In this document: piece after piece, positions 1 through 64,000 of the stretch
How positions within the stretch are numbered: position 1 is the stretch's first letter
Layout: the number at the start of each line of letters is the position of its first letter
Assembly (NCBI RefSeq): GCF_902713615.1
Contig: NC_052148.1
Span: forward strand, 202,565,294 to 202,629,293
Reading direction: 5' to 3'
Length of the DNA stretch: 64,000 bases
DNA from: Scyliorhinus canicula
Taxonomy: Eukaryota
Translations under genes and position numbers: made by a program
Notes under the pieces: model-generated
What the model saw: the letters and a program-made list of their open reading frames with translations, nothing else
Database searches by the model: none
What the model was told of the DNA's origin: nothing

Positions 1-29
1 CATTTAATCAAGTCCAAGTCCATGCTCCT

Positions 30-260
30 TGACAAAAACTCTCACCTCCTCCAACGTATTTCTCCGATTATGCCCTCTTGTTTTAAATTCCACGTCAAAC
101 CAATTGAATTGTCTTTTCAGTTTAAGTACCTCAGGTAGATCACCCTTCAACTTTCAAGGTAAAACAAACCAGGTATATGCAACCCGTTCACATAACATTT
201 TAAGCCCAGGTATATGTTGTTAATCACTGCTTACCTCTTCCATGCCAATATAGGTTGCTA
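30..260 (-). mobile_element. Highly decayed CR1 LINE 3' fragment
   Basis: The minus strand reads as broken 'IPGLK...LKGDLPEVLK...TRGH', resembling the CR1 ORF2 C-terminus seen intact elsewhere in the window. Confidence 0.45.
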
Positions 261-1316
261 GCAGTACCAAAATCATGCACCAAATTTTATAATCAGTAAA
301 TGTTATCATCCTTCTGGCATCGTTTTTTCTCTTTCTATAACCCGCTTGATCTACATGGACAACCTGGTAGGAGGGAGGGGAGGAGCGAAGGGAGGGGAGG
401 GGAGGAGTATGGTAGTGGAGGAGGAGAGGAGGGAAGGGCTGGGAGGAGCTTGAGGGCTGGAGGGGTGTTGTGAAAGGCAATTTCAATTTCTAACGGCAAT
501 TCAAGAATTTTGACAAGAATCGCTCAATAAATGTTGAGGAGAATTGGGGTGCTATGGAATAAATAATCTCTCATTTTCTTTTAAGCCCAGCGATTTCTTG
601 GTTTACTGTTAACTTTTAAATTTAAATGCCTCACTTATGAGCCAAAGTAATGCCAGGGGCAAAAGATAAGCCAGGATCTTTAGGATGATGAGGTTTCCCT
701 TCCCACCATCCAAAGAATCAACATGGAACACATCCCACCCACGCTGCCTGCCTCGCAGTGATTTTAGGCCGAAGTTGGGCCCCTCACTCAGAAAGAATTC
801 CTACCTGAGAGAGCAGCTGGTCAATCTGATTGGCCAGCAGCTCTCACTCAAATCTGCAGTGGCCTTCAGGACTGGCCATCTGTGATGGGAGGGCACCCCG
901 AGTCTAAATGGCCATTCCAATGGAAGCACCCCCCCCCCCCCCCCGCCCCACAACGCCCTGTTTCCATCTGAGAACGAGAGTGAGAATTCCTTCCGTTTCC
1001 CACTGTTATGGGCCAGGGTTTAGAGAACACCAAAGTATATCATGGAGTTCACCTGACCCACAACTTTGAATAGATTTTGGTTATGGGGAGCACAATGGCC
1101 CACTTTACAGATGTGATGCATCAGAGATCTAAAGTATCTTTAAAACAAAACAATGTTTACTCTGTGAATCCAGTTACCATTTTATAAACCCACAGTAAAC
1201 ATCTTATCAACTACCAACACTGATAACCCCACAAAAATATACAGTACTCTATAGGTAACCCTTAATACCTTTCCTAACAACATCCAGAAGCCAAAACACT
1301 TTTTAACAAAGACAGT

Positions 1317-2034
1317 GGACGGGATTCTCTGACCCCCTCGCTGGGTCGGAGAATTGCCGGGGGTCAGCGTGAATCCTGCCCTCACCGTCCTCCAAATTCT
1401 CCCGCCCCCCAAAAGTCTGCCCGGTGTGAGTCGCGCCGCCCACCTCGGAGAATGGCGGGGACCGGCGCGACTCAATGGGCCCCGGGGTCCCCGAATTCTC
1501 AGACCCACAATGGACCAAAGTCCTGCCCGTTCTTTGCCAGTCCCGCCGGCATAAATTGGAGTAGGTCCCTTACCGGCGGGACCTGGCAGCGCGGGCGGCC
1601 TCTGGGGTTCTTGGGGGGCCGCGGGTGATCTGGCCCTGGGAGGTGCCCCCACGGTGGCCTGGCCCGCGATCGGGGCCCACTGATCCGTGGGCGGGCCTGT
1701 GCCGTGGGGGACCTCTATCCTTCCGCACCAGATGCTGTATCGGTCCGCCATTCCCGGTGTGGAAGTGAATCCCTCTGCGCGAGGATGACACCAGCACATG
1801 CTGGTGCTCGCGCATGTGCCAATTCGCGCCGGCCAGCGGAGGCCTTTCAGCGCTGGTTGGCGTGGCGCCAAGCCCCTTTCCCGCCGGCCGGCAGGATGCA
1901 AACAGTCCAGGGTGGACCTAGCCCCTGAAGGTGCGGAAGATTCCGCACCTTTGGGGTGGCCCGACGCCGGAGTGGTTCACGCCACTCTGTCCTGCCGGAC
2001 CCCCCGCCCCGCCGGGTAGGGGAGAATCCAGCCC
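1317..2034. mobile_element. Non-autonomous PIF/Harbinger-type MITE
   Basis: TIRs ggacgggattctc / ggagaatccagccc, 3-bp flanks agt/agc, CpG-rich interior. Confidence 0.8.
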
Positions 2035-2258
2035 AGCATGTTTGAATTCTCTGCAGAGAACAGTTATCACTTTTAAATTATCAAGTGATCTAAACACTTT
2101 GTTTAACATACAGAGAGAGACCAGTACACATCTGCTTGGTTTGAATGCAGCTCTCCAACTGAAAGCAAAACTAAAACAGAGCCAAAAAGAGCTTGCAGCT
2201 CAAAACAAAAGTAAAAAGCAGAATCACATTCCAGCTCCACCCACACAATTCCAGCTAC

Positions 2259-2606
2259 GGGGCAGCGCGGTAGCATGGTGGTTAGCATAAATGCTTCACA
2301 GCTCCAGGGTCCCAGGTTCGATTCCCGGCTGGGTCACTGTCTGTGCGGAGTCTGCATGTCCTCCCCGTGTGTGCGTGGGTTTCCTCCGGGTGCTCCGGTT
2401 CCTCCCACAGTCCAAAGATGTGCGGGTTAGGTGGATTGGCCATGCTAAATTGCCCGTAGTGTCCTAAAAGTAAGGTTAAGGGGGGGTTGTTGGGTTACGG
2501 GTATAGCGTGGGTTTGAGTAGGGTGATCATGGCTCGCCACAACATCGAGGGCCGGAGGGCCTGTTCTGTGCTGTACTGTTCTATGTTCTATGTTCTATGT
2601 TCTATG
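2259..2606 (+). mobile_element. HE1-type tRNA-derived V-SINE with CR1-like tail
   Basis: tRNA-like head with B box ggttcgattccc, central domain gggtttcctccgggtgctccgg, and a tail ending (gttctat)n that matches the CR1 tails at 19900 and 43040. Confidence 0.9.
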
Positions 2607-3199
2607 ACATCACTGCAGCCATTTGATAAAACACACTTTTCTTAAAGGGACTCTCACATGACAGTACCCTCAGTCATCAGGCGCCTGTCAGTCTATAAAT
2701 TGAGGCTGGGCAGGAAAACGCCATTAAGTGGCCACTTAAGGGCCTTAGTTGGGCAAGGGCAGGTTTCTCAACCAAAGCCCTCTCCACCCAACCGTAAAAT
2801 CATGTCCGGATCAGGGCAGGTGGCACCTTGGCGGGAATGCAGTTCATGCTATTTTACACTCCCCCACCACTCCAGAACTTACCAGGTTCTGAGGGAAGGG
2901 GCTTAAAATTCTTGCTCTGGGATTCCAGGAACAGGCAAGGTTCTGGGGTCTCAAGTCAGGGAGGGTAAGGGCGGCCTGGAGTGTGAGCTGAGAGGGATTT
3001 GGGTGTTAGTGCAGAGGCTGGGGTGGGAGGGGGGGTAGGCAAGTCCTACAGTTACCTGACCTTAAATGGTGGGCTACCAATGTTAAAAAGGAGCTGATGA
3101 TGATCCCCCCCCTTTTACCATCTGAGGCTTGAATCTGATTTACATGGCGGGGGGGGGGGGGGGGGGGATCGGTGAATCCCACCATGGCAGATAGTGAAG

Positions 3200-4060
3200 T
3201 TGGACTGGAATTAAAAGTCTAATAACGACCAAGAAGCCATTGCCAATTGTTATAAATACCCATTTGGTTTACTACCCTTTAAGGAAGGAAATCTGCCGTC
3301 CTTACCTGGCCTGGCCTATATGTGATTCTAGACCCACAGCAATGTGGTTGGTTCTTGAATGCCGTCTGAGATAGGTAGCACAGTGGGTAGCACTGTTGCT
3401 TCACAGCGCCAGGGTCCCAGGTTCGATTCCCGGCTTGGGTCACTGTCTGTGTGGAATCTGCTTGGGTCACTGTCTGTGAGCAATCTGCATGTTCTTCCTG
3501 TATCTGTGTGGGTTTCCGCCGGGTGCTCCGGTTTCCTCCCACAAGTCCCGAAAGACGTGCTGTTGGGTGAATTGGACATTCTGAATTCTCCCTCTGTGTA
3601 CCCAAACAGGTGCCGGAATTTGACGACTAGGGACTTTTCACAGTAACGTCATTGCAGTGTTAATGTAAGCCTACTTGTGACAATAAAGATTATTCATTTT
3701 AAAAAATGGCCCAGCAAGCCACTCAGTTATCATAATCACTGGAAAGTCGGTAAAGAATGAAATTGGACAGAGCCAGGTACTGGAAACAACAACGGCAAAC
3801 TCAGCCCTGTTGACCCTGCAAAGTACCCCTTACTAACATCTGGGAGCTTATAACAAAATTGGGAGAACTGTCTCATAGACTAGTCAAGTAACAGCCTAAT
3901 ATAGCCATAAGCACAGAATCATACATTACAGACAATCTCAGACACCAGCATCACTATCCATGGATGTCCTGTCCCACCGGCAGGACAAACACAGCAGAGG
4001 TGGAGGCACAGTGGTATACAGTCAGAAGGAGTTGCCCTGAGAATGCTCAACATCAATTCC
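3200..4060 (+). mobile_element. CR1-group LINE remnants (3' part and endonuclease fragment) split by a SINE
   Basis: About 3978-4025 reads RQDKHSRGGGTVVYS, an APE endonuclease motif. The segment is interrupted at 3374-3695. Confidence 0.55.
3374..3695 (+). mobile_element. V-SINE with 'gtgacaataaagattatt' tail (type 2)
   Basis: Same head and V-domain as HE1 but a different tail. Other copies lie at 29762, 43815 and 48560. Confidence 0.85.
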
Positions 4061-4574
4061 AAACTCTCATGATTGGGAGAATGAGAACGACCACGCAGAG
4101 CAGGACAAGCTTGTCGAAGAAGGAAGAGAGGGAAGGAGAAGGGCACTCAGCTGGAGGCCATGTGCATTGAGGGTCTTTAGGAAGCAATGCTCTCACTACA
4201 ATGAGGCCAACACATAAGATGATTTTGCTACACAAGAGGTTGTGACTGTAATTTGCTAACTGCTGTAGCCACATCCTCAATCTGAAAGTAGAGTAAGTAC
4301 CAGGTTTCCCCTGGTCTTTTAGTTTTTATATATCTGAATCAATCCAGGGTGCTACTGGAGATATAAGTACACTGTATGGTGGGTGGGAAGTAGAGGAGGG
4401 GGCTTGGAGGGAAAATTGACTTCTTACACTGGGATTAGAGGAAAGTAAATTTACCGACAATGGGGGTAGGGTGGGGTGGGAGAAATTAGTGGGGAGGATG
4501 ACTCTCCACACAGAGGATGTGGAAGTTTGTGGAAAAAGGTTCTCCTTACACCGAGGAAGTGGAATGATTAGAGG

Positions 4575-4932
4575 GGAGAACACCTCCTCATATTGGAGTG
4601 GTGTCTCCTCATATTGGAGTGGTGGAGTTGGAGGGAGTGTTGCTTACTGGGCTGGTGGAGTTGGGGTTGGGGGGTGAGTGTATCCTCACACTGGGGTGGG
4701 GATGTGGGGCGAGGGGATTTGAGTGTCTCCCCACACTGGGTGGGGGATTTAGGGTTGGGGGGACGATTGTCTCCTCACACGGAGGTGGGAGATTCAGGGT
4801 TGGGGGGGGGGCAATTGTCTCCTCACACTGGGGTGGGGGATTTAGGGTTGGGAAGGCAATTGTCTCCTCACACTGGGGTGGGGGATTTAGGGTTGGGGGG
4901 CAATTGTCTCCTCACACTGGGGTGGGGAAATT
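4575..4932 (+). repeat. G-rich minisatellite, unit about 45 bp
   Basis: Repeated unit gtctcctcacactggggtgggggatttagggttgggggg(gc)aatt, with degenerate copies upstream. Confidence 0.85.
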
Positions 4933-5066
4933 TAGGGGCGGGAGCAAGGGTGAGAGGTTTGCTTGATCAATGTTTGTATTATTTGGTTCACTGTTGTAAT
5001 TTGTGTACTTTTTGTATTTATTGGGTATAAAATGATCAGAGTTAATAAATATATTTTCAAAACAAA
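4933..5066 (+). mobile_element. Short L1/Tx1-like 3' tail
   Basis: GT/T-rich segment, then AATAAA and an A-rich end. Flanked by ggaaatt at 4926-4932 and 5067-5073. Confidence 0.55.
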
Positions 5067-6264
5067 GGAAATTGTCTCCTTACACAGGATGTTAGTGGGG
5101 AGAGTGTACCTGTGAACTGGAGGACAAACTAGAGGTGAATTATGCCCTCTGAGAAGGAATGGACCCTCTGGGATGGAAGGAGACTTTTGGGAGCTTTTAA
5201 GGGAGTGATAGTTTGCTCTCTATGGTACTCATTGATGCACTCAAATTTCACTAATCTTTCCTGTTTTGAAGGATTATCAATTGGGAAATGAAAGCAGTGT
5301 TTGTACTGATCCTGAATGCACCATTTCTAGTGTACAACATTTACCTGGGTAACATATTTCCAAATCCTCCCCGAAACGGTGCCTGGCAGTGGAGAAGGAG
5401 GTTGCCCGTGCCATTGATTTGCATTTTTAAAAAGTAACTATTCTGCAAGTGAAAAAAAACTATATTAAAAAATAAAATATTTCACAAAATGCATCTCTCC
5501 CAATCAAACAGACTGCATGCAAACAAATCTTTCAATTGCCAATGGACTTACTTGATTTCCAGGTAATTGCTGCTCAGCACCATTGCTAATGCAGTTTTTG
5601 CCTCTCAAAAATATCTGATTTCAGTCATCATAACACGGCTGGGGCATTTTATAATGATGAAGAAATTAGCATAAATTATGAAAGAATATGAAGAGTAGAT
5701 TCTCCTCATTGTGGGTTCGGCACTCACTCACTTCACTTGTTACAATGTCCCTCAGTGTATTGACATATATTCATGGCGAGCTGCAGGCATTGTTAGCACC
5801 CTCTATAGGACGTCTGCCTCAGAGAGAAAAACCCCAGTGCTGCTGCAGCAAGTGAAACACACAAGGCAGCCATTTTGTCTCTGTAACACTGTGGTTCAAT
5901 GTAATGCTTGAGACCACAGCTTCTTCCAGGCACTGCACTCACAAATTTAAAGGCTTGTTAGTTGAGGATTTATTACTGCCTGTAATCTGGCAAACTGCAA
6001 TCTAATTTTGTGGGCCTGAGTAAAGGGAGCCCACAAGGTATGATCCACAAATCCATGTGGAGAGGGTCTTATTGAGTGACACCTCACCCTCTATCCCCAG
6101 CCCTGCTGATCAAAGGATGTCTTCAGCAATCTGGCATATATTCTATTTGAAGATGTGTGGGCTGATCCACATTCTCTACTTCCTTCTTAAAGAGGAAACA
6201 ATAGCCAAAGGCAACGATGCCTCAACTCAATCCCTCGGAGTACCTGCTGAAAATCATTAGCCTG

Positions 6265-6545
6265 TGATGTGACCATCAATTCACTAGAGACACGATTGGA
6301 AGTAAACTGTGGTTTTAATATTCTTACAACTGAGTCTGCCTGCGACCAGAGGAACTGAGAGCAGGCTCACGGCTGCAGCACTTTATACTTCTGGTAGTGG
6401 GAGGGGCCATGGGTGGAGCCCTGTACAAGCTCCTCATCTCCCCCTATGGGCAGAGCCGCGCAAAGGCTCACATACAGAGCCCACAAGGACATAATATAAT
6501 GCAATGCAATACAGTGTGAATTACAATACAGTATAATTCACCACA
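6265..6545 (-). mobile_element. Solo LTR related to the Gypsy A/B group
   Basis: TGATG...CCACA termini as in Gypsy A, with a perfect 5-bp TSD GCCTG (6260-6264 / 6546-6550). Confidence 0.85.
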
Positions 6546-8078
6546 GCCTGGCACCTCAAAAACACTGTCATTGTAGGGCAGGTATTAAGCTGTCGGTGGA
6601 AGGGCATAAGTGTCAGTCTTACATGGTCAGAAGGTTGCCTAATTTCTTGTCAGTGAGAGGTGTTTTTATCACTGATAGGATGTTTGCAGAATAATGTGGA
6701 GCAAGTTGGAGGAATGCCTGCGAAGGATTAACATACTTATCTTTAAATGGCATCCCTGAATGTTGCCGAGGAGAAGTCTCAACAGGAGACTGAGATAAAT
6801 TTGTTGCCAATAGGGGATGCAATGGCAGGATTCATGCAATAACCTCATATTTGAGGTTTCTCTTTTGAAGTGACTGTGGTTGTTCTACAGATCAGTTCAA
6901 ACACTGCTTAAAGCAATCAAGTAGGTCCAGAAGGAAGATTGAGTGCCAGTGTGTAGGGTTGCAAGCCATTTAGTATCCCTGTGGTAAACCTTTTCACAAT
7001 AACTTCATTGCAATGTTAATGTAAGCCTACTTGTGACAATAAAGATTATATTACATTACAGGGATAGGTTGGAGGTATGGGCTTAAATAGGGTGCGCTTT
7101 CCAAGGGCCGGTGCAGACTCGATGGGCCGAATGGCCTCCTTCTGCACTGTAAATTCTATGAAATAAAACCCCATTGGTTCCTCTCGCCCGACCAGAGCCA
7201 ACAATTAAAATAATATCTGGTAAAAAAATAACACTTCAAAGCAATTTAAAGTTCTTACAGGTTCTTTAAAATACTTTGAGAAATTTTAAAGCAACTTTAA
7301 AAGGTTTTCTGGGTATTTTACACAAAATTGCAAAAAAAAATAAGAATAATTAAAGACAGGTTTATATAATAAATATCAAAAAACATAATTAATGGGTCCT
7401 GTGACCTTCAAGTATGTCTGACCGCAGACAGTTTCTGATGTATAATTTTCTGTGATTTTCTCTGCTGTTGGCAATGGCTCGGTGGTGCCTGAAAGACATG
7501 TGGTCCCATATCAAACCCCATCCACCTGTTGTTATTGAGGTCCTCCAGTGCAAGGATACAGCAACCAAGATGGCCACTCCTAACAGGGCCGGAAGAAAAG
7601 CATCTGGAGAGTTGTTGTGGCGGAGACCCGATTCCATCTGATTTTCTCCTTTTTTGGTCAAAAATGAAAAGCCAAATAGATAAAAATCCAAACTTATATA
7701 GTCCTCATGTGTAATCAGCTAATGGGTTGGATTGGCCAAAGTATTAGTGACCTGAGGGCATTTAAAAAAGATAAACACTTTTTTGTAAGATTGAGGCAGG
7801 AGACAAGGAGAGGATATGCAGACATATTCAACTAAAGAAGAGTCAGAATTGAGCGTGGTTTATAATCATCTGGATTCTGAGACTGGATTAAAATGTTGAC
7901 AACACAAGAGTATTTATTATTTCCATAATAATTACATCCCATGAAGTTCTGAGAATACTTTATTATTTAGCTGCGGATTTTAGCTTTTTGGTACCAGTGA
8001 CTGTTTTCGTGAATATTGATCTGTAATAATATTCACACTGAGATTAATGACTGTAAAAATGCAGCAATTGTCAATCGA

Positions 8079-8119
8079 TGATTGATTTGATTTGACAATA
8101 AATCAAATCAAATCAATCA
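8079..8119. repeat. Perfect 17-bp inverted repeat with 7-nt loop
   Basis: tgattgatttgatttga-caataaa-tcaaatcaaatcaatca. Confidence 0.9.
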
Positions 8120-9685
8120 ATGGTTTCTGGTAGATGCTGCAGTTAGTATATGCTGTGTTTCTCTTTTGTTGCATGGATGATAATATTATTGATTATTGGC
8201 TACCATAGTGGCTCAGTTGGTATATGCATTAAATAGTATAGAACAGCATCATGTAGGTGAGGCTGGTCCATGTTTCCTTGAGCTAAGGAGCGGACAGTCA
8301 GCCAGGACTCATGGTCCTCCCCACAGCCAAATAACTGACTGTATGCTTGGCTGAGAGTCCAGGCAACCATTACACTTATTGAAAAATCTGCGCCCCAGGG
8401 AAAACATTGCTTGATTGACAGCTCTGACTCTATGATCTCTGCTGTCAATTTCACAATGTTTGTTTACACATTAAGTGGTTTCAAGGCTGTATGTTTTTGT
8501 AATTGGTAAGGTCTGAATGATTGACAATTTTATTAGATACAACTAGTGGAAAATTATGAGTACATTACATTTTTAAAGCTTTCTTTACACATTTTACTGT
8601 CGCTATAGGATTCATTGGTTCCATACAGTGTATAACAGATCAATGGAGACGAAAGTGCCATAGCTTGGCGTTGGAGGTGGGAGGAGTGGGGGGGGATGGT
8701 ATGAGCTGTCATGCGGGTTGGGTGAGTGGAAGGGCATGAGGTGGCATGGATGGGGAGCATTTGGAAGGTGAGGGGGTGTGAGGACTAAAGGCTGGACAGC
8801 CTTTGTCTTTTATTTTAATTTGGACAAAGTTCCCGCAGCACTGAGGTGGTCCTTTTAAGTAGCCCACCTTTGCAACACTTTCTGCAGAGCCGGACAGGCT
8901 GAATTTGCCTGATCCCCCTTGCTACCCGATTCAAAGATGAAAACCCAGGCCATAGTAACCATTTCACAAAAGAAGGGCTCTGACGTTGCTGTAGCTTCAG
9001 TTAAAATATTTTAATAAGCTGTTCAGAATCAGGTTTTGCTGTGTGCTGAACAGCAGAAAGCTTGACAATCACAAAACAAGTTAGAGTAGCGAGAACTCTG
9101 GCTTTGCTTATGGTTCCCGTGCACATATCCCGGTATCTCAGAGATCACGTAAGTGATCCTACTAATTCAGGAAGCACACAATTCATCTTAGATGCCTTGA
9201 CCTAAAGGGCAGGAACAATCAAATTTGCCTCCTCTGAGATCAGCAATGGTATTTGCAAACACGTAGTCCGAATCCATTCTCAAATTGCAAATATTGGACA
9301 TGGAAATGGAGTAGGAGTAGACCCATTTAACTCCCTGAGCCTGTTTTACCATTCCATTACAGTTGTATGTAACTGAACCCATTTACACACCTTTGGGCCA
9401 TACCTCTTCATACTGTTGCCTCATTTAAAAAAAAATATGTGTGCCAGTCTTGAAAATTTCAATTAACCCAGCATCCACAATCTTTTTGGGTGCAACTTCC
9501 AGATTTTCACCTTTTGAGTCAGAAAGTGCTTTCTGATTTCACTAAATGTTTTATTTTTAAGATAACAAAGCCTCATTGAGATAAAACACGTAAAGCTCTA
9601 CAAGCTACATTACTGGGGATGGGTGCAGGGGATTCAGATCCTTCCTATGAAGTAATAATGACTCTCTTTAATTTACTAATTTTCA

Positions 9686-9910
9686 GGGCGGTCCAGTGGT
9701 GCAGTGGTTCGCACTGCTGCCTCACGGCGTCGAGGACCCTGGTTTAATCCCGGCCCTGGGTCACTATCCGTGTACAGTTTGCACATTCTCCCTGTATCTG
9801 CATGAGTCTCACACCCACAAACCCAAAGATGTGCAAGATAGTTGGATTGACCACACAGAACTGTCCCTTAATTGGAAAAAAAAGACTTGGGTACTTTAAC
9901 TTTAGAAAAA
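9686..9910 (+). mobile_element. Short A-tailed V-SINE (type 3)
   Basis: tRNA head, then cacaaacccaaagatgtgc, ending ttaattggaaaaa...gggtact plus an A-rich end. Confidence 0.85.
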
Positions 9911-9942
9911 TAACATTTATAAGCAAAATCTTGAAATCCATG

Positions 9943-10172
9943 TTTTTTTAAATATAAATTTAGAGTACTCAATTCATTTTTTCCAATTAAGGGGCAATTT
10001 AGCATGACCAATCCACCTACCTTGCACACCTTTGGGTTGTGGGGGCGAAACCCACGCAAACACGGGGTGAATGTGCAAACTCCACACAGACAGTGACCTA
10101 GAGCCGGAATTGAACCTGGGACCTCGGCACCGTGAGGCAGCAGGGCTAACCCACTGCGCCACTGTGCTGCCC
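9943..10172 (-). mobile_element. Short A-tailed V-SINE (type 3)
   Basis: Reverse copy of the same family, arranged tail-to-tail with 9686-9910. Confidence 0.9.
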
Positions 10173-10244
10173 TTTGGTGGAGCCTTATCAACAAAGTTCA
10201 CATACCACAAAACAATAAATAGAAGCATTAAGCCATGCATAGTT

Positions 10245-11330
10245 TAAATACTAATGACCAACATGGAATTGTTAAAGGCAGGTTTTAATAAGGGCAGAGG
10301 GAGTAGGCCCGAGTAGGAATAAAGAATAAAGAACTTTGGTTGATTTACTTACAGTTACATACAACTCCTAATAGATCCCTACCGGGTCTCTCCATGGTCT
10401 GTGCCGTGCTGGCCAACCTTTTATGCACAGCTGAATAGAGTTCCCCGCCCCTCAGCAGGGGGAGTTCGTACTCCGCGAGAACCACGGGGAAGATAATCAT
10501 TCCCATCCCATATGTCCCATGCAGGCTATGACGCAGGTCATATCTGACAAATTTAACTGAGTTTTTAAAATAAGGAATGGCTGGACAGATAACTGCAAAA
10601 TGCAGTAGCTCCAGTTTATATGGATTTTCTGAGAACGTTTGTAAAACATTTCACAAGAGGTTTGCAAGAAAACAGGTGATGGCATAAGAGGAAATGTAGC
10701 AGCATAGATAGAAAATTGATTGATGGACAGAAAATAAAGTATTTTTTTCATAAATTTAGAGTACCTAATTCTCTTTTTTTTCCAATTAAGGGGCAATTTA
10801 GCGTGGCTCCTAAGTCGTGCGTGACGCGGCCGTTAAATCGTGACCACGATCTTGAAATTTCTGGCAAAACAAAGTAGTAGTTTGGTTACAATAATTTACG
10901 ACAAATCTGCAGAATGGACAGACTTATGCAATTTAATACAAATAAATGTGGAGGAATACATTTTGGGGAGGAAAATCATGGAATGGGAACATGCACATAA
11001 TGTAAAAATGCTGTAGTGTGCGAATAAGAAGAGAAAGCTGGGAAATTGAATCTATAATTTCCCGAAAGTGGAAGACTATTTCCTATGGCTGGAAACGAAG
11101 TGATTACGAGATATCAATTCAAATTGATGGCTATGACTGTGAGCAAAGAGATGAGGAGAAATTTCTTACATAGTGTTTTGCCAGCATGGATGCTTTGCCA
11201 TGGGAAACAGTTAAGGCAGCGAGCATTGCATGTTGCCTCCTACAAAGAGAAATTGGGTAAATATTTGAAGACGAGGGAGATGCCAGGTTAGGGGAGAGCA
11301 TGAGGCAATGGCATTAGTTTTGGATTGCTT
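10245..11330 (+). mobile_element. Old, internally deleted CR1 ORF2 remnant
   Basis: A QHG.VKGRSYLTNL.EF motif is split by the solo LTR. MRRNF-like text lies near 11150. Confidence 0.6.
10284..10533. mobile_element. Solo LTR (250 bp) inserted in CR1
   Basis: 5-bp TSD CAGGT (10279-10283 / 10534-10538). Removing the element restores the CR1 'KGRS' motif. The termini tttaata...tatgacg look like a decayed TG...CA. Confidence 0.75.
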
Positions 11331-13370
11331 GAGGAAAAAGCAGCACAGACACAACGGCCCAAATTGTCTCCTTCTGAGGTGCAAGCTTTTATTGTTGCAA
11401 AATGGGGTGCACGGGCCCTTGGTTTTACTCGTTTGAAGTATTTTTCTGGGCAGTGAGAACTGCCATTGAATTCACTGGCTCTGTTTCTGGCTGCTGTACG
11501 GCAGCTGCCGAGAATGTAAATGAGAGAGAGGGTTCGCCGAGGCCAGGAGCGCCCCAATACCAGCCTTTTCCCATAAACCTGCTTTGAATTCTCCTGGCTG
11601 CAAATGCTAAGATAAACCAGTATGAACAATCACTTATAAATGACCATCAAGAGAGCTGTATCAAGCTGTGCCTTGGTGTATAAATCCCAGGATCTGTAAG
11701 GGTGAAATATAATGCCTTTAATATGCTATGCGAAAGAGCATAGATGCTGAGGAAGGGCTTTTTGTCAGTTCCCTCAGGACTGCCAGTGTCTCACAAATCC
11801 ATTTCTTTAAAATTTGATCAGGAGACCAAGGCAGAATAAATATCGAATGAGTAAATCTTCACAGTCCTGTAATTCCCAAGGCATCTATAATTGAAGTGGT
11901 TGTACAGGTGCAGCCGGCCTTTCTTGGGTTTGCAGACTGCGTGCTAATTTAGTTGAAGTAGAATGTGGAAAAATCAATTTGTCATTCCTGATGCTAGGTT
12001 CACACAGGAGATACACCCACACTTTATTGCAAGCCCTCTTCCTGTTATTTGTGAAAATCGGTGAAATTCTCCACCCCGTGAGGCCACAAAAGCGAACGGC
12101 GATTGGGCTGAGAACTGGGCACCTGGCTAAAATCAAGTTCTCTTCCGGTGCCAAATTGGGTGCAATGCTCCGGTCCCTCACCGGTGGCAGTAATGAGCTG
12201 ATGCTCTGCACTGGTTGTGGTATTTGCATTCAGTTGAATGCGATTAGTGGGTTTGACCCACTCAGACGGCCATTGCTGCAGTATTTGTTTTAAATGCACC
12301 CATTTAGTACAAGTTACAAGCTCCTGACTGCTCACTGTGTCCTGTAGATATTTACAGAGACTCTGGTCATTTGGGAATCCACCCAGGCCACCCCTCTGGA
12401 AACCCTCATACCCCAGTTAACACATTAACGGGATGGGCGCATCCAAGCTCAATCAGTGGCACATGAGTTGCTGTCACTCCTCAGTGCACTCATCAGTACA
12501 GCCCCACTGCAGGGGAAGCCGGGGAATAACAGAGCTCACCCCAAACAAAGGACACATGCACCATGGTGTTTGACACCCTACCTGGCACACTATCCTCTCA
12601 GGACATAGGCCTCACCAGTTACACTATCAACTAGCCCACTCCACATTACCATCAGCTATCTCCAAGCCTTGCCTGTCCACTGTATTTCTGTTCCCATCCA
12701 CCCTATGGATCCAATTATGGCTTTGTAACTTTTTTAATGTTTTGTGGTTTATAAACTGTAAGGGCTATAATTGGTAGTAACAAGGACAAGGAAAGAAGGG
12801 CCATAGGGAATTGGATTTAATCTAATATCAAGCATCTTCCAAAGGTTTAATTTAAAGGGGTAAGTCATGGCAGGAGAGATCAAAGCCTTGGTTTGCTGCT
12901 CTTGATCCATGTGGGAAGCCGGGAACATTTCCAGTGCCTGGGACCAGCATGTGTGTAGGAAGTATCTCCAGTTCCATCTCCTGGAAGCTCGAGTTTCAGA
13001 CTTCGACCGGCAGCGGGAGGCACAGTGGAACATCTGCAAGGCGGAGAGTGTTGTGGATAGCACATACACCGCAGGTTCAAACTCCACAGGCAGGAAAGGA
13101 AGAGCTAGGCAAGCAATGCAGGAATCTCCTGTGACCATTCCCCTGCAAAACAAAAATATCGCTTTGGATACTGTTGAGGGGAATAACTTCTCAGGGAAAG
13201 CAGCAATAGCCAAATTTGCTGCAGAGGGGAGGAGTAAAGAGTGTGGCAATAGTTATAGGGGATTAATAATAATAATCTTTATTGCCACATATAGGTTTAC
13301 ATTAACACTGCAATGAAGTTACTGTGAAAAACCCCTAGTCACCATATTCTGGCACCTGTTCAGGTACACC

Positions 13371-14024
13371 GGGCGCGATTCTCCGCTCCCGCGCGGCATC
13401 GGGAAGGCCGTCGTGAACTCGGCTGAGTTTCACAAAGGCGTCGGAGGCTGCTCCTCGTATCCTATTCACCCCCCCCCCCCCCCCCCCCCCCCCCAGGAGG
13501 CTAGGAGAGGCGTGCTGTAAATCTCGGCCACCGGGCCTTGACGCTGGTGTCAAGGCCCGGCGTGCCGAGAATGACGCGGCCGGCGCGCCTAATGACGTCA
13601 GCCACGCATACGCAGGTTGGCCGGCTCCAACCCGCGGATGCCGTCTTCCCCTCCGCTGCCCCGCAAGACGTGTATGCGGAGTGCGTCCCTTGGAGACGCC
13701 GGCCCGACGATCGGTGGGCACCGATCGCGGGCCAGTCCCCTCCCGAACACGGTGGCGGTACTCACTCCCCTCTCCGCCCCCCACAAGCCACAAACGAGCC
13801 TTTGGCGCCATGGTGACCAGCTGTTGTTGCCGCCGGCGTGAACAGGTCGGGAACGTCAGGCCGCTCGGCCCATCCGGGCCGGAGAATCGCCGGTCGAACG
13901 GCGAGCGGTGATTCTCCGAGCGGGGGCGTGGGAGAATCGCGGGGGGTGCCAGGGCGGCGTGTCGTGATTCGCTCGGCCCTCCCGCGATTCTCCCACCTGG
14001 CGTGGGGAGCGGAGAATCGCGCCC
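13371..14024. mobile_element. PIF/Harbinger-type MITE inserted in a type-2 SINE tail
   Basis: Long TIRs gggcgcgattctccgctccc / gggagcggagaatcgcgccc, flanks acc/aca. Confidence 0.88.
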
Positions 14025-14042
14025 ACAGAGGGAGAATTCAGA

Positions 14043-14290
14043 GGGCGGGATTCTCCCGCAAATGGCGGGGCGGCCCAAGAGTGGCGCAAACCGCTCCGGC
14101 ATCGCGCCGCCTGGAATTTGCGGACTCCTCCGAACTTCCGGGTGCTAGGCCAGCGCTGGAAGGGTTGGAACCGCGCCAACCACCTCCGAAGGGCCGTCGC
14201 CAGCCGGCCCATGCGCAGGACTGTCAGCGTGCTCTGGCGCATGCGCAGAACTGCTGGCGTGTTTCATGCGCATGCGCAGCGGGTTTCTTC
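14043..14290. mobile_element. Truncated Harbinger-type MITE (left arm)
   Basis: Starts with TIR gggcgggattctcc and contains several GCGCATGCGC motifs. No right TIR is present. Confidence 0.7.
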
Positions 14291-14295
14291 TCTGT

Positions 14296-14487
14296 GCTGG
14301 TTTAGCACACTGGGCTAAATCGCTGGCTTTAAAGCAGATCAAGGCAGGCCAGCAGCATGGTTCAATTCCCGTACCAGCCTCCCCGAATAGGCACCGGAAT
14401 GTGGCGACTAGGGGCTTTGCACAGTAATTTCATTTGAAGCCGACATGTGACAATAAGCGATTTTCATTTCATTTCATTTTTCATTTC
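14296..14487 (+). mobile_element. tRNA-derived SINE (type 4) with (catttt)n tail
   Basis: Head gctggtttagcacactgggctaaatcgc with B box ggttcaattccc. The tail is shared with the type-2 SINE. Other copies lie at 30557 and 37542. Confidence 0.85.
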
Positions 14488-14918
14488 CTTACTAGAGTGG
14501 TTGGGGAGGGTTTAAACTAAAGTGACAGGGGGTTGGGAACTTCTGCAAGGAATCAGAGGAGGATGATACTGGGATAAAACAAAAGGCAGAAAGGGGAATA
14601 TGAAAAGCGATAGGAAGAGAAACCAAGGGCCAGATTCAAACAGAGCCACAGTGAAAAATGTTGGGAGCGAGACATATAATGTTAAAAATACAAACTTAAA
14701 AGTTTTGTGCCTTAACGTGCGGAGCATTCGCAATAAAGCAGATGAACTAATCGTGCAAATAGACGTAAACAGGTCCGATATCATTGGGTTTACGGAGACG
14801 TGGCTGCAGGGTGACCAGGGATGGGAACTGAATGTCCAGGGGTATTCAGTATTTAGAAGGGATAGGCAAAAAAGAAAAGGTGGTGGAGTCGCACTGCTGG
14901 GTAAAGAGGAAATTAACT

Positions 14919-15117
14919 GGGCAGCATGGTGGCACAGTGGTTAGCATTGCTGCCTCACGGCGCCAAGGACCCAGGTTCGATCATTTTTCGTGTCTATGTG
15001 GGTCTCACCCCCACATGCGCAGACTCCACACAGACAGTGACCCAAGTCGGGATTCAAACCCGGGGTATCTGGCGATGTGAAGCAACAGTGCTAACAACTG
15101 TGCTACCGTGCTGCCCA
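14919..15117. mobile_element. Two SINE heads fused in inverted orientation
   Basis: A plus-strand head starting gggcagcatggtggc is joined to a minus-strand head ending ccgtgctgccc. Both lack tails. Confidence 0.7.
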
Positions 15118-15256
15118 ATGTGGCAACATAGCAGACAATAGGGGACAGAGAACTGGCTGACCAACAAACACATACTTTGGTTCTGTCTTCACAAATAAGG
15201 ATACAAATCATATCCCAGAAACGTTGGGACACGCAGCGTTTCGTGAGAGGAAGAAA

Positions 15257-15492
15257 CTTTTATTTTTAGTGCAGCCAATTATTTTTTTCCAATTAAGGGG
15301 CAATTTAACTTGGCCAATCCACTTAACCTGTACATCTTTGGGTTGTGGGGGTGAAATCCACACAGACATGTGCAAACTCCACGCAGACATGTGCAAAAGA
15401 ATGTGCAAACTCCATATGGACAGTGACCGGGGCCGGGATCGAACCCGGGTCCTCATCGCCATAGGCAGCAGTGCTAACCACTGCACCACCCT
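15257..15492 (-). mobile_element. Short A-tailed V-SINE (type 3)
   Basis: Same family as 9943-10172, with an internal duplication of gacatgtgcaaa. Confidence 0.85.
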
Positions 15493-17151
15493 AGCGAGTG
15501 GAGGAACTCAAGGAGATCAATATTAGTAGAGAAATGGTGTTGGGGAAATTGTTGCAATTCAAGGCTGATAAATTCCCAGGGCCTGATCACCTACATCCCA
15601 GAATACTTAAGGAAGTGGCTTTAGAAATAATGGATGTATTGGTGGTCATCTTCAAGGATTTTATAGACTCTGGAAGAGTTCCTGCAGATTGGGGGTAGCT
15701 AATGTAACTCCACAATTTATAAAGGGAGGTAGAGAGAAACCAGCGAATTATAGAGCAGAAAGCCTGATTTTGGTAGTGAGTAAAATTCAAGAATCAATTA
15801 TCAAAGATTTTATAGCAGAGCATTTAGAAGACAGTGGCAGGATCGGATAGAGTCAACATAGATTTATGAAAGGGAAATCATGCTTGACAAATCTACTGGA
15901 ATTCTTCGAGGATGCAACTAGTAGAGTCGACGAGGGGGTGCCAGTGGATATGGTTTATTTGGACTTTCAGTAGGCTTTTGACAAAGTCCTGCATAAGTGA
16001 TGAGCGTGCAAAACTAAAATGCATGGGATTAGAGGTAGTGCATTGAGATAGATAGAAAACTGGTTGGCAGATAGGAAATAAAGAGGAGGAATAAACGGGT
16101 CTTTTTCAAATTAGCAGGCAGTGACTAGTGGGGTACCGCAGAGGTCAGTGCTCAGGCTTCAGCTATTCACAACATATATTAATGATTTAGATGAGCGAAC
16201 AAAATGTAATATCTCCACATTTTCAGATGACACCAAGTTGTGTGGGAGGGTGAGCTGTCAGGAGGCTGCAGAGATCGTTCAGTGTGATTTGGCCAAGTTG
16301 AGTGAGTGGGTAAATGAATGGCAGATGCAGTATAATTTGGAGAAATGCGAGGTTATCCACTTTGGTAGTATAAACGAGAAGGCAAACTATTATCTGAATG
16401 GCCATAAATTAGGAGAGGGGAATGTGCAACGAGGCTGGGTGTCTTTGTACACCAGTCACTGAAGGTACGCATGCAGGTACAGCTGGCGGTAAAGCAGGAA
16501 AATGGTATGTTGGCCTTCATTGCGAGAGGATTCGGGTACAGAAGCAAGGAGGTCTTGCTGCAATTATACAGGGCCTTGGTGAGGCCACACCTGGAATATT
16601 GTGTGCAGTTTTGGTCTCCTTTTCTGAAGAAGGAAGTTCTTGCTCTTGAGGGAGTGCAGCAAAGGTTTACCAGACTGATTCCTGGGATGGCTGGACTTAC
16701 GTATGAGGAGAGATTTAATTGGCTAGGATTGTATTTGCTGGTGTTCAGAAGAATGAGCAGGAATCTCATAGAAACCTATTAAATTTACCAGGGCTAGATA
16801 GGGTAGATGCAGGAAGGATGCTCCCAATTGTGCGTGCATCCAGAACCAGGGGTCACAGTCTGAGGATACGGGGTGGACCATTTAGGACAGAGATGAGGGG
16901 AAATTTCTTCATCCAGAGAGTGGTCGGCCTGTGGAATTAATTACCACAGGAAGCAGTTGTGGCCAAAATGTTGTATATTTTCAAGAAGCATTTAGATATA
17001 GCACTTAGGACGAAGGGGATCAAAGGATATGGGGGAAAACAGAATTAGGCTATTGAGTTGGATGATCAGCCATGATCATGCTGAATGGCGAAACAGGCTC
17101 GAAGGGCCGAATGGCCTCCTCCTGATCCTATTTTCTATGTTTCTATGTTTC

Positions 17152-17830
17152 AATCTGGAGCAAGCCCACCAGGATGCCCTGGCAGCAGGATTTTCTGCCA
17201 TTGCTAGCATGCCCCAGCTCCAGGGAGTGACCAATGGAACACATGTCCCCCTAATACCACCGGCTCATCAGGGGGAGCCCTTTATCAACCGGAAGGGCTT
17301 CCACTCCTTGAATGTGCAATTGGTGTGTGACCACCAGCTGCACATCATACATGTCTGCATCAGACAGCGTGCATAACACATAATTCCTGGCTCACTCTTC
17401 AAATTAAGGGCACCTTCGAGGCAGTCCCTTGGTGTTGGTTCTTGAGTGACAAGGGTTACCCGCTGAGTTCTTGGCTAATGGCGCCTGTCCGGAGGCCCCA
17501 GACCGTCGCAGAGAACCGTTATAACGACATTCATGCAACGACCAGGAGCGTCATTGAGCAGTGCATTAGCGTCCGCATGATGCACTTTTGGTGCATGGAC
17601 CGCTCCGATGGGGCTCTCCAATATAGCTGCATCCTGCATAACATCACGGGGGGGGGGGGGGGGGGGGGGGCATGCTGGAGGAGGAGGAAGAACATCAGGC
17701 CTCATCTGACAAGGAGGATGGCTAGGAAGAGCCGGGTATGGAGCCCGGGCTGGCGCGGCAGGCCACCCAATGTGTGTTCCAGGGCCACCGTACATGGGAC
17801 AACCTCATCCTCTCCAGATTTGCCAACTAA
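17152..17830 (+). pseudogene. PIF/Harbinger (HARBI1-like) DDE transposase fragment
   Basis: QGVTNGTHVPL...FINRKGFHSLNVQLVCD, SDKGYPLSSWLMAP and TRSVIEQ motifs, frameshifted. Confidence 0.88.
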
Positions 17831-18092
17831 GAGGCCTGGCCACAGGCAGCTCCGCCACCTGTCCTACCACACCATACTCTCCCCCGCCGTTCATTCTGTC
17901 TCTCCTTCCTTCACTCCATCCCACCACCCCCAACTCCCCCTGGGGCGGGGGGGGGGGGGGGAAACCCACACCATCGACCTCCCTCACCTCGCCCCCCCCA
18001 CCCCCACCCCGCCCCCTCACCCCCACCCGGCACATCTTCTACACCCAGCCCAACCCATCCCTCACACCCTTCAGACAAAGGATTGAGGCAGA

Positions 18093-18420
18093 GGCAGCAC
18101 GGCGGTTCAGCGCTGCCTCACAGCGCTAGGGACCCGGGTTCAATTCTGGCTTTGGGTGACTGTATGTGTGGAGTTTGCACGTTCTCCCTGTGTCTGCATG
18201 GGTTTCCTCTGGATGTTCTGGTTTCCTCACACAGTTCAAAGACAGGTTAGGAGGATTGGCTATGCAAAACAAATTGCTCCTGAATATGTATGTTAGGTGA
18301 GGTTATGGGCATAGGACGGGATATGTGTCTTGGTAGAGTGCTCTTTAAGAGAGTCAGTGCAGACTCGAGGGGTCGAATGGCTTCCTTCTGTACCGCAGGG
18401 ATTCTGTTATGATTCTATGA
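18093..18420 (+). mobile_element. HE1-type V-SINE (older copy)
   Basis: tRNA head, V-domain and (gattctat)n tail. Confidence 0.8.
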
Positions 18421-18459
18421 GGTTGAATGTTGGTGAAAAGATGTTTGATACTGACTATA

Positions 18460-19929
18460 TGTCATCATTGTCTACAGGAATAGTGCCAGAAGACTGGAGG
18501 ATTGCAAATGCTGTCCCCTTGTTCAAGAAGGGGAGTAGAGACAACCCTGGTAACTATAGACCAGTGAGCCTTACTTCTGTTGTGGGCAAAGTCTTTTAAA
18601 GGTTTATGAGAGATAGGATTTATAATCATCTGGAAAGGAATAATTTGATTAGGGATAGTCAACACGGTTTTGTGAAGGGTAGGTCGTGCCTCACAAACCT
18701 TATTAAGTTCTTTGAGATGACCAAATAGGTGGATGAGGGTAAAGCAGTTGAAGGGTGTATATGGATTTCAGTAAAGCGTTTGATAAGGTTCCCCACGGTA
18801 GGCTATTGCAGAAAATACAGAGGCATGGGATTCAGGGTGATTTAGCAGTTTGGATCAGAAATTGGCTTGCTGTAAGAAGACAGAGGGTGGTGGTTGATGG
18901 GAAATGTCCAGCCTGGAGTTCAGTTACTAGTGGTGTACCGCAAAGATCTGTTTTGGGGCCACTGCTGTTTGTCATTTTTATAAATGATCTGGAGGAGGGC
19001 GTAGAAGGATGGGTGAGTACATTTGCAGATGACACTAAAGTCGGTTGAGTTGTGGACAGTGCGGAAGGATGTTGCAGATTACAGAGGGACATAGATAAAC
19101 TGCAGAGCTGGGCTGAGAGGTGGCAAATGGAGTTTAATGCAGAAAAAGTGCGAGGTGATTCATTTTGGAAGGAGTAATAGGAAGACAGAGTACTGGGCTA
19201 ATGGTAAGATTCTTGGTAGTGTGGATGAGCAGAGAGATCTGGGTGTCCATGTACATAGATTCCTGAAAGTTGCCACCCAAGTTGATAGGGTTGTTAAGAA
19301 GGCGTACGATGTGTTAGCTTTTATTAGTAGATGGATTGAGTTTCGGAGCCATGAGGTCATGATGCAGCTGTACAAAACTCTGGTGCGGCCGCATTTGGAG
19401 TATTGCGTGTAGTTCTGGTCGCCGCATTATAGGAAGGATGTGGAAGCATTAGAAAGGATGCAGAGGCGATTTACCAGGATGTTGCCTAGTAGGGAGGGAA
19501 GATCTTATGAGGAAAGGCTGAGGGACTTAAGGCTGATTTCGTTAGAGAGAAGGTTAAGAGGTGACTTAATTGAGGCATACAAGATGATCAGAGGATTAGA
19601 TAGGGTGGACAGTGAGAGCCTTTTTCCTCGGATGGTGATGGCTAGTACGAGGGGACATAGCTTTAAATTGAGGGGAGATAGCTATAGGACAGATGTCAGA
19701 GGTAGGTTCTTTACTCAGAGAGTAGTAAGGGCGTGGAATGCCCTGCCTGCAACAGTAGTGCACTCGCTAACATTAAGGGCATTAAGGGCATTTAAATGGT
19801 CATTGGATAAACATATGGACGATAAGGGAATAGTGTAGATGGGCTTTAGAGGGGTTTCACAGATCGGCGCAACATCGAGGGCCGAAGGGCCTGTACTGCG
19901 CTGTAATGTTCTCTGTTCTATGTTCTATA
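18460..19929 (+). mobile_element. 5'-truncated CR1 LINE (RT to tail)
   Basis: NYRPVSLTSVVGK, YMDFSKAFDKVPH, FADDTKV and LRGDLIEAYK motifs; tail (gttctat)n; several stop codons. Confidence 0.95.
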
Positions 19930-20419
19930 GATACATTATTGTACCCTGAACCCTTACCTCCAACCCATGTGCCAACATAACTCGTGCCGAACTTCCTGAT
20001 TTTGTGTAGCCTCTCGTTCCTTTTACGTGTGACCCCAGACAGCACATCTGACACAGGTGGTCTGCTGCGCCTGTCACCCTCTGACCTGAGATGCCTTTGA
20101 CGGCTGTCCTTTGGAGGGCCAGGACCTGGATACCTCTGGCTGACTTTCGGGTTTCGTAGGTGATGAGGTGCCAACCTGTTCTGCCCGCTGCCGTCAGATG
20201 CGCCAGTGGGGGGGGGGGGGGGGATTCAGAAGTGCTGAGGTGTTTCAGGTGTTCCCCGTGGAAGGCACTGGCATCGGGACAGGCCCCATCACTTCCTCCT
20301 CCGTCGGGATGCTCGATGACCCTCGGGCTGCGCCATGGAATGAAAGTGAGACCGGAATGAGCTCCCGAGGCTCCACTGACACCTGCCACTGCAAGACCCG
20401 GAGGCCCACCCTTGGCTGA

Positions 20420-20720
20420 ACCCGGGTCTCAATGCCCTCAAACAGCACACGAGCTGGACATTCAGGGAGTGGAACCCCTTCCTGTTAATGTAGGGCACTT
20501 CCTGATGGCCTGGTGCGTGCAAGGCGACATCCTTGCCATCTATTACCCCCTGGTCCTGGGACATCCCAGCGATGGCGGAGAACCCTGCTGCCCGGGATCT
20601 TGTTGGGCCTGGACCGTGTCAATGTTTATGTAGCTCACTGCCCGGGCTAAGAGGGCATTCGTGACCTCATCAATTCACTTGTGGGCTGTAGCCAATTGAG
20701 CCCTGGAATGATCAGGACTG
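20420..20720 (-). pseudogene. PIF/Harbinger transposase fragment
   Basis: QGVIDGKDVAL...YINRKGFHSLNVQLVC. Confidence 0.8.
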
Positions 20721-21029
20721 TGGTGACCTAGTCGTTCACTGGGAGCGGACATCTTCCCCATCCACATGGTGCCAAGTCCGCAAGGACATGGCACAGGTGC
20801 CACACTGTTTCCCTGTTGAGGCGGAGCCTCCTGTTGCACAAGCTGACCGTCATCTGCCCGAAAGACCAGCAACGCCTGTACACCTCGGGCAGTCGCCGAC
20901 CTCCCCCTCTGTGTCCCTCCCTGGCCTGATGTGCATCTGGTCCTCAGAATGTGAAGCACGGCCCTGCACATGGGCTGCCTTGAGTCTCTGTCGACACAGC
21001 TGTCGCCGTCTTCTCTGGCATCTGGTCAC

Positions 21030-21472
21030 CTAGCCTGCCAGCAGCACTGTAAGGGCAGCCACCGCGGGGTCCAAGATATCTGTGCGAAGGATCGGGGGGG
21101 GGGGGGGGGGGGGGATGGTAGCTTCGTCCATGGGGGGGCCTCCGATGGGGTCTGGCCCGCAATCGGGGCCCGCTGATCGGCAGGCCAGCCTCTCCCCCCC
21201 CCCGGGCCTACTTTGTTGCGTATCTGGCCCCAGAACCCCCGCGCCATGTTGCGTCGGGACCACCGCGCATGTGTGGGTTGGAACGTCGCCACTGTGCATG
21301 CGCGGGTTGGCGTTGCCCCCAGTGCGTGCCAGGAAGTGAAGCTGGAGCGGCGTGAACTGCTCCAGCGCTGTGCTGGCCCCCTGTAGGGGCCCGAATCGCT
21401 AATGCCCGCGCCCGTTTCGACAGCGTTCACGACGGCGCGGACACTCTGTCCCGTGATCGGAGAATCGCGCCC
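21030..21472. mobile_element. Harbinger-type MITE right arm
   Basis: CpG-rich, contains a poly-G tract and ends in TIR ggagaatcgcgccc. Confidence 0.75.
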
Positions 21473-22289
21473 ATGCTTTCGAATTTACTGATAAGGTGAG
21501 AAATTAGTTGACCGCCGACTTTCATGGCGGGTTGCAGAGCCCATCACGCCATGTTGGGAACATCATTTGAACCATTTTGAATATCATGAATACTCATTGA
21601 AGTGGAAACGTGCCAGAATCACACCCCCACTTCAGGTCAAATGGCCACACTGGTCACAAATTTGACCGATGTGATTCACAACCGGATAGAAATGACATGC
21701 ACCTGGCGAGCGCCACTTCACTCGTGATCTCGAGGTATGTTTGCCTACCTTTCGTAGCACTGCTTTTATGGGTGCTCTGTCCCAAACTGTGCAATAGGAA
21801 TTCAGAAGGGGGGGAGTGTGTCATGGCCAAGGCTTACCATGTGACACCAACGGGAAGGTGGGGGGTTATTGAAAGGGGTGGAGGGTAAAAGCTTGACTGA
21901 GGGGGGAAACGAGTGGGGAAGAGAGCACAGAGACACATGACTGAGGAGAGTGGGGGATTTAGTCGGGTCTAGAGAGCATAGTCAGTCCTAGGGTCTAAGC
22001 TGGCCTGGTAGTAATACCTCAGCAGCTCCATTTTCCAAGCTGATCCAATGACACAGTACAAAAACAAGCTCTGAAAAATATTGCCAGAGGAGGGCTGCCA
22101 GGGATTTTCGGGCGAGTCAATGACTGTACTTGTGGATCGTTTGAAGAAGTAGCCTACTATTAGATATGTTTGAAACAGTCAAATGCTAATTCAGGCAAAG
22201 TGATATTTTAACTAATGTTGTACATTCTTGCAAGAATATAAACCCGAGTGGGGTCATTGTAGAATTGGCTTCCGAAGACCCCTTGTCTC

Positions 22290-22997
22290 TTTGGTGTACA
22301 GGTCCACAGGTCACTGAAAGGGGCAACACAGGTGGAGAAGGTAGTCAAGAAGGCATACGGCATGCTTGCCTTCATTGGCCGGGGCATTGAGTATAAGAAT
22401 TGGCAAGTCATGTTGCAGCTGTATAGAACCTTAGTTAGGCCACACTTGGAGTATAGTGTTCAATTCTGGTTGCCACACTACCAGAAGGATGTGGAGGCTT
22501 TAGAGAGGGTGCAGAAGAGATTTACCAGGATGTTGCCTGGTATGGAGGGCATTAGCTATGAGGAGAGGTTGAATAAAGTCGGTTTGTTCTCACTGGAACG
22601 ACGGAGGTTGAGGGGCGACCTGATAGAGGCCTACAAAATTATGAGGGGCATAGACAGAGTGGATAGTCAGAGGCTTTTTACTAGGGTAGAGGGATCAATT
22701 ACTAGGGGCCATAGGTTTAAGGTGTGAGGGGCAAAGTATAGAGTAGATGTACGAGACAAGTTTTTTACACAGAGGGTAGTGGGTGCCTGGAACTCCCTGC
22801 CGGAGGAGGTGGTGGAAGCAGGGGCGACAGTGACATTTAAGGGGCATCTTGACAAATACATGAATAGGATGGGAATAGAGGGATATGGACCCAGGAAGTG
22901 TAGAAGGTTTTAGTTTAGACGGGCAGCATAGTCGGCACAGGCTTGGAGGGCCGGAGGGCCTGTTTCTGTGCTGTACGTTTCTTTGTTCTTTGTTCTT
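22290..22997 (+). mobile_element. 5'-truncated CR1 LINE
   Basis: ORF 22332-22727 (KKAYGMLAFI...RPHLEYSVQFW...LRGDLIEAYK); tail (gttcttt)n. Confidence 0.95.
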
Positions 22998-23384
22998 TAG
23001 TGGGAAATCCCGAATGTCAGGAGGAGCAAACTGAAAAGGGGCCATGAGCCAAAATGCATCAGCCTCATGACCCTAAGACCTCAACACATTGAAGCTGGAA
23101 GATTAAGATTTTGAAGGCTGCCTCCCCAAAAGAACTCTCACAACATGAGTGCAAGTTGGGGCTGCTGTGTAATCTAAAGGGTACAGTCTAACAGTGCCCC
23201 GAATGAGGCTTCTCTCACATGGCTTGTCCCCCAGCCAGATCCCAGCTCTGTGTCAAAGCCCCAACATGCTTGTGTCATTTGGTGAGGAATTGTTGGAGGT
23301 TAGGTCCCCTACCAGTGATTGAGATGGCTGTGATAGCATTCTCAGGGACTAGGTAGGGATGTAATGGCTGGAAGGCTACTACAC

Positions 23385-24500
23385 AAGATAGGAGCTCATA
23401 GTGTTAGAGGTAATATTGTAACATGGATGGTGGATTGGCTGATTAACAGGAAGCAGCGAGTGGTGATAAGGGGGAGGCTGGAGGGCAGTAACCAGTAGAG
23501 TTCCACAGGGATCAGTGCTGGACCACAGCTCTTCTCAATATATATTAATCATTTTGAGGAAGGTACAGTGTACTGTGGCCATATTTGTGAATGATACAAT
23601 GGTGGGAGGGAAGCCAGGGTGTAAGGAGGATGTAAATAGTTTACGGAGAGATATTGACAGATTAAGTGAGTGGGCAGAAAACTGGCAAATAGAATTCAAG
23701 GTGGAAAAATGTGAGATTGTTCATTTTGGAAGAAAGAATGAGAAGGCAGATTATTACTTAAATTAGAGTGACTGCAGAAAGGGACTTGAGGGTGTTTGTT
23801 CATGAAATCCAGAAAGCTAGGATACAGGTGCAGAAGGAACTAGGGAAGGCAAATGGAATGCTGGCTTTTATTTCAAGGGGGCTGCAGTATAAAAATAAAG
23901 AGGTGTTGCTGCAACTGCACAAGGTACTAGTGAGGCCACATTTACAGTACTGTGTACAGTTTGGTCTCCTTATTTAAGGAAAGATATATTATCATTGGAG
24001 GCAGTACAGAAGAGGTTCACTAGGAGGATCTTGGGCACGGAGGGACTGCCATATGAGGAAAGATTGGACTGGTTGTGTTTATGCTCCTTTGGAGTTCAGA
24101 TGAATGAGAGGTGATATGTTTAAAACGTATTAGATTCTTAGTGGGTTCGACAGGGTAAATGTTTGGAGGATGTTTCCACTCATGGGAGAGTGTAGGACCA
24201 GAGGGCATAGTCGCAGATTGAGGAGGTGCTTCTCTAAGGTGGATTTGAGAAAGAATTTCTTCTCTCAAAGAGTGGTGAATCTTTGGAATTCTTTACCCCA
24301 GGAAGCTGAGGAGGCTAAGTCTTTAAACATTTTCAAAGCTGAGATTGATAGGTTTGTAATTAATAGGGGGGCTAAAGGTTACAGAGATAAGGCAGAAAAG
24401 TGGACTTAGTGTTAGATCAGCAAAGATCTTACTAAATGGCAGTGTAGGCTCAAAGGACTCAATGGCCTAATTCTGTTGCTGTTCCTTATAGTTTTATGGA
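23385..24500 (+). mobile_element. Degenerate CR1 LINE RT and 3' end
   Basis: IFVNDT (decayed FADDT), EKCEIVHFG, VRPHLQYCVQF, TRGH and RKNFFSQRVVNLWN motifs. Confidence 0.9.
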
Positions 24501-24699
24501 ATGAAAGTGACCCATGGGTTCTAGAATTGCTCAGTTAGCGATTGGAAGGTGAACATTGCTGGTTTATGTTCATTCATGTTTCTGTTCAGAGTTTTCGCAG
24601 ACACATGCAAGAGAGCCTCGTGGAAGGAGTAGACACACTACCTTCAGCTTGGCAATCAGGCAACCATGAAGGGGAAGACAATCATCACTAGGGGCCAGT

Positions 24700-25050
24700 G
24701 GGGCCCCCTCAAGACCCAGAAGCTGAGGCTGAGAGACCCATTGAGCAGAGGCTTTTGCCAAGACCAAGGGTGTATGGAGGACACCTCACATGCCTCAATG
24801 TTGCAGGGACAGGAGGCTATCCATTTCCAGTGCCTCCAAAAGTGACAACCTCTCTGGCCTTCATCACGAGTGGCTCGTTCCAGGGCTCCATTGGGGACCT
24901 CTGCAGAATCTCTCATGTACCTGCTCACAAATGCATTCACGAGGTTACAGATGCTCTATTTGGCAATATCCAGCTCTCTCAAGATGAAGCCAGCCAGGCT
25001 GCCACAGCAATGGAATTTGCAGCTATCTCCAGATTCCTATCCACTCGTGT
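24700..25050 (+). pseudogene. PIF/Harbinger transposase N-terminal fragment
   Basis: KVTTSLAFITSGSFQGSIGDLCRISHVPAHKCIHEVTDALF. Confidence 0.8.
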
Positions 25051-26520
25051 CTTTCAGAGCCCACGGGAACAGCCATTACAATCCAGCCAAGCAGGATTCT
25101 CCAGCGTGCAGTTAAGGGAGCAAAGCAAGTGCATCGGCCCTCTTCCCCATAGGTAGTACTGGCTGGTCCGACACCCTGAAGACTGCCACTCTTGGGCATG
25201 GCTCCACCCTCACCCCGACAACCTTGGACATTGCCTCGAAGAAGGCTGTCCAAATCTGACAAGTCTGGGGCAGGCTCAGAACACATGGACGTGGTTGGCC
25301 AGGCCTCCCTGGCACCGTTCATACCGTCCACCTCCGGGAAGAACCTGTTCATTTGGGTTCTGGTTAGGTGCGCTCTGTGCACCACTTTAAACTGTATGAG
25401 GCTTTGCCTTGAGCAGGAGGAAGTGGAGTTTGTCCTACTTAGTGCTTCACTCCAGAGTCCCCATCCTACTTCGGTCCCTACTTTGTCCTCCCATTTCTGT
25501 CTTGCTCAGTTGAATGGTGCTCCCGCCCTCTCTAAAAGTCGTCCGTACATGTCCATCATAGTTCCCCTTCTCCAGATTGTCCGCGTGCAGCAGTTCCTCC
25601 AGCACTGTGTCTCTCAGGGCCCTAGGGTACCTCATCAGCTCCTTGCAGAGAAAATTTTCAATTTGTAAATGTCGGAGCTCCTGTGCATTCGGTAGCTCCA
25701 GTCTTTCTGTTAGCTCGTCTTTGTTTGTGCGTCTGTCCCCCATGTAAAAGTCATCCCTGATCGTGAGCGTCCCCCTGTCCTGTCTCCACTTCTTAAAAGT
25801 GGCTCCTAGCATGGCTGGTGGGTATTTGTGGTTACCGCAGATGGGGGCCATGGTGGACATCTCGGTTAAGCCGAAATGTTGTCCCATCTGGTTCCATGTT
25901 TTAACGTAGCTACCACCATTGGGCTGGGCGTGTGCTTTGCTGTGTGGAATGGGAGCGCTGCCATGGCGAGGGCACGGAGTGTCGTTCCCTTGCAATAGGA
26001 CTCCTCCAGCCTCACCCATTCCATACTCTGTTCCCTTACCCATCCTCTCACTCTCTCAGCTGTGGCTGCCCAGTGGTAGTATTGCAAGTTCAGAAGAGCC
26101 AGGCCGCCCATGTTACTTCTCTTCTGCAGTGTAGTCTTGGGGATTCTTGGATTCTTCCCCCACACAAACGCCATGATCATTTTGTCTATTCCTTGGAAAA
26201 AGGCCTTGGAAATGAAGATTACTATAATCTAAACAGGAATAGGAACCTTGGCAGTACGTTCATCTTTATCGTCTGCACCCTCCCCGCCAGGGAGAGCGGG
26301 AGTGCATCCCTTTTTAACTTCCTCCGCCAGACTGGCCGGATTCCACTTGTGGATCCATGTCCAGACATGGGCTGTCTGGATCCCCAATTTGCTTTGCGCT
26401 AGTTTGAATGGTGGACCCTCCAGCTCCATCCCGCCCCCATTCGGATTCACCGGGTCGATTGACCATCTCAGAACTGGAAGACATAGTCTGGCGTGACACT
26501 AGCCAGATTTTCTGGCTCAA
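25050..26520 (-). mobile_element. L1/Tx1-clade LINE ORF2 C-terminal fragment
   Basis: FVWGKNPRI...GGLALLNLQYYHWAA and VHRAHLTR...FFPEV motifs, frameshifted. Confidence 0.85.
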
Positions 26521-26919
26521 TGTTGCATCCTCCCATGTCCAAGTCGGACATCTGGGGCCTCTGCACACAATTTATTGATTGTAGTTTTAATCATCTAGAA
26601 GGAATCACACAGATCATCATCTATCAGCAAACCTCAAGCTCTAAATCATAGAGATTGTAAGGTGGGGACTACAACATAGAAACATACTTAGAAAATAGAA
26701 GCAGGAGGAGGCCATTTGGCCCTTCGAGCCTGTTCCACCATTCATTATGATCATGGCTGATCATCAAGTTTAATACCCTGATCCCGCCTTCCTCCAGGAG
26801 CTATATCTAGTTCCTTCTTGAAATTACACACTTTAGCCTCAACTACTTTCTGTGGCAGTGAATTCCACAGATTCACCACTCTCTGGGTGAAGAAACTTTT
26901 CCTCACCTCAGTCCTAAAA

Positions 26920-27115
26920 GTAAGAAGTCGTACAACACCAGGTTAAAGTCCAACAGGTTTGGTTGGAGTCACTAGCTTTCGGAGCACTGCTCCTTCATCA
27001 GGTGAGTGAGCTGCGCTTCGAAAGTTGGTGATTCAAAACAAAGCTATTGGACTTTAACCTGGTGTTGTAAGGCTTCTTACAGAGCTCACCGCAGTCCAAC
27101 ATCGGGATCTCCACA
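26920..27115 (+). mobile_element. Fold-back Penelope-like mini-element (196 bp)
   Basis: Inverted arms gtaagaagtc...aggttaaagtccaa / ttggactttaacctggtgttgtaag...cttac plus a 3' tail of about 35 nt. TSD tcagtcctaaaa (26908-26919 / 27116-27127). It matches the termini of the GIY-YIG element at 46537-48024. Confidence 0.88.
26969..27005 (-). ncRNA. Minimal type-I hammerhead ribozyme motif
   Basis: Minus strand UCAC-CUGAUGA-A-GGAGC-AGU-GCUCC-GAAA-GC-UA-GUGA, giving stem I, the CUGANGA core, stem II, GAAA and a palindromic AGCU stem III. Confidence 0.8.
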
Positions 27116-27289
27116 TCAGTCCTAAAAGGTTTACCGCTTATCCTCAAACTATGACCACTACGACCCTTTCACTAAGACACCACCCTAAGGGCGGTGGCCT
27201 CGCCCTTTCCTGCCTCTGTAAACGACTTTAGTTCTGCAAGTCTCTGAGGTCTCCTTGCTTATCCTTTTGTGCAAATTGCCTTAATTTCT

Positions 27290-27585
27290 CTCATTAGCAG
27301 TTATGCCTTCAGTGACCAAGGCCCTCAGCTATGGAATTTCCTCCTTAAAGCCACTCAGTCACCCTCTCCTCCTTCATGCTGATCCGTAAAACCTATCTTT
27401 TTTGACAAGCCTTTGTCACCTCTGAATATGCTCTCCGTGACTTAGTGCTGAGCATTGCATCATAAGACAACAAGATGTAGGAACAGAAGTAGGCCATTTG
27501 TTCTTGTTTCATAACAGTCCTGTGAAGCACAGTGGAGTTTTGCGCTCTGTTAAATGTGCTAGATAAATAAAAGCTTATTATTGTT
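27290..27585 (+). mobile_element. L2-type LINE 3' end
   Basis: gccttcag...ggccct...tggaatttcctcc...aaaacctatctttttt...tgtgaagc...aaatgtgctagataaataaaagc, as in 63670-63900. Confidence 0.65.
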
Positions 27586-27829
27586 CTGATAAATGGAGAG
27601 AGCTGCTAGCCTGAAATTCTTCAATAGCTGCAGCTATAACTCATTCTCTGTCAGAACCTCAGAAGTGTAGAACTCGTAAACTCCCTTCCAACTACTAACT
27701 ACAGGCTGTTAAATCCCATGATTGACATCATCCAACCACTACTTTCTTGTTTGTCTCCTCTTCTCCCCACTTGGTATCCCCTGTTCTACGGTCCATGGCC
27801 CTCCACCTACATTTTTCAATGTGTCATTC

Positions 27830-28200
27830 TGGCTCAGTGGGCGACATATTTGCCTCTGAATCAGAACATTGAACTCATGGCCCGGAGCCCCTAACCTCGA
27901 TGGCACTGCGGGAAGTATTGCAGTGTCGGAGGCGCAATCTTCTGGGCAAAATGTTCAAACTGAGTTGGTTGGCAGTCTTCTGTCTGGATGAATAATCAAT
28001 GCCGAACATTAATATGTGAAGCTAGCTCCACAGTCTTCCCCACTGAGCATCACTCAATTAACTGTACGAATGTTAGTGGTTCATCTCCTGTTTTAGATGG
28101 AGACTAAGATGAGGTCCCCGGTCTCCCCTCCCCCAATCTCTGGAAAAAAAACAGATATTTTAGAACATGGCACTAGAACAAAGAGCAGGGGTTGTGCCTT
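27830..28200 (+). mobile_element. Degenerate Deu-domain SINE fragments
   Basis: gggaagtattgcagtgtcggaggcgcaatctt and catggcacta...aagagcagggg resemble 62385-62620. Confidence 0.5.
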
Positions 28201-28216
28201 ATGTCTGCTGCATTGA

Positions 28217-28400
28217 GGGCTGCACAGTGGCGCGGTGGTTAGCACTGCTGCCTACGGCGCTAAGGATCCAGGTTTGATCCCGGCCCCGGGTCACTGTCCG
28301 TGTGGCATTCTCCCCGTGTCTGCGTGGGTCTCACCCTCACAACCCAAAGATGTGCAGGCTCAGTGGATTGGCCACACTATATTGCCCCCTTTGAAAAAAA
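28217..28400 (+). mobile_element. Short A-tailed V-SINE (type 3)
   Basis: tRNA head, cacaacccaaagatgtgc and an A tail. Confidence 0.8.
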
Positions 28401-28601
28401 GTCTGGTGTATGTTCAATGGACAACTCAAGGGTAGGGTTCCGTACAGCTGTCAGACCCTGCTAGTGGTTGACAGTACCCAAAATGAATCCATTTCTCGAG
28501 GTTGCATAATGACAAGACTGCCCAGGCGAGTTGCAATCATTGATCGAAAGGCTAATTTTAAAAACCTTATGAAAGGCTAATCGTCTCTAAACGGATGCAT
28601 T

Positions 28602-29324
28602 GGGCGAAATTCTCCGCCCCCCACGACGGGTGGGAGAATAGCGGGAGGGCCTTCCCGACATTTTTGCCGCCCTCCCGCTATTCTCCCGCCCCCCCGCCGA
28701 AGTCCCGACCCGAATCGCTGCCGCCGTTTTTTTACGGCCGGCAGCGATTCTCAGCTGTTAGATGGGCCGAAGTCCCAGCCCTTTCCGCCGTTTTTACGAA
28801 CGGCAAACACACCTGGTCTTGCCGTTCGTAAAAACGGCGTCACAAACTCGCTATTAATAACCATGGCACCGATTGGCACGGCCGTACCACGGCCGTGCCA
28901 AGGGTGCCATGGGCCCGCGATCGGTGGGCACCGATCGCGGGCAGCGGGCCCGATGCCCGCGCACTACTTGTCCTTCCGCCGCCCCGCAGTATCCATTCGC
29001 GGGGCGGCTGAGGGGCAACCCGGCCCGCGCATGCGCGGGGTTCACGCAAAAACGCGATGACGTCACCCGCGCATGCGCGGGTTTGAGTCTTCCAACCTGC
29101 GCATGCGCGGCTGACGTCATATGACGCGTCAGCCGGCGCTAACTCCGGCAAGCGGGCTTAACGATTTTTGTTAAGCCCGTCTTGCCGGAGCCTACGGCGT
29201 CGGGCTGCTAGCCCCGACCGGGGACCAGAATCGGTCCCCGGTCGGGAAGGGGCACGCTGCCGTAAAACCCGCCCGGGTTTTACGGCAGCTTTACGATTTC
29301 TCCCGTTTTGGGAGAATCTCGCCC
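28602..29324. mobile_element. Young CpG-rich PIF/Harbinger-type MITE
   Basis: TIRs gggcgaaattctcc / ggagaatctcgccc, perfect 3-bp TSD ATT, CpGs largely undecayed. Confidence 0.9.
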
Positions 29325-29761
29325 ATTATTTTTCAAACTCACATTTTGGCTTGGTTTTATGTTGCTTGCTGCACAATTAAACTGAAGAGACAAGAAAAGA
29401 ATAATGGAGCGTACATGAGGCTGGAATGAGAGTGGAATTAGCAATTAACAACAACAACAAAAACACCATTATCTGATCAAAGCTGTACGAGGAACCATTG
29501 AAAGGAAGCAGGGATTAGCATGAGAATAGGCAGGCAGCGGCAAGGTGCACTCATGCTTTCATGAGTAGCTGACACAATTGATAATTCCACAAGCCCATTA
29601 AATTTTAATGAGTGCTTTAACCCTCAATTGGCAACAAGCAGTTGGGCTGTCACCTGGTCCCACGGCTAAGCACCTGCCTTCTTTCAATGATTTTATTTAA
29701 GGAGCCTCCATTTAACAATGAGGTTGAGTAGGAATCAGCACAGCAATTGCCTACAAAACAT

Positions 29762-30071
29762 ATAATAATAATAATCTTTATTAATGTCACAAGTAGGCAT
29801 ACATTAACACTGCAATAACGGTACTGTGAAAATCCCCGAGTCACCACACTCCGCCACCTGTCTGGGTACACCTGAGGGAGAATTCAGAATGTCCAATTCA
29901 CCTTACAGCACGTCTTTCGGGACTTGTGGGAGGAAACCGGAGCACCCGGAGGAAACAACACAGACACAGGGAGAACGTTCAGACTCCGCATAGACAGTGA
30001 CCCAAGCTGGGAATCAAACCTGGGACCCTAGCACTGTGAAGCAAGAGTGCTAACCGCTGTGCTACCGTGCC
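29762..30071 (-). mobile_element. V-SINE type 2
   Basis: Reverse copy of 3374-3695 with an (att)n tail. Confidence 0.88.
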
Positions 30072-30079
30072 ATTAATTG

Positions 30080-30480
30080 GGAATGTTATAGGAGAGACTG
30101 AGTAGACTGGGACAATACTCATTGGGATTTAGAAGAATGAGGGGGATCATATTGAGACATATAAAATTATGAATGGAATAGATAAGATAGAATCAGCGAG
30201 GTTGTTTCCACTGGTGGGTGAAGCTAGAACTAGGGGGCATAGCCTCAAAATAAGCGGGAGCAGATTTAGAACTGAGTTGAGGAGGAACTTCTTCACCCAA
30301 CGGGTTGTGAATCTGTGGAATTCCCTGCCCAGTGAAGCAGTTGAAGCTACCTTGTTGAATGTTTTTAAGGCAAAGGTAGATAGATTTTTGAACAGTAAAG
30401 AAATTAAGGGTTATGGTGAGCGGGTGGGTAAGTGGAGCTGATTCCACAAAAGGATCAGCCTAGTTCTTATGTTCTTTAAT
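30080..30480 (+). mobile_element. CR1 3' fragment
   Basis: RTRGHSLKI...RRNFFTQRVVNLWNSLP. Confidence 0.9.
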
Positions 30481-30556
30481 GTTCACCCAAATTCCCCTTT
30501 ACTTCCCAGAAAAGGAGACTTGTGTGGGAGAGGAGGGAGGTGAAAGTAATCAACAC

Positions 30557-30696
30557 AGGCCAGCAGCATGGTTCGATTCCCGTACCAGCCTCCCCGGACA
30601 GGCGCCGGAATGTGGCGACTAGGGGCTTTTCACAGTAACTTCATTTGAAGCCTACTCGTGACAATAAGCGATTTTCATTTCATTTTTCATTTCATT
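30557..30696 (+). mobile_element. 5'-truncated type-4 SINE
   Basis: Matches 14345-14487. Confidence 0.85.
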
Positions 30697-32817
30697 TAGA
30701 AATATTATATGAAAGTACCAAATTCTGGAATAACAATCAGTCAGCCAGCACTTGAAAGATGGGGTGATTCTTCCAGACTCCTTACTAAAACCCAAGTGCT
30801 TGAGCTGTGTTTTCTACTTTACAGATTGCTGACTTCTCTCTTTATCTCTTTCCAACTATCCGTTGGCTGCTCTGTATAAGAAAATGAAGTGGGTACTTTT
30901 GAGCTTAATTTGTTAGAAAACTCGTGGAACTGAGAAATTTCCAAAAGTCTGTTTGTTATTTGTCGGTGACCAGAGTCGCAACCATCTCGACATTAAAACA
31001 TTCAAAGGGCTCAACAGCCTCACATTCAAAACTGACATTTTTAAAAGGAATATTCTAGAATGGAGGCTGACAAGGAAGTGATTGCACACCTATGCATGTT
31101 ATGCAAAAAAAGTGGGCCATCACACTTCGGGCAAAGAGACTGATAATTTCTGTTTAGTTGAATTTATGTCTAAAGGAAAAGTTGTTCAAAAGATAAAAAG
31201 CTTGTGCGATACAACTGGTGGAAAAATATAACAAATTTACTTTCAATGGGAAAATCCTATTATTTTTAGCCAGTATGGGTTAATGGCACTTGTCCACCAC
31301 ACTGCACAAAGCACACCAGCATCTTGAGCTGGCAGGCATTGTCTCATAGACAGTGGATTGCCTTTCGGTGCCCTTTTTAATTGAAATGACATGTTAAAAC
31401 AAAGGACAGCTTTTCCAGCTGCAGCTGTTAGCTGTATTAAAGCTTACGGCACATCAGACTTGGGAGCTGGGGCGAGGGAGGGACTTACTACTGACAATGA
31501 ATAAAGCCCGTTGGTCTGCACTGATCTCGCTGATATTGTGGACCAACCTCAGTAGAGCCTCTGGGTGGAACCTCAGCATCGCTATTGATGTGGATCGAGT
31601 GAGACACAAATAGCTTACCCACTGTGCTGTGGTAGGTAACATTTATTTATGCAGAGCAATGTGTCACTGAACAGTGTGGGATAAATATGCAAATTTCTGT
31701 TTCTATGCCCTTCTGGCATGCTGACATTCAGCATCTCCCTCTTTGTTCCAGACCCATTTAGGAAGGAAGCTAAACACAATCTACTGATAATTAAAGAGGC
31801 AGTGTCTTTGTGAAAACATATACTGGAAACCTTGGGGAGAGGGAGAGTGACCTGAGTCATTTTAGTCACAACCACATCCCTCACAATGACATGAAACGTG
31901 TCTTGCTTTTGCGAGCAATCGGAGAAAGGATTTTCAAACAGCTTTTCAAGAAGATAGTGCTCCTTTAAAGGGATGTTTATTCTCCACTGGGAGCACCCGA
32001 TCATGTTTTTTTTATAAGGGGAAAGTTATTGTGAGTGCCTTGCCTCACTTAAGATAGGGCTACTGTTTATATATTATTTATTTTAATGCCGCAGAAAAAG
32101 AGCCAATGCTTTAACACTCTGGCTAAGCCACCACTAAACAATTTTATTAATTGCGTTGTATGTAGACGTTTACAAGCCATTGATGTCAAAGGTCATTGTC
32201 GTACATGAATGCTTTGAGTGTTCTTTTCTGTGATCCTGGCCTAGTGCTTGCCTCACCCTACACCTCCACTAATGTGATACTGTGGAGAAGGATGGGGAAA
32301 ATATCTAACAGGGTTGGAGGTACAACCACAAAACCTGTACAATCCCATGGGGCGCCAGTCAGAAGGTCTAAGTGGATGCAGATTAAATAGGTCGCGTTTA
32401 TTATCATTAGGTAGTAAAATGGAGGGGCCCAAAAGCGGACCACACAATGCAAATGTGGCTCTTTATCCATGCTGACCACTTTAATTTTCCAATTTCTGTG
32501 GAGAAAAGCAATTTGGAGAATTTAAATTCCTGCAAATATCTTACCCTCAGCTTATTTCAGTGATTATACAATGTGATTACAATTCGACCAAAGATCGAAT
32601 TCATGCTGCACACAATGGTCACATCACGGTCACGGGATTTTGCCATAATCTTATCCCAGTCTTCCTGCCTGCTTTATCAGAAAAGAGGTGGAGACACTGG
32701 GAGGAGATTGTATTCTTTCTTTAAAAGGGAGTGTAATTAGGATCTCAGTTCACAGTTGGGGCCTCACTTTTGAATTTCTTTTACATAAAGAGGTTGCTTT
32801 GTGGCAGCAGCAGCAGC

Positions 32818-32851
<34 letters not shown>

Positions 32852-33049
32852 CCTTTCCCACATTCTCCTGCTGTTAGTATTTGGATTTCAATGCAGCCTC
32901 TCAGCATTTTCATAGTGGCACCCTTCAGGGGCTGGAAAGAATTTCCTCAACTTGATTAGAGCCCCACTGTTACACAGGGTGTTGTATAAATCAAGGAGGG
33001 AATTGTTTAGCTTTCACCCTATAAGTTACAATCAGTATTTGCAGACTGG

Positions 33050-33260
33050 AGGCCAGTTTAGCTCAGTTGACTAGACAACTGGTTTATGCTGCAGAGGTCA
33101 GCAGTGCGGGTTCAATTCCCGTACCGGCTGAGGTTATTCATGAAGGCCATGCCTGAGGTGTGGTCATCGTCAGGTCAAATCACCACCAGTCAGTTCTCCT
33201 CCTCAAAGGGGAAAGTAGCCTATAGTCATGGGGAACTATTGCGACTTTACCTTTTGCCTT
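33050..33260 (+). mobile_element. tRNA-derived SINE (type 5)
   Basis: A box tagctcagttg, B box ggttcaattccc, tail ctcaaaggggaaag...ctttac. A second copy lies at 45708. Confidence 0.75.
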
Positions 33261-33590
33261 TATTTGCAGGCACATGTCAGTGATTGTGATCAGGTGACTG
33301 TCTATTTACACCACTGTAAAAGATGGGTTCATTGCACTTGGATGCTAATTTGGGTCCTTTGCTGTTTTGCTGACTGCTTGAGGATCTTCCTTCAGGGACA
33401 GAGCAGCCTAAGAGTCATACCACAAATTTATATTCCCCTTTTGCGAATTTGCGATGTCATAACATTAGTTTCTCAATTAATGTTACTTGCTTAAGGGAGT
33501 TCAGTTCTTAGACCAATTAAAGGAACTGGAAGTATTCTTCCTAACACAGAAAAGGTTAAGGGGAGATTTAAGTAAAATGTTCAACATTAT

Positions 33591-33753
33591 GGGCGGGATT
33601 TGCTGGCTATTCACATCGGTGGGGTATTCAAGTCCCACGGATGGCATATGGGTTTCCCCAATCCCGTTGACGAACGGGGGACCAGAAATTCCCGCTGGCG
33701 AGCTGTGTCCGCTGCTGAAAAACGTGCGGTGGGTTGTTTGGTAAGTTCCGCCC
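33591..33753. mobile_element. Small Harbinger-type MITE in an old CR1 fragment
   Basis: TIRs gggcgggattt / aagttccgccc with TSD TAT. The host reads KRLRGDLSKMFNIM. Confidence 0.8.
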
Positions 33754-34272
33754 TATTAATTTTTTTTGACCACCTGGGAATTATGGGAGGTGAGGCTGCA
33801 GAAGGAAAGTAGAGTATAGGTAGAAGATCAGCCAAGATCTTATTGAATAGGAGAGCAGGCTGGAGGGGCAGAATAGCCTTCTCCTTCTCCATCTTCAGAT
33901 GTATTTCAATAGAGTAAATAAAGAGGAAGTGTTTTATTGAAATGGAGGGTCAGTAACAAGAGGGCACAGATTCAAGATAAATAAGGATCACAGGGAAGAT
34001 GAGGAGACATTGAGCAGGATTTTCCCTTCCCCTGACCAAGTGCTGGGAAAATGGCATTTTCCCTACTGGCCACAATAGCAGGTTTTTGTGCCGGATTGTC
34101 TGCCTCCTACCTCATTACATATTCATCATCAGGAAACATGCCGTATCACCAGCGGGCAGCCTGTGATTCACCTGCCCCACCATAACATCAGTGGTTTATT
34201 GCACTGAGCACCATATTTAAACTGCGCCCGCACATACATCTTTCAAGGCCTGAAACCCGAGATTTCTGCAAG

Positions 34273-34520
34273 ATGACCCACAAGGGGAAGAAACATTCAG
34301 CCCCAAAGTTAACCGATGTCTCATTGGAACATTTACTTGGCACAGCTGAGGTCCGCCAAGACCTTCTGTACCCCCGGCATGGCCCAAGGAGGACCACAAA
34401 GGTAACTGACATGGCTTGGGAGGAGGTATTTGTGGCAGTGAGTGTTAACTCCATCCAGAAGAGATTGGTCATACAGTGTATAGAAACCACATGAATGAGC
34501 CCATCCACATAGTCCGGGTA
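34273..34520 (+). pseudogene. Harbinger Myb/SANT-like accessory protein fragment
   Basis: SAPKLTDVSLEHLLGTAEVRQDLLYP...AWEEVFVAVSVNSIQKRLVIQC, followed by a donor-like g/gtaagt. Confidence 0.75.
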
Positions 34521-34540
34521 AGTTAACCTTCTCATAACTA

Positions 34541-34737
34541 ACTAAATAAAAGCAAATTACCGCGGATGCTGGAATCTGAAACAAAAGAGAAAAAGTTGGA
34601 AAATCTCAGCAAGTCTGGCAGCATCTGCAGGGAGAAAAAAGAGCTAACGTTTCGAGTCCGATGACTCTTTGTCAATTCTTTTCTCTCCCTACAGATGCTG
34701 CCAGACTTGCTGAGATTTTCCAACTTTTTCTCTTTCA
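34541..34737 (-). mobile_element. Fold-back PLE-like mini-element of a second family (197 bp)
   Basis: Inverted arms of about 59 bp (34584-34642 / 34677-34735), a hammerhead-like centre and a 13-bp TSD cttctcataacta. Confidence 0.82.
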
Positions 34738-36543
34738 CTTCTCATAACTAGCTCATCTTCCAGACTGCAAGACTGTGAGTGCAATGTGATGTTTTGGATT
34801 TTGATGCCACGCACTAAATATCTCTACTCTCTTTCATTGGCTGCTCTGCCAAGCACACTTGGGCCACCAAGAACTGCCCCTCATCCCCATCCCCTTGACA
34901 CTCAGATGATGAACCTGGGGATGCAACAAATGAAGATCTATCAGAGTTCACCACACACTCCACCAGGACAGAGACACACACCTCAGTGGGACACGGATCC
35001 AGTGTAGTCTCGGGGTTGCAATCTGCTCTCCACCAGTCTGAGGCAGGGCATCCGAGGTCATCAGCACTCAGAGGACTGCTGGAGGCCACGATTCTGCGTC
35101 TGAGTCAGACGGCAAGCTTGCGGACTTGGTCTTAAGGCAGCCGTTGGAGCTGCAGTGAAAGACAATGGAAGATCCGGCAAAGTTATCAGATGCACTCCAC
35201 AAATTGCAGTGTATGATGGAGGAATCCCTCCACGGTTCGGTCTGAGGTTATAGCGCTGGCATGCCATGGCATGGACAGGAGGGCGGCTGCCATGAAGACA
35301 TTTGTCCAGGATTTAAGTCCAGAAATAGGACCCCATCATTGATGGAATTTATCAGTGGCTACATGAGAGGGGGTCAGGGCACCCTGATATCATTGCCTGT
35401 GCCCCTTCTCCTCAAAGAATCAGCTGGTCAGCTAGGGGCCCTCAGGCACCCACTGGGATGGGGACCAGCAGCCGGACGCCTGGGGCCATCTACCGAGATG
35501 ACTCTGGATGTGTTCAGCCAATTCCAATCCCCTTTGCCTCTGACCCCAGCAACTCCCGCTCTACAGACTGAGGGGTGAACCTGCCTCACAGCAGGTCTGC
35601 CAAAGCAGACCGCAACCCTCCAAGCCTCTACTCTCCAGAGGACCACTAAAGTCAACGCAGACAACAGTGCGTAGAAGTCAGCAGGCTCCATCCACCTCCA
35701 CTGTGAATGTCGAGAAAGCATTAAGACATAACAGCAGGATAAGGAAGATCAAGAAATAGTAAAAGTAACAGTGGCAAGTGTGTTCGCCACATGTATAATA
35801 CTTTCCACCTATGTAAATAAAATTGCACACATTAAACATCTCTTCTTGTGTCTGCCTCCACTGCAGGTTGAGTTGTGTGGTGGTCTATCAGGGAGTACAC
35901 CATGTTCCCTCCCCCCATTTATCACTGATCTCGCATCATATGCCTCAGGTCCCTGTTGTGTGAAGGCATCTCATCACAGTAAGTGTCCCATCTCAGTCCC
36001 CCTCCATGTAAAAAATGCTTGTGCGAGACAACTTGGTGACCAACATTGTGGGTATAAATGATGGTAATTTCTGGTTGCGTAGAATGGAGGTTCAGGTAAT
36101 CCCCAACTCATCTGCATTGTGGTATGTTAGGGTGTAGTGTACAAGGAGAGATGTAGATGTGCAAGGATAAGAATAATATTTTATTTATCTCTATGTACTG
36201 TCTGTCATCCCTGAGGGACTACAATCTAAAAGGCCATACTCAGAAGTCATGCGCACACCTGTCTGCTTTGTGATAATATGGGCAACATTAAATGCAGCCT
36301 CCATTTTCTTCATGTTCTCCTCTTTGTTGGATTATTGATATAAAAACATGAGTTATCAGCAGTCTTCAGTTTCTTTTTCTGTTTCTGACTAGTGAGCGAC
36401 TATTAGTCAATGCAATCGTGACCATGGCTACGAACACACTCAATGTCACAGTTTCCTACCATCAACCCATACCCTGCCCCACCTCAGTAGACCCACTGCC
36501 ATGAGATGGACCTGGTCAGGTGCTTGGATGGCCAGCATTTATT

Positions 36544-36871
36544 CATAGAACATAGAACATACAGTGCAGAAGGAGGCCATTCGTCCCATCGAGTCTGCAC
36601 CGACCCACCTGAGCCCTCACTTCCACCCTATCCCCATAACCCAATAATCCCATCTAACCTTTTTGGTCACTAAGGGCAATTTATCATGGCCAATCCACCT
36701 AACCTGCACGTCTTGGGACTGTGGGAGGGAACCGGAGCACCCGGAGGAAACACACGCAGACACAGGGAGAACCTGCAGACTCCGCACAGACCGTGACTCA
36801 GCAGGGAATCGAACCTGGGACTCTGGTGCTGTGAAGCCACATTGCTATCCACTTGTGCTACCGTGCTGCCC
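36544..36871 (-). mobile_element. HE1-type V-SINE
   Basis: Reverse copy of the 2259-2606 type, with a (catagaa)n tail on the plus strand. Confidence 0.9.
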
Positions 36872-37541
36872 AATATTCCAGCTTACACATTACTCATTCA
36901 GCGGACTGAAGAACTACATTCTTTGCAATACATGAAGGCAGATGCTTTGTGAGGACATGAGATTCTTTTTCGGGGCCTCAGATTTCACTGCCTGAACCTG
37001 GCGGCTATGAGATTCTGAGGTGTTTCCAAAGGCTTCCCCCGCTTGTACAAGTGCCCACTTGTTTTTGCCGTCTCTCCACATAGGGAAATAACCATGATTG
37101 TTGTAAAGTGTTGCTGCACAGAGATCGATAATTTGAACTATTTAAAATTAATCTCACAAGAATGCTCTTTTACATTGATGGTATATTATTGTCACTGTTA
37201 TAACAATGATGCTCCTATCATGTCTCAGCTGTGCAATTCTTCTCATTTGGGAATACAGATTCCAGATGGGTGCCCCTTCAATTGGCCTCCCAATGCAATG
37301 AGGCACTCCTCCCAGGAGCACTAACCGCTCTCCCTGGCAGCGTTGTTTTTAGTTTCATTTTACACTCCTCCACTGCTTCAGGTTCCAAGATGGTGCTCAA
37401 GCTTTATTATCAGACCAACTTCAACCCTCCCTGTACGGCCTTGGAAGTCCCTCCCATCGCCCAGCAACAGCATAACGTTCAGGCTTCCCTCCCTCCTAGA
37501 ACTCTCAGTCCTCCCCTTGTAATCCTTGATCCCATTTTAAT

Positions 37542-37732
37542 TGAAAATGAAAATGAAATGAAAATCGCTTATTGTCACGAGTAGGCTTCAATGAAGTTAC
37601 TGTGAAAAGCCCCTAGTCGCCACATTTCGGCGCCTGTTCGGGGAGGCTGGTACGGGAATTGAACCGTGCTGCTGGCCTGCCTTGGTCTACTTTCAAAGCC
37701 AGCGATTTAGCCCAGTGTGCTAAACCAGCCCC
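37542..37732 (-). mobile_element. Type-4 SINE
   Basis: Reverse copy of 14296-14487. Confidence 0.88.
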
Positions 37733-38400
37733 TTGTGATTGATATTCCTATGTTACCCCGGAGTCATTAAGGTGGATGTTCCTGTGACCCATATAAACCT
37801 CACCCCTCCCCATCCTGAGGCCTACTGTAGCATGAGACCAATGAGTGCCCATCCCTACGCTGCCTGTTGCCAATCTACAGGCACCAGATGCCTCCCCTGA
37901 CTGACTGTGACACCTGCAGCTGACCATGCCCTCTGTGCAACAGACTGGGCACTACTGACAGTGGACAACATGCACCCCCCCCACCCCCCCAGACTAGGAC
38001 AGTCTTTGCAAGCTCAAATAATCAGCTGTCTTGCCGTTCTGACTGGGATTCCCTTGGGACTGTTGTCCTCGACTCTCTTTACTATCTGGCCACAAGATTT
38101 CTTTGCTGTAATCTTCCAAAGTGGTATTTGCAGAATGCATGCATTGTTCTGGTATATCACACACCATTTTGGAGAGGGTGTCAGCACACTTGGAGAGCAT
38201 CTGCCTGACCAAGTGGTTTATGCAGAATTCTTGCAGTCCGGGTAAAGTCTTCATTAACTACTACACTGCTGCCTGTAGACTTGTGAAAGAACCCTGCAAA
38301 CCACCAAACTCTTCAATCAGCAACTAATCAGAAAGTCAATGATGATTCCTTTAAATAACACTGTTGTGGTCCTTCTTGTTGCTGAAAGCATATTTAGCTG

Positions 38401-38629
38401 TGATGCACGATCAATTACACAAAGACGAGAGTTGAATGCAATCAAGGCTTTAATACACTAAGATGTGTGGCCTCCGACAGCAGCTGGCGAAATGACTGCT
38501 GTACGGGGAGCACATATATTTATACTCCACCTACTGGGCGGAGCCAGCAGGCAGGGAACTACCCCCGTACCTGTAGTACAGGGCCTTACCACAAATCACC
38601 TAATATATACATCAGTGGTGACTACCACA
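38401..38629 (-). repeat. 3' LTR of Gypsy A
   Basis: Direct repeat of 43464-43692. The minus strand reads TGTGG...CATCA. Confidence 0.95.
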
Positions 38630-38776
38630 TTCAGCCCCTGTTAAAATTGAGTCCAGCGGGATGGAGGAGAACTATATACAAGTACATGTTTTAAAATACA
38701 GAGAGAAAAAAAATTGAGTTCAGTGGGGTGGAGGAGAATTATACAGAAGGATGATGTTTCAAGAGTCCCGATCAAG

Positions 38777-41520
38777 TTACAGGTTCAGTCGGTCCGGAGC
38801 CTTGATCTGGCGCTGGGAGCGCCAACGTGGTAGCAGCGATTCCGGTGTTGGTCTGGTCCTCGGTGACTCCTGGAGTGTGCCAAAATCCTCGTCATCCTCG
38901 GGCGTGGGCAGGGGGAGGATGGATTGTCCTGGAGCGGGGGCTGCGGCTGGGTACGGCGGGGAATGGGAGGGTGGCGCCAGGCCGGATGGGTGTGTGTATG
39001 TGGAACCTGCTGGTGCCAGGTCCCTGAGGGAGACAGTATCTTGGCGGCCGTCGGGGTACGCTACATAGGCGTACTGTGGGTTGGCGTGGAGTAGCTGTAC
39101 CCTTTCAACCAACGGGTCCACCTTGTGGAGTCGTACGTGCTTACGGAGGAGTACGGGTCCTGGAGCTGCGAGCCAAGTCGGGAGCGACACCCTGGAGGTG
39201 GACTTCCTGGGGAAGGCAAAGAGACGTTCATGGGGTGTGTCGTTAGTGGCGGTGCATAGGAGCGACCGAATGGAGTGCAGGGCATCGGGGAGAACCTCCT
39301 GCCAGCGGGAGGCCGGGAGATTTCTGCACCATAGGGCCAGCTGGACAGCCCTCCAGACCGTCCCATTCTCCCTCTCCACCTGCCCGTTTCCCCGGGGGTT
39401 ATAGCTGGTCGTCCTGCTCGAGGCGATACCCTTGTTGAGCAGGAACTGACGCAGCTCATCGCTCATGAATGAGGATCCCCTGCCGCTGTGGACGTAGGCG
39501 GAGAAGCTGAACAGAGCGAAGATGGTGTTAAGGGCTTTGATGACGGTGACAGACATCATATTAGGGCATTGGATCGCGAAGGGGAATCTGGAGTACTCAT
39601 CGACCACGCTGAGGAAGTACGTGTTATGGTCAGTGGAGGGGAGGGGCCCTTTGAAGTCCACACTGAGGCGTTCAAAGGGGGAGGCGGCGCGCACGGTTCA
39701 GCTGGTATAAGTGCGGTTTGCACTCTGCACAGACCTGGCAGTCTCTGGTGATGGCCCTGACTTCCTCGATGGAGTAGGGCAGATTGTGGGCCTTGATGAA
39801 GTGGTACAACCATGTGACTCCCGGGTGACAAAGATTGTCATGCAGAGTCCGGAGTCAGTCCACTTGTGCGCTGGCACATGTACCTCGGGATAGGGCATCA
39901 GGGGGCTCATTGAGCTTACCGGGGCGATACAAAATCTCGTAGTTGTAGGTGGAGAGCTCGATCCTCCACCTCAAGATTTTATCGTTTTTCAAATTTGCCC
40001 CGCTGTGTGTTGTTAAACATGAAAGCTACCAACCGTTGGTCAGTGAGGAGAGTGAATCTCCTGCCGGCCAGGTAATGCCTCCAATGCCGCACAGCTTCAA
40101 CGATGGCTTGGGCCTCTTTTTCGACGGAGGAGTGCCGGATTTCGGAGGCATGAAGGGTTTGTGAAAAGAATGCCACGGGCCTGCGGCCTGGTTGAGAGTG
40201 GCAGCCAGAGCGACGTCTGATGCGTCGCTCTTGACTTGAAATGGTAACGTCTCGTCGACTGCGTGCATCGCAGCCTTGGCGATTCGGCCTTAATACAGTT
40301 GAAGGCCTGGTGAGCCTCGGCCATTAGGGGAAAAAGAGTGGATTGGATGAGTGAGCGGGCCTTGTCCACATCATTTGGGACCCACTGGCGTAGTAAGAAA
40401 AGAACCCCAGGCAACGTTTGAGGGCCTTGGGCAGTGGAGGAGGGGGAGTTCCATGAGGGGGCGCATGCGGTCGGGATCGGGCCCCAGAACTCCATTCTGG
40501 ACCAAATAGCCAAGGATCGCTATGCGGTTCGTGCTGAACACACACTTCTCCTTGTTGTAATGTTGAGGAGAGTGGCGGTGTGGAGAAATTTGGCACGGTT
40601 GGCGTCATGGTCCTGCTCATTGTGGCCGCAGATGGTGACATTGTCAAGGTACGGGAAGGTGGCCTGCAGCCCGTACCGGTCGACCATGCGGTCCATTTCC
40701 TGTTGGAAGACCGAGACCCCGTTGGTGACGCCGAAGGGAATCCTGAGAAAGCGGTAAAGGCGGCCATCTGCCTCGAAGGCAGTGTATGGGCGGTCCGCCT
40801 TACGGATGGGGAGCTGGTGGTAGGTGGATTTTAGATCCACAGTTGAGAAGACCCGGTACTGTGCAATCTGATTGACCATATCAGATATGCGTGGGAGGGG
40901 GTTTGCGTCGAGCTGCGTGTACCGATTGATGGTCTGGCTGTACTCCACGACCATTCGGTGTTTCTCCCCAGTTTTCACCACTACCACTTGGGCTCTCCAG
41001 GGGTTGTTGCTGGCCTCGATGATGCCTTCCCGAAGCAGCCGCTGGACCTCGGACCTGATGAAGGTCCTGTCCTGAGCGCTGTACCGTCTGCTCCTGGTGC
41101 CGACGGATTTGCACTCTGGGGTTAAGTTTGCAAATAGGGAAGGTGGGTCGACCTTTAGGGTCGCGAGGCCGCACACAGTAAGGGATGGTAGGGGCCCGCC
41201 AAATTTCAATTTAGGCTCTGGAGGTTGCTCTGGAAGTCCAGGCAGTGTAGTAAGGCAGCGCAGGGGTTGGGAAGGACGTAGAGGCGGAAGCCGGTAAACT
41301 CCATTCCCTGGACAGTGAGAGTGGCTATGCAGTACCGCCGGATCGCCACGGTGTGGGACCTGGAGGCCAGGGAGATTCTCTGATTGACGGGGTGTACCGC
41401 GAGGGAGCAGCGCCTTACCGTATCGGGATGGGTGAAGCTCTCGGTGCTCCCGGAGTACAGCAGACAGGAGATCTCGTGCCCATCAATTTTCATGTTTGTA
41501 GAGGCGGTTGCTAGGTTGTG
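38777..41520 (-). pseudogene. Gypsy A pol (PR-RT-RH-IN), frameshifted
   Basis: ORF pieces 41206-41637, 40520-41209, 39979-40268 and 38777-39694. Confidence 0.93.
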
Positions 41521-42193
41521 TGGGCGAGACTGGTCAATCGTGACCGAGGCGAGACGCGACTGGTCGTCGATGGTAGCAGACGATGGGATGCCTGGGGGGC
41601 ATGGGTCCTGTACGATGGCAGCGCACACGGGCCGCACGTGTCATGGGGAAGACAAGATGGCGGCGTTTGATGCTCCTGGGGAGGACAAGATGGCGGTGCC
41701 CACTGCCCGCACATGGTGGGTGTTGAACAAGATGGCGGTGCCCACGGGCCGCACGTGGTCCGAAGAGGGGAAGATGGTGGCGCCCACTGGCCGTACAATG
41801 GAAGGGTCGGATCAATAGCGGCGACTGAGCGGGCCTGGCACACCGCAGTGAAGTGTCCCTTCTTGCTGCAGGCCTTACAAAGGGCACTCCGGGCCGGGCA
41901 GCGTTGTCGGGGGTGTTTTGGTTGCCCATAGAAGTAACATCTGGGGCCCCCAGGGTTGGTTGGCTGAGTGGGGTCCCCGATGGGGCGGCCGTCTGCAGAG
42001 TCCACGATGCGTAGGAGTGGGCCGCGCGGCCGGGGGTTTAGGCCTGGAAGTTGCGCGAGGCGATCGTCAGTGAGAGCGGAAGTTTTTTGGTTGCTGCGAG
42101 GTCGAGCGTGGCCCCTTCTAAAACGCACTGTCGGATGTAATCTGACCCTATCCCCGTAACAAAAGCGTCCCTCATAAGCAAGTTCAAGTGTAC

Positions 42194-43057
42194 GGAAGGA
42201 TGTTGCAGGTTACAGAGGGACATAGATAAGCTGCAGAGCTGGGCTGAGAGGTGGCAAATGGAGTTTAATGTGGAGAAGTGTGAGGTGATTCACTTTGGAA
42301 AGAATAACAGGAATGCGGAATATTTGGCTAATGGTAAAATTCTTGGTAGTGTGGATGAGCAGAGGGATCTCGGTGTCCATGTACATAGATCCCTGAAAGT
42401 TGCCACCCAGGTTGATAGGGTTGTGAAGAAGGCCTATGGTGTGTTGGCCTTTATTGGTAGAGGGATTGAGTTCCGGAGCCATGAGGTCATGATGCAGCTG
42501 TACCAAACTCTGGTACGGCCGCATTTGGAGTATTGCGTACAGTTCTGGTCGCCTCATTATAGGAAGGACGTGGAAGCTTTGGAACGGGTGCAGAGGAGAT
42601 TTACCAGGATGTTGCCTGGTATGGAGGGAAAATCTTATGAGGAAAGGCTGATGGACTTGAGGTTGTTTTCGTTAGAGAGAAGAAGGTTAAGAGGTGACTT
42701 AATAGAGGCATACAAAATGATCAGAGGGTTAGATAGGGTGGACAGCGAGAGCCTTCTCCCGCGGATGGAGGTGGCTAGCACGAGGGGACATAGCCTTAAA
42801 TTGAGGGGTAATAGATATAGGACAGAGGTCAGAGGTGGGTTTTTTACGCAAAGAGTGGTGAGGCCGTGGAATGCCCTACCTGCAACAGTAGTGAACTCGC
42901 CAACATTGAGGGCATTTAAAAATTTATTGGATAAGCATATGGATGATAAGGGCATAGTGTAGGTTAGATGGCCTTTATTTTTTTTTTTCCATGTCGGTGC
43001 AACATCGAGGGCCGAAGGGCCTGTACTGCGCTGTATCGTTCTATGTTCTATGTTCTA
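42194..43057 (+). mobile_element. Young 5'-truncated CR1 inserted in Gypsy A gag
   Basis: Uninterrupted 234-aa ORF2 C-terminus (42258-42962), (gttctat)n tail and tgtac at both junctions. Confidence 0.95.
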
Positions 43058-43463
43058 TGTACCGTGGCCGTGACGGCCTGACAGTCACAGTCTCTGACTA
43101 GGGGGATTACAGCATGCCAGAAATCTTCCACAGACTCACCCTGGAGTTGACTACGAGTGAAGAGGATGTGTCAGGCGTAAAGCGTGTTAGTCCGCTGAGC
43201 GTAGTTTTCTTTCAGTAGCACCATGGCGTCATCATAAGTCGGCATGTTCTGGATAAGCGGAAAGACTTTGGAGCTCAGCCGCATGTAGAGGATCTGAATC
43301 TTCTGAGCTTCTGGAATTGGGTCTGGTGCAGACCTGACGTAAGCTTCGAAACAGGCTAGCCAATGTTCAAAGTCCTTTTTGGCGTCGCTTGATTGGGGAT
43401 CCAGCTGCAGGCAATCCGGCTTGATGCAGAGGTCCATCTTCTGAAAACTTTAGTGTATTAAAT

Positions 43464-43692
43464 TGATCAATGATCAATTACACAAAGACGAGAATTGAAT
43501 GCAATCGAGGCTTTAATGCACTAAGATGTGTGGCCTCATGCAGCAGCTGGCGAAATGGCTGCTGTACGGGGAGCACACATATTTATACTCCGCCTACTGG
43601 GAGGAGCCAGCAGGCAGGGAACTACCCCCGTACCTGTAGTACAGGGCCTTACCACAAATAACCTAATATATACATCAGTGGTGACTACCACA
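43464..43692 (-). repeat. 5' LTR of Gypsy A
   Basis: Lies upstream of the gag ATG at 43437, with TATAAA and ATTAAA on the minus strand. Confidence 0.95.
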
Positions 43693-43814
43693 AGCTGAGG
43701 TTGTGAAAGAAAGTAGACTGGCATCAAACAGCATTCCATGCTAATCGCAAAGTGCCTACTCTGCATATCGCTAGCAGACGCTTCCATGCTGTTCAATTTT
43801 CCTACCCGAACTGC

Positions 43815-44110
43815 GAATTTATAATCTTTATTATACAAGTAGACTTACATCAACACTGCAATGAAGTTACTATGAATGACCCCAGTCACCACATTCCGGC
43901 GCCAAGTCGGGTAGACAGAGGAAGAATTCAGAATGTCCAAATTACCTAACAGCACGTCTTTTGGGATGTAGGAGGAAACCGGAGCACCCGGAGGAAACCC
44001 ACACAGACATAGGGAGAACATGCAGACTCCACACAGTGACCCAAGCCGGGAATTGAACCTGGGACTCTGGAGCTGTGAAGCAACAGTGCTACCAACTGTG
44101 CTATCGTGTT
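43815..44110 (-). mobile_element. V-SINE type 2 inserted in the older Gypsy gag
   Basis: Matches 29762-30071 and splits gag between AIAM and EASA. Confidence 0.85.
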
Positions 44111-45079
44111 GCATAGCGATTGCAACTTCTAAAGCCTTCTGGAGGTTTAAATTGCTTTCTGTTAACAACCTTTTCTGGATAACTTTGCGTCTTAACCCAC
44201 ACACTGATCTGTCTCTAATGGTGTTGTTCAAGGCATCTCCAGATTCACAGTATTCAGCTAATTTATTCAAAGTAGTGTGATTGATTCATCCTCTTGTTGG
44301 GCACGTTTATGGAACCTGAACCTCTGGGCGATGACCAATGGTTTAAGTGAGGAGTGACGCTGCAATATCAATATCTCCACAATCTCATCATTGGTTTTCA
44401 AGCCTGTTTTTTTTGGCTTCATCAGACTTCGCAGGAGGTTGAATGTGCCCTGACCCCCCCCCCCCCCCCCCCCACCCCCCACCCCCAACCTCCCCATTGT
44501 ACTCAGAAACGTTGGGACTACAATATCTGCTACAATTTTGTTCGTTTGGACAAAATAATTTAATATTTCAGAATATGAACTCCACTGCTCAGTGTTCTCA
44601 TCATACAGTCCCATTACTCTGGAAAGGGCTTGCATAAGGATGTGCCACAAGGATTTTGGCACTACCTTGCTTTTCTTTTCAGACAAGGTATCCCTGAGCT
44701 CAGCCTGTTTCCTTCCGGGTTTTGGAACACTCCCAGCTCTAAACTATTGTCGCAGGGTACTTGTTACTGACAGTGTTTCCTATGCTGTTCTAGATCTTCC
44801 CAGACAGAGCATGTGGCAATCTTCTTTTTGATGTTGCTTCCTTCGAAATCTAGGTTTAAATTTTGGTTCCTTCTATGGCTGTTACCAGTACTAGGGACCT
44901 CTCCTTCTCCAGATTTGGTGTAGCAAGATTTTTAGCTTCTTAATCCTTTTCAGATGTCTGCACACGGATTGACAATTTTTCTATTTTTTATCTACTTCTC
45001 CGGGAGTCTGCCAGCATCTGTCCACCTCGGTGCCAGTTTTCTCTGTGTTACTTTTTAAAGGGTAGGTTTGCAGACCCCT

Positions 45080-45305
45080 GGGCAGCACGGTGGCACAGTG
45101 GTTAGCATTGTTGCCTACGGCGCTGAGGACCCGGGTTCGAATCCCGGCCCTGGGTCACTGTCCGTGTGGAGTTTGCACGTTCTCCCCGTGTTTGCGTGGG
45201 TTTCACCCCCACAACCCAAAGATGTGCAGGTTAGGTGGATTGGCCACGCTAAATTGCCCCTTAATTGGAAAAACATTATTGGGTACGCTAAATTTAAAAA
45301 AAAAA
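45080..45305 (+). mobile_element. Short A-tailed V-SINE (type 3)
   Basis: 16-bp TSD aggtttgcagacccct. Confidence 0.95.
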
Positions 45306-45707
45306 AGGTTTGCAGACCCCTAAGGTACATACAACAAACAGGTTTATTGGAAATGTGTTTCCTCTACATTCTGTAAAGATGGACTGCCCATTTGCCCACG
45401 CCCATTTGCCCATGATGTCATCAATACATGATGTGATCAGACTCTTAAAGTGACCTTGTTACAACTAGGAACAAACATGAATACACAACAGTCTAAACTT
45501 ACAAATGGTGAAAGGCAAGTTAGACTGCTGTGTCCATAGAAACCATACCTCAGCATGAAACAACTGTCTTCAAAAGTGGGGGAAGAATAACATTTGAGGA
45601 AAATGCTGTACAGTTCTCTAATTTTACTTTGTGGATATGCTTCCAACAATCTTTGGCATTCCAAGGCTGTAAGGCATGAAGTAGGAAAGTATTGTTATAT
45701 GATGCAC

Positions 45708-45930
45708 CCCTGCTCAGTTGGCTGGACAGTCGGTTCGTGAAGCAGAGCTTACAGCGCGGGTTCAATTTCCATACCGGCTGAGATTATTCATGAAGGCCTC
45801 GCCTTCTCAACCTTGCCCCTTTCCTGAAGTGTGGCGATCCACAGGTTAAATCACCACCAGTTAGCTCTCCCCCTCAAAGGAGAAAGCAGCCTATGGTCAT
45901 CTGGGACTATGGCACCTTTACTTTACTTCA
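45708..45930 (+). mobile_element. Type-5 tRNA-derived SINE
   Basis: Matches 33050-33260. Confidence 0.75.
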
Positions 45931-46882
45931 AATTACCCATTTGCAAGTTCTTGTATTTAACGCGCCAATCATACAACTGTTCGCTCTGTAAAGCCTGCTT
46001 CTGACGTCAGGTCAATGATGAAAATATATAATCAGGTAATTTCAGTAAATGGGATCCTAAATTTTCAATGTGGAAAATTGTTTGCAACATTTACTATAAG
46101 GACATTTTTGGTAAAAATCAATAGAAAGGTATTTTGATTGAAATATTTAAGAAAAAAAATCAATTACCCAAAGTGGAACTCAAAATGACGATTCTGGGAT
46201 TCAACATCCCCAATAAATGAGCCAAAGCCTGCAGAAGGAGTAGGAGAGAGGATAAGTTAACTGAAAGGATAGGAACATCTAACAAAATCTCTAACAGAAG
46301 TTGTGCTAGTTTCTCGGTATGCCAATTTTTCACCTTGAATACCACTTATAATGACATAGGTAGAAACAGGTATTTGGCCTAACAGGTCTCTGCCAGTGTT
46401 CCTGCTCCAAAAGAGCCTCCATCTTAACGTTTACATCTGACAATATCAGCACAGCCTTCTATTTCTTCCTCGCTGATTTGTTGATCTTGATTCCCTTTAA
46501 ATGAATCTAATCTATTTGACTCAACTTCTGATAGCAGTGATGTGGAGATGCAGGCGTTGGACTGGGGTGGGCACATTAAGCACAGTGAGCACTGTCATCC
46601 AACACCAGGTTAAAGTCCAACAGGTTTGTTTCACATCACAAACTTTCGGATTACTGCTCCTTCCTCAGGTGGATGAAGAGGGAGGTTCCAGAAACATATA
46701 TATATACAAAGTCAAGGATGCAAGACGATATTTTGAATGCGAACATTTGCAGGTAATTAAGTCTTTACAGATCCAGAGAGAGGGGTAACCCCAGGTTAAA
46801 GAGGTGTGAATTGTCTCAAGCCAGGACAGTTGGTAGGATTTCGCAAGCCCAGGCCAGATGGTAGGGGGTGAATGTAATGCGA

Positions 46883-47541
46883 CCTCCTCAGAAGACAAAC
46901 ACAAGATGCAGCCAACAGAGTACCCTTCGTCGTCCAGTACTTCCCCGGAGCGGACAAACTACGACAGCTTCTTCGCAGCCTTCAACACGTCATCGATGAA
47001 GACAAACATCTTGCCAAGGCCATCCCACAGCCCCGCTACTTGCCTTCAAACAACTGCGTAACCTCAAACAAACCATTGTTTGCAGCAAACTACCCAGTCT
47101 TCAGAACAGTGACCACGACATCACACAACCCTGCCATGGCAATCTCTGCAAGACGGGCCAGATCATAAACATGGGTACCACCATTACACGTGAGAACACC
47201 GCCCACCAGGTACGCGGTACATACTCGTGCGACTCGGCCAACGTTGTCTATCTCATACGCTGCAGGAAAGGATGTCCCAAAGCGTGGTACATTGGTGAGA
47301 CCATGCAGACGCTGCTACAATGGATGAACATCGTGCGACAATCGGCAGGCAGGAATGTTCCCCTCCAGTTGGGGAACACTTCAGCAGTCAAGGGCATTCA
47401 GCCTCTGATCTCCGGGTAAGCGTTCTCCAAGGCGGCCTTCAGAACGTGCAACAGCGCAGGATCGCCAAGCAGAAATTTATAGCCAAGTTCCGCACACATG
47501 AGTACGGCCTCAACCAGAACATTGGATTCATGTCGCATTAA
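46883..47541 (+). pseudogene. PLE ORF C-terminus with GIY-YIG endonuclease
   Basis: RVPFVVQYFPG, CDSANVVYLIRCRKGCPKAWYIGET, PVGEHF and YGLN motifs, frameshifted. Confidence 0.92.
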
Positions 47542-47737
47542 CCATTCACACCCCACCATCTGGCCTGGGCTTGCGAAATCCTAGCAACTGTCCTGGTTTG
47601 AGACAATTCACACCTCTTTAACCTGGGATTACCCCTCTCTCTGGATCTGTAAAGATTTAATTACCTGCAAATGCTCGCATTCAAAGTATTGTCTTTGTCT
47701 ATATATATGTTTCTGGAACCTATTTCTTCATTCACCT

Positions 47738-47932
47738 GTAAGAAGTCTTACAACACCAGGTTAAAGTCCAACATGTTTGTTTCAAACACAAGCTTTGGGA
47801 GCACTGCTCCGTTCACCTGAGGAAGGAGCAGTGCTCCAAAAGCTTGTGTTTGAAACAAACATGTTGGACTTTAACCTGGTGTTGTAAGACTTCTTACTGT
47901 GCTCACCCCAGTCCAACGCCGGCATCTCCACG
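47738..47932 (+). mobile_element. Fold-back PLE mini-element (195 bp) nested in the PLE terminus
   Basis: Inverted arms of about 73 bp plus a tail. TSD tcattcacct (47728-47737 / 47933-47942). Confidence 0.9.
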
Positions 47933-47936
47933 TCAT

Positions 47937-47973
47937 TCACCTGAGGAAGGAGCAGTGCTCCGAAAGCTAGGGA
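47937..47973 (+). ncRNA. Minimal hammerhead ribozyme motif in the PLE terminus
   Basis: UCAC-CUGAGGA-A-GGAGC-AGU-GCUCC-GAAA-GC-UA-GGGA, with one stem I mismatch. Confidence 0.72.
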
Positions 47974-48303
47974 TTTGAAACAAACCTGTTGGATTTTAAC
48001 CTGGTGTTGTAAGACTTCTTACTGTTCTTATAGCAAGTTTCACATTCTAATTCTCCAGAATTTTCAATTGAATTTATTGGTGGATATCTTACATTTGCGC
48101 TCTCCAGATGTTACTGCAGCGAGTTCTTTTGAATCTTTGAAAGTCTGGTGGAGTGATGAAGAATGACACTGCAAGCTACTTGTCCAGAGAGTACCCTGAA
48201 TAAGGTAGCTATGTGACACTGAGAAAACCAATAAAAGGTGACTTTTGTTCTATTTATTAAATGGGAGTAAAGGTACTTCCAGTTGCCCAACAGAAATAAT
48301 GTT

Positions 48304-48526
48304 TTTTAAAATAATTTTAGAGTGCCCAATTCAGTTTTTCCAAATAAGGGGCAATTTAGCGTGACCAATCCACCTACCCTGCACATCTTTGGGTTGTGGG
48401 GACGAAACCCACGCAAACACGGGGAGAATGTGCAAACTCCACACGGACAGTGACCCAGAGCCGGGATTGAATCTGGGACCTCAGCGCCGTGAGGCGCAGG
48501 GCTACCACTGCGCTACCCTGCTGCCC
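48304..48526 (-). mobile_element. Short A-tailed V-SINE (type 3)
   Basis: 16-bp TSD caacagaaataatgtt. Confidence 0.92.
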
Positions 48527-48559
48527 TACAACAGAAATAATGTTGATGTAAACAGAAGT

Positions 48560-48870
48560 GTGGCACGGTAGCACAGTGGTTAGCACTGTTGCTTCACAGC
48601 ACCAGGGTCCCGGGTTCGATTCCTGCTTGGGTCATTGTCTGTGCGGAGTCTTCACGTTCTCCCCGTGTCTGCGTGGGTTTCCTCCGGGTGCTCCAGTTCC
48701 CTCCCACAAGTCCCAGAAGACGTGCTGTTAGGTGAATTACACACTCTGAATTCTCCTTCTGTGTACCCGAACAGGTGCCAGAGTGTGGCAACTGGGGCTT
48801 TTCACAGTAACTTAATTGCAGTGTTAACGTAAGCTTACTTGTGACAATAAAAAAAGATTATTGTTATTGT
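48560..48870 (+). mobile_element. V-SINE type 2
   Basis: Matches 3374-3695. Confidence 0.88.
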
Positions 48871-49321
48871 TTAACTTGGACTGTGAAATGAAGAAGGATA
48901 TCAATTAATCAGATCTGAGATTAGGTATGAGATAGGAACTGTTTCTCTAGAAAAGGCTTTTGGCAAATCCAATGAATGCTTTGCTGATTAATTTCTTTAT
49001 AAAATAATGAGTCAAGAATTATTGAATGTGGTTAAAGTAAATATAGATAGAGGTTACCATGTTAAAAAGTAAACCTTTTTTTCAGGGGCTAGGCTGAGGC
49101 CTGTGGCTCAAAACATGTCTTAAGGTTGAAAATAAAATGGGGTTGAATTTTTCTGGGTGTTTTCTCAGCCACCAGAATCTCAACTGAAACCTTGTTATGT
49201 TGGCAGAGAGGGAGAGGTCCAGAGTAAATCCCACCCTTAATATTAATCAGAAAGTAGGGATGCCGTTATGTTCTAGTACGTTGCAATGACTGAGTCAGTG
49301 CACCAAAGAACATCTAGTTCA

Positions 49322-49545
49322 GGGGCAGCACGGTGGCACAGTGGGTTAGCACAGCTGCCTCACGGCGCCGAGGTCCCAGGTTCGATCCCGGCTCTGGGTC
49401 ACTGTCTGTGTGGCGTTTGCACATTCTCCCCGTGTTTGCGTGGGTTTCGGCCCCACAACCCAAAGATGTGCAGGGTAGGTCAATTGGCCACGCTAAATTG
49501 CCCCTTAATTGGAAAAAATGAATTGGGTACTCTAAATTTAAAAAA
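49322..49545 (+). mobile_element. Short A-tailed V-SINE (type 3)
   Basis: 17-bp TSD aaagaacatctagttca. Confidence 0.95.
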
Positions 49546-51070
49546 AAAGAACATCTAGTTCATGACTCGTTAAGGTTTATTAAATTACAATAACGTGTGT
49601 AGAAAACAATACTAATACTACTAACGAACTGTGAACTGGAATACGAGAGCTAATACTATCCACAAAGACTCCTCACCCAGACTCCCGAGGTTGCAGTGTC
49701 ACGTGGTGTAATTCTACTGCCACCTGCTGGTTGGAGGTCTAACTATTAACACACAGAATTGCTTATGCATATCATTATAGACACCAAGTGTGTTATAAAT
49801 GCTGTAATTGTAGGATGGAGTGAGGCCCAAGGGAAGGAATAGTTGTAGTCTTGAGGGGCTGAAAAGAGAACAAGTTCGGAGACTGTGCAATGTGTCTTGA
49901 TTATGGAGAGTTCTTGAGCTGCTGAATTTGGAAATTTTATACCACCGAAAGCAATGTGGCTGTAGCAGCTACTGTAACTCTGACAGTAACTCTGTATTTT
50001 TTCACTGTTCGGGTATGTGGTGGCTTCTTTTCACTCTAGCTACTATTTCTCTCAACTTGGTAATTAAACCACAGTTATTTTTGAAATGGTGACAACTTAT
50101 TTTTGTAAACACCAAGGCATTTATTCCATGCCTTCCTGTACACCAATTATTTTAAAATATTTAAATTCAATTTTCAGATATTCTACCATTTTAAACACAC
50201 AATACAACAAAGAAAAAACAACACAAACCCTCCCCCCCAAACCCCCAGCCCCTGTAACCTCAACCAAACACCCCAGTTTGCCCCCCTCTTAACAGCTGAT
50301 GGTAACCAGATCCTTGAAATGTAATACAAACAAACCCCATCTCTTACGTAACCCCCTCACTTTCCCCCTTCAAAGCAAATTTCACCTTTTCCCGATACAA
50401 AAACTCCATTAGATCCCCCAGCCACACCGAGGCACAGGGCGGAGAAGCTGACCTCCACCCTAACTGGACCCGTCTGTGAGCGATCAACGAGGCAAAGGCT
50501 AAAGCATCCGCCCCGCTCCTGTCTGCAGCTCCAGCAAGTCCGTCATCCCAAATATGGCCTCCAGGGGACTGGGCTCCAAATCCATGTGCAAGATCACCGA
50601 AATAGTGCTGGAGAATGACCTCCAAAATTACTCCAACTTAGGGCAGGACCAGAACATATGCACATGATGGGCTGGGCCCTGCCCACATCGTTCACAAATA
50701 TCCTCCACCTCCTCAAACAGCCGGCTCATCCTTGACTTTGTCAGGTGCGCTCTATGTACTACCTTTAGCTTTATCAACTCCGGCCTCGCGCTCGAGGTTG
50801 AAGCATTCACCCTCCACAGCACTTCACACTACAACCCCTCCTCCAGCGCCATCCCCAACTCCTCGTCCCACTTGGCCTTAACCACCCCCCCCTCCAGAGA
50901 TGCTATATCCTTCTCCAAAATCCTTCCATAGATTGCCGAAAAGACCCTCCACCCCCCTCCAGCCAATCACCAACAGAAGCCCCTCCAACAATGAAGAAGG
51001 TGGTGCCACCGCAAAAGTTGGAAAAACATTTTTCATGAAATCCCGCATCTACATACACATTTTTGTGGGG

Positions 51071-51287
51071 ATAAATTTAGAGTACCCAATTCATTTTCTC
51101 CAATTAGGGGGCAATTTAGCGTGGCCAATTCACCTCACCTGCACATCTTTGGGTTGTGGGGGAAAAATCCATGCAAACACGGGGAGAACGTTCAAACTCC
51201 ACACGGACAGTGACCCAAAGCCGGGATCAAACCTGGGACCTCGGGGCTGTGAGACAGCAGTGTTACCACTGCGCCACCATGCTGCCC
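51071..51287 (-). mobile_element. Short A-tailed V-SINE (type 3) in the L1
   Basis: Matches the family. Confidence 0.88.
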
Positions 51288-52571
51288 TTCACCTGCGTAC
51301 ACACGAAAACCTCCTCCCGCGGGATCCCAAACTTCTCCCCCAACTCTTCCAAATTTGCAAACCGCTCTTCTAGAAATAGGTCCTTCATTTTCATCACCCC
51401 TCATTCCTCCCATCCCTGAAACCGAGCATCCATCTTCACTGGCTCAAATCCATGGTTCCCTCAGATCGGCCCCACCCCGACCTAAAGTGCTGCCAAAATT
51501 GCCTCCATATTTTCAATGTGGTTACCATCACCGGACTTCCCAAAAACTTTGCTGGCGCAAACGGGAGCGGTGCCAATGCTAGAACCCGCAACCCCAATCC
51601 TTATAAGAGCCTGCCTCCATCCTCGCCCACTATGCCTCTGGATCCCTGCTCCAGCCCCGCACCTTCTCTTTGTCCACCTTGTGTACCTGCTCCAGTGCCA
51701 CCACCAACTCCCCTGCCCCATTCCAAACCTGAATAATCTCTCTCACAACTGCCTGATGGTTATCTCACCCCTTACTACCACCTTCAACGCTTCCCATACC
51801 ACTGATGGTGAAACCTCCCCGTTCCTATTGAACCCCACACAATCCTCAATCACCTTCCCCATCTTTGCACAAAAATTTGGATCTGCCAACAGCCCCACAT
51901 CCAGTCTCTATGCAGGCCCCTGTACTGGCCCCTTCTCTAGGACACATCCACCCAATGTGTAGCATAGTTCCAGATAAAAATCGCCGAGTATTCTGCTTTC
52001 CTCACCCCAGCTAACAGCGCCTTCCCCATATAAAAAAGTAAATCCTTGAATACACATTGTGTACTGGCAAAAAGAACGAAGACTCCCTGTCCCGCGCATG
52101 TAAAATCCTCCACGGGGCCGTCCCTCTCTCACCCTCCATCTCTCCCATAAACAACAACATCATCTTCGCTCCCCCTGCCCCCCATCCGAGGGGGTCAGAG
52201 AATGTGGCTTGGGCTTATAGATCTTCAGATCCAGCACTGTATTCAAGTCCCCCCCAAAGTATTAACTGGTGCGTACCAAGTTCGGTATGGCAGCCAACTT
52301 CTTCATAAATTCTACGCCATTCCAATTCAAGGCATACAGGATAACCAGCACCACAAACTTCCCCTCCAAAACACACATTACTATCACGTACCAGCCCCCC
52401 GGTCCATCTGAAACCTCACCCTCTTACCTACCAATATCGCTACCCCCGGGCCCTACTATCAAAGCCCGAGGGGAATACCTGACTCACACAGCCCTTCTGA
52501 AGCCTCACCTGGTCCTTCACCCTTGGGTGGGTCTCTTGCAGCAGAACCCAGTCAGCTTTCAAGCTCTTTGA

Positions 52572-52816
52572 TTTTTTAAAAAATTATTTTTTTGAAATAA
52601 ATTTAGAGTACCCAATTATTATTTTTTTTCCAATTAAGGGGCAATTTTAGTGTGGCCAATCTACCTAACCTGCACATCTTTGGGTTGTGGGGGTGAAACC
52701 CACGCAAACACGGGGAGAATGTGCAAACTCCAAATGGACAGTGACCCAGGGCCGGGATTCGGACCCGGGTCCTCAGCGCCGCAGTCCCAGTGCTGTCCAC
52801 TGCCACCGTGCTGCCC
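52572..52816 (-). mobile_element. Short A-tailed V-SINE (type 3) in the L1 endonuclease region
   Basis: 13-bp TSD tcaagctctttga. Confidence 0.93.
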
Positions 52817-55800
52817 TCAAGCTCTTTGAATGCGAGAAAACTCTCGCTCTCTTCACTGGTCCCCCAGCTCTCATACGTTCCACGTTCCCAAACGGATCGG
52901 GGGGTCTCTCAACCCCCCTGCCCCTCCAGTCACTCATAACCACTACTTCTGGCCCTGCCCAACAGGCAGGACTCAGCCCCACCCTCTAGTCACCATCAGG
53001 CACCTACCCCTCCCCTTCCCAGAAACTCCCAGCCACTTCTCAGGCCCATCAAAACCCGTTCATACCAGTTCCAATAACCCTGGCCCCTCCTCCCACCTCG
53101 CTCCCATTCACTAGCCAACTTACATTTGCTAGCAAGATGGCCCCTGCCAGAACCGCCTCCCCCACATGCCCAATATCAAAAACAAAATCAACTCAAAGGC
53201 CCTCCCACATTCCAAATCCCCAATACCATAATCCCTCAAACCAAGGGGAAAAAAAGCCCAACAAATTACCCCAAACTCCCAAACCAATCCCCTCCCAAAC
53301 AAGATCTCAAAGAAGGAAGAAAGATAAAAAGATAAAAACCAACCAAGTCTAAACTCAATTCAGTCCCAGTCCTCAGCTTTCATGAACGCCTCCATCTCCT
53401 CGGCCTTCTTAAAGTAGTAGTCTCTGAAGTGATTTGTGACCTTTAGCTTTGCCAGGTAGACCACCCCAAACCTCACATTGCTTTTATACAAAGCCGACTT
53501 CACCTGACCAAAGGCCGCCCGCCTCTTTGCCAGCTCTGCCGTGAGATCCTGGCATATATGAATACCCATGCCTTCCCACCTCAACTCTCGATTCAGCTTC
53601 ACCCATCTCAACACATTTTCCTTTACCTGGTAGCTGTGAAAGCAGACTATATCAGCTCTTGGTGGTGCATTTGCCATCACTCTCCGCAGCTCCTCACCCA
53701 TCGTCAATGACTCTCCCACCCCCTTCAACACTTCTTGCTCCCGCACCTCCATCGACATATCTGCAAAACCTCCTTTATCGGGGCAAGAGTCTCATCCACC
53801 CACTCCTTGAGTGAGGCCATCATCTCCTCTCGATGCCTGTCCAAGTGCTTGGAAAACAGCCGCATAAACAACCCCGCCATCACTTTGGCCAGTTTATCCA
53901 CTGCAATGGACCCAGCCCCACCCGGTAAGCTCGCTCCCGTCACCTTTCCTCCCACTGAACGTCCCACCAAGCTCGCTGACCGACTATTGCTCGCACCCTT
54001 TCTTCCTGGATACCTTTTCTGGGATTTCAACATCCTTTGGTTGCCACAATCAATCAGATAAAATTCTCCCCAAAATCTGCGTGAAAAGGGCCAAAAAACA
54101 AAAGCTCTAGCAGGAGCCACCCAACGTGTGCCCTCCACCTACACATCGCCACTGGAAGTCTTTCCTGTACACCAATATTCAGTATATTTTTAGATGGAGA
54201 AACGTGGAAGAAATTTTCCTTGTGAGGCAAAAATGGATTGTATAGACTCTGAAATGGAACAAACTGTACAATGTCGATGGTCCAAAAGACCTCTCCCACC
54301 CTATAATGTTTTATTATCTATGCAGTTTTATGAAGAATTGTGAATGCTCAAGTATTATTTCAAAATATCTAACATGTATGGAAAGCATTGTGGAGCACAG
54401 TAAATTCATTTTTAAAATTTCACTGCAATAATCAGATAATTGAATGGGGTAATAATCTCAAGATTCACACAGTAAAAAGATATAATTTATTTCGACCAGA
54501 GATGTACAGAATCCTCCTGCAAGAGGATTTGTCTGCTTTTTTTCACAGCAGACAATTCATTAGTGAGAATACTGAGCGGGCACTTTGTGTTTGTTGAGCT
54601 GGACTGAATCTGTGACTAAGCAGCTGGCAGGCTTCCCACTGAACAATGGCATCTCTTCTGTTCAGCAGTTCACAATGGTTTATTGGCTTATCCAGCATAT
54701 CCCAGTTGTTTTCACCGAGTTTGCTTTGAAAGTCCAAAGGAACAAAGCACCCAGTAACAGTCGAATTGTTCAGCGACACCATCTGCTACGGATAGAATTG
54801 AAGCTTTGGGAAGTGAAACACAGCCCTGTTCTATTTGATTGAACTACGGAGGGATTTTAACTCATTCTGCCTGGGGGAAACTAGACATTACTTGGCGCTA
54901 GCTTTCTACCACCATCTTACTTCCACTGACTTCAAAGGGGCTGAGGCACTTACCTCACTCACGCAGGAGCCTTGTGAATACATTCAAATCGGATTTCAAT
55001 AATGTAAGATAGAAGTCCAGAACCATTTGTGTGGCCTATTGAGCAGAAGCTTTCGCGATGGACACTCCAACCAGCTGGATCTGTCAACCAAAGAGCTGAG
55101 GCCCTCAAAGGTAAGTGGATAAAATATTTTGGCCAGGGGAGCAGGAATGGTGGAAAGATCTTGCAGCATGAAAGCTTTGTGTAGTGGCACCCTTTGCCTC
55201 AATAAGAGGAGCCATCTTTGATCCAGTTGTTGTCTGCAGGTCATTGTGCAGGAGGTGGCCCGACTCTGTGGCCTGTCTTGTGAAATGGGTGTAGCCCAGG
55301 TCTCTTTTATCAGCTTGGATGCAGACTCTGAGACAGTGGCAGATGTGGTCCAAATACCTTGGGGGGGGGGGGGGGGAATTAATTCCATCTGCATTTGTTG
55401 GCTCGTCACAAACTCCCAATCTCAATACTACAGCATGTTCAGAACCTCTAAGGAATACCTCCTTTTGTAAAGTCAAAGCCATCAGAAACTAAGGATAATG
55501 ATCAAACTTATTGTTGGGGTGAAAGCTCTTGTCCCCCAGGGTGTAGTTAAAACTTTGCCAAAACCTTGCTCGAGGTGTATAATTTGGAAGCCTCAACTTT
55601 AACATTATGTTTTAATATTTAATTGCTGGTAGCGTGGCCTCATTAATCTTGCACAAATCATGCTTCATCATATAAGGTGTTCTATAATTGTTCACATGAC
55701 CTCAGCTGGGGTGGCAGTAACATCTATTGTAATCCTGACAGTGGCCATATGCTTGCCTCATTGTCTCGGATTTGGTAATGACAAAACTGTTAACATTTGT

Positions 55801-56472
55801 TATCACTTTTTCACTGAACTTCACAGCAACTTCGGGACCTGAATTCCCTGTTTGTTCACGGCGGTGGGATTCTCCGGTCCTGTTGCAGTGAATGGAGTTC
55901 TGGCTGAATGCCAAATTCTCCATTCTCGCTGGCAGTGATGGCGGGAGAACTCAGATTGGAGAATCCTGGCCTGAGAGTCCTCACATGCACAGCATAATGC
56001 AGAAATCAAGAAGATACTGCTGATGATTCTATGCTTCTCCAGAGGGTGTGTTAACGGGGTTCCTCCTAGTGTGCAATCCCTAAATCAGTGAATTGATGAA
56101 AACTTCCATTAATGCTGTGAGTCTCAATGTACACACTTGTAAAAGTTACAACTTGTTCACTGAGATATAACTGAGTTATTAGTGATGTACTAACTTCATA
56201 ACTACTTATGTACATCCTCACTGGCTCTGAAAGCTAATTTTATATTTGTACAATAACAAATGCGTTCATAATGATTTAAAATTCTGCATTTTAAAAATAT
56301 TTTTGAACAGTTTCTTTTGATATTTTAGTTCCTATCCTAATCCAATCATGATTCATATATTTCAGTGTCACTACAGGAGTACCTCTACAGCTAGTGTCCT
56401 AGGCCCAGAATTATTCAGCTGCTCTCTCATTGAGCTTCCCCTATCGTTGGGTCAGAAGTGGGATGTTCACTG

Positions 56473-56682
56473 AGTGGTAATCACCACTGTTGTACATATT
56501 AGAATATATATGGTAAGACCCTGTACTACAGGTACGGTGGTAGTCCCTGCCTGCTGGCTCCGCCCAGTAGGCGGAGTATAAATATGTGTGTCCTCCGTAC
56601 AGCAGCCATTTCGCCAGCTGCTGTGGGAGGCCACACATCTTAGAGTAATAAAGCCTCAGTTGTATTCAACACTCGTGCATCA
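56473..56682 (+). repeat. 5' LTR of Gypsy B
   Basis: TATAAA at 56577 and AATAAA at 56647. It has an 18-bp U5 deletion relative to the 3' LTR, bounded by tcgt microhomology. Confidence 0.95.
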
Positions 56683-56708
56683 ATTTATTACTCTAAGATT
56701 TTCAGAAG

Positions 56709-59700
56709 ATGGACCTCCACATCAAGCCGAATCGCCTGCAGCGGGATCCGCAATCACGCGACGCCAAAAAGACTTTCAACACTGGCTAGCTTGTTTTGAG
56801 GCGTACATCAGGTCTGCACCAGACCCAATTCCGGAGGCTCAGAAGATCCAGATACTGTACTCGCGCCTGAGCTCCAACGTCTTTTCTCTGATCCAGGATG
56901 AGCCGAACTACGACGAAGCCATGGCGCTACTAAAAGAGAATTACGCCCAGCGGACGAACACACTCTTCACCAGACACGTACTCTCCACTCGCTGTCAGCT
57001 CCCTGGTGAGTCCGTAGAAGATTTCTGGCGCGCTTTGATTCCACTAGTCAGAGACTGTAACTGTCAGACCGTCATGGCCACGGAACATTCCGTGTTCATG
57101 CGGGATGCTTTTGTTACGGGGATAGGGTCAGACCTCATACACCAGTGACTTTTGGAGGGGGCCACGCTCGACCCTCGCAGAAACAAAGAAACTAGCGCTA
57201 TCGATGACAGTCGCCTTGAGCAATATTCAGGCCTACACCCCCAGCCGTGCGGCTCATCCCTCCTACACATCATGGACCCCACAGACAGCTGCCCCATCGG
57301 GCCCTTACCCAGCCAATATGCCTGTGCCACGTGCCAGCCAGCCAACCCTGGGGGGCCCCGATGTTACTTCTGCGGGCAACAGAAACACCCCCGCCAATGC
57401 TGCCTGGCCCACACCACCCTTTGTAAGGCCTGCAGAAGAAAGGGCACTTTGCTACGGTGTGCCAGTCGCCGCTATCATCCCAACCCTCCCCTCGCTTACG
57501 GACAATGGGCCATCTTCACCTCCTCGGACCACGCATGGCCAGTGGGCGCCGCCATCTTCTCCCCCTCAGACCATGCGTGGCCAGTGGGCACTGCCATCTT
57601 CCCCTCCATGGAACATGTGCGGCCCATGGGCGCCGCCATCTTTTTCAACCCCCGCCACGTGCGGCCCGTGGGTGCCACCATCTTGTCCACCCCATGACCT
57701 CTGGGCGCCGCCATCTTGTCTTCCCCACGGCACAGGGGCACCACCATTGTTCCAGGACCCGTGCCCCCCGGGCACCCCATTGTCCGACACCAGCGACGAC
57801 CAGCCACGACACGCCTCGGTCACAATCGACCAGTCTCGCCCGCACAACCTAGCCACCGCCTTGACCAGCATGAAGATCGATGGGCATGTGACCCCTTGCC
57901 TGCTGGACTCCGGGAGCACCAAAAGCTTCATCCACCCAGATACAGTAAGGCACTGCTCCCTCGCGGTACACCCCACCAATCAAAGAATTTCCCTGGCCTC
58001 TGGATCCCACTCCATGGTGATCCCAGGGTACTGTATAGTCACGCTCACGGTCCAGGGCATAGAATTCAGCAGCTTCCGCCTCTATGTCCTCCCCAATCTT
58101 TGCGCTGCCCTGCTACTCAGCCTGGACTTCCAGTGTAACCTCCAGAGCCGAACCTTGAAATTTACTGGGTCCCTCCCACCCCTTACTGTGTGCGGACTCG
58201 CGACCTTAAAGGTCGACCCACCTTCCCTATTTGCAAACCTAACCCCGGATTGCAAACCAGTCGCCACCAGGAGTAGACGGTACAGCACCCAGGACAGGAC
58301 CTTCATCAGGTCCGAGGTCCAGCGTCTGCTTCGGGAAGGCATCATCGAGGCCAGCAACAGCCCCTGGAGAGCCCAAGTGGTAGTTGTTAAAACTGGGGAG
58401 AAACACGGAATGGTTGTTGACTACAGCCAGACCATCAATTGATATACGCAGCTCGACGCGTACCCCCTCCCACGCATATCTGATATGGTGATTAAGATTG
58501 CACAGTACCGGTTCTTCTCAACTGTAGACCTCAAATCCGCCTACCACCAGCTCCCCATCCGTAAGGCGGACCACCCATACACTGCCTTCGAGGCAGATGA
58601 CCGCATCTACCACTTTCTCAGGGTTCCCTTCAGCGTCACCAACGGGGTCTCGGTTTTCCAACGGGAGATGGACCGAATGGTCGACTGGTACAGGCTGCGG
58701 GCCACCTTCCTGTACCTAGACAATGTCACCATCTGCGGCCACGAACAGCAGGACCACGATGCCAACCTTGCAAAATTTCTCCACACCGCCACTCTCCTAA
58801 ACCTCTCCTATAACAAGAAGTGCGTATTCAGCACAAACCGCTCAGCCATCCTCGGCTATGTGGTCCAGAACGGACTTCTGGGGCCCAATCCCGACCGCAA
58901 GTGCCCCTTCATGGAGTTTCCACTCCCCCACTGCCCCAAGGTCCTCAAACGCTGCTTGGGGTTCTTTTCATACTATGCCCAGTGGGTCCCAAACAAGGCC
59001 CGCCCACTCATCCAGTCCACCCTTTTCCCCCTGATGGCCGAGGCTCAACAGGCCTTCAACCGTATTAGAGTCGATATCGCCAAGGCCACGATGCACGCAG
59101 TAGACGAAACACTACCCTTTCAAGTGGAGAGCGACGCATCAGACGTCGCCCTAGCTGCCACGGTCAATCAGGCAGGCAGGCCAGTGGCATTCTTTTCCCA
59201 CACCCTTTATGCCCCCGAAATTCAGCACTCCTCTGTCGAAAAAGAGGCCCAAGCCATCGTTGAAGCTGTGCGGCATTGGAGGCATTACCTGACCGGCAGG
59301 AGATTCACTCTCCTCACTGACCAACGGTCGGTAGCTTTCATGTTTAACAACACACAGCGGGGCAAGATCACAAATTATAATATCTTGAGGTGGAGGATCG
59401 AGCTCTCCACCTACAACTACGAGATTTTGTATCAGCCCGGCAAGCTCAACGAGCCCCCCCGATGCCCTATCCCGAGGTACATGAGCCAGCGCACAAGTAG
59501 ACCGACTCCAGACCCTTCACAACAGCCTTTGTCACCCGGGAGTCACACAGTTGTACCATTTCATAAAGGCCCGCAATCTGCCCTACTCCATCGAGGAAGT
59601 ACGGACAATCACCAGAGACTGCCAGGTCTGTGCGGAGTGCAAGCCGCACTTCTACCGGCCGGACCGTGCGCACCTGGTGAAGGCCTCCCGCCCCTTTGAA

Positions 59701-60588
59701 CGCCTCAGCGTGGATTTCAAAGGGCCCTTCCCCTCCACTGACCGTAACACGTATTTCCTCAGTGTGGTCGATAAGTACTCCAGATTCCCCTTCGCCATCC
59801 CATGCCCCAACATGACGTCTGTAACTATCATCAAAGCCCTCAACACAATCTTCGCTCTGTTCGGCTTCCCCGCCTACATCCACAGTGACAAGAGATCCTC
59901 ATTCATGAGCGATGAGCTGCGTCAGTTCCTGCTCAGCAGGGGTATCGCCTCCAGCAGGACGACCAGCTATAACCCCCGGGAAAACGGGCAGGTAGAGAGG
60001 GAGAATTGGACGGTCTGGAGAGCCATCCAACTGGCCCTACAGTCCAGATATCTCCCAGCCTCCCGCTGGCAGGAGGTCCTCCTGACGCACTGCACTCCAT
60101 TCGGTCACTACTATGCACCGCCACTAACAACACGCCCCATGAACGTCTCTTTGCCTTCCCTAGGAAGTCCACATCTGGGGTGTCGCTCCCAACTTGGCTC
60201 GCAGCTCCAGGACCCATATTCCTCCGTAGGCACGTCTGACTCCACAAGGCGGACCCGTTGGTTGAAAGGGTGCAGTTTCTCCACGCTAACCCCCAGTATG
60301 CCTGCGTGGCGTACTCCGACGGCCGCCTGGATACTGTCTCCCTCAGGGACCTGGCACCAGCAGGTTACACACACACACACACCTCTAGCCCGGCTCTGCC
60401 CCCCTCCCCCGGCGCACCCAGCAGCAACCCCCCCAGGACCATCCATCCTCCCCCTGCCCACGCCGAGGATGAAGAGGATTTTGGCACACTCCCGGAGTCA
60501 CCGAGGACCAGACCAACACCAGAAATGCCGCCACCACTGTGTTGCTCCCAGCGGCACACGAAAGGCCCCGGACCGACTAAATCTATAA
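56709..60588 (+). pseudogene. Gypsy B gag-pol with frameshifts and stops
   Basis: ORF pieces 56588-57148, 57204-58442, 58485-59699 and 59551-60588. Confidence 0.93.
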
Positions 60589-60719
60589 CTGGTTAGGGAC
60601 TATCAAACCACTGGACTTCAAAAGAATTTTTTTTTCTTGTTTCTGTACATTAAACTCAAACTTGCTCTGTATATAGTTCTCCACCACCCCCGCCGAACTC
60701 AATTTTAACAGGGGGTGAG

Positions 60720-60947
60720 TGTGGTAATCACCACTGTTGTCCATATTAGAATGTGTATGGTAAGACCCTGTACTACAGGTCCAGTGGTAGCCCCTGCCTG
60801 CTAGCTCCGCCCAGTAGGCGGTGTATAAATATGTGTGTCCGCCGTACAGCAGCCATTTTGCCAGCTGCTGTGGGAGGCTACACATCTTAGAGTAATAAAG
60901 CCTCAGTTGTATTCAACTCTCGTCTCTGTGCAATTGATCGTGCATCA
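60720..60947 (+). repeat. 3' LTR of Gypsy B
   Basis: TGTGG...CATCA, 228 bp. Confidence 0.95.
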
Positions 60948-61324
60948 CACTGATGATTGCACAATGTTCCGTGTCATTCGCAACTTCCCAAGTGTTTTAC
61001 AGTCCATGCCCACTTCCAGCAAGGCCTGGATAATAACATGGATGTAGTGGATTGCACGAGTTCAAGAAATTGGTTCACCATCACCTTTCCAAGGACAATA
61101 AGGAAAGGGCAACAAATGCTGGCCTAGCCAGCGATGCCCATATCCCAAGAATAAACAAATAAAAAATCCATGAATAACACAAATGGTTCCCAAGCTCTGC
61201 CCAGTAACCTCTGTTCAGCTCACTACCAGGATGTATTCAGGAGATGCCCCGGGAGACTCCTATTAATCCTTTATTTTGTCTCATATTGAATTATTTCCAA
61301 CATTTAAAAAAAGTGTCACAATAA

Positions 61325-62140
61325 CGACAACTAGCTTTTATATGGCACCTTTAACAAAGTTAAATATCTCAAGATGCTTCTCTGGAGCATTCTGACACTG
61401 AGGCACCAAAGGAGATATGAGAATAGGTAGGTCAAATCAGGTAATATTAAGGAGTGTCTTAAAGGAGATTCGAATGGTCGTGATGTGGAGAGATATAGGG
61501 AGGGAATTCCAGAACTTAGAGCAGCTGCAGATACGTCCACGAATGGTTAAGCAACCCATGCTCACTGACCTCTCTTGGCCCCTAGTCTAGAACACATAGA
61601 TTTACATTTCAAATACTTCTTTCCAAATCCTTTAATGGTCTCACTCCTCCCTTTCTCTGAACCTCCTGCAGCCCTACAGCCTACCGAGACATCTGCACTC
61701 CTCTAATCCAATTTCGGATGGGTGTACAGGACTTGGTGTGAGTTAGGATGTGGGGAGCAGAATTTGGGATTAGCTCAGTTTGCAGAACGTGCAAGGTGGA
61801 AGGCCATCCAGGAAAGCATTGGCTAAGAGTTTCATCCGCAGGTTAGCTGAGGTAGCAGTGGAGATGAGATGAGACATATTTTGCAGCTAGAAATAGGTAG
61901 TCTTGGTGATGGTAAGGATATGGAATTAGAGGCTCAGTTCAGGGTCAAGTTGAACAGCAAGGTTGTGAACAATCTGGTTCCACCTGAGGCAGTGACCAGG
62001 TAAAGGAAGGGGTCAGTAGCTAGGGAATGGAATTTGTGGCAAGAGCTGGAGACATGGCTTCAGTATTCCCAGGCTTGAGAGGAAATTTATACTCATCCAA
62101 TATTGAATGTTGGACACGCAGCGTGACAAGTCAGAGGCAG
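61325..62140. mobile_element. L2-type LINE fragments in mixed orientation
   Basis: A minus-strand L2 tail (tttatatggcacctttaac...agggaattccag), a plus fragment (ctcactgacct...cagccctaca) and a minus RT fragment (SNIQYWMSINFL). Confidence 0.6.
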
Positions 62141-62384
62141 TAATATGTATCGAACAAGGAAAATGGTGTGTTTTAAATAATGAATAAGCTCGACACAGAT
62201 TCCTATAGCTTCTATTATGCTTGTACATTGGCTTCCCATCTTTCCCATCATTCTTTCACCTTTTCTCCCTGAAAGTGAATTTCAATGGGTGATTGTCCCC
62301 TTCTGACACTACATTTTAAATGTGTTGGCAGGCTGTTTGACCATGAGAGAAGCACCACAGCCGAGCCTTTCTTACCTCTCGACT

Positions 62385-63430
62385 TGATTATTCAAGTCCC
62401 ACTCCAGGATCCGAACACAAAAATCAAGGCTGCCACTCAAATGCATTACTATACCAAGGGAGTGCTGCACTGTTGAAAACATCATCCTTCAATGGAGGCA
62501 TTAAACTGAGATTCTGCTTGCCCCCTCAGGTGAATGTAAAAGATCCCATGGTAATATTTTGAAGAAGATAAGGGGTATCTTGGTCAATATTTATTCCGCG
62601 TTCAATATAACAAAAACAACGGGAGGATTCTCTGTTCTCCGACGCCGATTTTGTAGTCACCGATTGGGCGGAGAATCCCTTTTGACGCCAAAATCGGGGG
62701 CACCGCCTGTTTGACGCAGGTTTTGTATGCTCTGCCCCCTCCAAAATGGCGTCATTGTGTCGCGTGCCACACATCATTGGGATGGCATTAGCGCGTCATC
62801 TGAAGGCCCTCCCCCGATGCTCCGCTCCCGATGGGCTGAATTCTTGCTCACACGATTGACGTGTGGTCTCAGTGGTCGGGAGCCCGGCATGGCGGCTGCG
62901 GACTGTGTCCAGTGCTGCTGGCCGGGGGGGGGGGGGGGGGGGGGGGGGGAGGGGGGGGAGCTTCCACGAGGGCTGGTGGAAGGGGTGGCCAAGAGGTGGC
63001 CGGGGGGGGGGCATTTTCTGGCAGGTTGGGTCTGCGCACACCGCGCCATATTTTATGGCGCGACCACTGCAGGTCGCCGCCGTGTGCATGCGTGGCCACG
63101 CTGGCCGTTCTCCAGCCATTTATATTGCTGGAGCCGGGAGCTTTACAATGCGTGGCTGCTAGCCCCTCACCGGTCGCAGGGTTGGTGAGAGGGCGCCATC
63201 GATTTTTTCATGTAAAACGCCACAGATCCTCGGCACTTAGGCTCAAAATTGGAGAATCCAGCCCAATGTACCTGGTTGTTATCACTTTGCTTACTGTCTG
63301 TGGGAGGATTGCTGTGCACATATTTGCAACAATAAAACAATGACTACACTTCAAAAGTACTTCATTAGCTAAAGGGTGTTTTGGGATCTGTTGTAATCCT
63401 GAAAAGTGCTGAATAAATGTCTTTGTTTTC
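62385..63430 (+). mobile_element. Deu-domain SINE (SacSINE1/AmnSINE1-like) with L2-like tail, split by a MITE
   Basis: gggagtgctgcactgt...gtaaaagatcccatgg...gaagaaga, then ttcaaaagtacttcatt. The family assignment is from recalled consensus only. Confidence 0.65.
62621..63264. mobile_element. PIF/Harbinger-type MITE
   Basis: TIRs gggaggattctc / ggagaatccagccc, flanks aac/aat, internal poly-G tract. Confidence 0.82.
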
Positions 63431-63489
63431 TTTCATTCCAGTGCACTCCTGGCCAATCTCCCACATTCTGTCCTCCATAAACTCAAGGT

Positions 63490-63900
63490 CATCCAAAGCT
63501 CTGTTGCCTGTGTCCTTGTTCACCCCGTCCTTGCTCCAGGGCATACAGCTCACAATTTTTAAAATTCTCTTCTTTGGTTTCAAATCCCTTCATAGCCTCC
63601 CTCGTCATCGCTGTCATCTTCTCCAGCCTCACAGTCCTCTGAGATATCTGCACTCACCAAATTCTGGCCTCTTGTGCATCATTGACTGCCTTTAGCCCGG
63701 ATCCGAGAATTCCCTCCCTAAACTGTTCCACCTCTCTAAACCTCTTTCCTCCTCAAACCCCTTTGACCAACCTTTTGGTCATCTACCCTAATATCGCTTT
63801 GTGTGGCTCGCCTAGGTGTCACATTCTGCTTTATAATTCTCGTGTTCAGTGGGTAATGATTATGTGAAAGGCTTGTTATAAATATGAGTTGTTTTGTTGT
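63490..63900 (+). mobile_element. L2-type LINE 3' end
   Basis: FKILFFGFKSLHSL...LLQPHSPLRYLHS, with tail tgtgaaag...tataaatatgagttgtt. Confidence 0.7.
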
Positions 63901-64000
63901 TGAGTCTCATCCCACCCCCTCTGCTGCTGCTTCTCACCAGAGGTCACTGGTTAATGGTCAAGAGCGGGAACCCGGGGTAATTCATCTCTGACCCAGATTA

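What the first reader, a model, noticed from the sequence alone, without database searches (positions are those of the whole stretch)
43450..43524. Two compensatory substitutions preserve the LTR:leader duplex in Gypsy A
Seen, on the element strand: copy A has LTR segment ttagTgtaTtaaa (3' LTR, 38449-38461) and leader tttaAtacActaa (43450-43462). Copy B has ttagAgtaAtaaa and tttaTtacTctaa. Both differing positions change together on the two sides, so 13/13 pairing is kept while the poly(A) signal switches between AATAAA and ATTAAA. The 5' LTR of A (43512-43524) has one private mismatch, consistent with decay after insertion. Inference: covariation is expected if the PBS is templated from a self-primer in each cycle, or if the pairing is under selection. 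A fixed tRNA primer would not predict it.
Basis: seen in the sequence. Interest (0 to 1): 0.85.

Follow-up and report, generated by a model that had tools for sequence, protein, structure and literature searches.

The report
Self-priming site in shark Gypsy retrotransposons
The stretch just after the left repeat of two decayed shark Gypsy retrotransposons is an exact mirror of a piece of that repeat, and the same design with different letters in five distant relatives suggests these elements prime their own reverse transcription instead of borrowing a host tRNA.

Summary
Copies A (minus strand, 38401-43692) and B (plus strand, 56473-60947) are decayed Ty3/Gypsy elements. In both, the LTR ends in CA. 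One A follows, and then 13 nt (A) or 16 nt (B) that are the reverse complement of an LTR segment ending at the poly(A) hexamer. A and B differ at two paired positions, and both are compensated.

I extended the test to five more lineages found through gag homology (L001, L004, L006, L008, L009). All have the same layout with different letters:
- The 12 core positions are Watson-Crick paired in 84 of 84 cells across 7 lineages.
- There are no G-U pairs and no one-sided changes.
- Sliding the register by 1-3 nt leaves 24-39% paired.

There is no tRNA-type site, and gag starts 2-23 nt further on. The best reading is a Tf1-type self-primed primer binding site, probably re-copied from the primer in each cycle.

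It differs from Tf1/sushi in three ways: there is no chromodomain, the named relatives are called 17.6-like, and the primer arm overlaps the poly(A) signal and is predicted to lie about 30 nt inside the transcript. The transcript start is unproven, and the solo-LTR prediction could not be tested.

The scan flagged the same design on two other pieces of this genome (s1-240128, s1-216892).

The parts
38401..43692 (-). Gypsy copy A: a decayed full-length Ty3/Gypsy element with many frameshifts and stops
   Evidence: The LTR pair is 93.9% identical, the 5-bp duplication is CAGCT, and the translation is.
43464..43692 (-). A 5' LTR, running TG...CA
38401..38629 (-). A 3' LTR
43693..43697 (-). A target-site duplication CAGCT; the second copy is at 38396-38400
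43512..43524 (-). A 5' LTR arm TTAGTGCATTAAA, which has one private T>C change and overlaps the ATTAAA poly(A) hexamer
38449..38461 (-). A 3' LTR arm TTAGTGTATTAAA, the state at the time of insertion
43450..43462 (-). A leader arm, the proposed primer binding site TTTAATACACTAA. It follows the LTR end CA (43464) and one spacer A (43463).
43435..43437 (-). A gag start codon, 12 nt after the leader arm
42190..43058 (-). An unrelated repeat nested in A's gag, which accounts for A's extra length. Copies also lie at 19059-19928 and 22293-22801.
56473..60947 (+). Gypsy copy B: a decayed Ty3/Gypsy element with gag, protease, RT, RNase H and integrase
   Evidence: Pfam; LTR pair 94.1% identical; duplication CACTG at 56468-56472 and 60948-60952
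56473..56682 (+). B 5' LTR. Its first T has mutated to A, and 18 bp are deleted in U5.
60720..60947 (+). B 3' LTR, full length
56577..56582 (+). TATAAA box. It is followed by the initiator-like CCATTTC, whose A at 56608 is the predicted transcript start, 29 nt before the LTR arm.
   Evidence: Read from the sequence. It is conserved in all four LTRs. The start itself is inferred, not shown.
56637..56652 (+). B 5' LTR arm ATCTTAGAGTAATAAA, the proposed self-primer, ending at AATAAA
56684..56699 (+). B leader arm, the proposed primer binding site TTTATTACTCTAAGAT. It pairs 16 of 16 and follows CA (56682) and spacer A (56683).
60884..60899 (+). The same arm in B's 3' LTR
56709..56711 (+). B gag start codon
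6265..6545 (-). Solo LTR of a structurally similar family: TGTGGT start, TATA, TCAGT, arm GTAAGAATATTAAA(A), and end ...ACATCA. Its duplication CAGGC lies at 6546-6550 and 6260-6264.
   Evidence: It has no blastn similarity to the A or B LTRs.

Best explanation
The leader arm is the primer binding site of a self-primed Ty3/Gypsy retrotransposon. In the genomic RNA, a 12-16 nt segment of the 5' LTR region folds back onto the sequence that begins one nucleotide after the LTR. In most lineages that segment ends at the poly(A) hexamer. By analogy with Tf1, the element's RNase H would cut the RNA just 3' of the LTR arm. The freed 3' end would then prime minus-strand DNA through U5 and the short remainder of R. 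Plus-strand synthesis later copies the primer, so the binding site is rewritten from the LTR arm in each cycle. A change in the LTR arm therefore reappears as its complement in the leader.

What is shown: the anatomy, the exact position next to the LTR end, the absence of a tRNA-type site, and clade-wide compensated variation.

What is inferred: the cleavage, the priming itself, the rewriting, and where the transcript starts.

A likely side effect is that the duplex hides the poly(A) signal at the 5' end only.
For: 1. In A and B the arm starts 1 nt after the LTR's terminal CA. The LTR ends are fixed by target-site duplications.
2. The duplex is 13 of 13 in A (using the 3' LTR arm) and 16 of 16 in B. 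The B hairpin folds at -20 kcal/mol, z = -6.3.
3. Gag begins 9-12 nt after the arm, so there is no room for another binding site, and there is no TGG next to the LTR.
4. Five further lineages reached by a gag profile have the same layout with different letters: LTR ...CA, then A, then 12-15 nt complementary to an LTR segment 31-53 nt upstream (L001, L004/L005, L006, L008, L009/L010).
5. Over 12 core positions in 7 lineages, 84 of 84 cells are Watson-Crick. Ten of the 12 columns vary, with at least 14 changes of pair type. There are no G-U pairs and no one-sided changes. Slid registers give 24-39% pairing.
6. Chance matches to the same motif layout do not extend. In viral contigs, 85 of 94 stop at the 6 forced bases and the longest reaches 9. 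In metagenome contigs, all 28 stop at 3-4.
7. Lineages with open gag and pol frames (L004, L008) have perfect duplexes. The old copy A has an uncompensated private change in its 5' LTR arm, as expected for decay after insertion.
8. Self-priming with a binding site complementary to the 5' LTR region is an established mechanism for Tf1/sushi elements (PMC10085805, PMC6317226).
Against: - No experiment or RNA-end data support the cleavage or the priming.
- The RNA reads did not resolve a transcript start or a poly(A) site.
- TATA plus initiator motifs place the predicted start 29-36 nt upstream of the LTR arm in A, B, L001 and the solo LTR. In Tf1 the primer is the first 11 nt of the RNA. A primer carrying a 5' flap would need a second cut, or some block, to give the sharply bounded 12-16 nt duplex that is observed.
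- In A the leader has two extra unpaired changes at duplex positions 14-15.
- L003, a decayed copy with a GTG start, shows no matching LTR arm.
- The lineages other than A and B come from metagenome contigs of unknown hosts. In three of them the LTR start is inferred only from a polypurine tract followed by TG.
Confidence: 0.75

Rival explanations
1. The duplex exists only to hide the poly(A) signal in the 5' copy of R, as the HIV-1 poly(A) hairpin does. Reverse transcription is primed by something else.
For: In 5 of 7 lineages the LTR arm ends exactly at AATAAA or ATTAAA. The complementary leader exists only downstream of the 5' LTR, so only the 5' signal would be masked.
Against: - L004 (...GTGTTAA) and L009 (...ATGAAAA) keep the duplex without a canonical hexamer in the arm.
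- Masking does not require the second arm to sit exactly 1 nt after the LTR's CA, yet it does in all 7 lineages.
- No other candidate primer binding site exists between the LTR and gag.
- The lack of any G-U pair or one-sided change fits copying better than selection on RNA pairing.
Confidence: 0.1
2. It is a selected RNA structure with another role, such as packaging, dimerisation or control of gag translation. It would be maintained by ordinary compensatory evolution.
For: The hairpin lies 2-23 nt upstream of the gag AUG. A second small stem (GCC...GGC) often stacks on it.
Against: - Of the 112 pairwise changes on both sides, 82 are transversion flips with no G-U path, and no intermediate state is seen.
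- The position fixed at the LTR edge is exactly what a primer binding site needs.
- This reading does not explain how the element primes.
Confidence: 0.08
3. A host tRNA or other host RNA primes at this site, and the match to the LTR is incidental.
For: Most Ty3/Gypsy lineages, including the Mag lineage in mosquitoes, use tRNA primers (PMC3286476, PMC13524379).
Against: - There is no TGG, and the site differs in every lineage while always matching that lineage's own LTR.
- A conserved host RNA cannot track seven different sequences.
Confidence: 0.02
4. The match is chance, or reflects linkage of nearby sites within two related copies.
For: The original claim rested on only two copies, and the arms are AT-rich.
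Against: - The pattern has 6 matches against 0.25 expected.
- The chance that the A-versus-B compensation arises at random is about 1 in 700.
- Five independent lineages repeat the design.
- Control hits never extend.
Confidence: 0.01

Closest known systems
Tf1/sushi group of chromoviruses (Tf1, Tf2, sushi-ichi, Tcn1-like): self-primed reverse transcription
   Same: - There is no tRNA-type binding site.
- The binding site lies right after the 5' LTR's terminal CA and is complementary to a short piece of the 5' LTR region of the same RNA.
- The fold-back topology has the rest of R and U5 in the loop.
- A further small stem next to the main duplex recalls the 'pretzel' structure (PMC10085805).
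   Different: - No chromodomain is found in the window copies or in the open pol frames of L004 and L009.
- The few named RT relatives are labelled 17.6-like, not Tf2-like, and come from sharks, rays, cnidarians, molluscs and worms.
- The primer arm overlaps the poly(A) hexamer. From TATA and initiator motifs it is predicted to lie about 30 nt inside the transcript rather than at its first base.
- The duplex is 12-16 bp rather than 11.
HIV-1 poly(A) hairpin and other occlusion of the 5' poly(A) signal in retroviruses
   Same: The hexamer of the 5' R copy is buried in a stem that cannot form at the 3' end.
   Different: Here the partner strand is the primer binding site position itself. Two lineages keep the stem without a canonical hexamer. 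No function has been tested.
Mag-lineage Ty3/Gypsy elements (Mag, SURL, Jule)
   Same: The size is similar (about 4.5-5 kb), the LTRs are short (about 115-280 bp), gag and pol are separate, the duplication is 5 bp, and the lineage is spread across metazoans.
   Different: Mag-lineage elements in mosquitoes have tRNA-Ser or tRNA-Leu binding sites (PMC3286476). I did not place this clade on a tree, so membership is open.
Predicted self-priming in Ty1/copia TAR elements and the hairpin site of GalEa elements
   Same: These elements also lack a tRNA site, and an internal complementary sequence is proposed as the primer (PMC6317226, PMC6934838).
   Different: They belong to a different superfamily, and no link to the poly(A) signal has been described.

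Membership tests
Ty3/Gypsy (Metaviridae) LTR retrotransposon | Domain order is protease, RT, RNase H, integrase, preceded by gag | tested here: met
   Pfam on the pieces of copy B found Asp_protease_2, RVT_1, RT_RNaseH and rve, with weak Retrotrans_gag and DUF7083. The same was found in L004.
Ty3/Gypsy (Metaviridae) LTR retrotransposon | Direct LTRs running TG...CA, a target-site duplication, and a polypurine tract before the 3' LTR | tested here: met
   The duplications are CAGCT and CACTG, and a purine run precedes TGTGG.
Tf1/sushi self-priming chromoviruses | No tRNA-type binding site; the site after the 5' LTR is complementary to the element's own 5' LTR region | tested here: met
Tf1/sushi self-priming chromoviruses | Chromodomain at the integrase C-terminus | tested here: not met
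   No PF00385 hit at E up to 1 in A's integrase piece or in the open pol C-termini of L004, L005 and L009.
Tf1/sushi self-priming chromoviruses | The self-primer is the very 5' end of the mRNA | tested here: inconclusive
   TATA plus initiator motifs predict a start 29-36 nt upstream of the arm. The RNA reads gave no defined ends. The sharp 12-16 nt limit of the duplex argues for a short primer.
Tf1/sushi self-priming chromoviruses | Three-duplex 'pretzel' structure around the primer duplex | tested here: inconclusive
   Single-sequence folds show a small stem (GCC...GGC) stacked on the main duplex in most lineages. There is no alignment-based support.
Tf1/sushi self-priming chromoviruses | RNase H cuts the RNA duplex to free the primer, and the binding site inherits the primer's sequence | not testable with these tools
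   This needs cDNA mapping. The pattern of perfect Watson-Crick covariation is indirect support only.
Tf1/sushi self-priming chromoviruses | RT and integrase fall inside the Tf1/sushi clade on a tree | not tested
   No reference sequences were available. Named relatives are called 17.6-like and none Tf2-like, which is only a hint.
tRNA-primed LTR elements | Binding site complementary to a tRNA 3' end (TGG...) within a few nt of the 5' LTR | tested here: not met
   The leaders start A+TTT or A+TTA in all 7 lineages. The only TGG belongs to the gag start context ATGG.
5' poly(A)-signal occlusion hairpins | The hexamer of the 5' R copy lies inside a stable stem | tested here: met
   This holds for A, B, L001, L006 and L008, but not for L004 and L009. 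The functional effect was not tested.

The most novel reading that the evidence does not exclude
A widespread animal Ty3/Gypsy lineage without a chromodomain, found from sharks to marine invertebrates or plankton, primes itself with an internal piece of R that is its own poly(A) signal. One duplex would then do three jobs. It supplies the primer. It sets a very short working R, from the hexamer to the cleavage site. It silences the 5' poly(A) signal. The binding site would also be rewritten from the LTR in every cycle, so the pair can drift freely and offers no fixed target for tRNA-fragment silencing.
Probability: 0.3. Interest if true: 0.7.

Novelty: new variant of a known kind. Interest (0 to 1): 0.55.

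Why it matters
Self-priming has been demonstrated for Tf1, and in the papers I could search it is otherwise assigned mainly to its chromovirus relatives. Recent surveys of animal Ty3/Gypsy elements look only for tRNA sites and leave many elements without one (PMC13524379 found a site in 1151 of 1512). A clade-wide self-complementary site in a non-chromovirus animal lineage would have three consequences:
- It would widen the known range of the mechanism.
- It would give annotators a simple rule for these elements: CA, then A, then the complement of the poly(A)-signal segment.
- It would explain binding-site variation that tracks LTR variation.

Self-primed elements also escape dependence on host tRNAs, and possibly silencing by 3' tRNA fragments that target tRNA-type sites (PMC7472051). 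The near-perfect covariation is a natural data set for asking whether such sites are copied or selected.

Tried and rejected
1. A search with the 88-residue gag piece among length-matched proteins found nothing.
Within-family copies could therefore not be collected.
3. L002 has only 73 nt upstream, so the LTR arm lies off the contig. L003 has no matching arm and looks decayed. L007 is an LTR without a leader.
4. RNA runs laid on copy B gave reads on both strands and no start or end peaks, so R could not be mapped.
6. A metagenome scan for the junction of the A/B family found nothing. A looser scan gave 28 chance hits only. A viral-contig scan gave chance hits only. I used these as negative controls.
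7. A scan of the window for the same hairpin design found only copy B, and none in shuffles.
8. The papers by Lin and Levin 1997 and Atwood-Moore 2006 are not held.
9. I rejected chance, linkage, and a tRNA or other host primer (see the rival explanations).

Full report
**What is in the window**

Two related Ty3/Gypsy elements are present.
- Copy A lies on the minus strand at 38401-43692. Its LTRs are 229 bp and 93.9% identical, and its target-site duplication is CAGCT.
- Copy B lies on the plus strand at 56473-60947. Its LTRs are 94.1% identical, and its duplication is CACTG.
- Pieces of B hit aspartyl protease, RVT_1, RT_RNaseH and rve, with weak gag models.
- Both copies are full of frameshifts and stops.
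- A carries a nested 870-bp repeat in gag.
- A and B are 82-85% identical, so they represent two subfamilies. About 6% divergence between the LTRs of each copy marks them as old insertions.

**Check of the observation**

- On the element strand the LTR ends in ...ATCA. One A follows, and then the leader arm.
- In A the leader arm at 43450-43462 is the exact complement of the 3' LTR arm at 38449-38461 (13 of 13). The 5' LTR arm at 43512-43524 has one private T>C change.
- In B the duplex is longer than reported: 16 of 16 between 56637-56652 and 56684-56699. The local hairpin folds at -20 kcal/mol against -5.9 for shuffles (z = -6.3).
- The motif occurs 6 times in the window against 0.25 expected.
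- A and B differ at two arm positions, and both are matched by the complementary change in the leader. I estimate the chance of that at about 1 in 700.
- One detail was not reported: at duplex positions 14-15, A's leader has two changes that break pairing which B keeps.

**Position of the leader arm**

Gag starts 12 nt (A) or 9 nt (B) after the arm. Nothing like a tRNA site (TGG...) lies next to the LTR. The arm therefore occupies the only place where a primer binding site can be.

**Relatives**

A profile of the gag N-terminus found 965 proteins. The closest come from sharks and rays: Scyliorhinus torazame, S. canicula, Mustelus, Hypanus and Hemitrygon. The window is therefore very probably from a catshark or a near relative.

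Contigs from metagenome assemblies gave readable 5' ends for five further lineages: L001, L004 (identical to L005), L006, L008, and L009 (identical to L010). Every one repeats the design. The LTR ends in CA, one A follows, and then 12-15 nt are exactly complementary to an LTR segment 31-53 nt upstream. The letters differ widely between lineages.

Counted from the LTR edge, over 12 positions in 7 lineages:
- 84 of 84 cells are Watson-Crick when A's 3' LTR arm is used, and 83 of 84 with its decayed 5' arm.
- Ten of the 12 columns vary, with at least 14 changes of pair type.
- There is no G-U pair and no one-sided difference.
- Sliding the register by 1-3 nt leaves 24-39% paired.
- Beyond position 13 the pairing falls to chance level.

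Other loci added these points:
- An LTR from another sample (L007) has the arm TTAGTGTAATAAA, halfway between A and B.
- Lineages with open reading frames (L004, L008) have perfect duplexes.
- L003, a decayed copy, has no matching arm.
- L002 is cut too short to tell.

**Controls**

Loci that match the same motif layout by chance do not extend.
- In viral contigs, 85 of 94 matches stop at the six forced bases and the longest reaches 9.
- In metagenome contigs, all 28 matches stop at 3-4.
- The same hairpin scan on the window finds only copy B, and nothing in 50 shuffles.

**Mechanism**

The anatomy is that of self-primed reverse transcription, shown for Tf1 and assigned to the Tf1/sushi group. 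A piece of the 5' LTR region of the RNA folds back on the site after the LTR, RNase H cuts, and the freed 3' end primes (PMC10085805, PMC6317226, PMC5006619). I take this as the best explanation, with confidence 0.75.

Copying of the primer by the plus strand would rewrite the binding site in each cycle. That accounts for the complete absence of G-U pairs and of half-changed pairs. It also accounts for the dominance of transversion flips, 82 of 112 pairwise changes on both sides. Ordinary compensatory evolution rarely produces such flips. The cleavage, the priming and the rewriting are all inferred.

**How it differs from Tf1/sushi**

- No chromodomain is detectable in the window copies or in the open pol frames of the relatives.
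- The few RT-RNase H relatives that carry a name are called 17.6-like and none Tf2-like. The relatives come from sharks, rays, cnidarians, molluscs, nematodes, flatworms and a ctenophore.
- Size and LTR length resemble the Mag lineage, but mosquito Mag elements use tRNA sites (PMC3286476). I built no tree, so the clade is unplaced.
- In 5 of 7 lineages the LTR arm ends exactly at the poly(A) hexamer, and it is always followed by G or A and then CC or GC.
- In A, B, L001 and the solo LTR, a TATA box followed about 31 nt later by an initiator-like motif predicts a transcript start 29-36 nt upstream of the arm. In Tf1 the primer is the first 11 nt.

The sharp end of the duplex at 12-16 bp argues for a short primer instead. 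So either the real start lies at the arm, or there is a second cut. The RNA runs did not settle this: reads lay on both strands, and no start or end peaks appeared.

If the arm is internal, the working R would be only the roughly 18 nt between the hexamer and the cleavage site. The duplex would also mask the 5' poly(A) signal. I regard masking as a plausible extra role, not the main one. L004 and L009 keep the duplex without a canonical hexamer, and masking does not need the arm to abut the LTR.

**The solo LTR at 6265-6545**

- It has the same architecture: a TGTGGT start, TATA, TCAGT, an arm ending in ATTAAAA, and the end ...ACATCA. Its duplication is CAGGC. It has no blastn similarity to A or B.
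- Its family is extremely abundant in the source species.
- The related species (organism B) has the empty site (the joint 6258>6545).
- The window copy has a private letter inside the arm: the family majority at 6321 is G on the plus strand.

**Literature**

In the library I could search, self-priming is described for:
- the Tf1/sushi and Tcn1 chromoviruses;
- the copia TAR lineage;
- a list of fungal elements (PMC6317226, PMC6934838, PMC10085805).

I found no description of it in a non-chromovirus animal Gypsy lineage, and none of a primer arm that is the poly(A) signal. The key older papers (Butler 2001; Lin and Levin 1997) are not held, so prior description cannot be excluded. The scan itself flagged the same design in copy B of this window (s1-243447) and on two other pieces of this genome (s1-240128, s1-216892).

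**Verdict**

The feature is best filed as a new variant of a known kind: self-primed LTR retrotransposons. The open questions are where the transcript starts and where the clade sits on the tree.

Noticed in passing
window 6260-6550: The solo LTR belongs to a very high-copy family in the source species (summed contig depth about 1e5). A related species has the empty site, shown by a contig that joins 6258 to 6545 and skips 286 bases (LTR plus one duplication). The family majority letters differ from the window copy at 6321 (G) and 6335 (C).
   Followed up: partly
window 42190-43058, 19059-19928, 22293-22801: An unrelated repeat of about 870 bp is nested in the gag of copy A. It has further copies at about 19.1-19.9 kb (87% identity) and 22.3-22.8 kb (71%).
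   Followed up: no
window 56660-56682 and 43464-43480: Both 5' LTRs decayed after insertion. B lost 18 bp of U5 between short CTCGT/ATCGT repeats. In A the LTR end GATCGTGCATCA became GATCATTGATCA, three clustered changes that create a tandem TTGATCA.
   Followed up: partly
protein P0003 (Scyliorhinus torazame XP_072334480.1); window 43174-43437 as the gag reference: An annotated isoform of nuclear envelope integral membrane protein 1a starts with about 100 residues of this family's gag N-terminus (70% identity to copy A). The gene model is probably an LTR-driven alternative first exon or a chimeric model.
   Followed up: partly
L004:2406-2480, L006:44-103, L008:100-168, L009 upstream of 1042: The GCC or GGC right after the LTR arm pairs with a GGC or GCC further along U5. 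This gives a small stem stacked on the main duplex, which recalls the extra duplexes of the Tf1 'pretzel'. It rests on single-sequence folds only.
   Followed up: partly
window 45141-45304 and 49385-49548: Direct repeats lie 4244 bp apart and are 91% identical, with further related pieces at 9706-10148, 48293-48802 and 51053-52796. This is probably another LTR element or a nest of elements. I did not examine it.
   Followed up: no
window 56400-61000: RNA runs of the species hold many reads 88-95% like copy B on both strands, so the family or its relatives are transcribed or present as carry-over DNA. No defined ends were seen.
   Followed up: partly
L004:2-2500, L009:3-1042, L001:150-448: Several metagenome contigs read pol end, polypurine tract, LTR, leader, gag. 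This order is expected from collapse of the two LTRs during assembly, from tandem copies, or from one-LTR circles.
   Followed up: no

Follow-up and report, generated by a model that had tools for sequence, protein, structure and literature searches.

The window, as we call the whole 64,000-nucleotide stretch of Scyliorhinus canicula DNA that was analysed, contains two LTR retroelements, Gypsy A and Gypsy B. Gypsy B is a decayed 4.48-kb LTR element on the + strand (Table 1). Its 5′ and 3′ LTRs, with the termini TGTGG...ATCA, are 94% identical according to the repeat finder, and Pfam recognized an aspartic protease, RVT_1, RT_RNaseH and rve in the pieces of its coding region. A chromodomain was not found in these pieces by the Pfam search. 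A polypurine tract of the GGAGGGGTGAA type is present in ray, coral and slug relatives as well. All four LTRs of Gypsy A and Gypsy B end in ...ATCA when aligned. The end of the 5′ LTR of Gypsy B is fixed at 56682, since the four-LTR alignment and the 5-bp target-site duplications agree on it, and the CA that the initial annotation had taken for the LTR end is the correct one. Gypsy A lies on the - strand at about 38401-43692, within a 5-bp target-site duplication, CAGCT. It measures 5.3 kb, compared to 4.5 kb for Gypsy B, because its gag is seemingly interrupted by about 0.9 kb of unrelated sequence (42289-43174).

Table 1. Features of Gypsy B and Gypsy A in the window, and arm pairs of related elements
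Feature	Position or locus	Strand	Remarks
Left target-site duplication, Gypsy B (CACTG)	56468..56472	+	repeated after the 3′ LTR
5′ LTR, Gypsy B	56473..56682	+	first base changed from T to A; four-LTR alignment
TATA box TATAAATA	56577..56584	+	present in all four catshark LTRs; prediction
LTR arm, candidate self-primer, ATCTTAGAGTAATAAA	56637..56652	+	followed by GCC
Loop between arms	56653..56683	+	rest of R, U5, CA 56681-56682, spacer A56683
Leader arm, putative primer-binding site for own LTR RNA	56684..56699	+	16/16 complementary to the LTR arm
gag-PR-RT-RNase H-IN coding region, decayed	56709..60585	+	frameshifts and stops; frame scan, Pfam
Polypurine tract AGGGGGTGAG	60710..60719	+	abuts the Gypsy B 3′ LTR
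3′ LTR, Gypsy B	60720..60947	+	LTR arm at 60884-60899; no leader arm downstream
Right target-site duplication, Gypsy B (CACTG)	60948..60952	+	
LTR arm in 5′ LTR, Gypsy A	43512..43527	-	ends ATTAAA, then GCC
Leader arm, Gypsy A	43447..43462	-	one base past the LTR end; begins TTTAAT
Arm pair, S. torazame	L001		15 of 16 perfect pairs; one pair T:A to C:G
Arm pair, Hypanus sabinus (stingray)	L002		15 perfect pairs
Arm pair, Mobula hypostoma (devil ray)	L003		15 perfect pairs
Arm pair, Oculina patagonica (stony coral)	L004		11 perfect pairs
Arm pair, Nematostella vectensis (sea anemone)	L005		13 perfect pairs
Arm pair, Plakobranchus ocellatus (sea slug)	L007		rearranged copy
Arm pairs, metagenome contigs	many loci		11-18 perfect pairs

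The feature of main interest lies at the edge of the 5′ LTR of Gypsy B, where the initial annotation had described a sequence that is the exact reverse complement of a segment within the LTR. We refer to the two as the leader arm and the LTR arm. The repeat finder recovered them as a perfect 16-nt inverted repeat, 31 nt apart, and also found the LTR arm again in the 3′ LTR, so that both observations stand. The LTR arm has AATAAA as its last six bases (56647-56652), and the leader arm begins one base (A56683) beyond the LTR end. Shuffles of the window gave 0.00 expected matches to the arm at up to 2 mismatches. From the LTR end to the gag ATG (56709) there are 26 nt, with no TGG start anywhere in them, which agrees with the claim that a TGG-type primer-binding site is missing; a leader of this length and composition therefore has no room for a second primer site. 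The loop, which would template the strong-stop DNA, is only 31 nt long because 18 nt of U5 that are present in the 3′ LTR have been lost from the 5′ LTR. With the U5 of the 3′ LTR it would measure 49 nt, the length that is also seen in Gypsy A and in the relative from the catshark Scyliorhinus torazame.

Gypsy A has the same arrangement. Its arms differ from those of Gypsy B by two base pairs that are changed on both sides (A:T to T:A). The copy of the arm in the 3′ LTR of Gypsy A (38449-38464) matches the leader better than does the mutated 5′ copy, and the few arm mismatches of this element are post-insertion mutations.

Related elements and covariation of the arms

A search with the gag protein gave a single relative, from S. 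torazame, and the relatives were consequently gathered through the reverse transcriptase. The RT-RNase H piece of Gypsy B has 769 relatives. The nearest are stingray (67%) and catshark proteins, followed by those of corals and sea anemones at about 57%. A further 80 loci came from one metagenome scan with a PR-RT-RNase H alignment. The LTR pairs in the genomic loci of the relatives were located by self-comparison. Every relative with credible LTR ends has the same layout of arm and leader, a few of them with mutated arms. The shared geometry consists of an LTR arm ending TAAA(A) and then RCC, the LTR-terminal CA, one spacer base, and the complementary leader arm. Assemblies made independently for at least seven named species have this layout, as do many metagenome contigs. 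Apart from their last bases, the arms of different lineages are unrelated in sequence, and the complementarity is kept across copies and phyla even though these sequences change completely. Some relatives with sufficient upstream sequence are without the duplex and appear truncated or decayed; the distant relatives (RT identity of 37-47%) were too truncated or decayed and were excluded from scoring. In an RT tree of 71 relatives, the duplex-bearing elements fall on both sides of the midpoint root, and for this reason the self-complementary arm looks, from its distribution in the tree, like a trait ancestral to all elements sampled.

The most complete picture of the lineage comes from the stony coral Oculina patagonica (GCA_052425735.1), in which a copy at L004:5572-9663 has identical 241-bp LTRs and a GACTG target-site duplication. 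It contains one 1192-aa open reading frame in which Pfam recognized gag (zinc knuckle), PR, RT, RNase H and IN. This copy is apparently intact and is probably a recent insertion. Neither the coral's intact polyprotein nor the near-intact open reading frames of the stingray nor Gypsy B gave a chromodomain hit in Pfam, and the initial annotation, which had pointed out its absence from Gypsy B, was right in this respect. Undisrupted members of the lineage are 4.1-4.5 kb long.

The copy in the sea slug Plakobranchus ocellatus is of a different kind. At L007:5525-5790 the leader arm runs on for 64 nt that are a perfect copy, in inverted orientation, of the LTR sequence upstream of the arm. At the cost of one mismatch, this inverted copy extends through the LTR start into the polypurine tract, and there are N gaps nearby. 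It looks like the product of a template switch or of recombination at the arm/leader identity.

For scoring, the arm pairs were anchored at the LTR junction in 27 loci, which provided 21 non-redundant arm pairs, and positions 4-13 were scored, the first three being always A:T. In the 21 cognate pairs, 204 of the 210 combinations at these positions are Watson-Crick, a raw match that is inflated, as part of the loci had been found by their hairpin. The contrast between cognate and non-cognate arms and the fixed position of the arms are unaffected by this ascertainment. The 420 non-cognate combinations have a mean of 5.3 pairs out of 10 and never exceed 9, and the observed cognate pairing was not reached in any of 100,000 permutations. 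Positions 5-9, 12 and 13 show three to five pair types each. A single G:U pair occurs in the 13-bp core of the 21 arm pairs. Distinct arms also coexist within one host or metagenome, each matching its own LTR, as in Gypsy A compared to Gypsy B and in the loci L010, L014, L017 and L020.

The position of the arms is as constant as their pairing. The triplet that follows the LTR arm is GCC in 15 of the 21 lineages, ACC in five and GTC in one. The leader arm is preceded by the LTR-terminal CA and an A in 20 of them and by CA and a T in the remaining one, with the LTR ends set independently through LTR pairs and target-site duplications. Across lineages, the arms are separated by a loop of 21 to 66 nt, and the distance from the arm to the gag ATG is 10-35 nt in most copies; no leader begins with TGG. 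A search of 658 kb that made no use of LTR information returned 125 hairpins with a length of 11 nt or more, 30 of them with the signature. Of these 30, 25 precede the RT start by 1.0-2.1 kb. The remaining five are 2.3-2.5 kb downstream of it, at the place expected of a 3′ LTR, and we read them as 3′ LTRs followed by the leader in permuted contigs.

Leader folding, transcript start and poly(A) signal

The arm duplex was part of the minimum-free-energy fold in each of the five leaders tested (z = -3.1 to -4.7), that of Gypsy B included (z = -3.4). A 4-bp hairpin, RCCU...AGGY, which starts at the first base after the arm, was seen in 11 of the 21 lineages (L004, L007, L010-L014, L023, L031, L037 and L046), compared to 2.5 expected and to none of 2000 shuffles. 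Its closing pair is G:C, A:U or G:U. Rfam returned nothing above threshold.

Two further pairings were noted in these folds. Shark and ray copies seem to have a shifted small stem (AGUUG/CAACU in the fold of Gypsy B; the others were judged by eye). The sequence just upstream of the LTR arm (56620-56630) can pair with the gag start region (56709-56720), as it can in L002, L003 and L046. This outer helix between the region upstream of the arm and the gag AUG amounts to -20 kcal/mol in the shark copies. As a clade-wide feature it was rejected, being marginal when the main duplex is left out of account (p about 0.03).

The initial annotation had placed a TATA box about 60 nt before the arm, and the predicted box is indeed found there in the catshark LTRs. 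An Inr-like CCATTTC lies 31 nt downstream of it, with its A at 56608. By these two motifs, transcription in catsharks would begin about 29 nt before the arm, and the primer would therefore carry a 5′ flap, unlike that of Tf1. The view of the initial annotation that the primer probably does not lie at the RNA 5′ end agrees with this catshark prediction. The rays have a TATA-like motif 25-29 nt before the arm, and some invertebrate copies have an Inr-like CATTT at the arm start; judged by these motifs, the primer may be terminal in the RNA of rays and of some invertebrate copies. GCCAT(T/G)TT was considered as a general start-site motif and was dismissed, as it occurs upstream of the arm in sharks, coral and anemone and not in most other lineages.

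In oligo-dT, single-cell and assembled RNA runs of the host, read starts did not accumulate at any position and poly(A) tails were not seen. The host RNA reads run through U5 into the flanks on both strands and are mostly read-through in appearance. The depth of RNA and assembled reads is far higher at 56520-56660 than in the rest of the LTR, and beyond this core, in either direction, many of the reads and contigs diverge; the core itself is common to numerous diverged LTR families of the genome. The reads also vary within the arm, with A or T at 56644 and T or C at 56646, and these variants correspond to the A and B types.

In 13 of the 21 lineages the last six bases of the arm are AATAAA or ATTAAA, and in two they are AGTAAA or GATAAA. 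Others have GTTAAA or TTTAAA at this place, and among the non-canonical lineages there are several whose loop contains a better poly(A) hexamer. The invariant feature is thus TAAA directly followed by RCC, judging from the aligned arms, and not the poly(A) signal as such. The initial annotation had proposed that the duplex could mask AAUAAA in the 5′ LTR only. This proposal holds up in part: masking of the 5′ poly(A) signal is plausible in the roughly 13 of 21 lineages where the hexamer is the arm end, and it does not extend to those with GTTAAA, TTTAAA or GATAAA arms. Masking is probably secondary to priming, because the arms without a hexamer keep the duplex, several of them with a better signal in the loop. 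The HIV-1 poly(A) hairpin likewise has AAUAAA in a stem, and its use can be modulated. That hairpin lies wholly in R and forms at both RNA ends, whereas the partner strand in the elements studied here is outside the LTR, which places the stem at the 5′ end only and at the primer-binding position.

Candidate self-priming and rival explanations

We consider it likely, on comparative sequence evidence, that Gypsy A and Gypsy B are old copies of a compact, chromodomain-less Ty3/Gypsy lineage with Tf1-type self-priming of minus-strand DNA. Self-priming had been put forward as a candidate mechanism for Gypsy B in the initial annotation, and the conserved geometry and the covariation in 21 lineages argue for it. 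From the anatomy, the geometry and the covariation described above, we infer a series of events that comprises cleavage, priming, strand transfer and masking of the poly(A) signal. A segment of 13-18 nt of the 5′ R in the genomic RNA, ending TAAA(A) and usually with a poly(A) hexamer, would fold onto the leader arm. By analogy to Tf1, the RNase H of the element would cut at the duplex end, between TAAA and the conserved RCC. Extension of the new 3′-OH would copy the spacer base, U5 and the remainder of R, giving a strong-stop DNA of about 21-66 nt, which would transfer to the matching R tail at the 3′ end of the RNA. The homology left for this transfer after the proposed cut would be short, roughly from the hexamer to the poly(A) site. 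Plus-strand synthesis would copy the still-attached primer, and the leader arm would be rewritten from the LTR arm in each cycle. Where a poly(A) signal forms part of the arm, the duplex would conceal it, and would do so in the 5′ LTR only.

Several observations fit this series of events. The proposed rewriting of the leader arm would be the cause of the near-perfect Watson-Crick pairing of the arms, perfect in young copies, and of the scarcity of G:U pairs; their near-absence is what is expected of a leader arm templated from the primer, and the neighbouring small hairpin tolerates G:U. The LTR end is by definition the point where minus-strand synthesis starts, and in every lineage the paired 3′ end of the LTR arm sits at the LTR edge, plus one base. 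The extra spacer base would be trimmed by the integrase.

The duplex could, on the other hand, be a regulatory RNA structure only, with a role in hiding the poly(A) signal, in gag translation, in packaging or in dimerisation, the real primer being something else. The share of arms that end AATAAA or ATTAAA (13 of 21) is in line with such a role, and masking would be 5′-specific, as there is no leader arm after the 3′ LTR. The outer helix of the shark copies, which can join the sequence upstream of the arm to the gag AUG region, would suit it as well. Yet a purely regulatory stem need not start exactly one base past the LTR-terminal CA in every lineage, and the short leader has no other primer site. 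Arms with GTTAAA, TTTAAA and GATAAA keep the duplex, and the loop of several of them holds a better poly(A) signal; there is almost no G:U pairing, and the outer helix is weak across the clade, so that we regard the purely regulatory explanation as unlikely. Alternatively, priming could occur in trans: the leader would anneal to an LTR arm supplied by another genomic RNA packaged together with the first, or by a short LTR transcript. The sequence evidence is the same for cis and trans pairing, and LTR retroelements commonly package two RNAs. Against this, the loops are short, the fold-back is the predicted minimum-energy structure, and a 3′-OH at TAAA would still require a cut; Tf1, the sole studied precedent, folds back in cis (PMC7175516). 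Annealing in trans is in our judgment quite improbable.

A host tRNA, a tRNA fragment or another small RNA might also serve as the primer, with the match to the LTR being incidental. Internal fragments do prime some elements, and half-molecule tRNA sites are documented in plant copia elements (PMC6317226). The leader arms, however, differ between families of one genome and between phyla, and they always match their own LTR. Only TTTA is constant in them, none of the leaders starts with TGG, and the arms are A/T-rich, unlike tRNA. The sole tRNA gene of the window shares 4 nt with the leader, and the Rfam search, too, was without hits above threshold. Taken together, these findings make a small host RNA a very unlikely primer. 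Least can be said for the explanation that the inverted repeat arose by chance or through faulty assembly. The region has a high A/T content, and 95 of the 125 hairpins of at least 11 nt in these loci lack the signature. Nevertheless, zero matches are expected in shuffles, and the same geometry recurs in the independent assemblies and metagenome contigs mentioned above. Chance or artefact is hardly credible, and the comparative data refute it.

Known systems and wider meaning

Nearly all textbook LTR retroelements take a host tRNA as primer, and to our knowledge self-priming has been shown only in the fission-yeast Tf elements and is predicted for their chromoviral relatives. The elements described here have the attributes of Ty3/Gypsy: two LTRs that enclose PR, RT, RNase H and IN in this order (Pfam, for the pieces of Gypsy B and for the coral open reading frame), TG...CA LTRs, a polypurine tract, and 5-bp duplications (CACTG in Gypsy B, CAGCT in Gypsy A, GACTG in the coral). 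The best match to a solved structure is Ty3 Gag-Pol (E = 5e-76). The chromodomain at the integrase C-terminus that marks chromoviruses was not found. The RT-RNase H identity is 25-27% to Tf2, with a range of 20-27% when every Tf2 alignment is counted, 28-32% to the Drosophila elements 297, 412, 17.6 and opus, and 24-25% to Ty3, values that come from Swiss-Prot structure and sequence comparison and are a rough stand-in for an anchored phylogeny; by them, the lineage is not visibly closer to Tf2 than to the Drosophila elements.

In Tf1, the RNA's first 11 bases pair with the primer site, and a cut by RNase H between bases 11 and 12 releases the primer (PMC7175516, PMC5341516, PMC4600332). The elements studied here resemble Tf1, Tf2 and Tj1 in that the sequence beside the 5′ LTR is complementary to their own R, that is, to the LTR transcript of the element, and in that a tRNA site is missing; as in Tf1, a cut at the duplex end would make the primer. 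Self-priming of Tf1 is further described as requiring a U5-IR-like stem-loop (Lin and Levin 1998, as cited in PMC4600332), and the RCCU...AGGY hairpin that abuts the arm in 11 of the 21 lineages recalls this stem-loop. The differences are of note. The arm is 13-18 nt long here, compared to 11 in Tf1, and it ends TAAA(A), usually as a poly(A) hexamer. The catshark arm is predicted to begin about 29 nt inside the RNA, whereas the Tf1 primer starts at the first base, and the strong-stop DNA would be much shorter here. The present lineage is also without a chromodomain, unlike the Tf1/sushi chromoviruses.

Self-priming is established for Tf1 and Tf2 and has been proposed for Tj1, fungal relatives, sushi, Tcn1 and TAR (PMC4600332, PMC6934838, PMC6317226). 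The vertebrate sushi-ichi and its relatives are among those predicted to self-prime (Butler et al. 2001, as cited in PMC6317226 and PMC4600332). Sushi elements are chromoviruses with AATAAA unusually close to the LTR 3′ end (PMC3601003). The catshark elements share with sushi the predicted self-priming of a vertebrate Gypsy element and the location of AATAAA near the LTR 3′ end (PMC3601003). They differ from sushi in that their lineage has no chromodomain, measures 4.1-4.5 kb when undisrupted and reaches cnidarians and molluscs. The plant elements Tcn1 (Gypsy, a chromovirus) and TAR (Copia), also predicted to self-prime, belong to other hosts and clades, and the text consulted on them reports no link to a poly(A) hexamer such as is seen in the arms here. 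The Mag lineage (Mag, SURL, Jule; A-, B- and C-clades) is widespread in marine invertebrates and fishes (PMC6238403, PMC8220671). The LTR 5′ ends of our elements (TGTTGTA, TGTTATA) fit the Mag motifs TGTTRKR and TGTNATRT (PMC3601003), and these motifs, together with the host range, suggest membership in the Mag lineage (PMC3601003, PMC6238403). The literature searched contained no statement on the priming mode of Mag-lineage elements. In full texts, self-priming was found only for Tf1/sushi, fungal relatives, Tcn1 and TAR, several key older papers being outside this search. Self-priming in chromodomain-less animal elements of this sort is apparently undescribed in the full texts searched, and an earlier description is possible. 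The finding is best classed as a known mechanism, self-priming, in a variant that is conserved across a broad range of animals.

The comparative evidence indicates that a whole animal lineage, represented in shark, rays, coral, anemone and sea slug, probably starts its DNA copying by self-priming. A second, animal-wide lineage with a design of its own (the cut site between TAAA and RCC, the one-base spacer and the abutting hairpin) would make self-priming either older or more often reinvented. We advance more tentatively, and as something that may well prove otherwise, the narrower proposal that an ancient chromodomain-less Ty3/Gypsy lineage of cnidarians, molluscs and cartilaginous fishes primes with its own R segment ending in a poly(A) hexamer, a segment that is RNA-internal at least in catsharks. 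If this proposal is true, one short duplex sets the primer, defines the LTR edge, hides the 5′ poly(A) signal and leaves a strong-stop DNA of 20-60 nt. Self-priming would then be no peculiarity of the Tf1/sushi chromoviruses but an old trait, widespread in Metaviridae, in agreement with a published speculation in which the ancestral LTR element used a hairpin for priming (PMC3601003). Self-primed elements would escape host defences directed against tRNA primer sites, such as 3′-tRNA fragments (PMC7472051). Annotation tools that demand a tRNA site miss or mis-score such elements, and a leader arm that is the reverse complement of the LTR arm offers a signature for both the 5′ boundary and the activity state. 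The intact coral copy is natural material for biochemistry.

A few minor features of the two catshark elements and their surroundings were also seen. Tandem 42-nt units (core GCCGCCATCTT) lie between the gag and protease regions of Gypsy B (57509-57727), and the array is found in Gypsy A (41614-41782) and in S. torazame (L001:6766-7202) as well. Gypsy B has 5 copies of the unit, Gypsy A has 3, and the S. torazame element has 7-11. Gypsy A is flanked by copies of a repeat that are about 87% identical (36713-36853 and 43960-44097), with inverted copies near 45140-45259; by eye, this repeat looked like a tRNA-derived SINE. Downstream of Gypsy B, at 62911-62960, there is a poly-G tract of about 25-40 G.
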